In this document: positions 1-64,000 of the stretch, piece after piece
How the letters are laid out: each line of letters begins with the position of its first letter
How positions within the stretch are numbered: position 1 is the first letter of the stretch
Assembly: GCA_963768055.1 (NCBI GenBank)
Contig: CAVYGN010000001.1
Span: forward strand, 576,001 to 640,000
DNA: 64,000 nucleotides
Origin: an uncultured Spirochaetota bacterium
Lineage (GTDB): Bacteria > Spirochaetota > Brevinematia > Brevinematales > JAOACQ01
Direction: 5' to 3'
Notes under the pieces: model-generated
Seen by the model: only the letters and a program-made list of their open reading frames with translations
What the model was told of the DNA's origin: nothing
Database searches by the model: none
Position numbers and translations under genes: made by a program

Positions 1-341
1 ATAGTCTTGCCATGTTGAAGTACATGAAGAGCATCCGCATGTCTGGCCGGAATACCGACAAAAGATGCAAAATCATTTGCAGTTCCGGATGGGAGTATAT
101 TAACTTCAATATTTTTTCCGATTATATGCTGAATGGAATGATGGATAGTGCCGTCTCCCCCGACAATAAGAATTTTACTAAATCCATCGGAATATTTTAT
201 CCATGAAGGAGTAAGCTTATCCTCTTTAGTTAGCGAATGAAAACTGATGTCGCCCCAATAAGTATTGTTTCGAAAAAATGGACGGGGGTCAAGGCATTGC
301 CCGCAATGTGCATTAGGATTAAATAGACATAATGTTTTCAT
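1..341 (-). CDS. Diacylglycerol/lipid kinase family protein, N-terminal part (runs off window edge)
   Basis: Not in the ORF track. Manual translation from ATG at 341 gives MKTLCLFNPNAHCG...ILIVGGDGTIHH...ILPSGTANDFA, containing the NP, GGDGT and GTANDFA DAGK motifs. Confidence 0.85.
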   Translation of the reverse strand, partial: MKTLCLFNPNAHCGQCLDPRPFFRNNTYWGDISFHSLTKEDKLTPSWIKYSDGFSKILIVGGDGTIHHSIQHIIGKNIEVNILPSGTANDFASFVGIPARHADALHVLQHGKT

Positions 342-345
342 TTGA

Positions 346-1068
346 TTATACTTTTTTTTCAAATGCGAGAAACTGGTTTTCAATGGAGGAACGATTTTTC
401 TCAATATCCTCGATACGCCAATTCCCGGTGTCTATTGCAGGGAAAAAATAGATATCGATAAAACCTCTTCTGGCCTCGAATCCTCTGCCGATATTTACCG
501 ATTCGGGGACATGAATATAAAATGGCGATATGGGAATATGAAGATTTGTTGCCATGTGAAAGGCTCCCCTGTTAAAATGTTCCAATTTAAAGCGGGGTAT
601 AAGGTCGCCTTCCGGAGTTAAAAATACCGATTTTCCTGTCGTTCGTAAATACTCTTCGGCATACTGAAAGGTTTCTTTACGGCCGGCCGGATTATCTTGT
701 TGCGGTATAAAAAATGGTTTTACGCATAGTCCTATTAGATGAAGCGGCCAATAACGCCTGTTTGTCGCCGATATAAAATAAGTGGTATTTTCAAGTGCGA
801 GAGCTCCAATTACAAAAAAATCAACAACCGAACGATGATTCGCAATATAGATACATTGTTTATCCGTCATATTTTCAGTGCCGTGTATTCTATATCGAAT
901 TCCATAGATTTTAAGGCAGGCAAGGAAAACCGGGCGAAGGAAATATCTGCTGTAAACCGTCCCAATATTTATAAATGGACGTAATAGAAAAACAAATGGA
1001 GACAATAATGAAACAAAAGTAATAAGTATAAGAGCGAGAGCCGCTCTGAAATATTTACCGAAATTCAT
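346..1068 (-). CDS. PlsC-family lysophospholipid acyltransferase
   Basis: NHRSVVD (HX4D) and TPEG motifs; N-terminal hydrophobic segment. Confidence 0.85.
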   Translation of the reverse strand: MNFGKYFRAALALILITFVSLLSPFVFLLRPFINIGTVYSRYFLRPVFLACLKIYGIRYRIHGTENMTDKQCIYIANHRSVVDFFVIGALALENTTYFISATNRRYWPLHLIGLCVKPFFIPQQDNPAGRKETFQYAEEYLRTTGKSVFLTPEGDLIPRFKLEHFNRGAFHMATNLHIPISPFYIHVPESVNIGRGFEARRGFIDIYFFPAIDTGNWRIEDIEKNRSSIENQFLAFEKKV

Positions 1069-1071
1069 TTT

Positions 1072-2010
1072 TTACTCCTGTTTTTTCCCGGCAATGATAG
1101 TTTGCATGGAAAGATTTAATTGTTTTTCAAATAGCAATAACGGCATTAATAAAACCTGTCCGACAAAATACGGTGCAATAAACTTTTTGATATCAAACCC
1201 TTTCCCTTTAAGAAATTGAAATACAAATCCTGTAAAAAGATAGAAATATGCCGGAAATGCGCCGTACGGAAGATAGTCTATAATTTCGAAACCTTCGCTT
1301 TTAACCATATCAATAAAAAGTTTCTTTGAGAGCAGCATAGTATGCTGTGGGGCTTGCACTCCGGGCCAGCGTTTACCATAGAGTTTATATGTCAGCGAAT
1401 CCAGCCGCGGTACTTCTATAATAATCCGCCCGTTTTGCGCAAGAATATTTTTTGCCTTTTGTAAAGATTTTCGCGGGTCATAATCATGTTCTAAAAAATG
1501 CCACATGGTTATGAGGTTGTAGTGATCTTCAGGCAGCTGCTGTTCATAAAAGAGGCCCAGATGAAAATCGATATCATTAAAACCCGGGTAATAGGACATA
1601 TCTTTAAAATCTACACCCGCGATTTTCGAATTGAACCGCTTATTTATCATATGAAGGAATGTTCCAACGGCACATCCGACATCTAAAACTTCACTTGAGG
1701 AATTCAAATTAACGTATTTTTTAACGATATTTACCTTGCTCCTGTCATGTTTACTCATAGCCCAATTAAACAAAGGTGTTAATATTCCGTAAGATTGCGC
1801 TTTCCGGTGGGCAATATAAGCATCTGTATAAAATAATTTTACATCATCTATGGTTAATCGGGGATTCTGATAAATCAGTCCGCAGGAATTGCATTTAACA
1901 TAAGGAAAATCTCCGGAGATGCCTGTTAGATCATCCTGTCCATAGAATTGGTGAGAATATTCCGTACTATAGCAATTATAACAGGAAACAATTTCGGTTG
2001 GATAGCTCAT
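1072..2010 (-). CDS. Class I SAM-dependent methyltransferase with N-terminal Cys cluster
   Basis: VLDVGCAVG motif I, WHFLEH, CxxC...CxxC N-terminus. Confidence 0.85.
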   Translation of the reverse strand: MSYPTEIVSCYNCYSTEYSHQFYGQDDLTGISGDFPYVKCNSCGLIYQNPRLTIDDVKLFYTDAYIAHRKAQSYGILTPLFNWAMSKHDRSKVNIVKKYVNLNSSSEVLDVGCAVGTFLHMINKRFNSKIAGVDFKDMSYYPGFNDIDFHLGLFYEQQLPEDHYNLITMWHFLEHDYDPRKSLQKAKNILAQNGRIIIEVPRLDSLTYKLYGKRWPGVQAPQHTMLLSKKLFIDMVKSEGFEIIDYLPYGAFPAYFYLFTGFVFQFLKGKGFDIKKFIAPYFVGQVLLMPLLLFEKQLNLSMQTIIAGKKQE

Positions 2011-2020
2011 AGAGCCTCCT

Positions 2021-2809
2021 TTAAAATTCCCCGGGAATTGAAAGCAAAATTAAATATATTATACCACTGATTACACTAAAAATCTTATTACCGTCCGTTC
2101 TTCGCTCCTTTAGAACAAATAATTGTAGAAAACATGAAATTACAATGATTGATAATTTGAATATTGTTGGGACAAAATGCATTGTGAAAATAATGGAAAG
2201 TATGGCAAATAAAATATACGTTGTTGCGAAAGCTGCATATCCGAAATAGCGGAATACCCTGTTATTCATGTGTTCGTTATCATGAAACACTTCATATATG
2301 AGAGCGATGCAATAAATAATGCCAAGTTGAATAAAAACGCGAAGATTGCAAGGCATACCGAAAGCGAGAAAACTGATTGCCGGATATTTTATCATAACTA
2401 GAAATGAACGAGCAATATTACCAATATATTTACCGGCTAAAAGGGCAATAATATAGTAGAGTAAAAGAGAAATCGCGGCTGATAAAATACCGGCCGAAAA
2501 TAATACAAGGATTAAAAAATGAAGGAAAATCAAAATAAAAATAAGCCATACGATAAGAATGCGGGCATTATTGGCTGGAATATAAATTCTTTCCGGATGG
2601 CTGACACGGTCATTCCTTCGGGATAAGAGATCGTCTAATAATCGAAAAGCAAAAAGCCATATTATTATAACTGCAAAACGTATCGCGAAAATCTTAAAAT
2701 CCGGTAATTGAAAAATTGACGGCTGTAATCCGACGCCGAGTAAAAACGCTAGTGGAATGTAAAGAACCGGATAAAATCGTTCTTTAATATAAAGGATCAG
2801 TATTTTCAT
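2021..2809 (-). CDS. UbiA-like polytopic membrane protein (putative prenyltransferase)
   Basis: RLLDDLLSRRNDRVSHPER Asp-rich motif; many TM segments. Confidence 0.6.
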   Translation of the reverse strand: MKILILYIKERFYPVLYIPLAFLLGVGLQPSIFQLPDFKIFAIRFAVIIIWLFAFRLLDDLLSRRNDRVSHPERIYIPANNARILIVWLIFILIFLHFLILVLFSAGILSAAISLLLYYIIALLAGKYIGNIARSFLVMIKYPAISFLAFGMPCNLRVFIQLGIIYCIALIYEVFHDNEHMNNRVFRYFGYAAFATTYILFAILSIIFTMHFVPTIFKLSIIVISCFLQLFVLKERRTDGNKIFSVISGIIYLILLSIPGEF

Positions 2810-5469
2810 TGAATTGCCATCCGTTTTATAAAACCATCATTTGCATTGAGTAATATATGCTCTCCGTTCTTCAGTATATTTGTCGCATTATCGACGCCTA
2901 TGAGTGCAGGTATTCCATATTCCCTGGCAATGATTGCACCATGAGAAAGCATACCGCCTCTTTCAAGGACAAGTCCTCCGATTAAAGGAAATGCAGGCGA
3001 CCAGCCGGGATCAGTTTGTCTTACTACAAGTATATCGCCTTTTTGAAGATATTGTATTTCCGAAATATCTTTAAGAATTCTAACGATACCGTCTACTTTT
3101 CCTTCACAGGCTATAATTCCTCTTAATGCTTCTCCATTGAACGTTTCAATATTCGATCCTGTTTTATTTTCAAGATCATCCGGATCAAAATATGTGTTTT
3201 CCGGAAGAATGAAATCATCAGGCGGAGTAATTTCAAAGTTTTTCAGATATTCTGCTTTTCGTTTTGCAACTATACTTTGTATAAGCGACGGTGCGACTAA
3301 ATGATTTATGTTAATAATTTCATCATATCTTAAAAAGAAAATATCCTCCTGCTTATCGATGCATCTTTTATTGGCTAGATGATAACCAATATCGATGAGA
3401 ATATGCCGGCAGCGATTATAGAGTTGGGCTTGTTTCAGGCGGGCACGCTCACGATAACGGATTCCTGAATGTGAAAAGTACAGGACGATTTTTATTATTT
3501 TAATCTCTATGTTCGCTCTAATAATATTTTTTGAATTTTTGATTGACGAGAAAAGCTCATTTTCTAATGATTTTCGCTTTTTCATTTGAACATCGATCTG
3601 CTCATTGGTTGTAAAAATCCCATCATTCAGATAAAATGAAAGTAATTCTATCAATTTTTCCGGCTCTTCTGAATAATCTTTACGAACCATGAGCAATTCG
3701 CCGGATATACGGAATCCCCATTCATGGCAATATCGGTTAAAATAATCGAGTATGGTTTCATAACGCGCATTATTCATAATTTCATGTAATATTTCATTCG
3801 CTGGTTTTTCCATGAATATAACACGGAGTTCAGGCTCTCTCAGTATCATATTCCGTAATCTAAATAATGCCGTTTGGGAATCCGTACTTACGACATCCGG
3901 TAATCCTGTGAGAAATGTATTTAAAGAACCGGAATAAGCAGGAGCAAATTCATTTATTACACTGCAAAGAAATCCGTATCCGAAAAGCGCCAATGCGTCT
4001 GCAAGAGACGCGTCCTTCCATTTATTCATGCGAATATTGATAAAACCTCGTAACGCGGTTTGTAAATCTTGCAGGGATTTTTGACCGCTATTTTTTTTAA
4101 CGAATGAATTTGCCCTGCTTTCAAAACGGCGAATATAAAACGGCAGCATAATTATATTTTTTAAGGCATAGATAAGGATTTTAATAATATACAATATCTT
4201 TGAAAGCGGGCTCATAGGCAGGATATTATCCTCTTGGGTGTGTTGCCCTTTAAAAATACCAATAAACGAATCCCAATACTTCCTGATGAGAGCGGGAAAT
4301 GGAAGCGCGTTTAAGCATTCATAGATATGACTCAGATTATAATACATTCTTCCGCAATGAAAATCGATAATTTGGGAAAAAGCAATCTCCAGATTTTTAA
4401 TAGATTGCCTCGATACTCCAAAAGCGATAGCCAGATTTTTAAAATAGTGATAATAGCCTTTTTGTGTAAATGAAATAAGAAACGGGGTCAGCGGCTCGGG
4501 AAAATTCTCATTTACATTTGTATTTGTCCAGATATGCATAATAGATGATGATTTGTCTTTTATTGTTGTTATCGGGCGAGACTGAACAATCCAAAGCTTT
4601 CCTGCTTTGTCAATCAACCACTCGATATCCTGATGAGTATCATTAAAAAAAGATCTGCATTGAATTGCGTATTGAGTCAGCTGTTTAATGCAAAACATAT
4701 TATTGTCGGATAATTGTTTATCAGTATTTTTATTTACAGGTAATATTTTGCAATCCATTCCATTAACATAAATATAATATCGCATTGGAGTTACTTTTCC
4801 GGAAACAAGCCCTTCACATGCGCCTTGAACTGATTCAAGAAGCATTGGAGATGATCCGGGATTACTGTCATTTAAAATATTTGTTTTAGTAAATAGTACA
4901 CCGGCTAATTCAGCTTCAATATATGGCTGTACTATAACTGAAAATCCGTAGAGTAAAGACTCCTTATTAATCTGGTATGTTATGCATCGGGAATTGTAGA
5001 AAGATACATAGGATTCAAGCAATGCTTGTCTGCATGCTTCTTTATGCGCGAGTGCCAGGGTATCGATTACAATAGAATCAAGCTGGCCGGCGAATGACGC
5101 TTGTGATGAATCTTCTCCTGCCGCAGAGCTTCGGAAGATAAGCCGGCATTCACCGAAATGTTCAATGATTTTCCGGTACACAGGAATAAAAATCGTATCC
5201 GGAATACCATGATTTCTGATATTATTCTCTATATTTCGCGATGCTTCCATTATAGATGAAAGAATATTACTAAATTTTGTCATAAATTCATGCGTTGTTT
5301 GTGATAATGATTGTATGAATCGGGAGAACACTTCCTGTGTAATGACAAGAGTCGGCGGTACCGGTAAATCATGCTCCAATAATGTGGAGAGATTGTTCGC
5401 TTTCCCCCCCAAGTTACCGGGATTCCTTACAGGAAGCGGACTACAATATTTGCTATGATTATTTTTCAT
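2806..5469 (-). CDS. PEP-utilising enzyme (PPDK_N ATP-grasp plus C-terminal phospho-His swivel; PigC/rifampin phosphotransferase-like architecture)
   Basis: GGKANNL, RSSAAGED..ASFAGQ, DIEW, QSRPIT, GGMLSHGAIIAREYGIPA. Confidence 0.85.
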   Translation of the reverse strand: MKNNHSKYCSPLPVRNPGNLGGKANNLSTLLEHDLPVPPTLVITQEVFSRFIQSLSQTTHEFMTKFSNILSSIMEASRNIENNIRNHGIPDTIFIPVYRKIIEHFGECRLIFRSSAAGEDSSQASFAGQLDSIVIDTLALAHKEACRQALLESYVSFYNSRCITYQINKESLLYGFSVIVQPYIEAELAGVLFTKTNILNDSNPGSSPMLLESVQGACEGLVSGKVTPMRYYIYVNGMDCKILPVNKNTDKQLSDNNMFCIKQLTQYAIQCRSFFNDTHQDIEWLIDKAGKLWIVQSRPITTIKDKSSSIMHIWTNTNVNENFPEPLTPFLISFTQKGYYHYFKNLAIAFGVSRQSIKNLEIAFSQIIDFHCGRMYYNLSHIYECLNALPFPALIRKYWDSFIGIFKGQHTQEDNILPMSPLSKILYIIKILIYALKNIIMLPFYIRRFESRANSFVKKNSGQKSLQDLQTALRGFINIRMNKWKDASLADALALFGYGFLCSVINEFAPAYSGSLNTFLTGLPDVVSTDSQTALFRLRNMILREPELRVIFMEKPANEILHEIMNNARYETILDYFNRYCHEWGFRISGELLMVRKDYSEEPEKLIELLSFYLNDGIFTTNEQIDVQMKKRKSLENELFSSIKNSKNIIRANIEIKIIKIVLYFSHSGIRYRERARLKQAQLYNRCRHILIDIGYHLANKRCIDKQEDIFFLRYDEIININHLVAPSLIQSIVAKRKAEYLKNFEITPPDDFILPENTYFDPDDLENKTGSNIETFNGEALRGIIACEGKVDGIVRILKDISEIQYLQKGDILVVRQTDPGWSPAFPLIGGLVLERGGMLSHGAIIAREYGIPALIGVDNATNILKNGEHILLNANDGFIKRMAIQ

Positions 5470-5559
5470 TTAAATTAAAATTCCTGCTGTTAAATATCCT
5501 ACCTCGAGACAGGCAAAACAGCAAAAAATCTATGTGATGTTCCGAAGCACAAAATGCGC

Positions 5560-5750
5560 TAATAATATAATGAATATCAGTCTCGTTACACAAAAGCGAG
5601 AGCGGCCAGTCCTTCAGTTTGGATGAAGCCTAAAACTTGTAGCGAAGGAACAGTCAAATGCAGCTACAGGGCTCTTCGGGTTGAAAGTGGATGGCGCATT
5701 CTAAAAGTTACCAGCGGAACTTGGGAGACCCAGACAGGCAGTCAAGAGCC
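5560..5750 (+). ncRNA. Probable group II intron domain I fragment (truncated)
   Basis: GC-richer non-coding tract with TAATGAATATCAGTCTCGTTA...GGATGAAGCC...GGAACTTGGGAGACCC, resembling bacterial group II intron DI sequences from recall; no RT ORF and no DV/DVI seen. Confidence 0.4.
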
Positions 5751-5776
5751 ATCGTAGAAGAATATCTTCAAAGCCA

Positions 5777-5822
5777 CTCCATTGAAATTTTGATAAAAGT
5801 GCCAAGAGGGGATAAAATAAGG
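5777..5822 (+). repeat. Intergenic repeat type A carrying a sigma70-like promoter
   Basis: CTCCATTGAAATTTTGATAAAAGTGCCAAGAGGGGATAAAATAAGG; TTGATA(5790)-17 bp-TAAAAT(5813). Confidence 0.85.
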
Positions 5823-5858
5823 AGATTTTAAGGGGATTATTATAATGATGGGCATAAG

Positions 5859-6503
5859 ATGATTGAATCAAAAGCATGGAACTGGAATGAAGATATCTAT
5901 AAGTATTGGAATGTTGCAGATGAATTTTTGCCAGTAGCATTAAAATGGAAATCCAAGAACTTTTCATCAGTATTAGATTTAGGATGCGGTATTGGTCGTA
6001 ATGCTCTTTTCCTTGCAAAAATGAATTTTGATGTCGATGCCTTTGATTTGTCATTAAACGGGTTAGCACAATTAATTAAAAGTGCAAAAGAAGAAAATTT
6101 AAATATAAAAATAAAAAACGGCGACATGCTACAATTGCCTTATAAAGATAATTATTTTGATTGTTTACTGGCATTTCATTCGATTTATCATACCGATTTA
6201 GAAGGCCTTAAAAAAGTTATAAGTGAAATAAATAGAGTCTTAAAAAACGGCGGGGAAATATTTATCACATTAAATTCAAAAAATAGTGAAGCCTGGGACT
6301 TATATTCAGAAAGGCGCATTGATAATTATACTTTGATAAAAACCGAGGGGCTTGAGATCGATGTTCCACATACTTATCTGAATTATGATGATGTATTGTT
6401 ATTATTAAAGGATTTCAATTTAATAAAAATTCAACAGATATTCGATTATTGGGAAAACAGGAAGTACGCTCATTATTTTGTGACTTGCAAAAAAGGGTTT
6501 TAA
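5859..6503 (+). CDS. Class I SAM-dependent methyltransferase
   Basis: VLDLGCGIGRNA; RVLKNGG. Confidence 0.85.
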   Translation: MIESKAWNWNEDIYKYWNVADEFLPVALKWKSKNFSSVLDLGCGIGRNALFLAKMNFDVDAFDLSLNGLAQLIKSAKEENLNIKIKNGDMLQLPYKDNYFDCLLAFHSIYHTDLEGLKKVISEINRVLKNGGEIFITLNSKNSEAWDLYSERRIDNYTLIKTEGLEIDVPHTYLNYDDVLLLLKDFNLIKIQQIFDYWENRKYAHYFVTCKKGF

Positions 6504-6856
6504 TGATGAATGACAGTCATTTCTGGAATTCCCTCGATTCATTGATAAAATCAAATAGAATTGTCATTGACCGTCCAAAGGGCTCTGTTCATCCAAAATA
6601 TCCTGATTTAAAATATCCGATTGATTATGGCTATATTAAAGGAACAAAGTCAATGGATGGAAATTGCATTGACATATGGAAAGGCACCCTTGAAAAGAAT
6701 GAAATAATTGGAATATTCTGTACTTTCGATTTGATAAAAAAAGATTCTGAAATTAAAATAGCAATAGATTGTAATGATGATGAAATAAAAGAGATTTCAA
6801 AAATATATGAAACGGAATATATTAAAGGCATTTTTATAAAGAGAAATTCGATATGA
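6503..6856 (+). CDS. Small inorganic pyrophosphatase-like protein
   Basis: IDRPKGSVHP..YPIDYGYIKGT.SMDG..ID; ATG overlaps the previous stop. Confidence 0.75.
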   Translation: MMNDSHFWNSLDSLIKSNRIVIDRPKGSVHPKYPDLKYPIDYGYIKGTKSMDGNCIDIWKGTLEKNEIIGIFCTFDLIKKDSEIKIAIDCNDDEIKEISKIYETEYIKGIFIKRNSI

Positions 6857-7347
6857 TAAAGGTATTGAATGAAGATTATTTAACAGATGTAATGACAATC
6901 ATTAAAGAAGTCATTATTCATATGAATGAACAAGGCATTGATCAATGGGATGAGGTTTATCCGAATATTGAAATTATCACCCAGGATTTAAAAGAAAAGT
7001 GCGCCTATGGATATTTTGATAACGATGAATTATCGGGTTATGTGGCTATAAACAAAACATATCCGCCACCATACGATAAATTCAAATGGAAAGTAAATAA
7101 TGGTGAATTTTTAGTTGTTCACAGATTAATGATAAAGCCTGATAAACAGGGAAAGGGAATTGCAAAGCAGCTTATGAGTTTTGCCGAGGAATTTATTAGG
7201 GGAAATGGATATAAAGCAATCAGATTAGATGCTTTTTCCCTGAATCCCGTAGCAATAAGTCTTTATGAACATATTGGATACAGTAAAGTTGGATCTGGCG
7301 CAAGCAGAAAAGGTGGTTTATGTTATTTTTATGAGAAAGTGTTATAG
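6853..7347 (+). CDS. GNAT family N-acetyltransferase
   Basis: QGKGIAKQL acetyl-CoA motif; NPVAISLYEHIGY. Confidence 0.85.
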   Translation: MIKVLNEDYLTDVMTIIKEVIIHMNEQGIDQWDEVYPNIEIITQDLKEKCAYGYFDNDELSGYVAINKTYPPPYDKFKWKVNNGEFLVVHRLMIKPDKQGKGIAKQLMSFAEEFIRGNGYKAIRLDAFSLNPVAISLYEHIGYSKVGSGASRKGGLCYFYEKVL

Positions 7348-7360
7348 ATCCAATCTTTGA

Positions 7361-7399
7361 GCTCTTCCCACCTCTGCTCTGCCTGCTGTGAGAGTGTGG
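7361..7399 (+). repeat. Intergenic repeat type B
   Basis: GCTCTTCCCACCTCTGCTCTGCCTGCTGTGAGAGTGTGG; matches copies at 27333, 28566 and 29475. Confidence 0.75.
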
Positions 7400-7435
7400 T
7401 AATGACGAATATGACATATTTGTAAGAAAACTATT

Positions 7436-8170
7436 TTGGGGAATATTTTGCTAAAATCATTAATTCAGAGAAAAGCATTTGAAAACTGGAAATCAGTTTT
7501 ATTGATTTATTTATTTTGTTTGATAGTTTGCTTTTCATCTGTTTATTTTCATTCAACAATAATGACTATAATAAGCGTGCTTTTATATGCCGTCATAACA
7601 TTTCTTTTTGTAAAAAAAGTATATTGGAAAGAAATTCGGATTCAAAAACCAAATAATTTAAAATATATTTTAATGTGTCTCCCAATTTTAATATTTTTGA
7701 TATTATTTTTTTATTATATCCAGTATATTGCTTTAAAATTTGACGAATCAAATTTTTTTGTTGCATTGGCTAATCAGCAATTGAAATATGGGGTAATAAA
7801 CAATGAAAACAAATGGTTATATTTTCCTCTTACTGTGATCGGCTTTTCAATCATACCATTATCTGAAGATCTGTTTTTCAGGGGTTTAATATTAACAGCA
7901 TTTGAAAATATTTCGAAAAGGAAAAATCATGCTGCTAATATTATTCAGGCTGTCCTATTCGCATTAGTACATATAGCATATTTTTGGACAATAAAAATAA
8001 ATTACTTGTTGATAATTCCATTGTTTATTTGGGTATTATTGGCAGGAATAATATATGGCTGGTTAACACAAAAGACTAATTCTATTATTTCCTCAATGAT
8101 AGCACATGGTATCAATGATGTAATTACAATGATTATTGTATATTTACTTGTTATTCCATATTTAAAATAA
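7436..8170 (+). CDS. CPBP/Abi family intramembrane metalloprotease
   Basis: SEDLFFRG, FALVH and AHGIND motifs; multiple TM segments. Confidence 0.85.
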   Translation: MGNILLKSLIQRKAFENWKSVLLIYLFCLIVCFSSVYFHSTIMTIISVLLYAVITFLFVKKVYWKEIRIQKPNNLKYILMCLPILIFLILFFYYIQYIALKFDESNFFVALANQQLKYGVINNENKWLYFPLTVIGFSIIPLSEDLFFRGLILTAFENISKRKNHAANIIQAVLFALVHIAYFWTIKINYLLIIPLFIWVLLAGIIYGWLTQKTNSIISSMIAHGINDVITMIIVYLLVIPYLK

Positions 8171-8195
8171 AGAGTGTGTAAGTGCTTTATTTACT

Positions 8196-8212
8196 ATTCG
8201 GAGAGAGGGGGA
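8196..8212. repeat. att core duplicate (tRNA-Ser 3' end), distal boundary of the element
   Basis: ATTCGGAGAGAGGGGGA, identical to 62766-62782. Confidence 0.85.
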
Positions 8213-8455
8213 AACAACAAATTATTGAGAGATACCACTAACTCATTCTAAAATATAGATTTCGGACTCACCAATTCAAAATATTACCAAATATATATCG
8301 TATCAAAACGGTTTCGATACGGTATCAAAACTGCCCTGAAATAGTGTTAAAATATATTAAAAATGGTCTACTTTTAAGTCAATTTTTGAGGTAAATTAAA
8401 TAAAAAAAGCGCCCTTTGCAGACGCTAATTCTTTATGATCAACCCAGCAGGGTCT

Positions 8456-8710
8456 TTATTTTTCCCCTTCCTTCAGCCGGTTTTCAAATTCCTTCATAAA
8501 TTTTAATGGTGATATTCCAATGGCAAGGCATATATTTCTAAATTCAATAAAATCTAATCTTCTTTCAAGGCTTTCATATTTCGAAACATAAGAGTGATTA
8601 GCCCAGCCCAGCTTTTCTGCAAGCTCGTTTTGAGTGAGGTTCTTTTTAATTCTGTGATCTTTCAACAAATCTATAAATAAATTGTATTCATTATTATGAA
8701 TAGATTTCAT
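8456..8710 (-). CDS. XRE/Cro-C1 HTH transcriptional regulator
   Basis: LTQNELAEKLG...SYVSKYESLERRLD; near-identical copy at 63169-63423. Confidence 0.9.
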   Translation of the reverse strand: MKSIHNNEYNLFIDLLKDHRIKKNLTQNELAEKLGWANHSYVSKYESLERRLDFIEFRNICLAIGISPLKFMKEFENRLKEGEK

Positions 8711-8721
8711 AAATTATTCCT

Positions 8722-8782
8722 TGTTCGATATTTGAACATTATTATATAAAAAATTGACAAATGATCGAACATCGAACATGAT
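8722..8782. promoter_or_regulatory. Putative XRE operator and divergent promoter
   Basis: TGTTCGA-TAT-TTGAACA inverted repeat; TCGAACATCGAACA tandem lying inside TTGACA-17 bp-CATGAT; conserved in the 63435-63495 copy. Confidence 0.55.
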
Positions 8783-9032
8783 TAATTGAATTAAAACTAA
8801 TGCTTTATTAATTAAGTTTTATGATTATTTCTCAAAGACAAAAAAAATATTCCCATATATTTTATATCAAGGGACGGTTATGTCCTTCATGGATATTATT
8901 ATTAGGCTATTAAGAAAATTTAGATATAAATTATTTTCGTTAAGCCGACTTTTTACCGGTATCATCCACCAATATTACACCACAATAAAAATAAAGAATA
9001 AATCTAATAGGATATAAAATAGGAGGAATTAT

Positions 9033-9392
9033 ATGAAAGTTAAGGTATTGGTTATTTCATTGCTAATGTTTTTTGCGATGTCAATCTCTGCTTATGCCGA
9101 CAATGGGGGACTAACCTTATTGAGTGCCAACATTGTTAATGCTTCAGGACAAAATTACACAGGATATGTAACTGGGGAAATTGCAAATAATAACAATTAT
9201 CCTGTTAAAAATGTCAGCGTAGAATTCTGCATTTATGATGCAAGTGGCGGGTTGCTACAGATGGCGAGCGATAGTTGGAAGGGACCTTTAGCTGCAAACA
9301 GTCAATTCCGATTCTACGTTCCATTTTATATTATTAGTGGAACTCCTTCAAGATGCGATCTCTACTATCTAAACTGTTTACCAGCTCAATAA
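9033..9392 (+). CDS. Secreted FxLYD-domain protein
   Basis: Signal peptide ending AYA; GEIANN...VEFCIYDASG; AGGAGG RBS. Confidence 0.7.
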   Translation: MKVKVLVISLLMFFAMSISAYADNGGLTLLSANIVNASGQNYTGYVTGEIANNNNYPVKNVSVEFCIYDASGGLLQMASDSWKGPLAANSQFRFYVPFYIISGTPSRCDLYYLNCLPAQ

Positions 9393-9605
9393 TTAATAAA
9401 GAAATAAATACGAAAATCCTATTAGATTCTGGGGCGCTTGAGATTTTATTTAATTAATAATTTTAAAAATGCCCCAAACGGGTGAAGTCTATTTCCATAT
9501 AGGTTTGAAATAAATTTGGAAGTATGCTTTACTTGATTGTGAAAGGGGGGCTCTGGATGCCCCTTTTAATTTGATATAATTTTAACTTTGAATAGGAGGT
9601 TATAT

Positions 9606-9788
9606 ATGTCAGAAAATTCACCTGGTGGGATAGTAGCGACAGATACGGGTATAATTTTAGGTTGTGCAGGGCTTGGGGCGGCGATTGGATCAACAGTTCC
9701 TATTTTAGGAACAGCTATAGGTACAGGAATTGGTGGAATTGTTGGTGGAATTTTAGTAATTGTAAAAGAAGTCGCCAATAGACAATAA
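9606..9788 (+). CDS. Small glycine-zipper membrane peptide
   Basis: AGGAGG RBS; GAAIG..GTAIGTGIGGIVGG. Confidence 0.65.
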   Translation: MSENSPGGIVATDTGIILGCAGLGAAIGSTVPILGTAIGTGIGGIVGGILVIVKEVANRQ

Positions 9789-10453
9789 ATACATTTGCTA
9801 AATACATGTTATAATCGGGGCAACACTAAAATGCTGATGCATCAATTGCTTGATAATGAAAGAGAGACATTAAGAAAACATTATTAGAATATTACAGCCT
9901 TGATAGATTGGCGATGGTAAAAGTATTAGAAAAGCTCTATTTAATCAAACCATAAAACCTCATAATTTAATAGTGTTCCACTACAATTTATTTCAATCCC
10001 TTCAATATCAATATATTCCTTTCATCATATTCAATAAATTTCATTCAAAAAATTCAAATTCATACTGCTTTAAAAAATTACATTTCCATTCAATGATTCA
10101 AATTGATTCCAGTTGTTCAAAATTCAAATTCTTATAATTACCGTGGCTTCTAAAAGATGAACAGATTTATGCTACTAAATTATACTTCATTAATTCTCAA
10201 AATATTCTTAGGTCTACCGGAGCTCCTGAATTATTCCATATTACTTTGAATATTCAACATGTCTATTCATCTGATAGTATAAAATTCTTTAATCAAAAAA
10301 TTTATCCAGGCTGAATATGACAAAGCAGGAAATTTATTAAGGCTGAGGGAAAATTAGCCTTGCTGATAATATCAATTTTGCCTCCCATTCCCCCTCATCC
10401 TTTTCGTATCTTAAACTTCAATTTGGTATAAAGCCTCCATAAAGAGGCTTTTT

Positions 10454-11002
10454 ATGGAATATGAGGTATTTGAGGATAGCAAAGACCAGGTTAACAGTTA
10501 TTACAAAGGAATAGGCTATACCAAGTTCAAGCTGTGGTTTGGTTTCCCATACCGCTATTTTTGTAGCAAGAGCGAGCGAATTAAGAAAGATTTTTTTGAT
10601 GAGCTTCAGCAGATAATCAAAGTCGCAAAAGTAATATGGGATTCTTTGTCTGAGGATGAAAAGGACAAGAAATCTTATATGCGCATCCTGAAAACTGAGT
10701 TCAGCCAATTTGTTAAGGCTAATGGATTCCATTACAAGGGGGCAAGCATACGGTGCAAAGAAAAATCGCTTGATGATACCCCTGAACTGAGCATCAATGA
10801 ATCAGGATACAGCAAGGTTGAACTGATTGAAAGCATTAAAGCGAAATTCCGCAATATGGGTATTACTCCCCAGGAGATCATCGACTATGATAAGAAAAGC
10901 TTTTACAAGAAATTTGGCTATTGCAAATATGTGGAACTATTAGTGCCGATCCTGAAGCAGAATCTTTTAGCCTGCAGGGAGTATGGGATATATTTTAACT
11001 AA
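10454..11002 (+). CDS. Hypothetical protein (element backbone)
   Basis: 182-aa ORF with GAGG RBS; no motif recognised. Confidence 0.6.
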   Translation: MEYEVFEDSKDQVNSYYKGIGYTKFKLWFGFPYRYFCSKSERIKKDFFDELQQIIKVAKVIWDSLSEDEKDKKSYMRILKTEFSQFVKANGFHYKGASIRCKEKSLDDTPELSINESGYSKVELIESIKAKFRNMGITPQEIIDYDKKSFYKKFGYCKYVELLVPILKQNLLACREYGIYFN

Positions 11003-11280
11003 TGTATTAAAAAGTCTCTGCCATAAGATAAAGTTAATCTGTTGGGGGATTTTGTCCCCCTCTTTTTTGCATCTCATAAATTTATTTCAAAACAACCTCT
11101 ATAATCCATCTCTTTATCTGTATCTTATCCTAAATCACATATTACAGCAATTCATCATGCATAGAGGGGGCAGAACAGCATTATTTAGGGGGTATTAGAA
11201 TAAAAAAACGGGAAATAGTTCTGTCATCCTGTCTTACTTGATATAAAATTAAGGACAAATAAAAGATAAAGGAGATAAGC

Positions 11281-11565
11281 ATGAAAAAAGAATTAAAAGC
11301 TCAACTTGACCGGATTGAAAAACTGCTTCTGGAAGGAAGAGAGAATATTCTGGAAGAAAGAAAACGACCGCTCACTCTTGAGCAAGCCAGTCGATATTTG
11401 CATATGTCAAAAAGCCATTTGTACAAGCTCACTTCTACCAGAAAAATCCCATTTTATCGGGCTCCAGGTGGTAAATTCATTTATTTCAATTTGAATGAGC
11501 TGGAAAAGTGGGCATTCTCTCGTAAGATAAAGACGGATGAGGAGATTAAAGCTGAGATAGAATAA
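11281..11565 (+). CDS. Excisionase-like HTH_17 DNA-binding protein
   Basis: LTLEQASRYLHMSKSHLYKLTSTRKIPFYRAPGGKFIYF. Confidence 0.85.
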   Translation: MKKELKAQLDRIEKLLLEGRENILEERKRPLTLEQASRYLHMSKSHLYKLTSTRKIPFYRAPGGKFIYFNLNELEKWAFSRKIKTDEEIKAEIE

Positions 11566-11663
11566 AAAGTTATTTTATCTTGATTTTATTCCGTAAAATA
11601 ATTATATAATAATTGTTGACTTTCTAATTTATGCTTTACAATATAATGGAGTATTTTTAATTA

Positions 11664-12224
11664 ATGGAGGAATATGTAATGATAAGCTATAAATTTAATG
11701 AAAAAAAAGCTATTCAGTTAATTGCATTTTTCCTCAAGCAATCAACTATTGATAATGCAAATTATACAAAAATTATTAAACTTTTATATTTGGCAGACAG
11801 AGAAGCTTTAAAAAGGTGGGGAAGGACAATAACAAAAGACGTTTATGCAAATCTTCCGGCTGGTCCAATTGTAAGCGAAACCTATGATTTAATTAAAACA
11901 ATAAAAAATGGGACTAATGAATTTATTGGTTCAAAATCTGAATATGATTTAGAATTAAAAATTGACCCCGACGATGATGAATTAAGCAATGCTGAAATCA
12001 GGATACTTAGTGAAATATCTGAAAAGTATAAAAACAAAACGTTTCAACAAATGATTAAAGTGGTTCATAATCTACCTGAATGGGTTGATCCAAAACCTCG
12101 GGGAAGAAAATCTTTATCAGTTGAAAATATTTTAGAAGCTTTAGCTAAAACAGATGAAGAAATCAAAGAAATTGAAGTATCAAATAAAGAAGAAAACTAT
12201 TTAATTAATGTCTTAGGATCATAA
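11664..12224 (+). CDS. Panacea (DUF4065/SocA-like) antitoxin
   Basis: KIIKLLYLADRE...GRTITKD.Y..LPAGP; H.LPEW. Confidence 0.8.
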   Translation: MEEYVMISYKFNEKKAIQLIAFFLKQSTIDNANYTKIIKLLYLADREALKRWGRTITKDVYANLPAGPIVSETYDLIKTIKNGTNEFIGSKSEYDLELKIDPDDDELSNAEIRILSEISEKYKNKTFQQMIKVVHNLPEWVDPKPRGRKSLSVENILEALAKTDEEIKEIEVSNKEENYLINVLGS

Positions 12225-12225
12225 G

Positions 12226-12615
12226 ATGGAAAAAGGGGGGACCTTTTATGGTAATCCTGAAGAAGCCCCTCAATGGCATCTACATTGTATAATTACAGAT
12301 CCATCCGAACATAAAGAAAAAGGGAAATGCCTTTATGTTCATATGATTTCATTTAAAGAAGATAATCCGGATCAAGACTGTTCATGCATTTTAAATAAAG
12401 GTGATCATCCGTTTATAACTCGTCCAACTTGTATAAATTATGCTGCCGCAAGGGAAGCAAATATTGATGATATTGAGAATGCTATTGATCGATGTATGTG
12501 CATAGAACATCCGTCTCTATCATCAGAAGTTTTAGAGAGAATACGTGAAGGAGCAAGAGTTTCTGAACATTTACCCAGAAAATTCAAGTATTTATTTGAT
12601 ATTAATAAAGTTTAA
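12226..12615 (+). CDS. Putative toxin paired with the Panacea antitoxin
   Basis: Starts 1 nt after the antitoxin stop; HLHCIITDP...CILNKGDHPFI; fold not assigned with certainty. Confidence 0.55.
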   Translation: MEKGGTFYGNPEEAPQWHLHCIITDPSEHKEKGKCLYVHMISFKEDNPDQDCSCILNKGDHPFITRPTCINYAAAREANIDDIENAIDRCMCIEHPSLSSEVLERIREGARVSEHLPRKFKYLFDINKV

Positions 12616-12656
12616 AAGATTATCGCAATTTATAGACTAACACTATAACTTCTACT

Positions 12657-13109
12657 TTAATCATTATCATTAGGTGATCCGGCAAAATAATCTATTATAA
12701 AATTAAGTGCTTCTTTATCATCTAGCTCTAATTTATCTATATATTCTTTGGCGGTCTCATCAAATTCTTCATCAGGTTTAATAAAATCTCTTTTCATGAA
12801 AATCATACGACCATCTTTTAAAAGGGCTAACTCTTTAACTCTGTTTCTGCTTTCACTCCCGGTACCATCATTTTGGACTTCTATTTCAAAACTGTAAGGT
12901 GCATATCCACAATAAGAGTATTGTTCATCCTTATAATTGCAGGGTATATTAAAATAAGGACAAAGCGCATTTGAATGAGGGCAAGGATCATAAATGTAAG
13001 GACCAAAAACACCCTTATAAGTGAAATGTTCTAAAAATTGAACGAACCCATCCATACATTCTATTTCTACATCAAATGAATCATCAATCATAATAAGACC
13101 TCTAATCAT
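12657..13109 (-). CDS. Hypothetical protein
   Basis: 150-aa acidic ORF directly downstream of the primase gene. Confidence 0.55.
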   Translation of the reverse strand: MIRGLIMIDDSFDVEIECMDGFVQFLEHFTYKGVFGPYIYDPCPHSNALCPYFNIPCNYKDEQYSYCGYAPYSFEIEVQNDGTGSESRNRVKELALLKDGRMIFMKRDFIKPDEEFDETAKEYIDKLELDDKEALNFIIDYFAGSPNDND

Positions 13110-13130
13110 AGGGGGCTTATGCCCCCCTTT

Positions 13131-15782
13131 TTAAAATTCTGGTTCTTCAACAGTTCCTTCCTTCAGGGTAGAATTATTTTGTGGTTTTGGGGCAGGTTCA
13201 GCTTTAGGGACCTCTGTTTTATTATCGAATAATTCTGTGAATAATTCCCCTGATAAATCAATGATGATAAAATTGGTTTTTTCACGCTGCCCGTTTTTAT
13301 AGGTATGAGTTGTTCTTCTTTTTTTCAAGATTGTTGAATTCTTTTCCAACATCATGCTGGCGGAAGCGATTGTGGGATTTTGAATGAAATTAAGATCCTT
13401 TAGAAGCCTTAAAAATTCAATTTGGGGGATATATAATGTCTTTACCCCAGCTTTAAAATCCGATATATAATCGGGCTTCTCACAACAATTTTCACCCCAA
13501 TCGATTATCGCAAAAATGAAATCGGCGACATTATTCCGTTCTGAGGGGGATTTTTTATAAAGGCTCAGGATATATTCATAAGTAAGATTACTATCAATAC
13601 TAAATCCGAGATAATTGACTCCGACGAGAATAATAGACCATAATAAAGAGATTCTGCCTAAGTATGGTGAATATTTATCAATCCCTTCTTTGAGTGATTT
13701 TATAAGCGTAATCACTTTTTCATAATCGTTTATAATAGAATCATAAAGGTATAAGAAATACATTAGAATTTCATCCGCATTCTGTTGGACATAATCCTGA
13801 AGTTCACCGGCATATTCAGTTCTGATCCCATTTGAAGTATTCATCTTTATTTGAATGAATCTGCTTGAAAGAGCTTCATCGATAGTGGTAGAATTTGTGG
13901 TAAAGAGCAATGAGTTTCTAAAGATGGTATCAATTTCAACACCGTTGCGGTTCCTCATTCTATCGATATTTGTGATAGCTTCTTTAAGAAAAACCTTCAT
14001 ATTATCCTTGTCCTCATAATTAGAAAATTCGTCCATGAGGACAAACGAGTTCTGCATATATTTCTGTTGGTTGAAAATCTGATAAATTGTCGGCTGGCAT
14101 ATGCGCTTAATATTGAATATCTTTTCGCAAAGGTCTAATAGAACTGTTTTCCCTGAATATCTCTCTCCTTCCAGGGCGAATATTGGGAAAGCATTAAAAT
14201 CGTTTAATAACCTGTTCCTTAACAATCCCATCAATTGCCAGCCTATAAAGAGCTTCACAAAGAGAGGGTCTTTGTAGGCTTTTATGAGCGTATTGGAATA
14301 TTCCGTGAATATGCCCTTATAATCAGCATTTTCTTTAGGGATTCTATCTGTTTTTATCCATCTGTCATTAGGCATCGATTCAACATAGTATTTTTTGCCT
14401 TCGATCTCAATAATAGGATTTGCTTCTGTAAATTTGAAAACATTGCCCTTATAAACAGCAAATTTAGCATCCACAAAAATATCGTTATTATTCATGCCGA
14501 CTTCCAATCTGTCAATGTTTTGGCAATGGGTCAATGAGTAAGAAAACAGGGTATTGGCATTATATTTATCAATCAGGATTGAAATGTTTTGGCTTTGAAA
14601 AGCCACTTGTAATTTATCCGCTTTTTCAAAATTGGTCCTTTTCAATTTAAGAAGAGTTTTAATCCCTGTGGCAAGGTTTTCACACTCATAAATAAAGATC
14701 CTGTCTTTCTCGCAGTCATTATCATAGCAATACAGAGGCTTTAAAAGATGTGATGTCTGAATCTTTATCCATTCATTTTCTGTTTTATAAAACATGCCTT
14801 TAGGTGAAAGGGCTATCATAGAACCGTCATCGTTTGAATACTTTTCGTCGGAAGAGTCGAAATCTGTATCAATGATTTTATCCCTTAGAAAATCAGGGTC
14901 TTCTTCTCTTGCATAATGAATAAGAGACCCTAAAGTAATAGGTTTACCTGTGTATTCATCTTGAAATGTGTTCCACTTTTTGTCGCATAGGGCTTGAGTT
15001 TCATCATCATTGAAGCTTAATTTCTGCCAGTCTGAGACGGCAAAGCCACTGTTTTTTAAACCCATTCCCAACTTCAGCCATTCATCATATTCATTGAAAT
15101 ACCTTTTCTTGGATAACTTATCCAGGAGAGCCTGCAGTTCTTTCCTGTCTTTGGCTTTCAGTTCTCTGGAATCCATGAATTTTTCAAGGTCAATTATTTC
15201 TGCTGTCTTGGGCGCTTTCTTTTCCACTGCTTTGAGGGGAATAAATTTTGCATCAGGGTTATAATAGATATGTTCCAAATCCCTTCCTAAAAAGAAAATT
15301 GAATTGCCATACGTCTTGCCCATATCTAAATATGGACCATCCGTTTCATTAGACCGGCTGAAAAAATCAAAATTAAGTTCGTCTTTTAACCGGTATAAAG
15401 CGGACAGTAAAGTAGCATGATAATTTTCCTTGTTTTTCAAATTGCCATCAGTATGAACAAGCACACGAACACCGCCAGACCAGGACTTGTAAGCAAGCAG
15501 AATCCAGTCAAGTCCACATAATTTAGTCCAGTATTTTTCAAACCAATCTGACGGCAAATGATCCAGGTCAATTGCTATTACATCGAGCTCATCCTGATTA
15601 GCCGTATTAGTCTTGACCCCCGGTGTTTGCCCAAAACCTATGCATGGACTGTTTTGCTTGGCATTCGCAAGATTTTCATTACGAATATTCTCCACAGTGC
15701 ATTGCCTGATGAAGTCTGCTATGGGTTTTTCACCGTTCTTCCATCCTTCCCAATAATGGTTCTTAACTTGATAAGATAACAT
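13131..15782 (-). CDS. Primase-helicase-like replication protein (AEP/VirE_N-like N-terminus, PriCT-2, P-loop ATPase)
   Basis: IAIDLD and SWSGGVR primase-like motifs; YDEWLKLGMGL...KWNTF..ITLGSL (PriCT-2); GERYSGKT Walker A and VLMDE Walker B. Confidence 0.8.
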   Translation of the reverse strand: MLSYQVKNHYWEGWKNGEKPIADFIRQCTVENIRNENLANAKQNSPCIGFGQTPGVKTNTANQDELDVIAIDLDHLPSDWFEKYWTKLCGLDWILLAYKSWSGGVRVLVHTDGNLKNKENYHATLLSALYRLKDELNFDFFSRSNETDGPYLDMGKTYGNSIFFLGRDLEHIYYNPDAKFIPLKAVEKKAPKTAEIIDLEKFMDSRELKAKDRKELQALLDKLSKKRYFNEYDEWLKLGMGLKNSGFAVSDWQKLSFNDDETQALCDKKWNTFQDEYTGKPITLGSLIHYAREEDPDFLRDKIIDTDFDSSDEKYSNDDGSMIALSPKGMFYKTENEWIKIQTSHLLKPLYCYDNDCEKDRIFIYECENLATGIKTLLKLKRTNFEKADKLQVAFQSQNISILIDKYNANTLFSYSLTHCQNIDRLEVGMNNNDIFVDAKFAVYKGNVFKFTEANPIIEIEGKKYYVESMPNDRWIKTDRIPKENADYKGIFTEYSNTLIKAYKDPLFVKLFIGWQLMGLLRNRLLNDFNAFPIFALEGERYSGKTVLLDLCEKIFNIKRICQPTIYQIFNQQKYMQNSFVLMDEFSNYEDKDNMKVFLKEAITNIDRMRNRNGVEIDTIFRNSLLFTTNSTTIDEALSSRFIQIKMNTSNGIRTEYAGELQDYVQQNADEILMYFLYLYDSIINDYEKVITLIKSLKEGIDKYSPYLGRISLLWSIILVGVNYLGFSIDSNLTYEYILSLYKKSPSERNNVADFIFAIIDWGENCCEKPDYISDFKAGVKTLYIPQIEFLRLLKDLNFIQNPTIASASMMLEKNSTILKKRRTTHTYKNGQREKTNFIIIDLSGELFTELFDNKTEVPKAEPAPKPQNNSTLKEGTVEEPEF

Positions 15783-15809
15783 ATATATCCTCCTTATTAA
15801 TTTCAGGGC

Positions 15810-15891
15810 AAAAAAAAAGTCAGATTGCCTCTCGCCTCTTAAAGCTATTTTGTAGCCCTAAAGAGCTTCACCGCGAAAAGTAATCTGACTT
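15810..15891 (-). ncRNA. Long leader hairpin / attenuator upstream of the primase gene
   Basis: AAGTCAGATT...AATCTGACTT outer stem, inner CTCTTTAGGGCTA/TAGCTTTAAGAG stem, followed by a U-tract ~15 nt before the AAGGAGG RBS. Confidence 0.65.
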
Positions 15892-16227
15892 AATATTCAA
15901 AATTCACTTAGTGAAGTTTTGTGAATTTGAATTAAATGGAGAATGAAATTTTCATTCCCGAATTAAAGGAAAATAATCTAAATTTTTTAGAACTAATTTT
16001 GATATTTATATAGATTGTGGTGAGATAAATGAATTGTGCCTGTATTTGTAATCTAAAAAATATTGAATATTTGGAATGAAAATAAAAATGCGGTCCCATT
16101 TTTGCTTGAGACCGCACCCCGGATTTACACCCGTTTTATTAATAAGAAGGATAAATTTAATCATCTTAATCAAAAAATATATGAAAAATAGATAGGTCAA
16201 AATTGCCGGAAGGCTTGTAAACGTTGA

Positions 16228-16485
16228 GGTACGCAGGGTGCGCAGGCGCTACGCACCTGAGTTGCGCCAACTATATCTATATTATATATACATTTATATC
16301 AATATTTTAATAGATACGCAGGTACGTAGGCTGGAAATGCCCCTTAAGAAAAAATTTTTTTTGAAAAATATTTTTTAAAATATAGGGGGGCACACTTTGA
16401 AAAGGGTGCGTAGTTGCGTAGCCCTTATTTTATATAGCTTCCGGCTACGTCAAGGGTGCGTACTAAATGCGTAAGGGTGCGTAGG
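16228..16485. repeat. Iteron-like repeat cluster (putative replication origin)
   Basis: About 12 copies of (GGG)T(G/A)CG(T/C)A(G) in both orientations, separated by AT-rich tracts, near the primase-helicase gene. Confidence 0.65.
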
Positions 16486-16593
16486 GCAACATCCTCAATG
16501 ATGAACCATTGCTTACCGAAGATTTCAATCGACTCGACATTTTATACAAGTAGTGCCCGGCAGCTAATTGGGGAATACTTCCTGATTCAAACC

Positions 16594-16636
16594 TTCACAT
16601 AACGTTCAAAATTCTATCACAATCGAATGTTATACT
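16594..16636 (+). promoter_or_regulatory. OmpR/PhoB-type 11-bp-periodic boxes and -10 element
   Basis: TTCAC-N6-TTCAA-N6-ATCAC, then TG-T-TATACT. Confidence 0.6.
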
Positions 16637-16720
16637 TTAATACGTAGCAATGGAAATCGCATACACCTGTTTAAATATTGTTGGAGAGTTTGATAAAATA
16701 ATATAATTATCGAGGCGAAA

Positions 16721-17407
16721 ATGAGCATGTCAAAGAATAAAATTCTCATAGCCGATGATGAACAGAGAATGCTCAGGCTGATTTGCGATTATCTCAGAAA
16801 AGATGGATTTTTCCCTATTCCGGCAGAGAACGGAAAGATTGCCCTGAACCTGTATCTGGAAAATACAGATATAGACCTGGTCATACTGGATGTTATGATG
16901 CCGGAAATGGACGGCTGGTCCGTCTGCCGCGAGATCAGGAAATTAACGAAAGTTCCGATTATTATGCTAACGGCCAGGAGTGAGGAAGCTGACGAATTAT
17001 TCGGTTTTGAACTTGGGGCTGATGAATATGTAAAAAAACCGTTTAGCCCTGGCGTGCTGGTAGCCCGCGTAAGGGCATTACTGCGCAGAGCATCAATGGA
17101 CGAGTCGGAAAAAATTCTGGAATACGGCGGGCTTATACTCGATCCTGAAAGGCATTCGATTTTAGAAGACGGGAAGGTACTTGAACTCTCCCCGAAAGAA
17201 TATGATTTACTGTTCTATCTGGTAAAGAATGCGGGAGCGGCTTTAAGTAGGGCACGAATCTTATATTCCGTTTGGGGTAATGATTATTACGGCGACGGGA
17301 GGACAGTCGACACCCATATAAAATGCCTTAGAAAAAAATTAAAACAATCCGGCAGTAGAATAGAAACGATCCGTGGATTTGGATACCGTTTTCAGGATAA
17401 AGCATGA
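16721..17407 (+). CDS. OmpR-family response regulator
   Basis: ILIADD, LDVMMP, KPF receiver motifs; RTVDTHIK.LR and ETIRGFGY winged helix. Confidence 0.95.
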   Translation: MSMSKNKILIADDEQRMLRLICDYLRKDGFFPIPAENGKIALNLYLENTDIDLVILDVMMPEMDGWSVCREIRKLTKVPIIMLTARSEEADELFGFELGADEYVKKPFSPGVLVARVRALLRRASMDESEKILEYGGLILDPERHSILEDGKVLELSPKEYDLLFYLVKNAGAALSRARILYSVWGNDYYGDGRTVDTHIKCLRKKLKQSGSRIETIRGFGYRFQDKA

Positions 17408-18933
17408 AAATCAGGAACAAGCTGTTCATTGGGATTTCGATACTTGTCCTGCTTTTTATATCACTGGCTGTTTTCTTCAATCAAACCTTTTTATTATCAT
17501 TCTATATCCGTGAAACCCAAACGAAACTCATCGTAGACGCGAAAAACATTGATTCCCGATACCATGGAAATATCAAGGATGCCTTACCGGATTTACGGAC
17601 GATGGAATTGAATTCCGGAATCCATATAGAAATCATTGATAAGAAGCTTGAATTAAAATATATGTCGCAATTCCAGAAACATAATATAAATCTGGATCCT
17701 AAACAGAGTTTAAGGCCCGGTATGCCATTCCCTCCATTTAGAAAGGATTATTTACCTCAATTAAGGAATTCAGGGCCCGATATGCCAATCCATCCATTTA
17801 GAATGGAATTTTTAAATAAATTAAGGAATAATGCAAAGGGACATTATGCATTCCAGAATAATCCAGAGACTGATAAGTTTATTTCCTTTATTAATTGCGG
17901 ATATATATTAAATAACGGAGATATACTCATATTAAGCCGTCCTCTTGCGGAGTTAAAAGAAAGCGCTGAGGTGGCGAACCGTTTTTTAATATTTTCAGGA
18001 TTTGTTATATGTCTTATCGGGATTATAGCCGTATATGTAGTATCCAGAAGGTTTACCAGGCCGATTATTGAACTGCGGGATATGGCCCATGATATGGCTG
18101 AACTGAATTTCAGCCATAAGTTCATTGTCCATTCAAACGATGAAATAGCCGAACTTGGTATAAGCATCAATTCATTGTCAAGACAGCTCGACCATTCTAT
18201 TAACGAACTGAATCTTGCCAACATGAAACTTCGTGAGGATATTGACAGGGAAAGAAAGCTTGAAGTGATGAGGAGGGATTTTGTTTCAAGCGTATCTCAT
18301 GAATTGAAAACTCCAATCGCCTTAATAATGGGATATGCGGAGGGTTTGAAAGACGGAGTAGCAAAGAGAAAAGACCGCGATTATTATTGCAGCGTGATCA
18401 TGGACGAATCTAAAAAACTGGACCTCCTGCTCAAGGACTTGCTCGACCTTTCCCAGTTTGAGTCTGGCGTTTTCCGGTTATCGATAAAACAATTCGACCT
18501 TAAGGAAAAAATTGAAGAAATTCTGCAAAAATATACTCCCCTTATAAACGATAAAAAAATCAGATTGACGCTTGCTGCTCAAACCACTATGGTAAAGGCG
18601 GATCCTTCAAGGATAGAACAGGTCATCGTTAATTACTTGAATAATGCAATAGATCATTGTGATGGAGAGAGAAGGATCCATATACGGATTGAAAAATCCG
18701 GAGATTTCGCCGAATTTGCCCTGTTTAATTCCGGAAAATCTGTCCCGGAAGAAGCCCTGGAGAAGATCTGGCTGCGATTTTATAAAACGGATTCGTCCCG
18801 AAACCGTTCATTCGGCGGTACCGGGCTTGGTCTTGCTATCGTCAAGGCTATCCTCGAACTTCACAAAGCCCCTTTCGGAGTCCGGAATCTTCCGGATGGA
18901 GTGGAATTTTATTTTAGGCTGAAAATTTCATAG
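17404..18933 (+). CDS. HAMP-domain sensor histidine kinase
   Basis: Two TM segments, HAMP, SHELKTP H-box, NNAIDH N-box, GGTGLGLAI G-box. Confidence 0.95.
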   Translation: MKIRNKLFIGISILVLLFISLAVFFNQTFLLSFYIRETQTKLIVDAKNIDSRYHGNIKDALPDLRTMELNSGIHIEIIDKKLELKYMSQFQKHNINLDPKQSLRPGMPFPPFRKDYLPQLRNSGPDMPIHPFRMEFLNKLRNNAKGHYAFQNNPETDKFISFINCGYILNNGDILILSRPLAELKESAEVANRFLIFSGFVICLIGIIAVYVVSRRFTRPIIELRDMAHDMAELNFSHKFIVHSNDEIAELGISINSLSRQLDHSINELNLANMKLREDIDRERKLEVMRRDFVSSVSHELKTPIALIMGYAEGLKDGVAKRKDRDYYCSVIMDESKKLDLLLKDLLDLSQFESGVFRLSIKQFDLKEKIEEILQKYTPLINDKKIRLTLAAQTTMVKADPSRIEQVIVNYLNNAIDHCDGERRIHIRIEKSGDFAEFALFNSGKSVPEEALEKIWLRFYKTDSSRNRSFGGTGLGLAIVKAILELHKAPFGVRNLPDGVEFYFRLKIS

Positions 18934-18963
18934 ATTTCACTTATCATTCACTAATCGCTCACG
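18869..18963 (+). repeat. ~95-bp direct repeat (kinase 3' end plus regulator boxes), copy 1
   Basis: Near-identical to 23793-23887 (offset 4924). Confidence 0.9.
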
Positions 18964-18995
18964 TCAAAGACACAAGGAAAAGTCATAATACAAGC

Positions 18996-19452
18996 ATGAA
19001 AAAAGTAATATTCATACTCCTTATAAACAGCATTGTGCTGTCGAATTTGTTAGAGTCTAACAGATTTAATGGAGCAGAGTAATATAAAATGGGGGGAAAA
19101 GGTGAAAGTTCTATTCGAAATATTAATGACATCTGTATTCTTTCTTGCCGGCACATGTTATGGAATGTCCGTGAAAGAGACTTATATCGATACAGGGATA
19201 CTTTTGGAGGGGAATGTAACTGATTGGATACTTATATATGGTACTTGCGCTCAAACAGGTAAATTATCATATATTTATGAGAATGATATTGACTGCCTTA
19301 CATTAATATTAGAATTACAGCTTGCGATTGATGACTGGTAGGCAGGAAGTTACAGATTACAAAAAGGCAGATATAGAATGCAGATACAGGAGCAGATTTA
19401 TGACTTAGGAGTAAACTTGATAACAGTGTTTCCTGAAACCTTCATGAACGGG
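18996..19452 (+). pseudogene. Degenerate macA/macB-like remnant
   Basis: MKKVIFILLI start like the adaptor at 23920; LMTSVFFLA vs LMTNFFLA; IQEQIYDLGVNLITVFPETF vs IKEQISSMGINLITVFPEAF of the permease at 25155. Confidence 0.6.
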
Positions 19453-19491
19453 AATACAAAAGAAAACATTTTATTAAACAGAGGAATTTTT

Positions 19492-21822
19492 ATGATAAAT
19501 TTTAGGTTTTTTATTACATTTTTATTTATACCCGCATTCTTGTTTCCATATCAGATAAAAGGCAGGGTATATAGAAGTGATAACCGCGAGGGAATAGCAG
19601 GGGCTATAATAATTTTAAAAACAGGTACAAACATATTATTAAATTCACTAAGTGATAGCGATGGTTCTTATGACTTGATGAACCTTGAAAAAGGAATCTA
19701 TTTATTAGAAATTAAAGCGGCTGGTTTTTATTCAGAAACCAGATCTCTTTTTGCTGACAGAGATATTGTGATAAATTTATTTCTGGTTCCAAATGATCTC
19801 TCGCTTGGAGAAGTAGATGTAAAAGGTCAGAAAATGGAAGGAGTGGTATCGGAAAACACTATCGATAAAAATATGCGTCAAAAAGCTTCTGTTTCCAGCA
19901 CTTCTGATCCGCTTTCTGTAATAACTTCAATGCCAGGGGTTGAAACTCTTAACAACCCAGGTTCTGAAGACACAACTAAATTTTCAGTAAGAGGCGGTAA
20001 CGGCAACGAGAATATCGCAATGCTTGACGAAGCGCTAATTAAATATCCTTATCATCATTATATGAACGATTCAGTATTCATCGATGATGTGGTAAATACT
20101 TTATCGATTTATAAAGGTGTTGTCCCTGCCGAATATGGTCAGGAAATGTCTTCTTTATTGCAGGTTAATTCCGATGAAGGGGCGCCCGGCTTTCATGGAA
20201 AAGTCGATTTAGGCCTTTTAAACAGTTCCATATCGCTAAATGGAGCCACTGCAGATCAAAAGCTGAGCTGGATAGGAGGAATCAGAAGAACTCAATGGGA
20301 TTTGATTCTTCCATTATTTTCCCAAGACAGAAACTCTACCATACAGATTCCCTATTATCTGGACTCGCATGGAAGGGTATTATATAAGACAGCGGATGAT
20401 ATTTTATCATTTGTCTGGCTTTATTCAGAAGAACCATCCTCTTTCTCGAATCTTTCTGGTCAGGGTGGTAATAATAACGCTTCTGGAGTCATGAATTATT
20501 ATGAAACAGTTTTAAATCTGGATTGGAAACATATTTTTAATAAAGAATTTTTCATGGAACAATCAATTGGAACAACCTGGGCTTATCAGCTGCAGAATAT
20601 GCAATCGCCGAATTCAACAAATTACAATGAAAATGATGAATTTGGGTTACGATACAAATTAGCAGCGGACTATTCGCCAAACGATTTGATTAATTTTAAA
20701 ATCGGCACTGAAATTCAATATTACCCGAAGGAGTATATAACAAATTATCTTTATGCCAGTTACACCAATCAAATTAATGGTCAGCAGGAATGGAGTAATT
20801 TTTCCCAGAACGGTTATTCCGGTGAGTTAGGAGTATATTCCGTATTTATTGATAATGAAACTTCAATTTTTGATAGCGGGTTTTATATACTGGATGGCCT
20901 GAGATTGAATTACGCTGATTATATCGGGAAATATTCATTTGACCCCAGAGGAACTTTGGGATATAAATTGGCAGAAAATGACAAGGTATATATTTCCGCC
21001 GGATATTTATCGGAATTCCCAACTGATCCAGGAACGCTGGAATATCTTGATACTAATGCCAATCTGAAAATCCCGGGATGCTGGCATTATGTAATCGGAA
21101 CCGAGTTAAATTTTCTCGGTTCAATAGATATTACACTTGAAGGATATTATAAAGAATACAATTACTATATCAGTTATGAATCCAATGCTGTCGTTAGTTA
21201 TGATACTTCAGGACAGAACAAGCATGTGTATGGGATTGATTTCCTTCTTGAAAAAAAACCGGATTCATTTCCGATTTATGGTTGGATCAGTATCAGCGGG
21301 TTTCTTTCTTCCAGTTACCGTTATGTTGGGATTGATCCGAATATGCCCTACGATACTGCCGGCGGGGGTTTCGGCGGGATGGGTTCACTCACTGTCGCCG
21401 GGCAATCCGCACAGCCGCCGGTCGATCAATGGTATAATGACGATGCATCAATGCCTTACAGATTAGATATAACTGCTATCTGGGATATTAATAAAAACTG
21501 GACGCTGACAACTGAGTTCGATTATCAGGCTGGTTCATACTATACACCGATTACCAATGCCGAAAAAATAGGCTCTTACTATGAACCCCTCTATGGGACG
21601 TATAATTCTGCAAGATACCCGGACCAGCAATCGCTTAACATTAAGGTGGAATACAGGACAATTTTGTTTGACCTGCCTTTCGGGATTTATGCGGAATGTT
21701 ATAATGTTTATAATTACCGCGCTATTACCGGATATTCTTATTCAGCGGATTATTCATCTGAAAATCCTGTCTATTCCGCATTAGGCATTTACGGAACTTG
21801 CGGCTTATGGATGAAATGGTAA
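19492..21822 (+). CDS. TonB-dependent receptor with carboxypeptidase-regulatory-like N-domain
   Basis: Signal peptide, IKGRV..GIAGA.I, plug motifs SVRGG..NEN and KGVVPAEYG, C-terminal W; start chosen by GAGG RBS. Confidence 0.85.
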   Translation: MINFRFFITFLFIPAFLFPYQIKGRVYRSDNREGIAGAIIILKTGTNILLNSLSDSDGSYDLMNLEKGIYLLEIKAAGFYSETRSLFADRDIVINLFLVPNDLSLGEVDVKGQKMEGVVSENTIDKNMRQKASVSSTSDPLSVITSMPGVETLNNPGSEDTTKFSVRGGNGNENIAMLDEALIKYPYHHYMNDSVFIDDVVNTLSIYKGVVPAEYGQEMSSLLQVNSDEGAPGFHGKVDLGLLNSSISLNGATADQKLSWIGGIRRTQWDLILPLFSQDRNSTIQIPYYLDSHGRVLYKTADDILSFVWLYSEEPSSFSNLSGQGGNNNASGVMNYYETVLNLDWKHIFNKEFFMEQSIGTTWAYQLQNMQSPNSTNYNENDEFGLRYKLAADYSPNDLINFKIGTEIQYYPKEYITNYLYASYTNQINGQQEWSNFSQNGYSGELGVYSVFIDNETSIFDSGFYILDGLRLNYADYIGKYSFDPRGTLGYKLAENDKVYISAGYLSEFPTDPGTLEYLDTNANLKIPGCWHYVIGTELNFLGSIDITLEGYYKEYNYYISYESNAVVSYDTSGQNKHVYGIDFLLEKKPDSFPIYGWISISGFLSSSYRYVGIDPNMPYDTAGGGFGGMGSLTVAGQSAQPPVDQWYNDDASMPYRLDITAIWDINKNWTLTTEFDYQAGSYYTPITNAEKIGSYYEPLYGTYNSARYPDQQSLNIKVEYRTILFDLPFGIYAECYNVYNYRAITGYSYSADYSSENPVYSALGIYGTCGLWMKW

Positions 21823-21860
21823 ATATTTCAAATATGTTTATAAAATGTTAGGAGGAAAAA

Positions 21861-22487
21861 ATGTTCGTCGGAAAATCAATCTGGGATATCCTTCAGATGG
21901 GCGGATTTACAATGACCGTTCTTCTGATCTGCTCGATAATATCTCTTTCATTCATACTTGAAAGGGTATTTCATCTCAGGAGCAAAACAAGGGTTAAAAG
22001 GCCTCCCTTTATGGCTAAAATCAAAAGTTATCTCGAAGGCAACAGCCTCCAGGGCACGTCTGCATACGCGGGAACCTTGATATCGCCTCTGGCCAGGGTT
22101 GTTCAGGCCGGGCTCCTTCTCAACGGAAAAGGCGATGAGAAAATAACAAACGCGATGGACAGGCAGATAAGCATTGAAATTAAAGAGCTTGAAAGATTTA
22201 CCGGCATCCTCGGTTCAATTGGAAGCACTGTAGTATATATCGGCCTGTTCGGTACGGTTATCGGCATTATAAGGGCATTCCAGGACATTGCTCTTTCAGC
22301 AGGCAGCGGGACAGGCATAGCCGGGGTTGTGGCCGGTATTGCAGAAGCCCTCATTACAACAGCCACAGGTATTCTTGTAGCGGTTCCGACAGTCATCGCC
22401 TATAACACTTTGATGAACAATATAGGCAATATCGCTACAGATATGGAGATCTGCGCTTCCGAGACCCTGGATTTATTAAGGAAATAA
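21861..22487 (+). CDS. exbB: MotA/TolQ/ExbB proton channel
   Basis: IGLFGTVIGII.AF; GIAEALITTA.G..VA.P. Confidence 0.9.
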   Translation: MFVGKSIWDILQMGGFTMTVLLICSIISLSFILERVFHLRSKTRVKRPPFMAKIKSYLEGNSLQGTSAYAGTLISPLARVVQAGLLLNGKGDEKITNAMDRQISIEIKELERFTGILGSIGSTVVYIGLFGTVIGIIRAFQDIALSAGSGTGIAGVVAGIAEALITTATGILVAVPTVIAYNTLMNNIGNIATDMEICASETLDLLRK

Positions 22488-22490
22488 ACT

Positions 22491-22913
22491 ATGATAAAAA
22501 AGAGATCGGAAAAAAGGAAATTGATGACCGATATAAATATTACGCCTTTTACCGACGTAGTGCTGGTTCTTTTGATCATATTTATTATCGCCACGCCCCT
22601 GATATACCAGGGGAAGATAAAGATCAACCTGCCGGAGACAAAGAGCACGAAGACCGAGGACAAGCCAATGAGGATGACTGTCCAGGTGACAGAACAGGGA
22701 TCTATATTTATTGACGACGTGGAATACAGCATGCCGGCCGATGCTGAAAAGATTAAAACGAAGATCCTGAATACAGTGGGAAACAGCGAAAATTCCGCAG
22801 TTGTCATAAACGGCGATAAAAACTGCAGGTACAGTACAATCATCGGCATAATAGATGCCATAAAGGAAATAGGTATAAAGAAGATCCTGCTCGGGACTGA
22901 AATTAAAAGATAG
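22491..22913 (+). CDS. exbD: ExbD/TolR protein
   Basis: INITPFTDVVLVLLIIFII. Confidence 0.9.
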   Translation: MIKKRSEKRKLMTDINITPFTDVVLVLLIIFIIATPLIYQGKIKINLPETKSTKTEDKPMRMTVQVTEQGSIFIDDVEYSMPADAEKIKTKILNTVGNSENSAVVINGDKNCRYSTIIGIIDAIKEIGIKKILLGTEIKR

Positions 22914-22926
22914 CCGGGGGAGAATT

Positions 22927-23493
22927 ATGAAAATGCTGCGTTTCGTAGGTATATCCGCCGTTCTTCACTTGCTTGTTCTGTTTGTGTTAATGTTAAAATT
23001 CCAGGCAGGTTTCATAATGACTAACGATACCTATGTCCAGCTTAACGATGAAAAACACTCGATAGATATGAAGACTCCCAAACCTTTTGTCATGGGCGAG
23101 GCGGCTAATAAAAAGATGAAGCCGGTTATCAACACGAACTTTCAGGAGCTTCAAAAAGAGGATAATGAAGATGCCGGCGGCGGCGGCCCATTGGATTTAA
23201 GCGGTTATGTCCCAAGTTATCAGGTCGAAGAACTCCCTATACCGCTATCTCCGATCAGTCCGAAATATCCCGAAGAGGCTCGAAGGACCGGCATCGAAGG
23301 CAAAGTACTTGTAATGCTGTATATCGATGAGCTTGGAAATGTAAAAAAAGTCGAAATCCAGAAATCCCCCAGCGATTTACTGTCGAAATCTGCTTTAGAA
23401 GCTGTATCGTCGACAAGGTTCAGACCGGCAAAAATTGGGGGAGCAGCCAGAGCGGTATGCATGCTTCTGACTCTGAAATTCCATCTGGAATAG
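22927..23493 (+). CDS. tonB: Energy transducer TonB
   Basis: N-terminal S..LH TM segment; PKYPEEARRTGIEGKV TonB_C. Confidence 0.9.
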   Translation: MKMLRFVGISAVLHLLVLFVLMLKFQAGFIMTNDTYVQLNDEKHSIDMKTPKPFVMGEAANKKMKPVINTNFQELQKEDNEDAGGGGPLDLSGYVPSYQVEELPIPLSPISPKYPEEARRTGIEGKVLVMLYIDELGNVKKVEIQKSPSDLLSKSALEAVSSTRFRPAKIGGAARAVCMLLTLKFHLE

Positions 23494-23526
23494 ATCAAAA
23501 ATCAATCCCGATATATCGAAATTGAT

Positions 23527-23795
23527 TCAGGCTTGCAATTCGAAAGACTCTTCGCTGATTTTTTCGAATTCCCCGTTTGTAAAGTCTTCGACAGTAAGGA
23601 TTTTCTTCCGGCCCCCAGGAGCGATCTTTTTAGTATGCCTCTCGAGGCGGGCCGTCCAGTTAATGCTGAACTTTTCAATCATTATAAAAGTATCGTCGTC
23701 GGTAAAATTCCCCTCGCCGGTTATATAGCAGGCAAAATTATCATACCATTCGAGCCTGAATTTTTTTATTTTTTCATCGAAGAAGACAATCCCCC
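23527..23795 (-). pseudogene. 5'-truncated gene fragment (possibly DUF1579-like)
   Basis: Open minus frame GIVFFDEKNKKFRLEWYDNF...ELQA*, cut at the start of the duplicated kinase tail. Confidence 0.4.
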
Positions 23796-23897
23796 CTTTC
23801 GGAGTCCGGAATCTTTCGGACGGAGTGGAGTTTTATTTCAGGCTGAAAATTTCATAGATTTCACTTATCATTCACAAATCGTTCACGATACTATCAC
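23793..23897 (+). repeat. Direct repeat copy 2 with four 11-bp-periodic TTCAC boxes
   Basis: TTCAC at 23860, 23871 and 23882, ATCAC at 23893; matches 18869-18963. Confidence 0.9.
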
Positions 23898-23919
23898 AAA
23901 TATGCGTTATAGTGCCGTT

Positions 23920-25113
23920 ATGAAAAAAATAATATCAATAATTTTTATTATTATCGCGGCCGGTTCTGTCGGCGGGTATATTCTTTTCAATTCAGGCAGG
24001 GCTAAAAATCCATATGAGATTGCGGAAATCGAAAGGGGAGACCTCTCCGAAAATATTTCCTGCACGGGAAACCTTAAACTGAGGAATTCCGTGGTTGTTA
24101 ATTTCAAGATATCCGGTACAGTTGCTGAGGTGATGGCCGATTTCAATCAAAGAATCAGGAAAGGACAGCCGCTGGCTTCCCTGGATAAAACCCTCCTGAA
24201 ACTGGCTGTTCAGACGGCGGAGGCGGGCCTTCATTCAGCACAGAACCAGATTGTCCAGGCTAAAAAAAACTATGAGGATACGAAATTCCTTTTCGATAAA
24301 AATTTCAAATCACAGTCAGACCTTGATACAGCGAAGATAAACCTTGATACGGCACAGATTAATTTGCAGACAAGCCAGATCAGCCTGGATAGCGCGAAAG
24401 CGAACCTTATGTTTGCGGTGATCTATTCGCCCATTGACGGCATCGTCATCGAACGGAATATCGAGGCAGGACAGTCAGTAGCAAGCAGCGAGTTTAACAC
24501 TGTCCTTATGACAAATTTTTTTCTTGCGAGCGACACAAGTAAAATACAGATTTTTGCTACAGTAGACGAAAACGATATTTCAAAAATCAAAAAAGGGCAG
24601 AAGGTCGTTTTTACCGTCCAGAGTTACCAGGATAAAACTTTTAAAGGCATTGTAAGCCAGATCCGCATGAAGCCCATTGTTTCGGATAATGTTGTTGTAT
24701 ATACCATTGTTATGGACGCTGATAATCAGGATAATTTGCTTATTCCCGGTATGACTGCAACATTGAACATTGAGACGGATAGCCGCAAGAACATCCTTAT
24801 GGTTCCTAATACAGCTCTTAAGTTCCAGCCGCCTATAGAAATATTTAGATTGCCACAAATAACCGGCGGGCAGGGAATGGCAGATCGTGATTTAGTCTGG
24901 ACTTATAATGAAAAAACAGGAAAAATCAGGTCTGTTTTTGTAAAAACCGGTCTGACCGACGGTCAGATGACAGAGATCTACTCTGAAGAATTAAAAGATG
25001 GCATGAAAGTCCTGACGGGGCTTTCAGTAGTTGTTAATAATACTAAAATCGGGTCTAAGAGCATATTGAATTCAGTCAGCGGTCCGGGCGGCGGACCTCC
25101 TCCAGGAATGTAG
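23920..25113 (+). CDS. MacA-like efflux periplasmic adaptor
   Basis: N-terminal TM; ISGTVAEV.ADFNQRIRKGQ; IYSPIDGIV; start at MKKII rather than the track start. Confidence 0.9.
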   Translation: MKKIISIIFIIIAAGSVGGYILFNSGRAKNPYEIAEIERGDLSENISCTGNLKLRNSVVVNFKISGTVAEVMADFNQRIRKGQPLASLDKTLLKLAVQTAEAGLHSAQNQIVQAKKNYEDTKFLFDKNFKSQSDLDTAKINLDTAQINLQTSQISLDSAKANLMFAVIYSPIDGIVIERNIEAGQSVASSEFNTVLMTNFFLASDTSKIQIFATVDENDISKIKKGQKVVFTVQSYQDKTFKGIVSQIRMKPIVSDNVVVYTIVMDADNQDNLLIPGMTATLNIETDSRKNILMVPNTALKFQPPIEIFRLPQITGGQGMADRDLVWTYNEKTGKIRSVFVKTGLTDGQMTEIYSEELKDGMKVLTGLSVVVNNTKIGSKSILNSVSGPGGGPPPGM

Positions 25114-25154
25114 GTAAAGGGAAATCTTGTTGACAATGAGATTGAAAGGAAAAT

Positions 25155-26375
25155 ATGGAATTATTAAATTTTTTTAGCACAGCAGTCCGGTCGATTTTAA
25201 GGAATAAGATGCGCAGCTTTCTCACAATGTTAGGCATAATTATAGGCATCTCATCTGTGATAGTGATGGTTTCTATAGGTGCCGGTGCACAACAGGAGAT
25301 AAAGGAGCAAATTTCAAGCATGGGTATAAACCTGATAACAGTATTCCCTGAAGCCTTCAGGAAGGGCGGAGTCAATCAGGGGGGAGGATCAGGTTCACAC
25401 CTGAAGTACAGCGATGTAAAAAAATTAAAAAAACAGGCCAGGCTTCTTTCGGGAGTATCACCGCTGATCCGGGCCGATGTCCAAGTGATTGGCGGCAAGG
25501 CTAACTGGAGTACGGTCATTTATGGGGTTTCCCCGGATTATCTGGCTATTCGCAGTATGAGTGTGTCTATGGGAAGTGTGTTGGCCGATAACGATTTGAA
25601 TGTCAATGCAAAGGTTTGTATTCTCGGCCAAACAGTCGCGACAAATTTATTCGGCAATACAAGTCCGGTTGGAAAAACGGTTCGGATAGGGCAGGTCCCG
25701 TTCCGGGTCATTGGAGTTTTTAGGCCAAAGGGATTTTCCGGCAGCGGGCAGGACCAGGATGATCTTGTTGTCGCACCTTATACAACAGTTCAGTACCGTC
25801 TGAGCCGTTTCCCTTTTCTCCAAATGATACTCTGTTCGAGTATATCCGGCGATAAAATGGAAGCTGCGCAGGCTGAAATAAGGTCTATTCTCCGCGAATC
25901 GCTTAAGATCCCCATAAGTTCTGATGACAGCTTCACTATACGTAGCCAAACAGAGGTCATATCAACGGCCACCCGGACTACAGGGGTTCTTGCAGTTTTT
26001 CTTGCCTCCATCGCGGGAATCTCACTACTTGTAGGCGGAATAGGCATCATGAATATTATGCTGGTTTCGGTAACAGAACGTACAAAGGAAATTGGGATAA
26101 GGCTTGCAGTTGGGGCCAGAAAAAAAGATATTCTCCTGCAGTTTCTTGTGGAAGCGGTGGTACTATGCCTGACAGGCGGTATTATAGGCATAGGGCTGGG
26201 TATAATAATTTCATTGATGGTCCGGGTATATATAGGATGGAATGTTGTCCTCCAGGCACATATAGTGATTCTGTCTTTCGCATTTTCATTCTTCGTGGGT
26301 ATCTTTTTCGGATTTTATCCAGCCAGGCGGGCATCAGCCTTAAATCCTATAGATGCATTGAGATATGAACCTTAA
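25155..26375 (+). CDS. MacB/FtsX-like ABC permease (no fused ATPase)
   Basis: RSFLTMLGIIIG; GIGIMNIMLVSVTERTKEIG; PIDALRYE. Confidence 0.95.
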   Translation: MELLNFFSTAVRSILRNKMRSFLTMLGIIIGISSVIVMVSIGAGAQQEIKEQISSMGINLITVFPEAFRKGGVNQGGGSGSHLKYSDVKKLKKQARLLSGVSPLIRADVQVIGGKANWSTVIYGVSPDYLAIRSMSVSMGSVLADNDLNVNAKVCILGQTVATNLFGNTSPVGKTVRIGQVPFRVIGVFRPKGFSGSGQDQDDLVVAPYTTVQYRLSRFPFLQMILCSSISGDKMEAAQAEIRSILRESLKIPISSDDSFTIRSQTEVISTATRTTGVLAVFLASIAGISLLVGGIGIMNIMLVSVTERTKEIGIRLAVGARKKDILLQFLVEAVVLCLTGGIIGIGLGIIISLMVRVYIGWNVVLQAHIVILSFAFSFFVGIFFGFYPARRASALNPIDALRYEP

Positions 26376-26506
26376 ATTATTATTACTCCAAGATTTTAGT
26401 AAGCTTAACTATATGCAAGCTACCCTTAACATTTTTAGTGTAATACCTGGCAATGAGTGGATTATGCCTTGCTGAAATTTAAGCCTTTTATAATAAGGAG
26501 ACATCT

Positions 26507-26752
26507 ATGAGGATTTTAATTGTGGAAGATGAAAGGGACACACAGGAAGATTTTTCAATTTCCCTGAAGCCAACAGGTTATGAGATTGTTGAAACCGATA
26601 ACCCGAAAATAGCCCTGGCTTTATATATTAAATAAGGCTTTGAGCTGGTTATTTTAGACATTAGTGTGCAAGATATGAGGGGAATCAAATTACTGTCTGA
26701 ACTGCATGAATTAAAGCGGGAAAAACCGGATAAGCTATTCGATAATGCTTAA
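26507..26752 (+). pseudogene. Receiver-domain pseudogene
   Basis: MRILIVEDE...ALYIK*GFELVILDI; in-frame TAA at 26633; AAGGAG RBS. Confidence 0.75.
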
Positions 26753-26773
26753 TAATAATGAAGGAGTTGACAA

Positions 26774-27058
26774 ATGAGTTCGAGGAAAACGATCGGAGTA
26801 AGTATTAGTAAAAGTTACTTTATCGCCTATATTGAATCGGATGGCATTCATAAAATAATGACATACCCCGATAATAAAAATGGTATTAATAGTTTTTTGG
26901 ATGAACTGGATGACAATACGGTTATCGGGATAGAAAGACGCGGCCGGTTCGGCGCTTTTATTAAATCGATCAAGCATCTGATAAAAGAATATATATTGCT
27001 TTGTCATGAAGATTTTATTAGTTTTATCAGCCTTACAGACAAAGAAATTAACGAATAG
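26774..27058 (+). pseudogene. Degenerate IS110-like DEDD N-terminal fragment
   Basis: TIGVSISK...YPDNKNGINSFL...VIGIE resembles the IS110 GxDxSK...E motif with the catalytic Asp replaced. Confidence 0.4.
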
Positions 27059-27069
27059 GAGAAGGAGAA

Positions 27070-27363
27070 ATGAGGAATTATGTTTTAATTTTAATCGCGA
27101 TGTTTACAATTAATCCGCTTTTTACTAAGCCGGTTTATTCAGAAGACAAAGACATTAAACTTGAAGATCATCAATCAAGCCTTAATGTGGATTTGATAAC
27201 TGTTCTTCAAAACCGTAAATCGACACGGGGGTTTACCGATAAGGAAATATCATTGAAAGATCTGTCCACAATCCTTTGGGCAGCAAATGGGATCAATCGT
27301 TATGATGGAAAAAGAACTGCTCCTTCACTAGGGCTCTTCCTCCCTCTGCTTTGCCTGCTATGA
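27070..27363 (+). pseudogene. Nitroreductase (SagB/ThcOx-like), 3'-truncated at a type B repeat
   Basis: LQNRKSTRGF..LSTILWAANG..KRTAPS, then reads into the repeat and stops. Confidence 0.8.
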
Positions 27364-27370
27364 GGGATGG
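27333..27370 (+). repeat. Intergenic repeat type B
   Basis: GCTCTTCCTCCCTCTGCTTTGCCTGCTATGAGGGATGG. Confidence 0.85.
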
Positions 27371-27398
27371 GGGCGAGGATTTAGAAAAAAGAGGTTAT

Positions 27399-28550
27399 AT
27401 GAAAAGAATAATGATTTTGTTTATTTCAGGGGTTTTGAGTTTAATAACTTTCGAGCAATTGATGTCCGAAGATTTCATTTTAATTAAAGCGAATTCATTT
27501 AAAGGAAGCGCATACGACATAGGATTTAAAGAGGGTAAAGAAGTTATAAAAAATGAACCATTCTTTAAACAAGTTTTAAAAGCCAGCGTATTTACAAAAG
27601 CAACAGAAAGCAATTTTAATGAGGTTTCCAGACTGCTGAAAGAATTCGATGAAGATATTTTAGCTGAAATGAAAGGATTTTCTGATGCTTCTGATATTCC
27701 TTTTGAGGATATTGTGGTTAAATTAAGCGGATGGGGTATTACTAAGCCTGCAATACCTCATGGGTGCACACAAATAGCTATTTTACCAAATAAGACGTTT
27801 AACCATCATTTATTAGTTGGAAGAAATTATGATTATTCAGCCGATAAAAATTTAACAGATTTTAGCCTGGTTTTACTATACCCAGATACCTTTAAGTCTT
27901 CCATCGGAACTTCTCAATTTATTTTTGGGCGAATTGAGGGAATGAATAAGGATGGCTTATATGCAGGAATGTCATTTGCTCATGGCATAGGCAGAAATGA
28001 GAATGGATTTTTCTTTCCAATTATTATTAGAATGATTCTTGATAAATGCAAAGATACTAAAGAAGCTCTTGTGCTCATTAAAAAGATTCCTCATTCCTGT
28101 GCCTATAATTATCTAATTGCAGATAAAAATAATGCAGTTGCGGTTGAGGTAAGCCCCCCTAAAATTGCAATCAGATATCCTGAAAATAGTCTAATCGTTG
28201 TTGTAAATCATTATATCAAAGATGAAATGAAAACAGAGCAAAAATGGTTGATGCCCAATTCACAGAATAGATATAAACTTGCGATATCAAAACTAAACAA
28301 GGTAATTAATCTGGATGATTTAAAAATATTTTTATCAAGTCCTATTCCTAAAGGAGTATGTCAAAATTATTATAAAGATTATCTTGGCACTCTTTGGTCT
28401 GCTGTATTTGATTTGACTGATAACAAGGTCTATTATTCTTTTGGATCACCATCCTTAAATAATTATAATATAATTGATTTTAAAAATGGTGAAATATTAA
28501 ACAAAACAATTAAAGGAATTTTACCTGAGAATGAGCCACTTACAAATTAA
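27399..28550 (+). CDS. C45 family peptidase/acyltransferase (Ntn hydrolase)
   Basis: GCT autoprocessing site; GRNYDY; EGMNKDGL; NH. Confidence 0.85.
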   Translation: MKRIMILFISGVLSLITFEQLMSEDFILIKANSFKGSAYDIGFKEGKEVIKNEPFFKQVLKASVFTKATESNFNEVSRLLKEFDEDILAEMKGFSDASDIPFEDIVVKLSGWGITKPAIPHGCTQIAILPNKTFNHHLLVGRNYDYSADKNLTDFSLVLLYPDTFKSSIGTSQFIFGRIEGMNKDGLYAGMSFAHGIGRNENGFFFPIIIRMILDKCKDTKEALVLIKKIPHSCAYNYLIADKNNAVAVEVSPPKIAIRYPENSLIVVVNHYIKDEMKTEQKWLMPNSQNRYKLAISKLNKVINLDDLKIFLSSPIPKGVCQNYYKDYLGTLWSAVFDLTDNKVYYSFGSPSLNNYNIIDFKNGEILNKTIKGILPENEPLTN

Positions 28551-28565
28551 TTTTCTTGTGGCATA

Positions 28566-28602
28566 GCTCTTCACCCTCTACTTTGCCTGCTATGAGGGAT
28601 GG
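28566..28602 (+). repeat. Intergenic repeat type B
   Basis: GCTCTTCACCCTCTACTTTGCCTGCTATGAGGGATGG. Confidence 0.85.
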
Positions 28603-28652
28603 AGAAGAAAAGAGATTATTGAAATATAGAGTTATTTTATGGAGGGAATACC

Positions 28653-28985
28653 ATGTCTGAATTTCCAGATATCATTAAAGAACTACCCAATGCCGATATC
28701 CCGATAGACGGCTTATACTCCTATTTATTTCAAGGTGAAAACAAGCAAATTGTCTTTATGAAATTTGAAAAGGATGCTTTTGTTCCAGAGCATAAACATG
28801 AGGCTCAATGGGGCATTGTCTTAGAAGGTGAAACAATATTAGAATTTGAAGACAAAAAATTACTTTTAAAAAAAAGTGATGAATATTATATTCCAAAAGG
28901 TAAATTGCATAGTGCAAGGATAAAAGCAGGATATAAAGATATTACATTATTCAATCAGAATGATAGATATAAAAAGAAAAAGTAA
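28653..28985 (+). CDS. Cupin domain protein
   Basis: PEHKHEAQWGIVLEG; YYIPKGKLH. Confidence 0.85.
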   Translation: MSEFPDIIKELPNADIPIDGLYSYLFQGENKQIVFMKFEKDAFVPEHKHEAQWGIVLEGETILEFEDKKLLLKKSDEYYIPKGKLHSARIKAGYKDITLFNQNDRYKKKK

Positions 28986-29002
28986 GCTTCTTCTTTATCT
29001 GC

Positions 29003-29091
29003 CTTCCTTTTCCAGCCTGCCCTCCCATTGTTCAGCATTGCCAGACAAATGAATTTTTTAATAAAAGCGCCGGGAGGGGATAGAATAAGGG
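29003..29091 (+). repeat. Intergenic repeat type A (long form)
   Basis: CCTTTTCCAGCCTGCC..TTCAGCATTGCCAGACAAATGAATTTTTTAATAAAAGCGCCGGGAGGGGATAGAATAAGG. Confidence 0.85.
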
Positions 29092-29112
29092 AATTACTGT
29101 AAGAAGGATAAA

Positions 29113-29463
29113 ATGAAAGATTTTCCTGATTTTATGAAGAATCCGAAAAATAAGATTAAACAAAGCTCTCAATTTACAAAAGACATTGAAGGCTTTGTTT
29201 TTGATGGCAAAGATGGTTCTCAAATGGCATTCTGGACTTCCTATGAAGATAGAGAATCGAAAGAGCACTGTCATAATTTCGATGAATATATGGTATGTAT
29301 TTATGGGCAATATAAAGTGAAAATGAATGGTGAAATTATAACCTTGAATCCTGGTGATGAATTATTTATCCCAAAAGGAACATTACAGAGCGGGGTATGT
29401 ATTAAAGGAACAAGGACTATTCATGCATTTGGTGCGAAAAGGGCTGAAAGGGAAGGAGAATAA
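29113..29463 (+). CDS. Cupin domain protein
   Basis: EHCHNFDEY; GDELFIPKG. Confidence 0.85.
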   Translation: MKDFPDFMKNPKNKIKQSSQFTKDIEGFVFDGKDGSQMAFWTSYEDRESKEHCHNFDEYMVCIYGQYKVKMNGEIITLNPGDELFIPKGTLQSGVCIKGTRTIHAFGAKRAEREGE

Positions 29464-29474
29464 TTTGTTTTAAA

Positions 29475-29508
29475 GCTCTTCCCCCTCTGCTTTGCCTATG
29501 AGGGATGG
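29475..29508 (+). repeat. Intergenic repeat type B
   Basis: GCTCTTCCCCCTCTGCTTTGCCTATGAGGGATGG. Confidence 0.85.
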
Positions 29509-29524
29509 GGAATAAGATTTCCGG

Positions 29525-29935
29525 ATGAGGTTATTTATAATGAATGCTTTTATTAATTGTGAAAGAATAGATGATTTGTTTGTCGAAAGACTAATAAATA
29601 ATTTAAAATTAGAAGGATTTATGGTATCAACATCGCCAAAAAATCCCATTGATGGTGAGGATATCAGATGGAATAATTGGTATAACTTTGGTATTGATGA
29701 GGCTTTACAAAATATAGATGTTTTCATCTCAATAATTACAGATTCATGGTCATCATCAACTTGGATGGCTATAGAGTGTGATACAGCAGAAAAATATTTT
29801 TTACAAAATAGTATTAAGAATATGTATTATATAGACTTACGAACCTCTAAATATATGCCAAAAGGGATGGAACAATATTTAAAAACGGAATTACCTAAAA
29901 ATTTTAATGAGATATTAAAAATTATCAAGGCATAA
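29525..29935 (+). CDS. Stand-alone TIR domain protein
   Basis: IDEALQNIDVFISIIT...SSTWMAIE (W..E catalytic Glu). Confidence 0.7.
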   Translation: MRLFIMNAFINCERIDDLFVERLINNLKLEGFMVSTSPKNPIDGEDIRWNNWYNFGIDEALQNIDVFISIITDSWSSSTWMAIECDTAEKYFLQNSIKNMYYIDLRTSKYMPKGMEQYLKTELPKNFNEILKIIKA

Positions 29936-29955
29936 TTTCATTTAATATTTCCCCT

Positions 29956-30022
29956 CCCTTTTCCAGCCTGCCATTCTCCATTGAATTTTTGATAAATCTG
30001 TGGTGAGGGGATAGAATAAGGG
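29956..30022 (+). repeat. Intergenic repeat type A
   Basis: CCTTTTCCAGCCTGCCATTCTCCATTGAATTTTTGATA-17 bp-TAGAATAAGG. Confidence 0.85.
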
Positions 30023-30090
30023 GTAGTTAAGGTATAGTGAATTTATTGAGTAAAATCCCTTCAATCAATAAAAAAAATGAAGGTATATGA

Positions 30091-30771
30091 ATGGAAAAAT
30101 ATTTATCTGAAAAATATCTTAAAAATTTAATTCCGTCATGTTGCAAGATTGGATTTGCAAGTATTAATGATTATAATGAAATTGAGATAAGCTCATTAAC
30201 AAGTTTTTTGCCTGGAACTAAAACTATTATTGTCCTTTTCCATCATATTCAAAACTCATTGGAATGGTTATGGTATCCCTTTGAGAATGAAAGGGGTGAA
30301 AAAACATGCGGTGCGGACCAACATAGTCAGATTGTTCTCAATAAACTGAAGAATTATTTACAAAAAGAAGGGTATAATATTTCAGTATTACCTTATCCTG
30401 ATATATGCGGTGTAATGTTCAAGACAATTGCAACAAAAACATGTTTAGGAGAATTGGGAGAGAACTTTTTATTTATGAATAATGAATGGGGGCCTTGGAT
30501 TCATCTTCGGGTACTATTAACAAATGCTGAATTTTCATTTGAGCGCATTGAATTAATAAAGGCTTGCAATCATTGCGGTAATTGCCGTAAAGTATGCCCG
30601 GCTGATGCGATAAAGTCAAACTCATTCGATGGCATAAAATGCAGAGAAAGTATGCATAAAAGATCCGAAGAACTTGGTAAAAAACCATTTGTTTTTGAAT
30701 GTGAAATTTGCTTGCGTTCTTGTCCTATTGGAACTATTCCAGAAGAAGTAATTATTGATTATAAGAGATAA
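30091..30771 (+). CDS. Epoxyqueuosine reductase-like 4Fe-4S dicluster protein
   Basis: GPWIHLRVLLT; CNHCGNCRKVCP; CEICLRSCP. Confidence 0.8.
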   Translation: MEKYLSEKYLKNLIPSCCKIGFASINDYNEIEISSLTSFLPGTKTIIVLFHHIQNSLEWLWYPFENERGEKTCGADQHSQIVLNKLKNYLQKEGYNISVLPYPDICGVMFKTIATKTCLGELGENFLFMNNEWGPWIHLRVLLTNAEFSFERIELIKACNHCGNCRKVCPADAIKSNSFDGIKCRESMHKRSEELGKKPFVFECEICLRSCPIGTIPEEVIIDYKR

Positions 30772-30801
30772 TATTGTTATTTATGATAGTTCGTTTCTTT
30801 C

Positions 30802-30888
30802 GCTCCTTTGCTTTGCCTGCCTTCCCCCTTTTTCAGCATTGCCAGACAAATGAAATTTTGATAAAAGTGCCAAGAGAGGATAGAATAA
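30802..30888 (+). repeat. Composite B+A intergenic repeat
   Basis: GCTCCTTTGCTTTGCCTGCC...TTCAGCATTGCCAGACAAATGAAATTTTGATAAAAGTGCCAAGAGAGGATAGAATAA. Confidence 0.85.
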
Positions 30889-30950
30889 TAATGGGCAAGC
30901 CTTATATTGAGTTTAGTAAAAAGCTAGCAAGAAAATAATAAAGTAGGAGA

Positions 30951-31643
30951 TTGGATATGCAAGGAAAAATAAAAACAAATGGAATATGTGCATATTGCAA
31001 AACCGAGATTCCTAAAAACGCTCATGCTATATTAAGCCACATTTCTAACTGTAAAAGCAAAGCCATATCAAAAAATGAAAGTCATATTAATTACATGATT
31101 TTATTGCTTGAAGGAAAATATAATCCTGATTACTGGATTGTTATAAAAGCCAAGCCTGAAATAACAATGAAAAAAGTTGATAAGTTTTTAAGAGACATTT
31201 GGGTTGAATGTTGTGATCATATGAGTTTGTTTTCCGATAAACATTCTAAAATTGGCATGACATGGAAATTAGATGAGGTATTTGAGAAAGGGTATAAAGT
31301 TGATTATATATATGATTTTGGTTCATCGACAGAAATTTCATTATCATTATTAGAAGAATCAGGGGATAAAGATGAAAAAGATATTCAGATACTTATGCGA
31401 AATAAAGAAATTGATTATAAATGTTCATATTGTAATAATAAGGCTGTAGAAATTTGTCCTTTTTGTTTATATGAAGATAAAGGTTTCTTATGTAAATCCT
31501 GTATTAAAGAGCATAAATGTATAAAAAATGAAGGAGAAGATATCCTTTTACCTATTGTAAATTCTCCAAGATCTGGAGAATGTGGATATACAGGTTATTT
31601 GGATAAAGATGTTAAAAAGTATTTTCCAAGGGAAATAATTTAG
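30951..31643 (+). CDS. Cys-rich hypothetical protein (pRiA4b ORF-3-like core)
   Basis: FLRDIWVECCDHMSLF; YIYDFGSST; NSPRSGECGY. Confidence 0.6.
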   Translation: MDMQGKIKTNGICAYCKTEIPKNAHAILSHISNCKSKAISKNESHINYMILLLEGKYNPDYWIVIKAKPEITMKKVDKFLRDIWVECCDHMSLFSDKHSKIGMTWKLDEVFEKGYKVDYIYDFGSSTEISLSLLEESGDKDEKDIQILMRNKEIDYKCSYCNNKAVEICPFCLYEDKGFLCKSCIKEHKCIKNEGEDILLPIVNSPRSGECGYTGYLDKDVKKYFPREII

Positions 31644-31770
31644 AAGAACATTGAAATCTTCAATTAGTAATAGGTTTATTCTTCCATTTCCAGCTTTTAT
31701 GCTAACCATTTTGGAAAATTTGCCAGACAAATATGGACGGGATTAGAATAATTGGGATCTGAGTTTTTAA

Positions 31771-31869
31771 ATGGATTTAAAATTATAAATATATGATTTT
31801 GACGGAACTATAAATAAATGAGATTCCGCGATTGATTTATGGTTTTTTATACTATGGAAAGAGCCTTAA
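31771..31869 (+). pseudogene. HAD-hydrolase remnant following a degenerate type A repeat (31720-31751)
   Basis: MDLKL*IYDFDGTINK*DSAIDLWFF; DFDGT HAD motif I with in-frame stops. Confidence 0.55.
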
Positions 31870-31945
31870 TTAGGACAGACGAACAAGAACTATCAAACTG
31901 TATAAAAAATAGAATTTAATTTTTAAGTTGATATTGTGGTGGATT

Positions 31946-32911
31946 ATGCTGGAAACCATGAATGAATTGGGAAAAAAAAGGGTGCCATTTCTATTCATTA
32001 TCGATTTTGAGATGAATAACCCAATCATTTTACCAATGTCGGCGATTGATTCTGAAACAGTTATGTTTGATATAAATGGTATAACGAATTGCAATTTCAG
32101 TAAACAATCAGGACAGCCTGTCTATTTTCAAAAACAACCAGTTTCTTATAATACATACCGAAAATCTTTTTTAAAAGTTCGGGAGCATTTTTTTCAAGGT
32201 AATACTTATTTGCTGAATCTGACATTTCCGACAGAAATAAAATCGAATCTTTCTCTAAAAGAAATATATTCAAATAGCTTCGCTAAATATCGATTATATT
32301 ATAAAGATAAATTCATTGTTTTTTCTCCTGAAACATTCATTAAAATAAATAACGGTAAAATATTCAGTTATCCTATGAAAGGAACCATTGATGCATCAAT
32401 ACCCGATGCATATAATAAAATTCTGAAAGATGATAAAGAAATGGCAGAACATATTACAATTGTTGATTTAATAAGAAATGATTTGAATATGGTATCAAGA
32501 AATGTTAATGTACTGAGGTTTAGATATGTAGAGAAAATATCAACAAATAGCAAGGACTTATATCAAGTCAGTTCGGAAATAATGGGTGAATTGGATAACA
32601 ATTATAACGAAATAATAGGTAATATTATATTTTTTCTACTTCCTGCAGGGTCTATCAGTGGCGCTCCGAAGATAAAAACGATTGAAATTATAAAAGAAGT
32701 AGAAAATTATAAGAGGGGTTATTATACCGGAGTATTTGGCTATTTTGATGGACATCAGTTGGATAGTGGAGTAATGATCCGTTTTATTGAAAAAGAACAA
32801 AACAAGCTGATATATAAAAGCGGTGGAGGATTAACAATTTACAGCGATCTTAATAGTGAATATCAGGAAATGGTGGATAAGGTGTATGTGCCGATTAATA
32901 GAGACAATTAA
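31946..32911 (+). CDS. pabB: Aminodeoxychorismate synthase component I (short form)
   Basis: FSPETF; PMKGT; EHITIVDLIRNDL; PAGSISGAPK; RGYYTG. Confidence 0.9.
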   Translation: MLETMNELGKKRVPFLFIIDFEMNNPIILPMSAIDSETVMFDINGITNCNFSKQSGQPVYFQKQPVSYNTYRKSFLKVREHFFQGNTYLLNLTFPTEIKSNLSLKEIYSNSFAKYRLYYKDKFIVFSPETFIKINNGKIFSYPMKGTIDASIPDAYNKILKDDKEMAEHITIVDLIRNDLNMVSRNVNVLRFRYVEKISTNSKDLYQVSSEIMGELDNNYNEIIGNIIFFLLPAGSISGAPKIKTIEIIKEVENYKRGYYTGVFGYFDGHQLDSGVMIRFIEKEQNKLIYKSGGGLTIYSDLNSEYQEMVDKVYVPINRDN

Positions 32912-33482
32912 AATATGCCAGTGTTGTTATTTGAATCTTAAACTTCATGAAAAAAGACTGAATATATCCAGGAAGGATATTTTTAAAAGCACAGATTGTA
33001 TAAATATCAGTCAATCCATTGAATTCCCAGAAAATTTAACAGAGGATATTTATAAATGCCGAATCATTTACGGAAAAAACATCGAACATTATGAATTTAT
33101 TCCATATGTAAAGAGAGAAATTAATAGTCTTAAGATTGTTTATGATGATGATATAGAATATAACCACAAATTTGAAGAAAGAAACCAATTCAACAATTTG
33201 TTCAATCTGCGGGAACATTGCAGTGATATTTTGATAGTAAAAAGAAATTTGATTACTGATACTTCTTTTTCAAACATTGTATTTTTCAACGGCAATAAAT
33301 GGATTACTCCAGCTCATCCTTTGTTAAAAGGCACAAAAAGGGAGCAATTATTAAACGAAGGAAAAATAAAAAAAGAAGAAATTATGATAGCGGATTTGAA
33401 AAGGTTTAAAAAAGCTTCGATTATTAATGCTATGCTTGAATTGGGTGAGATAGAAATCTTAATTGAAAATATAATTGAATAA
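32886..33482 (+). CDS. pabC: Class IV aminotransferase / ADC lyase
   Basis: ETIK; H..RL; TDTSFSNI; LLKGTKR; overlaps pabB. Confidence 0.8.
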   Translation: MCRLIETIKICQCCYLNLKLHEKRLNISRKDIFKSTDCINISQSIEFPENLTEDIYKCRIIYGKNIEHYEFIPYVKREINSLKIVYDDDIEYNHKFEERNQFNNLFNLREHCSDILIVKRNLITDTSFSNIVFFNGNKWITPAHPLLKGTKREQLLNEGKIKKEEIMIADLKRFKKASIINAMLELGEIEILIENIIE

Positions 33483-33613
33483 GGATAAGCATGAAAGAAC
33501 TGGTTTATAAAAAAAAACAAAAATGGCAAATATTTGATGGATCACATTTTCATTAAAATATATTGGTTTCGGGCTCATTACAGCTTTACTTACCCTACTA
33601 TATTCAGATTCTT

Positions 33614-33660
33614 ATTCTCCATTGATTTTTGATAAAAGTGCCAGGAGGGGATAGAATAAG
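33614..33660 (+). repeat. Intergenic repeat type A
   Basis: ATTCTCCATTGATTTTTGATAAAAGTGCCAGGAGGGGATAGAATAAG. Confidence 0.85.
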
Positions 33661-33690
33661 TGAATCGTATATAAAATCAAAGGAGCCTTT

Positions 33691-34020
33691 ATGAAAATTG
33701 AAAATATTCCATTTATAATATCTGATTGGAATAAAGAAAATAGTCAGAGAATAAATGGAGAAAGCGGTTTTGCTGATATGAAAACATTTGAGCAAGGCAA
33801 TATCAGGGTTAGATTAGTTGAATATTCTCCTGATTACAAAGCAGACCATTGGTGTAAAAAAGGGCATATTGTTTTTATTCTTGAAGGTGAAGTAGCTATT
33901 AAAATAGACGATGGTAGAAAGTTTAAATTATCTAAGGGAATGAGTTTTCAAGTGGCAGACAATGTAGATGCTCATAAAGCTTTTTCAACGAATGGAGCGA
34001 AAGCATTTATTGTTGATTAA
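33691..34020 (+). CDS. DHCW-motif cupin fold protein
   Basis: RLVEYSPDYKADHWCKKGH. Confidence 0.85.
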   Translation: MKIENIPFIISDWNKENSQRINGESGFADMKTFEQGNIRVRLVEYSPDYKADHWCKKGHIVFILEGEVAIKIDDGRKFKLSKGMSFQVADNVDAHKAFSTNGAKAFIVD

Positions 34021-34021
34021 A

Positions 34022-34081
34022 AGCTCCCCCCTTTGCTTTGCCTTCCTTTGATAAAAGTGTGGGAAGGGGATAGAATAAGGG
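34022..34081 (+). repeat. Composite B+A intergenic repeat (short)
   Basis: AGCTCCCCCCTTTGCTTTGCCTTCCTTTGATAAAAGTGTGGGAAGGGGATAGAATAAGG. Confidence 0.85.
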
Positions 34082-34112
34082 AATGTAAGCAAATAAATTT
34101 TAAGGGGAAGAT

Positions 34113-34478
34113 ATGAAAATAAAAACACGAGAACAAATTCCATCTGAAGCAATTGTTGAGCGTTATGGTGTCAATAAAGAGCTTGTGATTGGGGAATATG
34201 ATGATTCAAACCAGATTGTATTAAGAATAATAAGCCTTGATGTAAACAAATTTATTCCTGTCCATATACATAATTTTCCCCATATCTGGAAAATTGAAAA
34301 AGGCATTGGCTTATTAACTGATAATGATGGTATTGAACATAGAGTAGAGCCAGGGCAATTTCTTTTTATTAAAAATAATGAAAAACATGGTATTAGAAAC
34401 ATTGGGGATGATAAACTTGAATATTTATGCTTCGGGACAATTGAAAGCGAAAAAATAGCTCCTCAAAAAGCTGATTAA
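34113..34478 (+). CDS. Cupin domain protein
   Basis: PVHIH.FPH; NEKHGIRNIG. Confidence 0.8.
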   Translation: MKIKTREQIPSEAIVERYGVNKELVIGEYDDSNQIVLRIISLDVNKFIPVHIHNFPHIWKIEKGIGLLTDNDGIEHRVEPGQFLFIKNNEKHGIRNIGDDKLEYLCFGTIESEKIAPQKAD

Positions 34479-34808
34479 AAGATTTTTAGAGTATTAATGG
34501 TTCGATTATACTGGAGGCATGATGAGTAATGAAATACAATCTCTTGGATCTAATCCTACTGGTTTAAAAGGAAAATTTGCTGGTATTTTAATGAATATTA
34601 TTCATGGCAGGCAATATAAAAAAATCATTAAAAAACACATACTGAAAAGAGTTAATTCAATAGAGAAGATTAAAATATTAGATGTTGGTTGCGGGGGAGG
34701 GAAAGCGATATATATTCTTTCTACATTATTTATGAATTCAAAAGTATATGGCATTGACCATCCCCGTGTGTTAGGATAGTTGTCGCCTAAAATATTAGGG
34801 GATAAAAA

Positions 34809-35288
34809 ATGAATAGTCAAATTCATTCAGAGGAATTCAGAAAAGCTATTGTTCAAAAGATGTGTGTGCCTGGCGGTAAAACGGTCATAGAACTGAGCCG
34901 GGAAATAGGAGTGTGTGAACAGACCCTTTACAATTGGAGGAAAATGATTCAGAATAATTTATCCAGACATCAGGAACGAAGCCCGCGAGGATGGAAAATT
35001 TCTGATAAATATCAGGCAATATTGGACACGGCAGGCCAATCGGGAGAAGAATTAGGGCAATGGCTGCGGAAGAACGGCCTCCAGACAACACATATTGACA
35101 TCTGGAAAAAGGAGTGTTTATCAGTGCTATCAAATGACTCATACAAAGAGGAAAACAGACAATTGAAATTAAGGAACATGGAATTAGAAAAGGAAATTGA
35201 TCGTAAGGATAAGGCCCTTGCCGAGGTTACTGCCCTGCTGGTTCTTAAAAAAAAACTGAACAAGCTATTCGGCAAAGAGGAAGATTAA
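34809..35288 (+). CDS. IS3 transposase OrfA (HTH)
   Basis: ELSREIGVCEQTLYNW; ALLVLKKK. Confidence 0.9.
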   Translation: MNSQIHSEEFRKAIVQKMCVPGGKTVIELSREIGVCEQTLYNWRKMIQNNLSRHQERSPRGWKISDKYQAILDTAGQSGEELGQWLRKNGLQTTHIDIWKKECLSVLSNDSYKEENRQLKLRNMELEKEIDRKDKALAEVTALLVLKKKLNKLFGKEED

Positions 35289-35293
35289 CTCCT

Positions 35294-36322
35294 GTGGATA
35301 TAAGAATAAATATTTGTGACTTGATTAATGAGGCTGTTTCATCAGGGTCTAGCAGGGATAAGGCTTGTGAAGAATCAGGCTATGACATAAGGACCATACA
35401 GCGATGGGATAAAAAACTGGGAGAAGACGGGAGAAAAAACCGGACAGCAATGCCTACGAATGCCCTGTCGGCAGAAGAACGGGAAGAGATCATCTCCTGC
35501 TGCTGTAGTGAGAGATTTAGAGATATGACGCCGAATGAAATAGTGCCACTATTGGCAGAGGAAGGGCGATATATAGCATCAGAATCATCTTTTTACCGTG
35601 AACTTAAAGCAAGAGATATGCTTCACCATAGATCCGAGACCAAGCCCAGGACGGCAAGAAAAACGCCAAGAGAATTAGAAGCGACAGGCCCTAATCAGGT
35701 ATGGAGCTGGGATATTACTTATATATCCAGTCATATCAAGGGTAAATACTTCTATCTATATCTGTTTGAGGATGTCTGGAGCCGTAAGATAGTCGGCTGG
35801 AAAATGCAAGAGGAGGAAAGTTCTGATCATGCCGCAAGGATGATGGCAGAGATCGGAGAAACTATTGATTTGAAAGGATTGTATTTACATTCTGATAATG
35901 GCTCTCCTATGAAAGGCGCTACGATGTTATCGACCTTGCAGAGGCTTCAGGTTATGCCGTCTTTTTCAAGACCGAGCGTAAGTAACGATAACCCTTACTC
36001 AGAATCATTGTTTAAAACTTTGAAATATAATGTGAAATACCCCGGCTATTTTGAGACTATGGAAGCGGCAGAAATATGGATGCAAAATTTTGTAGACTGG
36101 TATAACAATAAGCATCTTCATTCAGGGATTGGATATGTTACACCTGCACAAAGACATGACGGTAAAGATAAAGCGATACTCCTGAAGAGAGCGGAAACTT
36201 ATGAAGCGGCTAAAAGCAGGCATCCTGAAAGATGGTCGGGAGAATCAAGAAAATGGGAACGAATAGAATCGGTATTTTTAAACCCGAGTAAGACTAACAA
36301 GGAATCGTTGATTGCAGCGTAA
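35294..36322 (+). CDS. IS3 transposase OrfB (rve DDE)
   Basis: WSWDITY; HSDNG; SESLFKTLK. Confidence 0.95.
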   Translation: MDIRINICDLINEAVSSGSSRDKACEESGYDIRTIQRWDKKLGEDGRKNRTAMPTNALSAEEREEIISCCCSERFRDMTPNEIVPLLAEEGRYIASESSFYRELKARDMLHHRSETKPRTARKTPRELEATGPNQVWSWDITYISSHIKGKYFYLYLFEDVWSRKIVGWKMQEEESSDHAARMMAEIGETIDLKGLYLHSDNGSPMKGATMLSTLQRLQVMPSFSRPSVSNDNPYSESLFKTLKYNVKYPGYFETMEAAEIWMQNFVDWYNNKHLHSGIGYVTPAQRHDGKDKAILLKRAETYEAAKSRHPERWSGESRKWERIESVFLNPSKTNKESLIAA

Positions 36323-36784
36323 AATAAAAGCGACAACTCCCTTGACAAAATCCGCCATTCATCAGATATGGTGAATCTTTCGAACAAAGTCAATAGAAAA
36401 ATAATTCAAGAAGGTTCTGTAGAAATATCTCAAAGTGATATAACCTCTCTTCCATTCACCAATGGATATTTTGATACTATAACGGCTTTTGATACTATAA
36501 ATTTCTGGAATGATTTTAATAAAGCTATTTCTGAAATAATAAGAGTATTGAAAAAAGGCGGGGCTTTCATTATAGTAAACGCTTATCCAAAAGAAGGGAC
36601 AAAATGGTGGGATTTTGTAAAATTTAAAAATGATAGTGAATATCGGGAAGCAATGGCAAAACATAATTTTACGGATATCAATATTACTGTCGAAAAAAAC
36701 ACTATAATAATACAAGCGACAAAGTAATATACACAACAGGGAAGTCAAAAGATTATTATTATCCCTGCATGTTAGGAGTTGATC

Positions 36785-37105
36785 ATGAAATTTGGAATAA
36801 TACTTGAAACAAAGGAATATGAAAAAGCCTGGAATGCTTTCCGTTTTGCTATCTCCTCAAAAAAGAACGGGCATGAAGTAAAGGTATTCCTCATGGGTGA
36901 TGCTGTTGAATGCGAAGGTTTGACCCATGAAAAATATAATGTCGATGAGCAATTGAAAAACTTTGTCAAGGAAGGCGGCGAAATTCTCGCTTGCGGAACA
37001 TGCTTAAAATCAAGAAATATGGAAGGTTCTGATTCTTGTCCTATGTCGACAATGGTCGATTGTGTCAGTATGGTTGAATGGGCAGATAAAACTATTACAT
37101 TTTAA
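36785..37105 (+). CDS. DsrE family protein
   Basis: VFLMGDAVE; ACGTCLKSR; WADK. Confidence 0.85.
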   Translation: MKFGIILETKEYEKAWNAFRFAISSKKNGHEVKVFLMGDAVECEGLTHEKYNVDEQLKNFVKEGGEILACGTCLKSRNMEGSDSCPMSTMVDCVSMVEWADKTITF

Positions 37106-37137
37106 AGAAGCATATATTTTTAATAGGGTAATTTTTT

Positions 37138-37771
37138 ATGGATAATAAAAAGTTGTGGAATTTTGCATTATTACTTTCTGTAATTACAGTATTCTATAAC
37201 CTTCTTGAAGGAATTAGTATCAGTATATTTCGGTGTCGCCGATGAAACATTATCGCTGTTCGGTTTCGGTCTGGATTCCTTTATTGAAGTAATGTCTGGC
37301 ATTGGTGTGTGGCATATGATTATCCGCATAAAAATGAATAATAATGAAAGCAGTGATAATTTTGAAAAAACAGCGCTAAAAATAACAGGCATATCATTTT
37401 ATATTTTGACAGTCGGATTATTACTCACCATTGCCTATAACATTTATACAGGACATAAGCCTCAAACAACTTTTTGGGGAATAGTTATTTCACTGATTTC
37501 AATGGTTGCTATGATCTTTCTAATGTTATTTAAATTGAATGTTGGAAGAAAATTAAAATCAGATGCTGTTATCGCGGATGCTAAATGTTCCAGGACTTGC
37601 CTATACTTGTCAGTGATACTCCTGGTAACAAGCGTTTTATTCCAGATTTTTAAGATCGGTTATATTGATACTATAGGTGCGGTAGGGATAGCTTATTATG
37701 CTTTTAGAGAGGGGAAAGAATCGATGAATAAAGCGAAGGGTAAAAAGTGTGATTGCTGTAAAGATGATTAA
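37138..37771 (+). pseudogene. Cation-efflux-like membrane transporter with a +1 frameshift near 37213
   Basis: MDNKKLW..YNLLEG in one frame; LVSVYFG..LFGFGLDSFIE in the next; C-terminal CDCC. Confidence 0.7.
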
Positions 37772-37971
37772 TACCTTCCTTTCCCCATCTTTCATTTCGC
37801 CCACACTTCTTTCGATAATTAATTCACAACAATAATAGGAGTTTCCAAAATGGATGAAGGTAAAATTTTAGAATCAGATATGATCGATTTAAAAACGGCT
37901 GCAAAAAGTATTGGCAGGTAAAGTATTGGGATAATATATTTATTCAAACAATTATATTTGAGGTAAATAAA

Positions 37972-38577
37972 ATGCAAAATCAAATTCGAAAAGGTAAAAA
38001 TGAAATATTCCATAAATATCTTTATGAAGAAAAATTAAAACATAAAGATCATCGTTTTAATCTTATCTCTATGAAAATGATATTTGTAGCCTCTTTATTT
38101 GGAATTAGTTCAATCCCAATTTGTGGAACGATAGGACAACTATTTTTTATCTTATTGCTTGTACCTGTGTTATGTTTTTCTACAGATATATATATTCTTG
38201 CAGAAGATTATAAGGTAAAAAGAATTGGAAAATTTATTAGAGAAAATTATATATATTTTTCTAAAGTAGAATTTATATGGGAGTACTCATTAAGTTGTAA
38301 AAATAACAGAATGAGGGAAAAATTTAGTAAAATAAATTCATTTATAGTGTCATGTCTCTTGGGTCTTTTTGGACTACTATTTTATATAAAGTTTTCAAAG
38401 TTATTAGATAGTTTAATAATTTCTGATATAAGAAATGAAGAACATATCGGTTTTTATATATATGTAATAGAGTTTATTATATTTGCTGTAATAATTATTA
38501 TTATTAAAAATTTAAATGAAAAAAAAATTGAAGATTGTAATAGCTCTGAAAAGAATGATTTAAAGACTGAACAATGA
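37972..38577 (+). CDS. Hypothetical 4-TM membrane protein
   Basis: GAGG RBS; four hydrophobic segments. Confidence 0.6.
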   Translation: MQNQIRKGKNEIFHKYLYEEKLKHKDHRFNLISMKMIFVASLFGISSIPICGTIGQLFFILLLVPVLCFSTDIYILAEDYKVKRIGKFIRENYIYFSKVEFIWEYSLSCKNNRMREKFSKINSFIVSCLLGLFGLLFYIKFSKLLDSLIISDIRNEEHIGFYIYVIEFIIFAVIIIIIKNLNEKKIEDCNSSEKNDLKTEQ

Positions 38578-38667
38578 CCGTCTTAATTCCTTTTCTAACC
38601 TCATCTTTCATTTCCCCCTCAATTTTTACGATAATTAATTCACATAAATTATTTGAGGAGATGTGAT

Positions 38668-38925
38668 ATGCCAGGAAAAAGAAGAACTGCTGAAGAAATG
38701 ATTAAGATCTACAATGAGAAAATTAAAGCACTGAAACAGAAGCAGACTTTAGAAGCCAAAAAGGAAGATAAGAAGTGGGTTAAAATTGACCCTAAAATTG
38801 GCGCTTATGTACGTGAACTTGCAATGAAGAATTTTGAAGGAATTACAGTCGATAATCTGAAAGTTGAAATAAAGAAGATGATGACACCGAAAAAGAGGGG
38901 ACCAAGTAAGGAGAAGAAAGCCTAA
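38668..38925 (+). CDS. Small basic coiled-coil protein (possibly DNA-binding)
   Basis: GAGGAG RBS; Lys-rich; PKKRGP tail. Confidence 0.6.
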   Translation: MPGKRRTAEEMIKIYNEKIKALKQKQTLEAKKEDKKWVKIDPKIGAYVRELAMKNFEGITVDNLKVEIKKMMTPKKRGPSKEKKA

Positions 38926-39003
38926 AGTGAAGAAAGCGGAAGGGGAAGCTGAACAGACACAGAAGGCGGAATAAGGGGAATTTAATAAGCAGGCTATATA
39001 AAA

Positions 39004-39564
39004 ATGAAGAACCATCCACTACATTTAAAAATCGGTGAAAAGTTAGAATCTTTATTTAATCTACCACATTATATTCTTCTTATTGATCCTGCTTGTGGTG
39101 GTCATCAATATATTTCCCTATTTATCAATAAAATGAATAGAGAAAACGCTATGTGTAAAGTAGATGCAATGATTGTAAAAGACACAAATATTTTAGCGAT
39201 CATTGAAATTGAGGAATCTGGTCTTAATCCTACAAAAATTTGTGGAAAATATTTAGCGGCGGCATTATCAAAATTCTATATTCATAATGGAGTAAAGTAT
39301 TCTCTTTCAAAAGACACAGCATTTTTTCAAATAATTGATATAAGTAAATTAAACAAACAGAATACTTCAAAAAAAGAACAAACTAAATATATTGAGAAAT
39401 CAATCCAATCCATAAATAGTACAGGTATCATTAAAAATTATTCCATCGATTGCATTGATGGTAACGATGATGAAATAACGCTTTCAAAAATAGTGAAAAA
39501 AATCATTGCTGTCCAAATCAAATTCAGGAAAAGTTTAAAAACAATTGCGGATTTATCGGCTTAG
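39004..39564 (+). CDS. Putative PD-(D/E)xK-like nuclease, C-terminus altered by IS4
   Basis: KVDAMI..AIIEIEES; the original end KKINNYCLK* is recovered after 40789. Confidence 0.5.
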   Translation: MKNHPLHLKIGEKLESLFNLPHYILLIDPACGGHQYISLFINKMNRENAMCKVDAMIVKDTNILAIIEIEESGLNPTKICGKYLAAALSKFYIHNGVKYSLSKDTAFFQIIDISKLNKQNTSKKEQTKYIEKSIQSINSTGIIKNYSIDCIDGNDDEITLSKIVKKIIAVQIKFRKSLKTIADLSA

Positions 39565-40780
39565 AAGATTTTTGATGAAATGGAGCATTCAGCCAATCCC
39601 ACAAATTTCTACGGGCAAACAGGTTTGTCGGGAGCACCGAGCAGAGGGTATAAACCGACCATTGGAAGCTTGATTTGAATTTCAAATAACTCAGCATCAA
39701 ATAAGCGATCAAAGCGACCCATAATTGGGACAGCAACGCATTCCTAGACGTCCCCACGAAGCTCTTAACAATTAACTGCTGCTTGATCGTTTTGAAGAAT
39801 AATTCTATCTGCCACCTGTCTTTATATATTTTGGCGATAGTCAATGCAGACCAATCGAAGTTATTAGTTATGAGTATGATGCTTTTTCCTGTTTCAGAAT
39901 CGACCGACCTTATTCGCCTCAACATGCCTGGATATTTCTTGGTGGAATTAAAGCCAGTCCATTCGATATTCTGATCGGAAGTTATATTCGGATGACTGGA
40001 AACGTCAAAGCGTTCTAAAACCCTGTATTGAGAATTAGTTTTTAAACGGGTAACAAAGAATACACCAGCATTATCAAGGGCTTTCAGCCATTCAAATTTA
40101 TTGTAGCCTCTGTCAAAAACAACGACATCGTCTTTTTCAAAAGGTATGGAAAGAGCCGCTTTTTGCTCATGAACATTCCCCTCAGTCATAATGACAAAAG
40201 AAGGCAGATACCCCGAATGATTAAGTTTAACATGTAATTTAACCGCTCCTTTTTTCTTTCGAAAAGTCGCCCAATTATAGAGAGATAGGCACAAGTTAAT
40301 TGTCGTAGCATCCAGACTATAGAGAGGATTTTTAAAACGAAAGTTATGGCGGGGTGCAATTTCCTGACATTTGGACAGCATCAGGTTGAATATAGACTGA
40401 AACAGTTCGTGGGTTCTATGCTCATTAGCATATGCAAGGGTTGATCGATGGATTGGCTTAATTCCAAGATGATAAAGGCAGGAAGCCTGAGTCGCCAATC
40501 CTGCCTCGATTCCTCGCAGGCTGTCTTGACCTGCCAATTGGCCGAAAAGCATAGCCGTAAAATGATTCCAAGAAGTGAAGCCTCGGGCATAATACTCGGT
40601 GCCTGCCTCTTGAACGGCATTTTGAAATTCAAATCTCGGGATCATTTGCAATAACTGTCCGATTATGGTAGAATTGTTCATAAAGCCTAATCTCCTTATT
40701 ATATAATGATTTAGGTTTGCCGACCCAAATTATTATAAGGCATGATTAGGCTTTTTCATAATTTAATTTGGACACGTGTG
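39504..40780 (-). mobile_element. IS4-family insertion sequence with 9-bp TSD (GAAAAAAAT)
   Basis: TSD at 39495 and 40781; IRs CATTGCTGTCCAAATCAAATT / CACACGTGTCCAAATTAAATT. Confidence 0.9.
39524..40681 (-). CDS. IS4-family transposase (DUF4372 + DDE_Tnp_1)
   Basis: SLDAT; FDRGY; YKDRWQIELFFK (YREK motif). Confidence 0.95.
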   Translation of the reverse strand: MNNSTIIGQLLQMIPRFEFQNAVQEAGTEYYARGFTSWNHFTAMLFGQLAGQDSLRGIEAGLATQASCLYHLGIKPIHRSTLAYANEHRTHELFQSIFNLMLSKCQEIAPRHNFRFKNPLYSLDATTINLCLSLYNWATFRKKKGAVKLHVKLNHSGYLPSFVIMTEGNVHEQKAALSIPFEKDDVVVFDRGYNKFEWLKALDNAGVFFVTRLKTNSQYRVLERFDVSSHPNITSDQNIEWTGFNSTKKYPGMLRRIRSVDSETGKSIILITNNFDWSALTIAKIYKDRWQIELFFKTIKQQLIVKSFVGTSRNALLSQLWVALIAYLMLSYLKFKSSFQWSVYTLCSVLPTNLFARRNLWDWLNAPFHQKSSKPINPQLFLNFS

Positions 40781-40915
40781 GAAAAAAATAAATAATTATT
40801 GTTTGAAATGACAAGATTGGATGTGTTTTATTGATTAAAATCTTCTCTCTATTTATGATTCTAGTAATCTATTACCCATGTTATATTTGGGAATAATGAT
40901 GATGGGGGGTAATTT

Positions 40916-42391
40916 ATGAATTCTCCTATTAATCTGAATAAACTTAATTTTGGCGCTCCTGCTGCTGAACGTGATATCAATCAAGGATTAAAAACTTATT
41001 TTTACGAATCAGAATCATATAAGAAGCTTAGAGATGGATTAAAAACAGTTATTCTTGGGAATAGAGGTTCTGGTAAAAGTGCATTATTTAAAATGTTAGC
41101 TGAAGAAGAAAAATCTAAGGGTCATATTGTTATTGAATTGGCTCCTGAAGACTATTCATATGAAATTTTGAGTCAGGTATTGGTAAAAGAAAGAGAGGGA
41201 TCATGGGCTAAACAAGGAGCTTTTGCGGCTTCTTGGAAATTTATGATTTATGTTATTTCAATGAAAATGTTGGCAGAGAAAGACAATACATGGTTAAAAA
41301 GAAATGCTAAAAAAATTCATAACTATTTATCTGAAAATTATATAGGTGAACAACACACTAAATTTGATGCTCTGATATCTTATCTTAAACGTATTGAAGG
41401 TATTAAAATTGGACCATATGAAGCATCTGCTAAAACAAGAGAACTTCAACATCTCTATAAATTAGAGGAAATTAATGGTCTTCTTCTTGAGTTGAAAATA
41501 GCTTGTAATAAGTTTCCTATATCAATTTTTATTGATGAACTAGACCGTGGATGGGATTCTTCTGAAGATGCAAAGGCTTTTGTGGCTGGTCTTTTCCAAG
41601 CCGCTCTTTCAGTAAATCAATTAACATCAAAACTTAAAGTTTATATATCACTAAGAAAAGAATTGTATGATAATATTCCTGCACTATATGAGGATGCTCA
41701 AAAAGTCTTAGATTTGTTTGAAATAATTGAATGGGATGAAGATAGCCTTTTGAAAATGATTGTTAAACGTATTGAATACTCTTTTCCAGAATTGAAAAGT
41801 AAAACAGATATTGAAAAGTGGGTATCAATATTTTCGGAAACATTAGAGTATAGACAAACAAAATCTTTTAATTATTTAATTGATAGAACTTTATATAGAC
41901 CACGTGAAATGATTCAGTTTTGTACAAATATAAAAGAAAAAGCAATTGAGAATAGATCATATCCTATTGATTATGAAACAATATCTTTAGCAGAAAATTT
42001 ATATTCAGGAAACATGACAAAAGATATTGCTTCTGAATATCGTTTTCAATATCCTGGTCTGTTAAGTGTTTTTGAAACATTTAGAGGTAAAAGTTATAAT
42101 TTTAGTAGAGATGAGCTTGAATTACATTGTCTTTCTTTAATATGCGGTGAAATAAATATTAGTAATGAAGCTTCATGGATACAAAATCAAGAGCCTGATT
42201 TATTAATCACTGTGTTATGGAATGTGGGTTTTATTAGAGCACAAGCTGTTGGAGGAATTAAGGCAAAAAGGAGAAGTGGAAGTTCATATCTTGGTTCGTA
42301 TCAACTTTCTAATTTGAACTTAAATAATATAAATAATTTTCATATTCACCCTATGTTTAGAGTATTTTTAGGGTTAAAAGAATCAAAATAA
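40916..42391 (+). CDS. P-loop ATPase (Sll1717/FunZ-like)
   Basis: GNRGSGKS; IFIDELD; RPREMIQF; HIHP C-terminus. Confidence 0.75.
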   Translation: MNSPINLNKLNFGAPAAERDINQGLKTYFYESESYKKLRDGLKTVILGNRGSGKSALFKMLAEEEKSKGHIVIELAPEDYSYEILSQVLVKEREGSWAKQGAFAASWKFMIYVISMKMLAEKDNTWLKRNAKKIHNYLSENYIGEQHTKFDALISYLKRIEGIKIGPYEASAKTRELQHLYKLEEINGLLLELKIACNKFPISIFIDELDRGWDSSEDAKAFVAGLFQAALSVNQLTSKLKVYISLRKELYDNIPALYEDAQKVLDLFEIIEWDEDSLLKMIVKRIEYSFPELKSKTDIEKWVSIFSETLEYRQTKSFNYLIDRTLYRPREMIQFCTNIKEKAIENRSYPIDYETISLAENLYSGNMTKDIASEYRFQYPGLLSVFETFRGKSYNFSRDELELHCLSLICGEINISNEASWIQNQEPDLLITVLWNVGFIRAQAVGGIKAKRRSGSSYLGSYQLSNLNLNNINNFHIHPMFRVFLGLKESK

Positions 42392-42755
42392 TAGTACATT
42401 TTGATCCATCTTCTCCCTAGCCCCTTTTATTTTATTTACCAATCAAGATTATATATCTGCATTTTACACACATCCATAAATTCATTGCGATAAGCTATTG
42501 AAAGATTTTTGAAGCGGGGGTATAATATGGAGAAAGGTTTTAAATTTTAGGATTTGATAATGAATAAGATTAAAATAACAGAAAAAGTTAAATAAAAATA
42601 ATAAAATAGTTGAAAATAATATTTTTAATAGTTTTAAACGATTTATTCTTTACTGAAAAAGAATTACATTCCTATTTTCATCATTTGTTTGTCGTTTATG
42701 ATTAATTCTTTATTATAGATTTAGAATCGCTTAGTAGATAGCTTTAAGAAGAGAA

Positions 42756-44084
42756 ATGACGAGTTACAGAGCCAAAGTAAATATTTATGGAGGTGATTTG
42801 AAAAATAACAAATATGAAATCGTATTAAGTTTAATTACAGGAATAATTTCATCAATAATCTCTTCAATTATACTTCAATATTTGAACTTAAAAATCTCCC
42901 AAATAGCAATATATCTTTATTCTATTTTTTTATCATTTATAATTTTAGGATTATTAATCACATATATAGTTATTAGAAAAAGGATTACCAAATATAAGGA
43001 GGACGTTACAGATTTTTTAAATGAGGTAAATAAAAGAATATTATCGTTATCTTATGAATGTTCAACAAGAAAAGAATTCCATGACTGGATTTCAAAAGGA
43101 ATATTAATGTATTTAAATGCAATTCCAGGATTATTAGCCTTAAAATATAAAACCACAGCTAAATCAACTTCAAAGAAATCCCAATTTTTTGCTGCTTTAT
43201 ATTTTTATAATAATGTAAAAGGAAATATTACTTTTGAAAATTATGGATTAAAAGAATTTGGTATTGAGGGAGAATCATTAATTAGCGCAGATCATATTAA
43301 GGGTTTATCAGATGATACAAAGAAGAATGCCACTGATACAATATTTGGATGGGTACTTGACCAAGAAAAAACAAAAGAACATAATATTATGCGAAAAGCT
43401 GAAAAGTTGGGAAGTAAAATGGCCTGGAATCCTAAGTTTATTCAGACTGGTATAGGAAATAATAAATATATATCAATTAAAAGTGGTTTTTCAATATTAC
43501 TTGAGTATCAAGGAAACAATATAGGAATATTAGGTGTTGGGGCTACAGAATATTATGGAATATGGCTTGATGAGTGTGCATATATTCAACAAATATCCTC
43601 TAATATCATCCAATGGCTTATACATATGGAAAACTTATGCCCATGGCATAGAAGGGGGTGGAGACAGATTAATACATTAATTCCTATAATAGACTATAAG
43701 TTTACTTTTTCAAAAAACCAATATTCAGATGAAGAAGTTGATGAGAAACTAAATAGACCAGAATTTGAACATTTAAAGGGCTATTATAAAGAAAGAATTA
43801 ATATGATTAAAAATTCTAAAATTGATGAAGTCTATATAACAGGTTCTTTTAATGGTTGGAGAAAAGACCATTTAAAAATGAGATATAATAAAGAAGCAAA
43901 TGAGTGGGAAGTAATTATTCATCTTCCAAAAGGAGGAAGCGAAGATGCAGAAAAAAAGAAAGATGGATATTATGAGTATTGTTATATTGTAAAAATAAAT
44001 AACCAGGATTATTGGATATTTAATGCTTCCGCCGATATTAAAAGAGGAGATCAGAATAATATCAATTCAGTGCTAATATTGTGA
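42756..44084 (+). CDS. 2-TM membrane protein with C-terminal CBM48/AMPK glycogen-binding-like domain
   Basis: EVYITGSFNGW..MRY...WEVIIHLPKG..YEYCYIV. Confidence 0.65.
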   Translation: MTSYRAKVNIYGGDLKNNKYEIVLSLITGIISSIISSIILQYLNLKISQIAIYLYSIFLSFIILGLLITYIVIRKRITKYKEDVTDFLNEVNKRILSLSYECSTRKEFHDWISKGILMYLNAIPGLLALKYKTTAKSTSKKSQFFAALYFYNNVKGNITFENYGLKEFGIEGESLISADHIKGLSDDTKKNATDTIFGWVLDQEKTKEHNIMRKAEKLGSKMAWNPKFIQTGIGNNKYISIKSGFSILLEYQGNNIGILGVGATEYYGIWLDECAYIQQISSNIIQWLIHMENLCPWHRRGWRQINTLIPIIDYKFTFSKNQYSDEEVDEKLNRPEFEHLKGYYKERINMIKNSKIDEVYITGSFNGWRKDHLKMRYNKEANEWEVIIHLPKGGSEDAEKKKDGYYEYCYIVKINNQDYWIFNASADIKRGDQNNINSVLIL

Positions 44085-44681
44085 GTAAATTTGGAGGGTG
44101 TATGTGTGATATTGAGAGTAAGGGTGCAATTGAAAAATTATTAGATGGTGACATAGATGAATATACATTTATTAAGAATTTCAATGGGAATTGTTATGTT
44201 CCTTCCTTTCGTAGTAATTTAGATATGGCTATTCGAATAAAAAAAGGAGTTTTAAATAAACTATTTAAAAAAATAAAAAATAGTGAATAAGTTTAATCCT
44301 TTTTAAAAAGTATCTTAAGCAAGGAGTTAGGTTAATCGGAACTATCCACATAATTTTTGGTGTCTGGTATCATTCAATAATATTAATACTTTTAGGACTG
44401 CTAATTATTTTATTCGGCTAGTTCCGAGGCGTTTTATTTCCGAATAAAGGTTTATGAGGAACTTCTTTTAAATTTTAGAAGAGTTTATAGGAATTCAGAG
44501 TAAAATACCCCTTACTTTATCTAAATTTGGGCGAAGTTATAAAAGGTGCTTAAAGTAAGCACCGGCAAAAAGACATTATTTGTGCCTTCAAGGGTCAAAT
44601 GGTAATCACAATCAGGATTCCCCTCTTAATTCTAAGCAGAATTCCACCCCAGACTACAAATAGAATTCCCCCTGTAACTCC

Positions 44682-44700
44682 AGTCTGGCATTGCCAGACT
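44682..44700. promoter_or_regulatory. Perfect 19-bp palindrome related to the repeat-A core
   Basis: AGTCTGGCA-T-TGCCAGACT. Confidence 0.6.
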
Positions 44701-44780
44701 TATAGCCTTTATTTAATTTATTTGAAAAATTTTTTCCATAAAATTATAATTGAGAAAATAGTAGAATAAGGAGAGAGACT

Positions 44781-44978
44781 ATGGCAGAGGATGATGAAAT
44801 TGACTCAGTTGATGACTCAGAAGATAATTCGGGTTATGATGAAGATGAAGGCTTAGATTTAGTTGATGAATCGGACCATGAAGAAGAATATGAAGAAGCT
44901 GGTTATTATGACTCTCCTTATGAAGAAGATACAAATGATGGGGAACTTCCTACTGATGGGGATGATGAATATTATTGA
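44781..44978 (+). CDS. Extremely acidic small protein
   Basis: AAGGAG RBS; roughly half D/E, no K/R. Confidence 0.6.
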   Translation: MAEDDEIDSVDDSEDNSGYDEDEGLDLVDESDHEEEYEEAGYYDSPYEEDTNDGELPTDGDDEYY

Positions 44979-45096
44979 ATGAATTCTTCATATTTACTCT
45001 TTCATCACAAACAATTTTCCTCCATAACATCGATTTTAACTTTTTCAAAATCAACCTTAAAATCAAGGCAGAATAATATTACAAAGGGGTAAATCA

Positions 45097-45720
45097 TTGG
45101 AAAATGGATTAACAGGAATACCCACAGACATTTTTGACCAGAAACTGACTGACAGATTTCACAGTGAATCTCTAAAATGGGTGGAAAAGAATGTAAAAAG
45201 CAGATATTTAAATAGAACCATTGAAGAAGGAATAGTTTTAGTTTCAAACATATATGAAAAATTCAATGAGATACTGCCATATTTTGAATCAAAATCCTCC
45301 TGCACAAAGGGATGTGTAGCCTGCTGTAAATTTTTTGTTGAAACAACAGCTTTAGAATATCTGATTTTAAAACAGTATTTCCTGGGAAAATTTAATAAAG
45401 AAGAAAGGGAAAATATTATAAATAAGGCTCGGCTGTCCATGAAGGAAAATATGGATGTTAAGACTGTTAAAATTTCTAAAGTGGATTATTTTAATAAAAA
45501 CATTCCCTGCATATTTTTAATCAATAATGAGTGCTCTGTTTATGATGCCAGACCGTATCAATGCAGGAAATACCTGTCAGCTGAGGATAAGGACAAATGC
45601 ACAGGTGTATTTTTTTCAATAAGCGTAATGGACTTATTATCACAAGCTATTGTAAAACTGAATGTCGATGTTTATAATGAATCGATGATAAGCTCATTGC
45701 CTTTGTGGATTGTTATCTGA
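45097..45720 (+). CDS. YkgJ-family cysteine-cluster protein
   Basis: CTKGCVACC; PCIFL..NECSVYDARPYQCR. Confidence 0.85.
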   Translation: MENGLTGIPTDIFDQKLTDRFHSESLKWVEKNVKSRYLNRTIEEGIVLVSNIYEKFNEILPYFESKSSCTKGCVACCKFFVETTALEYLILKQYFLGKFNKEERENIINKARLSMKENMDVKTVKISKVDYFNKNIPCIFLINNECSVYDARPYQCRKYLSAEDKDKCTGVFFSISVMDLLSQAIVKLNVDVYNESMISSLPLWIVI

Positions 45721-45967
45721 CTTGAATCAAGGGAGCTTATAGACAAGAAATGAAACTCGGGGCTATATAATTCTCCACTTTCACCGGTTTCACTTTCCTA
45801 ATAACACCGATCTGATTTTTCGCTTTTGATGGAAGCAGGGTGGTCCACTAAAAATGCCGGGGAGGTGGGTCATGAAGGTGCAGGATCAATAAATCAAAAT
45901 CAAAGATGTGTTGATTTTTTAAAATTATTTTGATATAATAATTTTTATTGAAAAGGGAAATAGTAAA

Positions 45968-46624
45968 ATGAGACTAAATAAAAATAAAATTGAAAGTCTT
46001 ATAATTGGTGCTATTGGCTGTTTGGTTGTAACAAATATTATTCAACCTCTATTAGTATTATTAGCTAATTTGCTTATAAATGTTGGAAATAAAGTTTTTC
46101 CAAAAATAATAAATAGCATTTATATAGACATAGCCTCTGGTTCAACTAATTATAGCTTTATAATATTTTCATTATTATTGGTGTTAGTAATGGCAGTGTT
46201 GATTTATAGAGTTCATTTTTTATATGATAAATTAAGAGAATCAATAAAAAATCTAAAAGAAGCAATGCTAGGAAAAAAAGAACCTACTAATGAAGAAATA
46301 GAAGAATCTAAAAGGAAAGCTGAAAATATTTTAAAAACATCTGGAAAAATATTAAAAACAGATAAAATAATTTCAATTATTCTTTTATCAATAATTATTA
46401 TTAATATTATTTATATAATCTCGATTGGTTATTATAAAGACCAAGAAATAAGTAAATTTAGCCAGGTTATAAAAATATTGCATCCATATATAACTGAGCA
46501 AGAAAAAAATATTTTAGAATCAAATTTTTCATCAATGAGTTCCTATCAAGATTATAAGAATTTATATGATAAAATCGCTTTAATATGCAAAGATAATAAT
46601 ATTATTATGAAATTCAATTATTAG
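45968..46624 (+). CDS. Hypothetical membrane protein
   Basis: Three hydrophobic segments; 218 aa. Confidence 0.6.
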   Translation: MRLNKNKIESLIIGAIGCLVVTNIIQPLLVLLANLLINVGNKVFPKIINSIYIDIASGSTNYSFIIFSLLLVLVMAVLIYRVHFLYDKLRESIKNLKEAMLGKKEPTNEEIEESKRKAENILKTSGKILKTDKIISIILLSIIIINIIYIISIGYYKDQEISKFSQVIKILHPYITEQEKNILESNFSSMSSYQDYKNLYDKIALICKDNNIIMKFNY

Positions 46625-46680
46625 TATTTTGTCAATATAGAAAATATTTCAAAACATGATTATTATTACTTTTAAGATTA

Positions 46681-47253
46681 TCACCCCTTCTTCCCCATCT
46701 CTTCAACACAATCCAGCCCAGCATTTATTAAGAGATCATTGAACATAATCTTCTTCTCATTTATCCTGGCTGTTTTTTGAAGCATATTCCCATCTATGAT
46801 TTTCTCCCTGGCTTCTTTGAGCTTGTCGCTAATGAAATCATAAAACCATAGCTTGAGGTGAATTTTATTTTTGATCGGTTGCCCTGCTATTTTGCCCTTT
46901 AATTTAAGCAAATATTCGCAGCCATTCTTAATTATAAACTCATTAAAATATCGTGCTTTGCCGGCAAATAACTTCTCTACATACTTTTTCTCAATCTCAA
47001 AATACCTGTTATAAACAATCTTTGAAACAGTAAAGGTGCTAAAATCAATCTTTTCAGTGGTGATATTCTTACCCATTTTTGAAGCATTTTCTTTAACTAC
47101 CGCTTTAAATACCGGGATCACTTTTTTCATAATCAGCTTATCCAGGGTTTGAGGTTCATAGTCTCTGATGAGTATTTTTCGTAATACTTTGTATTGTGCT
47201 TCAAGTTCTCTTTCTTCTTCATCATCCGCATAGTTTGGCAGATTAATAGGCAT
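46681..47253 (-). CDS. Hypothetical protein
   Basis: AAGGAG RBS; 190 aa. Confidence 0.6.
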   Translation of the reverse strand: MPINLPNYADDEEERELEAQYKVLRKILIRDYEPQTLDKLIMKKVIPVFKAVVKENASKMGKNITTEKIDFSTFTVSKIVYNRYFEIEKKYVEKLFAGKARYFNEFIIKNGCEYLLKLKGKIAGQPIKNKIHLKLWFYDFISDKLKEAREKIIDGNMLQKTARINEKKIMFNDLLINAGLDCVEEMGKKG

Positions 47254-47445
47254 AAAGGGGCTCCTTATTGATTTTCCATTATTTTACTTTGTTTTTGCCA
47301 AAATGTAAATGATAAAAGGCTTGTTTTTTGGGTGGGGATGTGATAGAATAAATTTGAAAATAAATATTGTATAAATTATTTAGGTGTTTTTCTTAAAGCT
47401 TTCTTTTGGGTAATAAAGTGAGAATAATTATTATGGATATAGGAG

Positions 47446-48198
47446 TTGTATATGAAAATTCCAGTTTTTATTAGTTATTTTGATAAGGATAAAAGGAAGC
47501 TTGAAATATTAAGAAAGAAATTAATAGATACTAATTATTTTGAACCTATAATAATCGCCGACAGAAAAGAGCCTATGAAATCATTAATTTCAAAAGTTAT
47601 AACTGGAATAAAAAGTTCAAAATATTTTATTCCCATATTAACGATTAGATCAATTAATGAACAATGGATTAATCAAGAAATAGGTTATACTATTTCTTAT
47701 AATGAAAACAATCAAATCAAAATTTATCCTATTATTGAAAAAAAATTATTAACAAAACTAAAAGGGTTTGTCCATAAGGAATTCGATTTGCCTTTCTTAT
47801 TTAATACTCATTCCAATAAAGGGGTTGAAAATAAAAATTATAGTAGATGTATTGATGGTTTAATATTACATTTAACAGCAGAAAATAAAGCGATAAATCC
47901 TTCAGATGTTTTTATTGGTAAGTGGAAGAATGAATGTTCTCAAGGTTCACAAAATGGTTCAGAAATATTCTTTATTAAGGATCAGAATAAATATTTCACA
48001 GGGGATCAGCATTGGTTTAATATTATAGATTTTAAATTTGATGAAAAGGGGAAAACTTTAAGTTTTAATAAAATTGGTATTAAAGAAGGAGATAATAGGA
48101 AATTAGTAAATAATTTAAAAATAATAAATAATGAATTATTTGAAGGAGAAGAAATAGATAATAGCATTATTTGGGAAATTAAGTATTCAAAGCAATAG
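47446..48198 (+). CDS. TIR domain protein with C-terminal beta-rich domain
   Basis: VFISY; GIKSSKYFIPILT..S...WINQEIG. Confidence 0.8.
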   Translation: MYMKIPVFISYFDKDKRKLEILRKKLIDTNYFEPIIIADRKEPMKSLISKVITGIKSSKYFIPILTIRSINEQWINQEIGYTISYNENNQIKIYPIIEKKLLTKLKGFVHKEFDLPFLFNTHSNKGVENKNYSRCIDGLILHLTAENKAINPSDVFIGKWKNECSQGSQNGSEIFFIKDQNKYFTGDQHWFNIIDFKFDEKGKTLSFNKIGIKEGDNRKLVNNLKIINNELFEGEEIDNSIIWEIKYSKQ

Positions 48199-48208
48199 AT
48201 TATAATTT

Positions 48209-48412
48209 CTAATCTTCCACCAATTCCAGCACCTTTTCACCATGGAGCTTTGATATAAGGGTTTCCCTTACCAATTCATCAGATGCCGGTACTTCTAAAG
48301 AAAGGGAAGCGATAGTTTCACCATTATCCAGAATTTCTGTTATAAAAGTTTCATCAAATTGCTTTGTCTGAATCCAATATAATTTTCCATTAAATTCAAT
48401 GTAATGTGGCAT
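48209..48412 (-). CDS. Small hypothetical protein
   Basis: AAGGAGG RBS; 67 aa. Confidence 0.55.
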   Translation of the reverse strand: MPHYIEFNGKLYWIQTKQFDETFITEILDNGETIASLSLEVPASDELVRETLISKLHGEKVLELVED

Positions 48413-48504
48413 ATTACCCTCCTTATAAAAAAATATCGGATAAATTTATTTTGAGATAAGGGGGAAGATCAAATCCTGGCATGGTCAGACAAATCCATAA
48501 TCTT

Positions 48505-48533
48505 TTGCCTGAAATATGGGGCGGGTGTATAAT
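48505..48533 (+). promoter_or_regulatory. Sigma70-like promoter for the R-M gene
   Basis: TTGCCT-17 bp-TATAAT. Confidence 0.65.
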
Positions 48534-48563
48534 GAACAATGGAATCAAGGTGGTTTTTATAAA

Positions 48564-51500
48564 ATGAGTGAAAGATTATTTACAGAATCTTTTTTTAAGA
48601 AAAATGATTATTTCAGAAAAGAAAGTAATTTAACTAATGATAAATTAAGAGAGATAAAAGAGATTGTAATAAATTGGCAAAAACGTTGCGAAAATTTTAA
48701 TTCAAAGACTGATCATGAAACAGCAGATGAAGATCAATTTATGAATGCTGTTTTTGAAAAAATTTTGGGTTATAATGGGAAAGCCTTGATTTATAATAAT
48801 TATAATTATACAAGTAATTTTACTATAGAGGGAAGTGGATCATCAGGTAAAAGTGGATTTGCAGATAGAGCTCTTGGTTATTTTGGGCAAGATAATCTTG
48901 TTGCTCAAGTTCTTATAGAATTCAAAGATCAGAAATCTAATGATTTGGACAAACCTTCATCCAGAAAAGATAAATTATCCCCTGTAAATCAATGTTGGAA
49001 TTACTTGAACTATTATCCTGAAGCTAAATGGGGCATAGTATCAAACTTTAATGAAATTCGTTTATATAATAAAGCTAGCGGTAAAAATAAATGCGAAATA
49101 TTTTATTTCATTCCACCTGATTTATTCCATAATCCTTTATCAGTTGATACTGAATTAATGAAATTCATAACTTTGTTAAGTAAAGATCATATATTAACAA
49201 ATTTTGGAAAATCTTTTACAGAAGATTTGCTTTTAAAGCAAGGTTCAGCTGAAGAAATGGTTCGGAAAGAATTTTATATTAAATATAAATACCTTAGAAA
49301 AGAAGTGTTTCAGGAAATACTATACATAAATAAACAATATGAAAGTGAAAAAAATAGGTTATTATTACTTGTTCAGAAATTTTTAGATCGTATCATATTT
49401 TGTTGGTTTTGTGAGGATTCACGAGAAAATTTATTACCTACAAATATTCTTTCAGAAGTTATATCAGAAGAAAGTAAAGGAAAATTTTATAAAAGAACAG
49501 AATTTACCACATGGGAAAAGGTCAAGGCTTTATTTAGAGCAATTGACAAAGGGGAAGGTTTCAATATTAAAGTTGGCTATAATGGGGGTTTATTTAAAGA
49601 AGATAAGGAATTGGATAATTTAAAAATTCGGAATCATATCTTTGATGATATTTCAGCGATTGGCAAACAATATGATTTTGGGAATGAAAATGAGTTAAAT
49701 GTAAACATATTGGGGCATATTTTTGAACAATCAATAACTGATCTTGAGGATATGCGCTCTACTTTTATGGTCATGGAAGAGGGTTTAAAAGAAAAAGAGG
49801 TTTCAAAAAGAAAAAAAGAAGGAGTATATTATACCCCAGAATATATAACTCATTATATTGTTGAAAATACTGTTGGAGCATGGTTGAAAGAAAAATACCA
49901 GGGTTGTGAAAAAAAGTATTCCAATAAATTCAAAAACAGGGAAGAATTGGTTAGGATTAATTATCGTGATAACTATTTAAAAAAAATTAAAATACTTGAT
50001 CCTGCTTGTGGTTCCGGAGCATTTCTTATAGCCTCTTTTAATTACCTATGGAACGAACACCTACGAATTTATAATGAATTAAAAAGTTTAAAGGAAGATA
50101 AAAAACTTCTTTTATTGGACTTAGATGAGGTTGACCGTAGTATTCTCGAAAATAATCTATATGGCGTTGACTTAAATTCAGAATCTGTTGAGATAACAAA
50201 ACTTTCTTTATGGTTAAAAACTGCTCATAGAGGGAAAAAACTGAACAATTTGGATAATACCATAAAATGTGGAAACTCTTTAATTGATGATCCTACTATT
50301 GCGGGAGAAAAAGCTTTTAATTGGGAAGAACACTTCTCAGAAATATTTTCAAATGGTGGTTTTGATGTTATTATTGGAAATCCTCCATATGTAGTATTAA
50401 GTTCATTTAAAAATAAAGAATTTTCCTATTTACAAAATAAATATTCAACTTCTTATGGGAGATTAAATACTTTTGCTCTTTTTTTGGAAAGGATTAGTAA
50501 AAACCTTATAAATAAAAACAATTATAAAATTGGGCTAATAATACCTGATTCACTCTGCTTAATTGATTATTACACCGATTTAAGAAAATTTCTATTAGAT
50601 TCTCATTCTTTAAAAACAATCATTGAACTTGGCGATGGAATATTTGACGATGCAGTTGTCCCTTCAATAATCATAATTATGAATAATAAAACAAAAAATA
50701 ATGTAATGAAAATTGGTTTTGGAAAAAGAGTTTTTGAGAAAAATATATATTCGGAAATTAATCAGGATTACTATTATCATACACCAAAATATTCTTATAA
50801 TTTACATGTTGATAAAATATCAATAAAACTTAATAATTTAATTGATAACAAAACTTTTTTTAAACTCAAAGATGTAATCCAAATAAAAATAGGTATATGC
50901 ACTGGTGCTAATGATAAACACATTTCTGATAATTCAATATTTCCTAATTCAAAAAAGTTGATTCAAGGCAAAGATATAAATAGATACTCTTTGATTTATG
51001 ATGGTAAATATGTAAATTATGACCGGAAAGCATTACTCCGAGCTAGAGATGAAAGTATTTTCATTCTTAAAGAAAAGCTTTTTATGCGACAAACTTCTGA
51101 TGAATTAATTTTATCATTTGATGATGAACAATATTATGCAATAGATTCATTATTCATTCTTTATCCAATCAGCCAAATTTTAAATTTAAAATATTGTTTA
51201 TGCTTATTAAATTCTAAATTATTGAATCGGCAATATCAGAAATTAAATCCTGAAGCAGGAAGAGTATTTGCGCAAGTTAAAATTGATTATGTTAATGAAT
51301 TAACTATTGCTGTACTACTACCAGAAGAACAAAAACCATTTATTGAAAAAGCTGATTGTATGCTTTACTTTAACAGAACTCATCATGATAAACAATCAAA
51401 ATTTCTTAATCGTTTGAAAGACAATTTTCATTCCATAAAAATAACAGAGAAACTTGAAGACTTCTATGATTCAGATTTCTCGGCTTTTCTCGATGAATTG

Positions 51501-51686
51501 AAAAAACAGAAAATTTATTTGGGATTGAAAGACCAAGATGAATGGGGAGATTATTTTAAGGGTTATCAAAAAGAACTTTTGAAATTGAAGGCGGAAATTG
51601 AAAAGACAGATTATGATATTGACCGAATGGTCTATGAACTTTATGGTCTGACGGATGAGGAAATTAAGGTGGTGGAGGGGGAATGA
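48564..51686 (+). CDS. Type IIG (Eco57I-like) fused restriction-modification enzyme, N6-adenine methyltransferase
   Basis: AD...IEFK nuclease motif; YYTP; DPACGSGAFL; GNPPY; TaqI_C-like TRD. Confidence 0.9.
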   Translation: MSERLFTESFFKKNDYFRKESNLTNDKLREIKEIVINWQKRCENFNSKTDHETADEDQFMNAVFEKILGYNGKALIYNNYNYTSNFTIEGSGSSGKSGFADRALGYFGQDNLVAQVLIEFKDQKSNDLDKPSSRKDKLSPVNQCWNYLNYYPEAKWGIVSNFNEIRLYNKASGKNKCEIFYFIPPDLFHNPLSVDTELMKFITLLSKDHILTNFGKSFTEDLLLKQGSAEEMVRKEFYIKYKYLRKEVFQEILYINKQYESEKNRLLLLVQKFLDRIIFCWFCEDSRENLLPTNILSEVISEESKGKFYKRTEFTTWEKVKALFRAIDKGEGFNIKVGYNGGLFKEDKELDNLKIRNHIFDDISAIGKQYDFGNENELNVNILGHIFEQSITDLEDMRSTFMVMEEGLKEKEVSKRKKEGVYYTPEYITHYIVENTVGAWLKEKYQGCEKKYSNKFKNREELVRINYRDNYLKKIKILDPACGSGAFLIASFNYLWNEHLRIYNELKSLKEDKKLLLLDLDEVDRSILENNLYGVDLNSESVEITKLSLWLKTAHRGKKLNNLDNTIKCGNSLIDDPTIAGEKAFNWEEHFSEIFSNGGFDVIIGNPPYVVLSSFKNKEFSYLQNKYSTSYGRLNTFALFLERISKNLINKNNYKIGLIIPDSLCLIDYYTDLRKFLLDSHSLKTIIELGDGIFDDAVVPSIIIIMNNKTKNNVMKIGFGKRVFEKNIYSEINQDYYYHTPKYSYNLHVDKISIKLNNLIDNKTFFKLKDVIQIKIGICTGANDKHISDNSIFPNSKKLIQGKDINRYSLIYDGKYVNYDRKALLRARDESIFILKEKLFMRQTSDELILSFDDEQYYAIDSLFILYPISQILNLKYCLCLLNSKLLNRQYQKLNPEAGRVFAQVKIDYVNELTIAVLLPEEQKPFIEKADCMLYFNRTHHDKQSKFLNRLKDNFHSIKITEKLEDFYDSDFSAFLDELKKQKIYLGLKDQDEWGDYFKGYQKELLKLKAEIEKTDYDIDRMVYELYGLTDEEIKVVEGE

Positions 51687-52870
51687 TTCCTAAAAATTTA
51701 GAAGAAATTCAAGAAAGTGATATTCAATACTTTGTTGATAATAATATAATTGAAAATAAAACATTAGAATATAAAGAAATAGTTAATCTAAATACAGTAG
51801 AAGAAAAAAATGAATTTCTGGCGGATGTGTCTTCTTTTTCAAATAGCTCAGGTGGAGACTTAATAATTGGAATTCAACAAAATAAACAAGAAGGAACTTT
51901 TATTATAAAGGGAATTGAGCTTAATAATAATGAAATTGATAATTTAATATTAAAAATGGAAAATATCATCAGGGATTCCTTGGAGCCAAGATTAAGCCCA
52001 ATCCCTAATATTAGACCAATCCAATTATCAAATTCAAAATATATTATCATTATTAGAATAAGGAGAAGCTGGAATAGTCCCCATAGAATAAAAACAAATA
52101 AACAATTTTTTTCGAGACATTCTTCAGGGAAGTATCAGCTTGATATTGGAGAAATTAAAAATGCTTTTTTATTAAACGAAACTTTATATGATAAAATTCG
52201 TAGATTTAGAGAAGAGAGGATTGCTTTTATTTTTTCAGATGAAAATGAATTTCAAATGAATTCTTTTGGGAAAATCTTATTACATATTATTCCTCTATCT
52301 TCATTCGAGTTAAATGATAATAATAATGATATAAACCTTTTTAAACAAAATGAAATCCGTCCTTTATCTGGTTTTGGATTTGGAATTAATTCCAAAATAA
52401 ATTTTAATGGTTATATGACATATTCTGCGCCAAAAAAAAACGATCTAAATATTTATTTCTGTAGTTATATTCAATTTTTTCAAAAAGGGATAATTGAAAT
52501 ATTTGATGAAGGAATTTTATTTCCCTTTAATAATGGTAAGTTGATTTATAAAAGTATTGAGCTTGAAAAGAGTATATTAGATATAATAAAATCAATTATT
52601 GAATTATTTAAAAATAAAAACATATTGTTTCCATTTTTATTATTTATGAATTTATTTAAAATTAAAGGATATATATTGCCATATGGAAATAATATAGATT
52701 ATTCTGAACCATTATCACTTAATTATTTATCTCTTGGCGAAATGTTTATAGAAGATTATTCATTTGATGTTTCAAAGAAATTAAAAATATGGTTTGACAA
52801 AATATGGAATGCTTTTGGATATCCACAATCTAATAATTTTAATCAAGAAGGTAATTGGATTAATAGATGA
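51683..52870 (+). CDS. Schlafen/AlbA_2 domain protein
   Basis: ENKTLEYK; DVSSFSNSSGGDLIIGI; PH. Confidence 0.85.
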   Translation: MIPKNLEEIQESDIQYFVDNNIIENKTLEYKEIVNLNTVEEKNEFLADVSSFSNSSGGDLIIGIQQNKQEGTFIIKGIELNNNEIDNLILKMENIIRDSLEPRLSPIPNIRPIQLSNSKYIIIIRIRRSWNSPHRIKTNKQFFSRHSSGKYQLDIGEIKNAFLLNETLYDKIRRFREERIAFIFSDENEFQMNSFGKILLHIIPLSSFELNDNNNDINLFKQNEIRPLSGFGFGINSKINFNGYMTYSAPKKNDLNIYFCSYIQFFQKGIIEIFDEGILFPFNNGKLIYKSIELEKSILDIIKSIIELFKNKNILFPFLLFMNLFKIKGYILPYGNNIDYSEPLSLNYLSLGEMFIEDYSFDVSKKLKIWFDKIWNAFGYPQSNNFNQEGNWINR

Positions 52871-52929
52871 ACCTGCTGAAGAGTTGTTGAAGCGGATTTT
52901 GGAGGAGAAGAGTGGTAGAATAATAAATT

Positions 52930-54270
52930 TTAGAAAACGAACTTTGTTAGTACATCAAACCATTTTTTTAAATGATCAAATGAATATGATACAATAGTAT
53001 CAGCAATTTTATAATTATTTTCTAAATCAATTAATATTTCAGATTTATCCGATTTCCTACAAAATTCATATTCATTGTTTTTATTGTTTAAATAATGTCT
53101 TCTACTTTTATCTAAGGCTTCTGATGTTGGATATAATTTATTGTTTTTAACACTGGTTTTAGTTAAACCAAATAAGCTAAAACTTTTATCAACAGGGTCA
53201 TTTATTATTTCTTTGCAAATTGAACAATTACATACATTTTTAAAATAATCTTCTGGCTTTTTATTCCATTTTTTTTCCAATAAAATATCCTCAGCATCTG
53301 GATGGTAATCAACTCTTTTATGAAAATTTGGGAAGTAATATTTTGCGGTTGGAACACCACCGCCAACAGGTATAACAGGTCTACTTTCACCATATTCAAT
53401 ACCATGGCCTACACCTGCTAAAAGTTTATATCCATTACTTGATAGAATTATAGATAAATAACTTCCATGCAATAATATTATTGGCTTTTTACATTCAGTC
53501 ATAGAATTTAAAAAATCAATGTATTTTATTAAATAGCTATTTGTTATAGTTTCTGATGATTCTTCTAAACTATCGATCCACAAAATAATGCCATCTGCAT
53601 TGCAATCTTTGTAGCCATTTTTTATTTTTTCAACAAACTTTTCATTAATTATTATATCTTTATGGATGACTAATTCTGCAAAAATCGGATTATCTTTATT
53701 TATTTCTTTTGCATACTTTATAAAAGTTATGTTTTGGTTTATTTCATTATCTAAATAATCAGGTTCTAATAAAAAGTAAGGTGGTATTAAAAAGGAAGGC
53801 TTTAGCTTTTCACCACTATAATCAAGGAAATCTTTATAAGTTGACTCTTGTACGGCATCATTCAATATATTTAATTCAAAGTTTAAAACATTTTTACAAA
53901 TTTCATAACTTATATTATTATTGAAATCATCTAGTATAATAGGCATTTTACCTGCTTTTTCTTTAATAATAGAACCGTATATTACAGCTAATTTTTCAAT
54001 TGATTTTTTTAATACCCATTTATCATTTTTATCTTTATAACTAATATGTCTAACATTTTGAGTAAAAGCATAGGTTTGAGGATCAATAAAGTAATCTTTT
54101 TTGGTTAATTGAGAAACAAAAGATGCGATACCGGCAGGAGCATGAGCTATAATATTACTATTAAATCCAATTAAATCAAAACAATTTTTGTAATCACCTA
54201 AGAAATATGGGTTCTCTTTGAAAGTGCCATAGAGCATAACATGGAGACAATCTCCATTTTTTATTTCCAT
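52930..54270 (-). CDS. Hypothetical TIM-barrel-like protein with TGT-type Zn motif
   Basis: FIDPQTY; GGG; CNCSIC...RH zinc-ligand pattern; family assignment inferred. Confidence 0.55.
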   Translation of the reverse strand: MEIKNGDCLHVMLYGTFKENPYFLGDYKNCFDLIGFNSNIIAHAPAGIASFVSQLTKKDYFIDPQTYAFTQNVRHISYKDKNDKWVLKKSIEKLAVIYGSIIKEKAGKMPIILDDFNNNISYEICKNVLNFELNILNDAVQESTYKDFLDYSGEKLKPSFLIPPYFLLEPDYLDNEINQNITFIKYAKEINKDNPIFAELVIHKDIIINEKFVEKIKNGYKDCNADGIILWIDSLEESSETITNSYLIKYIDFLNSMTECKKPIILLHGSYLSIILSSNGYKLLAGVGHGIEYGESRPVIPVGGGVPTAKYYFPNFHKRVDYHPDAEDILLEKKWNKKPEDYFKNVCNCSICKEIINDPVDKSFSLFGLTKTSVKNNKLYPTSEALDKSRRHYLNNKNNEYEFCRKSDKSEILIDLENNYKIADTIVSYSFDHLKKWFDVLTKFVF

Positions 54271-54677
54271 TACTTTACTCCTAATAGATACGTTTTTAAA
54301 TATTCATTATTAGGCAACCATTTGAATTGATTTTTTTTTGGCTCTAAATACTTTTTGATAATTTCAGCTTTTCGGTCATAACAAAATACTCCAATTCCAT
54401 AAGAATTAGCTTCCTTAATAACATTATCGATATTATCAATTAAGGGGATAAAAATATAACCAAAATCGAAAGCATTAATATTCGATTTAACTTGATAAAG
54501 TGCTCTTTTCCAATTTTTTAATTTAAATTCTATACCAATAATATTTTCTTTATCATCGAGAGCTACAAAATCGATAACACGATTAGACAAAGGAACTTGC
54601 CTCTCATATATTAAACCTATACTAATCAAAAATGGTATTGCTATTTCTTCTAAATGTTTTTCACTTTGAATAACCAT
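54270..54677 (-). CDS. Small PD-(D/E)xK nuclease-like protein (MmcB/sce7726-like)
   Basis: VIDFVA...GIEFKLKNWKRALYQ...GIGV. Confidence 0.7.
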   Translation of the reverse strand: MVIQSEKHLEEIAIPFLISIGLIYERQVPLSNRVIDFVALDDKENIIGIEFKLKNWKRALYQVKSNINAFDFGYIFIPLIDNIDNVIKEANSYGIGVFCYDRKAEIIKKYLEPKKNQFKWLPNNEYLKTYLLGVK

Positions 54678-55176
54678 ATTCTCTCTCAATATCATCTATT
54701 TTATTGTTAATAATAACAGAATCTATTAAATAATAGATTAGTAAAATTGATATAATAATAATATTAATAATATTTAAAAATTCAGGAATATTAAGTTTTG
54801 TTAAGTAATAAATAATAAGTAAAACTAAAAAAACTGAGAATGTTAATATGAAAATAATTCTGAACATTTTAATTCTAAACAATGCACGATTAAGACAATA
54901 TTTCTTTTCAATTATTTTTTCGCAAATTTTATAAAAATCCATGTAATCATAATCAAAGGGTTTGAAATTACTTGATAGGTCAATATTTAGTTGTAATATT
55001 TCTGATGAACAATGATGAGTAAGAGCATTGATAAAATTTTTAAATTTTTCTACTAGAATTGAATTAAGAGAATCATAATTTCTAATAATATGTGAGCTTT
55101 TATTTCTCGAACTTATTTCTAAGATAAGACCAACAAGTGCTAATATTGATGGTAAAACCTTAATAATAATATTCAT
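54661..55176 (-). CDS. Hypothetical membrane protein
   Basis: N-terminal and two C-terminal hydrophobic segments; overlaps the next gene. Confidence 0.6.
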   Translation of the reverse strand: MNIIIKVLPSILALVGLILEISSRNKSSHIIRNYDSLNSILVEKFKNFINALTHHCSSEILQLNIDLSSNFKPFDYDYMDFYKICEKIIEKKYCLNRALFRIKMFRIIFILTFSVFLVLLIIYYLTKLNIPEFLNIINIIIISILLIYYLIDSVIINNKIDDIEREYGYSK

Positions 55177-55182
55177 AGTACC

Positions 55183-55779
55183 TTAATATTGATGATTTAA
55201 AATTTTATCTTTGATTTTTGATTTTTCCGCATAATTACCATATTTCATGTATATATATCTAATTATAGATACAAGACTAGACTCATTAATATTATTTTTG
55301 AATTTTTTTAAAACATCTTTTTGATAATTAGAAAGAATGGGAATAATTTTATCTTCAACAAATTTAATGCCTTTTGAAGTCAATGAAAATGCTTCTTCAT
55401 TCTGATCAATTAATAAATCATCTTTATCAACTTCTAAATATACACTATCAGCCCAATTTTCTAGTTCTTCTACTTCAAAATCAACCATACTGTCAGCTAA
55501 AAATGTACTCTTTATAAAACCATTATTTATAAAAAATTCAATATCGTTATAAATTTCCTTTGAAAAAGGTCCATAATGCCAAGGATAAAATTCTTGAAAA
55601 TTTTCAATTTCAACTTCTGTATTTGAAAGAAAAGATTTCTTAACCTCTTCATTAAATAAAAACATCATTTTTATTAATCTGGTTCGTCCTTTAATCGGTT
55701 CATTTATATTATTTTCAATTCCAGGTGAATATAAAAGCAATAATAGTATATGTTTTCCTGAGAATCTTATCTTATTCAT
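55183..55779 (-). CDS. YwgA/SocA-like winged-helix protein
   Basis: GRTRLIKMMFL; F.P..YGPFSKEIYND; LT.KG. Confidence 0.7.
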   Translation of the reverse strand: MNKIRFSGKHILLLLLYSPGIENNINEPIKGRTRLIKMMFLFNEEVKKSFLSNTEVEIENFQEFYPWHYGPFSKEIYNDIEFFINNGFIKSTFLADSMVDFEVEELENWADSVYLEVDKDDLLIDQNEEAFSLTSKGIKFVEDKIIPILSNYQKDVLKKFKNNINESSLVSIIRYIYMKYGNYAEKSKIKDKILNHQY

Positions 55780-55888
55780 TCCCCCCTCCAATTATTTTAA
55801 TATATTCATTATACCACTCTACCCTTCACTTGTCCATCTCTTTTTCGTATCCCTCCTTCCAACTCGGTATCATCCTCCAAACAAAATT

Positions 55889-57106
55889 ATGGAGGATATC
55901 TATATGCTCTATCAAATTAACAGCATACCAAACAACAACAAGAAACTGCTTGACCAGTTCTGTATTGAGAATTTCGTTCTACTACGGCATAAGGGCATAG
56001 TAAAAGTATTATTTATCGATGTTGTTGAAGACCTCAATAATTCAATAATCATTGACACTATTGAAGAGATTGGGGGCAAATGTCTAAGCCACATTGCAAT
56101 GCCAATAAACATTTCGAGGGGGCTGTATTCCACAATCATTAAATGGAAGCCCCGATTAATTCATCATCCGAACAAGCCATATTTCTCATACTTGGCATAT
56201 AACCGGTCAAGATATGGCACCGCGGCGATTTATTTTCCCAATTCAAACACCCTTTACACAGCCAATCTGATTGAAAGTGAGGAGGGCAAAGACCTGCTCA
56301 AAAGAATCATTGAGCATATGCCTGACAGGAAGTTGGAGGATATCAATGTCCAAATAGGGGTTAATGTTGAATTCGATTGCTTAGGGGTCAAAGGCAAAGT
56401 TATCTATCCCTATGATTCGCTTCAAGAGCATCTGAAAGAAATTCCTGTCCACGATAAAGATGATTATGATGAGTTCCTGGGAGCCAAATTTATGGATTAC
56501 CCCTATACGGCAAATTATCTTGAAATCGGGCTTGATAATAATTTTGAACACCTGGTTTTCAGACCCGAGCATTCGGATAGTGTGGATACCTTGATTGAGC
56601 GATTGAGGAAGTTGATCCTTTTCTGCCGGGATATTCTTCATTGCGGGCTGGCAATAAATGAAGCCTATTCTATCCATATACAGTTTCACCTGGGCTTTCA
56701 ATATGAGCCGGATGATGAACTGCTTAATCTGCTCGATTATTTCATTGGAAAAGGGGTCAGCAAGGCATTAGGTGAATCATCTTATGATTATACAGGTTAT
56801 GGCTTTGAAATAATAATCCCTTCAACTCTGATTGATATTAAGCCTGAATATCTCAAGCTCTTTCTCAAGTCCGCCAAACATATCGTTCAAAACTATCTCA
56901 ATGCAAAAGCCTTCGCTGTCAATGAATATCGGACCAATGAGCCAACAAAAGCTGAATACTTCCAGTATTGTGGCATTTCTGAGGAAGATTGGGAACTTAT
57001 GAATAAATTCAGTGAAATGGAAGTTCCAAAGGGCAATATCATTGAAAACTGGATTCCTAAAGAATCTGATAAAAAGGAGGTTAAGAAAAATGAAAAGGAG
57101 GAATAA
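55889..57106 (+). CDS. Divergent phiEco32-like COOH-NH2 ligase (amidoligase) domain protein
   Basis: IGVNVEF, IGLD, FRP, HIQFHLG and GFEI appear in the order of the GxDxEF / ExRP / HxHxG / GxEYR family motifs. Confidence 0.45.
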   Translation: MEDIYMLYQINSIPNNNKKLLDQFCIENFVLLRHKGIVKVLFIDVVEDLNNSIIIDTIEEIGGKCLSHIAMPINISRGLYSTIIKWKPRLIHHPNKPYFSYLAYNRSRYGTAAIYFPNSNTLYTANLIESEEGKDLLKRIIEHMPDRKLEDINVQIGVNVEFDCLGVKGKVIYPYDSLQEHLKEIPVHDKDDYDEFLGAKFMDYPYTANYLEIGLDNNFEHLVFRPEHSDSVDTLIERLRKLILFCRDILHCGLAINEAYSIHIQFHLGFQYEPDDELLNLLDYFIGKGVSKALGESSYDYTGYGFEIIIPSTLIDIKPEYLKLFLKSAKHIVQNYLNAKAFAVNEYRTNEPTKAEYFQYCGISEEDWELMNKFSEMEVPKGNIIENWIPKESDKKEVKKNEKEE

Positions 57107-57110
57107 GCCA

Positions 57111-57497
57111 ATGAGCAAAATGACTATCCAGACAATCTATGAGGCACTGGATCTACTGCTGAAAAATGAAGGAGGCATTGAAAGTTTTATGGCAAGTGAA
57201 AAGCGGATTATCGGCTTTGACAATGGTACGGATACAAAGCTTACCATTAAAAAAATCAGCAATACTGAGCTTTCACTTTTACAAGGAGGAAACGGTAAAA
57301 TTCTGGAAATGACTGTAAAACTCTATCCAGGGGTGCATATGGTGGAAGTATTGAGCTTTATGGAAAAAATAAACCGTGATGCACCTACAAACTTTTCTCA
57401 TTTTCAGATCCATTGCCAGCTGAATGACTTTTTGTCTCTGTGGCTGAAAGAGCTTAAGCAAGAAGGATATTTTAAAGAAGAAGGAGGTTCGATATGA
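57111..57497 (+). CDS. DUF1249/DUF6908-like protein
   Basis: EMTVKLY..VEVLSF..LNDFLSLWL..L..EGY. Confidence 0.55.
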   Translation: MSKMTIQTIYEALDLLLKNEGGIESFMASEKRIIGFDNGTDTKLTIKKISNTELSLLQGGNGKILEMTVKLYPGVHMVEVLSFMEKINRDAPTNFSHFQIHCQLNDFLSLWLKELKQEGYFKEEGGSI

Positions 57498-59136
57498 ACA
57501 AGGCATTACAAACAATTATCACCAATGGACAGACGCAAGTCAACAAGACAATGGAGGGCATATTTCAAGAATTTAAGTTGAGGCAGGACATTTTAGCCAA
57601 GTCAGACAAGATTGCCTTCTCATTTGGAGATGAAAACAAGCTGAAGCTTTATGTCGCCGGCAGAAAACTTTCCCTTACTGATTGGAGTCTCGGGCAGATG
57701 CTCAATAAGGCAAGTTTACCGGCTAATTATTATGCTTCAATGCTCAAAGCGAATCAAAACCAGCTTGCTTTAACAAATCTAAGGGTAATGATACACACCC
57801 TGCAGGATTCAATTCTCATAAGGGAAGTGGGAGACACAGCTAAAGGGATTCTGAGCGCCCAATACAAAAGGATGGATGCCTCACCTATGTTTGAAACATT
57901 CATTGAGGCTATGCTGAAAAACGGCTATTTTCCTTATAAGGCATTCAATACTGATTCTCAATATCAGGTCAGATTTCTTTCACCTGACATCATAAGGATC
58001 GGCAGTGATGAAATTCTCATAGGCTTTTCAATTTCAACATCAGATTATGGAGCAAGAAGTTTTGCTATAGAAGTCTTTGTAATTCGCCTTATCTGCCAGA
58101 ACGGGCTCATAGGGATGGATATCATGCGGAGAAAGCACATAGGCAGGAGGGCAGAGCTTGATGATGAGGATTATTCAATTTACAGCAACCGGACTTTGTT
58201 GCTTGAAAACAAGTCCTTCCAGTCCAAGATCAAAGACATCATCCGGAATGATAATACCGTGAAGCTCATAAGCGACAAAATCAAAGATTCTCAGAACCGG
58301 GAAATAAGGGACACCAAAACCTTTCTTGAATCGATAAAGGAGCTTACAAAAGATCAAAAAGTAAAAGTTGAGGTGCTTTTCGATACGGATACGGTAATGA
58401 GGTATATAGTTTGTTGTTAGGATATATTGAGGGAGGATTATATGTTGTAGGATTAATTTTCATAAGGGAGGTGGGAGACATAGCTAAAGGGATTTAAGTG
58501 CTTAATACGAAAGGATGGATGTAGACCAGGGAAAGTTTTTGTGAGGAGATGCTGAGGAAGGTTATTTCCTTAAGGGAATTAAGTCAGATATTAATTTCAG
58601 ATCAGATTTTAAAATAAGATATAAATAGATAGGTAGAGAAGAAATTCTATAGGTTTTTCAATTAGAACATCAGATTATGGAGCAGAGTTTTGCTATAGAA
58701 GTTTTGTAAGTTAATCTGCAGAATGGGCTATGGGGATGGATATATGAGGAGAAAACGCATAGGGAGGAGGGCAGAGCTTGATGATGAGGATTATTCAATA
58801 TATAGAGATAAAACACTTGCTTGAAAACAAGTCCTTCCAGTCCAAGATCAAAGACATCATCGGAATGATAATACTGTGAAGCTCATAAGCGACAAAATCA
58901 AAGATTCTCAGAACGGGAAATAAGGGACACAAAACCTTTCTTGAATCGATAAAGGAACTAAAAAGATAAAAAGTAAAAGTTGAGGGCTTTCGATAGGATA
59001 TGACACTAAGCTTCTCCCATCTGGAAAATCGATCTGGAGAATGGCTAATGTCATCAGCCTTCTTTCAAAATCTGAAAAGAATCAGGACAAAGCCATTAAT
59101 CTTGAAAGTCTTGCCATGGATCTTATTCAAAGATAA
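57494..59136 (+). CDS. DUF932-like protein interrupted by a degenerate tandem duplication
   Basis: RLICQNG motif; frame intact to ~58392; probable true C-terminus DTKLLPSGKSIWRMAN...IQR* at 59002-59136. Confidence 0.65.
58446..59000 (+). repeat. Degenerate tandem copy of 57801-58392
   Basis: Long shared blocks (e.g. GGCAGAGCTTGATGATGAGGATTATTCAAT) with many C deletions and C>T changes. Confidence 0.9.
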
Positions 59137-59184
59137 TTCAAAAGAAAAATATCAAGACACATTCCATAAAAGGAGGTAATATTT

Positions 59185-59961
59185 ATGGACGAACAAACAA
59201 AGAGTATTTTGAAAGGCGCTCAAGTGGCAGTCACAGAAAAGGTTATTCTGGATTATCTTAAAGCATCCAACCTTTATCTCACAGACCAGCAGAAGAAAAT
59301 GTTCATTCAAGTTGCAGTGTTGAACAGTTTGAACCCTTTTTTTCGTGAAATTTACCCGATAACCTATGGCAATTCTTTTAAATTGGTTACTGGGTATACC
59401 GTTTACATCAAGCGAGCAGAAGCATCCGGGAAGCTTGATGGCTGGAAAGTTGAATCGGATGGCGAAACGGCGACAATCACTATTTACAGGAAAGACTTTC
59501 AGCACCCCATCGAATGGTCAATCAAAAGGGCAGACTTCGACAAGGGCACAGGAAACTGGAAATCGATGCAGGATTTTATGCTTCGCAAGGTCTGCATAGC
59601 TCAAGGCTTTCGACTTGCCTTCCCCAATGAAATTTCCACCCTTCCGTTTCTTGCTGAGGAACTGGTGGAAAATGAAGGTACAGGAACAGGTGTAGTGAAA
59701 TCAAATCCGACTAAATCCGAAGAAAAAACCCCTGGTAAACGAACCGCTAAAACTAAAGAGGAAATTAATCATGAAACTGAAGCTAAGAACCTCAAACACC
59801 TTTACGACCAAGTTCTTGAACTCTGCGGAAACAATAAAGGATATGTCAACGACCTTGTGATGCAGGAAGGTTTAGGGAACTTCATGCAACTCACATTGCC
59901 CCAGGCATTCAAGATTCTGAATTACCTGAGAGAACAGAAAAAAGAGGAGGTACCTGTATGA
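59185..59961 (+). CDS. Bet/RecT-family single-strand annealing protein
   Basis: LNPFFREIY; W..M...MLRKVCIAQGFRLAFP. Confidence 0.85.
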   Translation: MDEQTKSILKGAQVAVTEKVILDYLKASNLYLTDQQKKMFIQVAVLNSLNPFFREIYPITYGNSFKLVTGYTVYIKRAEASGKLDGWKVESDGETATITIYRKDFQHPIEWSIKRADFDKGTGNWKSMQDFMLRKVCIAQGFRLAFPNEISTLPFLAEELVENEGTGTGVVKSNPTKSEEKTPGKRTAKTKEEINHETEAKNLKHLYDQVLELCGNNKGYVNDLVMQEGLGNFMQLTLPQAFKILNYLREQKKEEVPV

Positions 59962-60452
59962 ACTTAACGCTTTATAACGAAATTGAGCTGGACAACTGGT
60001 TGACCAGGAACTGGGACAAAGAGGATCTGACAGATGAGGACAGAAATAATTTAGTAAAGGAACTGATTGTTCGGCAGACAGCTTCCATTGATAAGGTCAA
60101 CAACATGTTGAAATTCCTCACCCATACCGAAGGCTTCGCCGAAACTTGCAAGAAGGAAATAGCCCGAATTGAACAAAGGAAATCGTCTGCAGAAAATCTC
60201 ATTTCCAGAATCAAAAACGGGCTCAAGGATTACATGATTCTTAAAAAGCTGGATAAACTCGCTGCCGGGACATATAAAGTCAGCTTAAGGTCTTCAGATA
60301 GTGTTGAAATCACCAACGAAAGCCTTATCCCTTCCAAATACAAAACAGTCGAGATCAAGGTCAGCAAGTCAAACATCAAGGATGATATGAAAAAGGGAAA
60401 CAAGATACCTGGGGCTCAACTGAAAAAGAGCAACTTCATTCAAATAAGGTAA
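59958..60452 (+). CDS. Siphovirus Gp157-family protein
   Basis: KEIARI..RK; SVEI..ESLIP; K..IK..K.G..IPGA.L. Confidence 0.85.
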   Translation: MNLTLYNEIELDNWLTRNWDKEDLTDEDRNNLVKELIVRQTASIDKVNNMLKFLTHTEGFAETCKKEIARIEQRKSSAENLISRIKNGLKDYMILKKLDKLAAGTYKVSLRSSDSVEITNESLIPSKYKTVEIKVSKSNIKDDMKKGNKIPGAQLKKSNFIQIR

Positions 60453-60466
60453 GGAGGGATAAAAAT

Positions 60467-60601
60467 ATGACTAAAGAAAAAATAGCAGAAGAACCAAAGA
60501 ATGGGGAGAACTTGATAGTGGAAGTGATAAAGAGTATCGGTATCAGTGCGGTTGTCGCCGTCATATCAGTCTTGCTGAAGAGATCTTGGAGGGTATCATG
60601 A
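60467..60601 (+). CDS. Small membrane peptide (44 aa)
   Basis: AAGGAGG RBS; MTKEK...IGISAVVAVISVLLKR; ATGA-coupled to the next ORF. Confidence 0.5.
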   Translation: MTKEKIAEEPKNGENLIVEVIKSIGISAVVAVISVLLKRSWRVS

Positions 60602-60780
60602 GCTTTGATGTAATCACCGATATCGGGCAGACAGTCCTTGAAGGGCTTCAACAGGCGAGTGATATGGTAATTTCGAATCTAAAGACGCCGATTCCCTATA
60701 TAAGTGGAGCAATAGGCATATTGGCAGGAATTATAATCGCTGGTTTATCTGGAAAGAACACCCAAGAGCCGATGGACTGA
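60598..60780 (+). CDS. Small membrane peptide
   Basis: GAIGILAGIIIAG hydrophobic segment; precedes the terminator. Confidence 0.5.
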   Translation: MSFDVITDIGQTVLEGLQQASDMVISNLKTPIPYISGAIGILAGIIIAGLSGKNTQEPMD

Positions 60781-60793
60781 CCATTCTCAATGT

Positions 60794-60817
60794 AGGGGGG
60801 AAAGCCCCCCTTTTTTT
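60794..60817 (+). terminator. Rho-independent terminator
   Basis: AGGGGGG-AAAG-CCCCCCT followed by a T-tract. Confidence 0.85.
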
Positions 60818-61130
60818 ATGTTTTATAAAACAACTATCAAAGCAAGCCTTATCAACAATTATTCCTATAATGTAAAAATAATGGTACAAAATATACTCTT
60901 AATCCCTTGTAAATACAGGGCGATACAAAACTAATGTAAAAATGTAGCTTACAGGGGATAAGTACCCCAATAAATATAAAATTATTGAAATTTAATTTAA
61001 AAACAAAATATTCAGTTAAGGGAAAATTTTACCTGTATTACCTAAATTTTTTACATTCCAGTTGAGCGTCAGATTGCCAACCTGTGGTAAAACTCAATAT
61101 TTTAGGGAAGGGATTTATTTAGACTCAAAA

Positions 61131-62618
61131 TCAATACTTTATTTCAACTGTTTTTAATTTTTGGAGATCATGTTGTTTTCTGTATTGAGTATAATTTTCT
61201 AATGCCACTTTAGGACTATTACCAGCTAATAGTGTGTATAATTCAATAGGTATTCCGCTTCTTGATAACAGCATTTCAGATGTTTTCCTAAATTCCCTCA
61301 AATTATATTCTGGATTCAATTTCAATTTTTCCCTGACATCCCTGAATTTCTTTGAATAATATTCACAAGAATTATCTTGCATATATTTAATCAAGTCTTG
61401 TCTTGAAATATCAACTGGTAAACCATCTTTCATAGCTCCCTTAAATATATATCCTTCAATATGATTACTCTCAATATAACCCAATAACAAAGGTTTATAT
61501 TCATCTAAAATCGGTATGGTTTTATGGTCTTTACCTGCCCTGGCTGTTTTAGAAATGGTAATATTGATTATTGACTCAGAATAAATTATGTCTTGCTTTC
61601 TAAGGTATAAAGCCTCGGAAGGTCTTGAAAGAGTATAAAATAGCGTCATAATATACAGATAAAAATCAGGGTCTTTTTCTCTAATATAATTTTTTATTGT
61701 TTCAAAATCTTCTTCTGCTATATAAGTATCTTTCACAGTATTCTTGGGAACTGGAATATCTAAAACTTCCAATTTATTCCTATCAAACAAGCCGTTCTTA
61801 ATCAGAAAGTTGAGAAATGCTTTTAATTGAGTAAGAAATTTATTCCGGGAATTAACTTCATACTTTGAAAGGAATTTAATGTAATTGTTGATAAAAGTCT
61901 GGTCAATATTGTTGATTGAAAATATTTTCATTTTATCAATCACATGATTACATACATTTCTTTTTATCCCGAGAGATGTTTTTGCCTTGCCTAATGCTTT
62001 TTCTTTTTCTAACCACATATCAAATAAATGTGGCATAGAAGTTCTTTTTGGATCTGTTTCTTCTCTTTTTGTTGGGATTGATATAGCACCGGTATTTTTA
62101 GGCACTCGAGAGAGCTCTTTCTTATCATTGTTTATGCCCAGGAATTTCTCATCAAACATTTTAGCTTCAAGCTTTTTATTATAATCAATAGCCTTTTGAT
62201 TAGCTTCGATATAGTTCTTTGTGTGTAATGAAAATTCAATATTATTACCGTCTATCATCCGTTTATAATAATAAACGCCGTTAGATTTTTTTACTATATT
62301 GGAAATATTTTTCGATTCATTGTCGTGCAATTGCATAAAAAACTTGCCGACTTTGTTTTTTAAAACTGATTGAAGCTGTTCTTTACTTATTGATTCATCG
62401 ATAAAGGGTTTGTTCAATTCAGAATAATCATCTAAAAACTTAAATAATTTCCGCTGGTTTTTTGATTCTGGGTCAGCAATACTTCTTAGTATAAGGTTTT
62501 TATTGTCAGCAAAAGTTATCGGGTCATCATATGAACCTTGAATTTCATCGGAAATTGAGTCATATTCTGAAAGGATAATTTTCAGGAGTTTAATTTTTTC
62601 TTCTGGAGATAAAGCCAT
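61131..62618 (-). CDS. int: Tyrosine recombinase/integrase
   Basis: TLSRPSEAL (R), SKT (K), REFRKT, LAGNS...NY (Y); adjacent to the tRNA att site; start chosen by GAGGTG RBS. Confidence 0.85.
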   Translation of the reverse strand: MALSPEEKIKLLKIILSEYDSISDEIQGSYDDPITFADNKNLILRSIADPESKNQRKLFKFLDDYSELNKPFIDESISKEQLQSVLKNKVGKFFMQLHDNESKNISNIVKKSNGVYYYKRMIDGNNIEFSLHTKNYIEANQKAIDYNKKLEAKMFDEKFLGINNDKKELSRVPKNTGAISIPTKREETDPKRTSMPHLFDMWLEKEKALGKAKTSLGIKRNVCNHVIDKMKIFSINNIDQTFINNYIKFLSKYEVNSRNKFLTQLKAFLNFLIKNGLFDRNKLEVLDIPVPKNTVKDTYIAEEDFETIKNYIREKDPDFYLYIMTLFYTLSRPSEALYLRKQDIIYSESIINITISKTARAGKDHKTIPILDEYKPLLLGYIESNHIEGYIFKGAMKDGLPVDISRQDLIKYMQDNSCEYYSKKFRDVREKLKLNPEYNLREFRKTSEMLLSRSGIPIELYTLLAGNSPKVALENYTQYRKQHDLQKLKTVEIKY

Positions 62619-62768
62619 ATTTAGCACCTCAATGATTAATTGTAGCATAGAAAACACCCCCAAAGCAATAAATGAACTTTGTAGCTAATTTAGTGATAGG
62701 CTCCCGTTTAGGGAACCTGTCGAGGTGTAAGTACTTTAATTGCAATGAAATGGGGTATGAGAAGGATT

Positions 62769-62855
<87 letters not shown>

Positions 62856-63168
62856 AATATAGAATTATGAGATTTATTATTGAAATTTGAGGTGGTATAA
62901 AAATGGTATAAACACTTTTGCCCCCCCAAACATTACCAAACCTTCAATATTATTATATTTTAATTTTGATAGAAGTTCAATTTTAAAGTAGTTATCCTGC
63001 TCTATAAATAAGACACACCTGTTAAGGAACTTATCAGGAGACAAAAAGGCGTTGACTATGTTGCCCGCCAGCCGGGTGATTCTATAGAAATTGTGATGAA
63101 ACACTATGTGAATAATACTATTGAGAATTTCAGGCAGTACAGCGAGTCTTTAAAGATATAAGCTATCT

Positions 63169-63423
63169 TTATTTTTCCCCTTCTTTCAGCTTATCTTCAA
63201 ATTCTCTCATGAATTTTAATGGCGATATTCCAATCGCTATGCAAACATTTCTAAATTCAATAAAATCTAATCTTCTTTCAAGGCTTTCATATTTTGAGAC
63301 ATAAGAGTGATTAGCCCAGCCCAGCTTTTCTGCAAGCTCGTTTTGAGTGAGGTTCTTTTTAATCCTGTAATCTTTCAACAAATCTATAAATAAATTGTAT
63401 TCACTATTGTGAATAGATTTCAT
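63169..63423 (-). CDS. XRE HTH regulator, second copy
   Basis: 84 aa from MKSIHN; differs at only a few residues from 8456-8710. Confidence 0.9.
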   Translation of the reverse strand: MKSIHNSEYNLFIDLLKDYRIKKNLTQNELAEKLGWANHSYVSKYESLERRLDFIEFRNVCIAIGISPLKFMREFEDKLKEGEK

Positions 63424-63566
63424 AAAATTATCCTTGTTCGATATTAGAACATCATTATATAAAAATTTGACAAATGATCGAACATCGAACATGCTCAATT
63501 GAGTTATTTTCGTTTAGCTGACTTTCTACCGGTATGATCAGCCATATTAATTTATGGAGGAAAAGT

Positions 63567-64000
63567 ATGTTTAAGAAAGTCTTATCAACAATGATGGTTT
63601 GTATCAACCATAGTTTTAATCATGGGGTGTTCAACGAATCCAGGTGATGACGGAAGCGGTGGTGGTGGAGGTGGAGGGAATTCAAGTTCAACTTCCATAA
63701 GTTCAAGTTCATCATCTCCTTCAAAGAGTTCAAGTTCAGCGTCAAGTTCTTCGAGTTCGAGTGAGCCAGTACAGTACACGATAACCTTTGCTTTTCCCAA
63801 TAATACCACACAAAATTTCGGAGTAATTGACAACTCTTCAAGCACAACATTGGTTGCACCCAGCACCTACAATTATCCTCAAAGTGGAACAAGTAGCTTT
63901 ACACTCACAGTAAATTCCGGCGATAGCATTACTATTAATTTTTACAATCTTAACACCGGAAAAACCTTTACTGCATATCAGGTTAATGGTGGCTCGATTA
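63567..64000 (+). CDS. Ser/Gly-rich lipoprotein, partial, with a +1 frameshift in the signal peptide
   Basis: GGAGG RBS + MFKKVLSTMMV; the next frame reads VSTIVLIMGC-STNPGDDGSGGGG..SSSS and is open to the window end. Confidence 0.65.

Follow-up and report, generated by a model that had tools for sequence, protein, structure and literature searches.

Three described systems come closest to the gene arrays reported here. In T4-type phages with PeSL (promoter-early stem-loop) cassettes, dozens of intergenic sigma70-type promoters lie in hypervariable regions, small accessory genes are exchanged at these repeats and a dedicated recombinase has not been seen (PMC2839356, PMC4122927). Integron and CALIN arrays consist of short low-GC genes placed head to tail with the repeat just past the stop codons, and they show a comparable cargo, changes of gene order and exchange between species (PMC8876359, PMC8618304). 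In the rAID arrays of Bacteroidales, co-directional low-GC genes are separated by repetitive intergenic sequences in a context other than IntI; a recombinase of the XerD type stands at their 5’ end, and their cargo consists of interbacterial immunity genes (bioRxiv 10.1101/471110).

The arrays of an uncultured Spirochaetota bacterium, seen in a window of 64,000 nucleotides (the whole stretch of DNA analysed), share these likenesses with all three systems. Unlike integron or CALIN arrays, they lack IntI, the GTTRRRY core and the hairpin and appear to lack a single crossover, and their repeat bears a predicted promoter. Unlike PeSL, the spacers lie on a bacterial chromosome, have no stable stem-loop, contain a long unstructured CT-rich left part, and occur in many promoter-less deleted forms. 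Neither of the two rAID features, the recombinase at the head of the array and the immunity cargo, is seen in them.

A spacer with a predicted promoter in low-GC islands

All nine intergenic elements of the original prediction are present and separate short, co-oriented genes. The window features listed in this section are all on the + strand. A truncated nitroreductase (27070..27363) is cut at ~27329, where the first spacer starts; it is 98% alike to an intact version found at C1:546770-547471. This B-type spacer (27333..27370) fuses a CT-rich left part to the remnant of a promoter spacer and has no -35 box. It is followed by a C45 family peptidase/acyltransferase (27399..28550; NF040521, PF03417), whose copy in genome G003 is 77% alike, higher in GC and not flanked by spacers. 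A second B-type spacer without a -35 box (28566..28602) precedes cupin 1 (28653..28985), of which G003 holds an 83% copy with different neighbours on both sides. The next spacer (28986..29089) has a duplicated middle part and the promoter TTAATA-17-TAGAAT at 29058-29086; it leads to cupin 2 (29113..29463), which has a homologue in one of 150 other genomes of the phylum. Another B-type spacer lacking the -35 box (29475..29510) stands before a weakly TIR-like gene (29525..29935; PF13676, E 1.4e-4, under the cut-off). A spacer without the left part (29949..30020), whose promoter TTGATA-17-TAGAAT (29989-30017) is a hybrid of two variants, precedes a QueG-like Fe-S protein (30091..30771; TIGR00276 under the cut-off) with a 93% copy among other neighbours in G003.

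A full-length spacer (30795..30889), with left part, middle, linker and promoter (30858-30886), heads a hypothetical protein without a Pfam or NCBIfam match (30951..31643). A degenerate spacer (31680..31752), reduced to a middle remnant and the -10 half, then precedes a pabB-pabC-like pair (31928..33482; NF005486 above the cut-off, PF01063), which forms a single unit between spacers. A linker and promoter (33605..33660, promoter 33629-33657) lead to a DHCW-motif cupin (33691..34020), with an 80% copy at C1:726499-726890; in G004 and G006 its homologues belong to ordinary operons. The last spacer (34022..34079) joins a left part directly to a promoter (34048-34076) and is followed by a cassette of cupin 4 and a methyltransferase (34113..36727), present in the genome in three copies behind three different genes. 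An IS3-family element with a 4-bp duplication lies within this methyltransferase (34762..36354), and the IS-free allele was seen in three sequencing runs. The predicted labels thus hold for the C45 peptidase, the four cupins and the QueG-like, PabB and PabC-like proteins, but the TIR label is weak. The array was first delimited at 34500, but its last cassette reaches 36727 and two further copies lie upstream. One, a linker and promoter (5777..5823), stands at the start of another mini-array, with methyltransferase, PPase-like, GNAT and CAAX protease genes; the other is a B-type copy without a -35 box within it (7362..7398).

Across the genome (G000) we found about 70 spacer elements, against none in shuffled DNA. 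Position-weight scans, with matrices trained on copies from the same genome, gave 37 matches to the CT-rich part and 30 and 25 to the two promoter variants, each against 0 in the shuffled genome; they missed the degenerate copy at 31720. A 260-kb low-GC region (C1 505-765 kb) holds 55 of the 70 elements, and two islands on C2 hold 7 and 3. The repeat is therefore not dispersed genome-wide in the manner of REP or MITE elements, the outcome that would have spoken against the original prediction; the scattered copies are single promoter-only ones, ahead of ordinary genes outside the islands in about 8 places. The next ORF is on the same strand at 65 of 70 elements, and array genes have a median GC of 0.302 versus 0.425. 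The G-rich strand carries 68 of 70, in clusters that are not independent and with a skew itself shaped by the arrays.

An exact 17-mer of the repeat occurs in 1 of 401 phylum genomes, namely G000, and the repeat had no match in the phage records, plasmids or viral contigs searched. Rfam matched only tRNA at the gathering score; three sub-threshold chance matches lay off the spacers, in line with the expected absence of a family. Arrays are present in G001 and the motif is absent from G002, while G003 has 10 exact-pattern promoter sites. The spacer is a lineage-specific linker of about 100 bp in the low-GC accessory-gene islands of one Brevinematales genus.

The spacer is one colinear unit of a CT-rich left part, a variable middle, a linker and a sigma70-type promoter. 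Freely interchangeable modules, as first proposed, are not seen: 23 aligned copies hold a single order and differ by internal deletions. The left part begins at most 26 nt past the upstream stop codon in 28 of 33 cases and, speculatively, could be a Rho-loading tract. We infer the promoter to be of the sigma70 type from its sequence. Pairwise comparison of 44 copies gives a likeness of 93% and 96% for the two hexamers and of 50% for the stretch between them; a generic promoter scan by itself was not significant (75 matches versus 62.6 ± 7.5). A promoter in the elements, and one with every cassette, had been predicted. It is complete in five of the nine window copies (29058, 29989, 30858, 33629, 34048), but the B-type copies at 27333, 28566 and 29475 have no -35 box, and a promoter match is absent from 3/9 window copies and 26/70 genome elements.

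Folding the spacer as an attC hairpin or a PeSL stem-loop gave values no better than shuffles. Window copies had z scores of -0.72 to +1.91 (16 strands of 8 copies), and scans of all elements reached z ≤ -2 in just 3, 3 and 2 of 70. As RNA, a stem-loop reached z ≤ -2 in 3/70, and no terminator-like match was found at the spacers. Complementarity between pyrimidine and purine stretches is loose and likewise no better than in shuffles.

Changed neighbours and breakpoints

Gene order between the repeats varies, as anticipated: the same genes stand next to different neighbours within G000 and in three relatives. The window order cupin 1-cupin 2-TIR-QueG compares with cupin 1-DUF6790-QueG in G003, and the downstream neighbour of DUF6790 is different in each of G000, G003 and G006. 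In the three copies of the cupin 4 and methyltransferase cassette the common sequence begins in the promoter, and in the two with a downstream spacer it ends directly after TTTGCC. The left part moves with the upstream gene, and the promoter end and 5’ leader move with the downstream gene. As in the PeSL case, genes have been gained, lost and replaced with the repeat as the boundary.

Breakpoints were taken from 25 homologous pairs (≥200 bp, ≥80%), with six IS rows removed; of the resulting 38 ends, 5 coincide with IS3 insertion points and were excluded. Among the remaining 33 ends, 18 fall inside a spacer, whereas spacers make up 30% of the intergenic bases and 7.7% of the total (binomial p 0.003), although the pairs are not independent and mutual spacer similarity can draw an alignment end into a spacer. 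The other 15 lie outside spacers, several of them mid-gene. The breakpoints are spread over three or more conserved blocks, among them the end of the left part, the -35 block and the -10 block, and many 3’ ones gather where the left part ends in TTTGCC. On the 3’ side, homology stops within about 6 nt of TTTGCC for the cupin 4 and methyltransferase cassette, QueG, MBL, DUF6790, cyclase and lipoprotein. The copies are 80-98% alike and later changes blur the junctions. Spacer-spacer joints in low-depth run contigs have sides of 20-32 letters, which could stem from other copies, and were left out.

Between species, the cassettes resemble one another much more closely than do most of the other genes in common, with values of up to 94.7% even across genera. 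Their cargo by Pfam is mostly GNATs, methyltransferases, cupins and hydrolases, with glyoxalase, DinB and SMR proteins in addition.

Recombinases and models of exchange

The arrays are not an integron. One attC core motif is RYYYAAC. The other is GTTRRRY (PMC8876359), and both are absent from all nine window spacers on either strand, in agreement with the original prediction. So is the profile search of G000 for IntI, where the best TIGR02249 score was 87.8 bits against a cut-off of 265 (genome 94.75% complete); 35 genomes of the order gave no IntI at E ≤ 1e-40, in a search without a positive-control match.

No recombinase travels with the arrays. The median distance from an element to a tyrosine recombinase is 61 kb, and only 6 of 70 elements have one within 10 kb, every one in a C2 array that sits 6 kb behind a 233-aa enzyme (C2:1848269-1848970). 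This enzyme has no partner of at least 45% in the G001-G003 loci examined. Besides XerC/D, a single recombinase family had such partners in G001 as well as G003, but a further partner occurs in the motif-free G002. A role for the tyrosine integrase of the window (61131-62663), suggested earlier as a possible actor, is not supported: it lies at a tRNA-Ser in a phage-like element, with no spacer element within 15 kb and a sister copy at another tRNA-Ser. The tRNA-Ser end has no second copy besides the sister element, and a tRNA-derived att core was rejected as the origin of the spacer, given mismatched tRNA 3’ ends and disagreeing orientations. Three resolvases were found. Y1 transposase, reverse transcriptase and IS110 are absent from G000 in searches whose controls matched, and IS91 from five genomes without a control match. 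For natural transformation, comEC was not found in G000 and dprA is present.

We favour, at a probability of roughly 55%, short-homology recombination at the repeated promoter spacer, PeSL-like but chromosomal and without a stem-loop. Exchange would be homology-directed, in any block of 20-45 bp common to two copies, whether the left part, the -35 block or the -10 block. According to PMC3945230, RecA needs a pairing segment of at least 31-34 bp, and for Red-beta the minimum is 23-27 bp. Perfect identity reaches at least 31 bp in 8 of 2415 element pairs and at least 23 bp in 36. Perfect matches between spacers are thus mostly below the RecA minimum, and RecA alone would be slow. RecA would act on the most similar copies, and phage annealases would probably assist the remainder. 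The Bet-like protein of the window (59185-59961), also suggested earlier, is a possible candidate for this; RecT was not found in G001, where arrays are present. Slippage between internal sub-repeats may generate the deleted spacer forms, and genes behind these would depend on read-through transcription. The first recruitment of a gene is not explicable by homology; new genes and new sites would join by rare illegitimate joins.

The left part hugging the stop codon and the clustering of ends at TTTGCC are also expected from a site-specific capture step. A tentative alternative is that a dedicated, unlinked, non-IntI recombinase cuts the left part in or close to its terminal TTTGCC, with later indels and gene conversion blurring the junctions. 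The integron-like cargo, the short perfect homology between copies and the C2 array behind its tyrosine recombinase are consistent with such an enzyme. A single crossover, however, predicts shared downstream sequence, and the QueG, cupin 4 and lipoprotein duplicates fail this; other arrays have no recombinase at their head, the C2 enzyme is without partners of at least 45% in the G001-G003 loci examined, and the site is neither symmetric nor folded. Internal TGCC-type direct repeats would serve as binding sites. It is about equally tentative to speculate on an integron-independent capture in Brevinematales, in which an unlinked candidate enzyme would add the CT-rich end behind a stop codon and recombine at an unstructured promoter-bearing site, with a cassette pool across species and genera. 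The proposed gene-capture or shuffling system thus stands as far as the same genes are seen with different neighbours, and a dedicated site-specific system within it is hypothetical.

Correia and BOX elements and promoter-bearing MITEs are lineage-specific, short, modular intergenic repeats with a promoter. We consider it unlikely that the spacer is a mobile or copied element of this kind, retained for expressing foreign genes with shuffling as a side effect. The lone promoter-only copies before ordinary genes (those in G000 and the 10 in G003) and the copy joined mid-gene in the truncated nitroreductase would fit, but in contrast to those elements neither terminal inverted repeats nor, by eye at the inspected junctions, a target duplication could be seen, and the spacers are concentrated in islands and have halves that move with different adjacent genes. 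Their 3’ end is not fixed, stable inverted-repeat folds are confined to 2-3 of 70, Y1 transposase is missing from G000, and an origin from its IS1380 ends was rejected, as these are dissimilar and bear a different promoter. Decayed integron arrays (CALIN) with eroded attC sites are very improbable: the genes are short, co-oriented, low in GC and integron-like in function and Spirochaetota do contain integrons (PMC8618304), but the spacers have no attC core or fold on either strand, the copies are too similar for eroded sites and both IntI searches were negative.

Together, our results add to the known PeSL-type shuffling of phages chromosomal spacer arrays in little-studied spirochaetes, which appear to resemble PeSL more than a classical integron. 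The discussion of the 2010 PeSL paper regarded repeat-guided shuffling as then without evidence in cellular organisms (PMC2839356). The present arrays, with about 70 sites, would be a chromosomal case of such shuffling, and since the spacer site is short and defined, the mechanism is testable in E. coli. Arrays with the look and cargo of integrons thus need neither IntI nor attC, and integron finders would miss such cases.

Anatomy and distribution of the spacer

The nine intergenic elements of the original prediction (27333, 28566, 29003, 29475, 29956, 30802, 31720, 33614 and 34022) are all present between short plus-strand genes, and the gene labels proposed for this array agree with Pfam and NCBIfam, with TIR and QueG scoring below their respective cut-offs. 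When 23 selected copies from four genomes are aligned, the modules follow a single order, in which a CT-rich left part ending in TTTGCC is followed by a middle part resembling a second copy of the left part, a short linker and TTGATA-17 bp-TAGAAT. The aligned copies are distinguished by internal deletions. Module B, proposed as an interchangeable unit, appears instead to join a left part to what remains of the promoter spacer, and would therefore be without a -35 box.

Matrices for the left part and the promoter, trained on the genome's own copies, gave 37 matches to the left part and 30 and 25 to two promoter variants in the 3.69-Mb genome (two contigs, C1 and C2; the window is C1:576001-640000), and none of the three matched the locally shuffled genome. 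Removing three weak left-part matches within ORFs and merging the rest left 70 elements, which is a lower bound because degenerate copies, such as that at 31720, escape the matrices. By matrix, 34 of them carry a left part, 44 a promoter and eight both. In pairwise comparison of the 44 promoter copies, the two hexamers agree at 93% and 96% and the 15 bases between them at 50%, which points to selection on a putative sigma70-type promoter; the fixed hexamer spacing follows by construction, as the matrix is ungapped. In 28 of 33 cases no more than 26 nt separate the upstream stop codon from the start of the left part, which is rich in C and T (354 C, 354 T, 113 G, 60 A). Since the genome encodes Rho, this tract could, speculatively, load Rho. 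Loosely complementary ends had raised the suspicion of an attC-like hairpin, and folding of both strands and of the RNA refuted it.

Most elements (55 of 70) lie in C1 505-765 kb, with seven at C2 1855-1859 kb, three at C2 1154-1155 kb and five singles. The window itself holds a second mini-array with the same spacer at 5777-8170 (methyltransferase, PPase-like, GNAT and CAAX protease genes). The following ORF is co-oriented with the element in 65 of 70 cases, and median GC and length are 0.302 and 167 aa in this set, compared with 0.425 and 297 aa among ORFs of at least 100 aa. Of four further genus members, two carry the motif. Three further diverged promoter copies, outside the reach of exact patterns, lie in the genus member G001 (locus L051, 976-1032, 3906-3962 and 9161-9217), and the same tRNA-Ala(CGC) lies upstream of arrays at both C2:1841350-1860200 and G001 locus L029, with differing intervening DNA.

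The same islands carry a second, unrelated CT-rich intergenic repeat in six copies (window 37768-37850 and 38576-38665; C1:678138, C1:716659, C2:1152054 and C2:1860224), three of which precede one family of ~120-aa basic proteins. Within window 16563-26715, a two-component system and HlyD/MacB block has a second copy at C1:650688-655861 (90-98.5%), and an ExbBD-TonB block is 92.6% alike to C2:1443663-1445386. Defence-like genes occupy window 40916-52870 (P-loop ATPase, TIR, Eco57I-type methylase and Schlafen AlbA_2).

Cassette genes and their neighbours

Among 140 proteins scanned from in and around the islands, the cargo is rich in GNATs, methyltransferases, cupins, DinB, glyoxalase, DJ-1, metallo-beta-lactamase-fold hydrolases and DUFs. 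One pair, cupin 4 and a methyltransferase, occurs three times in the genome at 87-95% identity, each time behind a different gene: a DHCW cupin in the window, a DUF6790 remnant at C2:1854763, and a GNAT at C1:714785, where an IS3 lies in the promoter. The region is also present in public contigs, where three of four sequencing runs show the window's methyltransferase free of the IS3 that interrupts it; these three belong to a single study, and the source sample may be among them.

Gene order also differs between genomes, with cupin1-cupin2-TIR-QueG in the window versus cupin1-DUF6790-QueG in G003, another genus member. The hydrolase heading one G001 array is 90% identical to a mid-array hydrolase at C1:709554, and another small G001 array sits between core genes. 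An older array of higher GC lies in G003, and its genes are dispersed over both contigs of the genome under study. QueG is 93% identical between these two genomes, where core genes reach 64-75%. Between G003 and G006, a member of another genus, DUF6790 is 94.7% identical; three further stretches common to both stand at 68-72% and an ApbA-like fragment at 78-80%. IS3 copies are likewise 85-89% alike between G003 and the genome under study, so that passage across these boundaries is a feature of mobile DNA at large. Several cassette genes have homologues of higher GC in plain operons without spacers. In G004, a genus member without the spacer, two other intergenic direct repeats of 72-76 nt lie near a cupin 2 homologue (locus L050, 7876/13141 and 9825/13390).

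Breakpoints and the mode of shuffling

The most likely reading, to which we give a probability of about 0.55, is that cassettes are shuffled at the spacers by homology. After six IS rows were dropped, 25 homologous pairs (≥200 bp, ≥80%) left 38 homology ends, five of which are IS3 insertion points. Spacers contain 18 of the remaining 33, compared with 30% of all intergenic bases (p 0.003, with pairs that are not independent and a common spacer sequence that can itself draw alignment ends in). Copies of an upstream gene share the stretch from stop codon to left part, and copies of a downstream gene that from -10 box to start codon. In several pairs identity runs to the end of the left part and no further, and in one it breaks off inside the -35 block; in others it begins at the -35 block, the -10 block or the left part. 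Such a spread is what crossover in any common block would give. Two GNAT copies (96%) have the reading frame alone in common and several homology ends lie mid-gene, and thus gene conversion and ordinary deletion are also at work. The first spacer of the window array adjoins a duplicated nitroreductase in mid-gene; the junction is a short imperfect match and gives a single instance of illegitimate recruitment. Between a broken response-regulator remnant and this array, window 26716-27329 is a 614-bp, 98% copy of C1:546416-547029.

The main rival, a dedicated recombinase acting at the spacers, is rather unlikely. The genome yielded no IntI, and searches for a Y1 transposase, a reverse transcriptase and IS110 were negative as well. 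A search for IntI in 35 genomes of the order (E≤1e-40), in which the positive control gave no signal, likewise returned none. The genome has 14 tyrosine-recombinase matches, and for the 13 places compared with the elements the median element-to-recombinase distance is 61 kb, the C2 array alone having one nearby. The window's integrase and Bet-like gene, which the original prediction had offered as candidates, belong to a phage-like element at a tRNA-Ser. This integrase/RecT/Gp157 element (window 55800-62856, at tRNA-Ser(CGA)) has a sister, 85-93% alike, at C2:1129641-1136010 beside tRNA-Ser(GGA). The spacer arrays failed when tested as integrons, on IntI, attC core sites (in the nine window spacers) and hairpin folding, and when tested for the recombinase of rAID arrays.

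Among 2415 pairs of elements, 8 have a perfect match of at least 31 bp and 36 one of at least 23 bp. The minimal pairing length given in PMC3945230 is 31-34 bp with RecA and 23-27 bp with Red-beta. So few pairs at the RecA minimum weaken a RecA-only model and keep an annealase in play. RecT, however, was found in no more than two of the five genus genomes, and G001 is not one of them.

In its mode of operation the spacer system resembles PeSL shuffling in T4-type phages (PMC2839356, PMC4122927). It lacks both the PeSL stem-loop and the phage context, and we therefore do not class the spacer as a PeSL. In literature whose coverage excludes most subscription journals, no paper was found on Brevinematales with an integron or genomic island, and no title or abstract opening among the papers listed by broader searches dealt with the spacer repeat. 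The spacer is a real, lineage-specific cassette linker of chromosomal islands.
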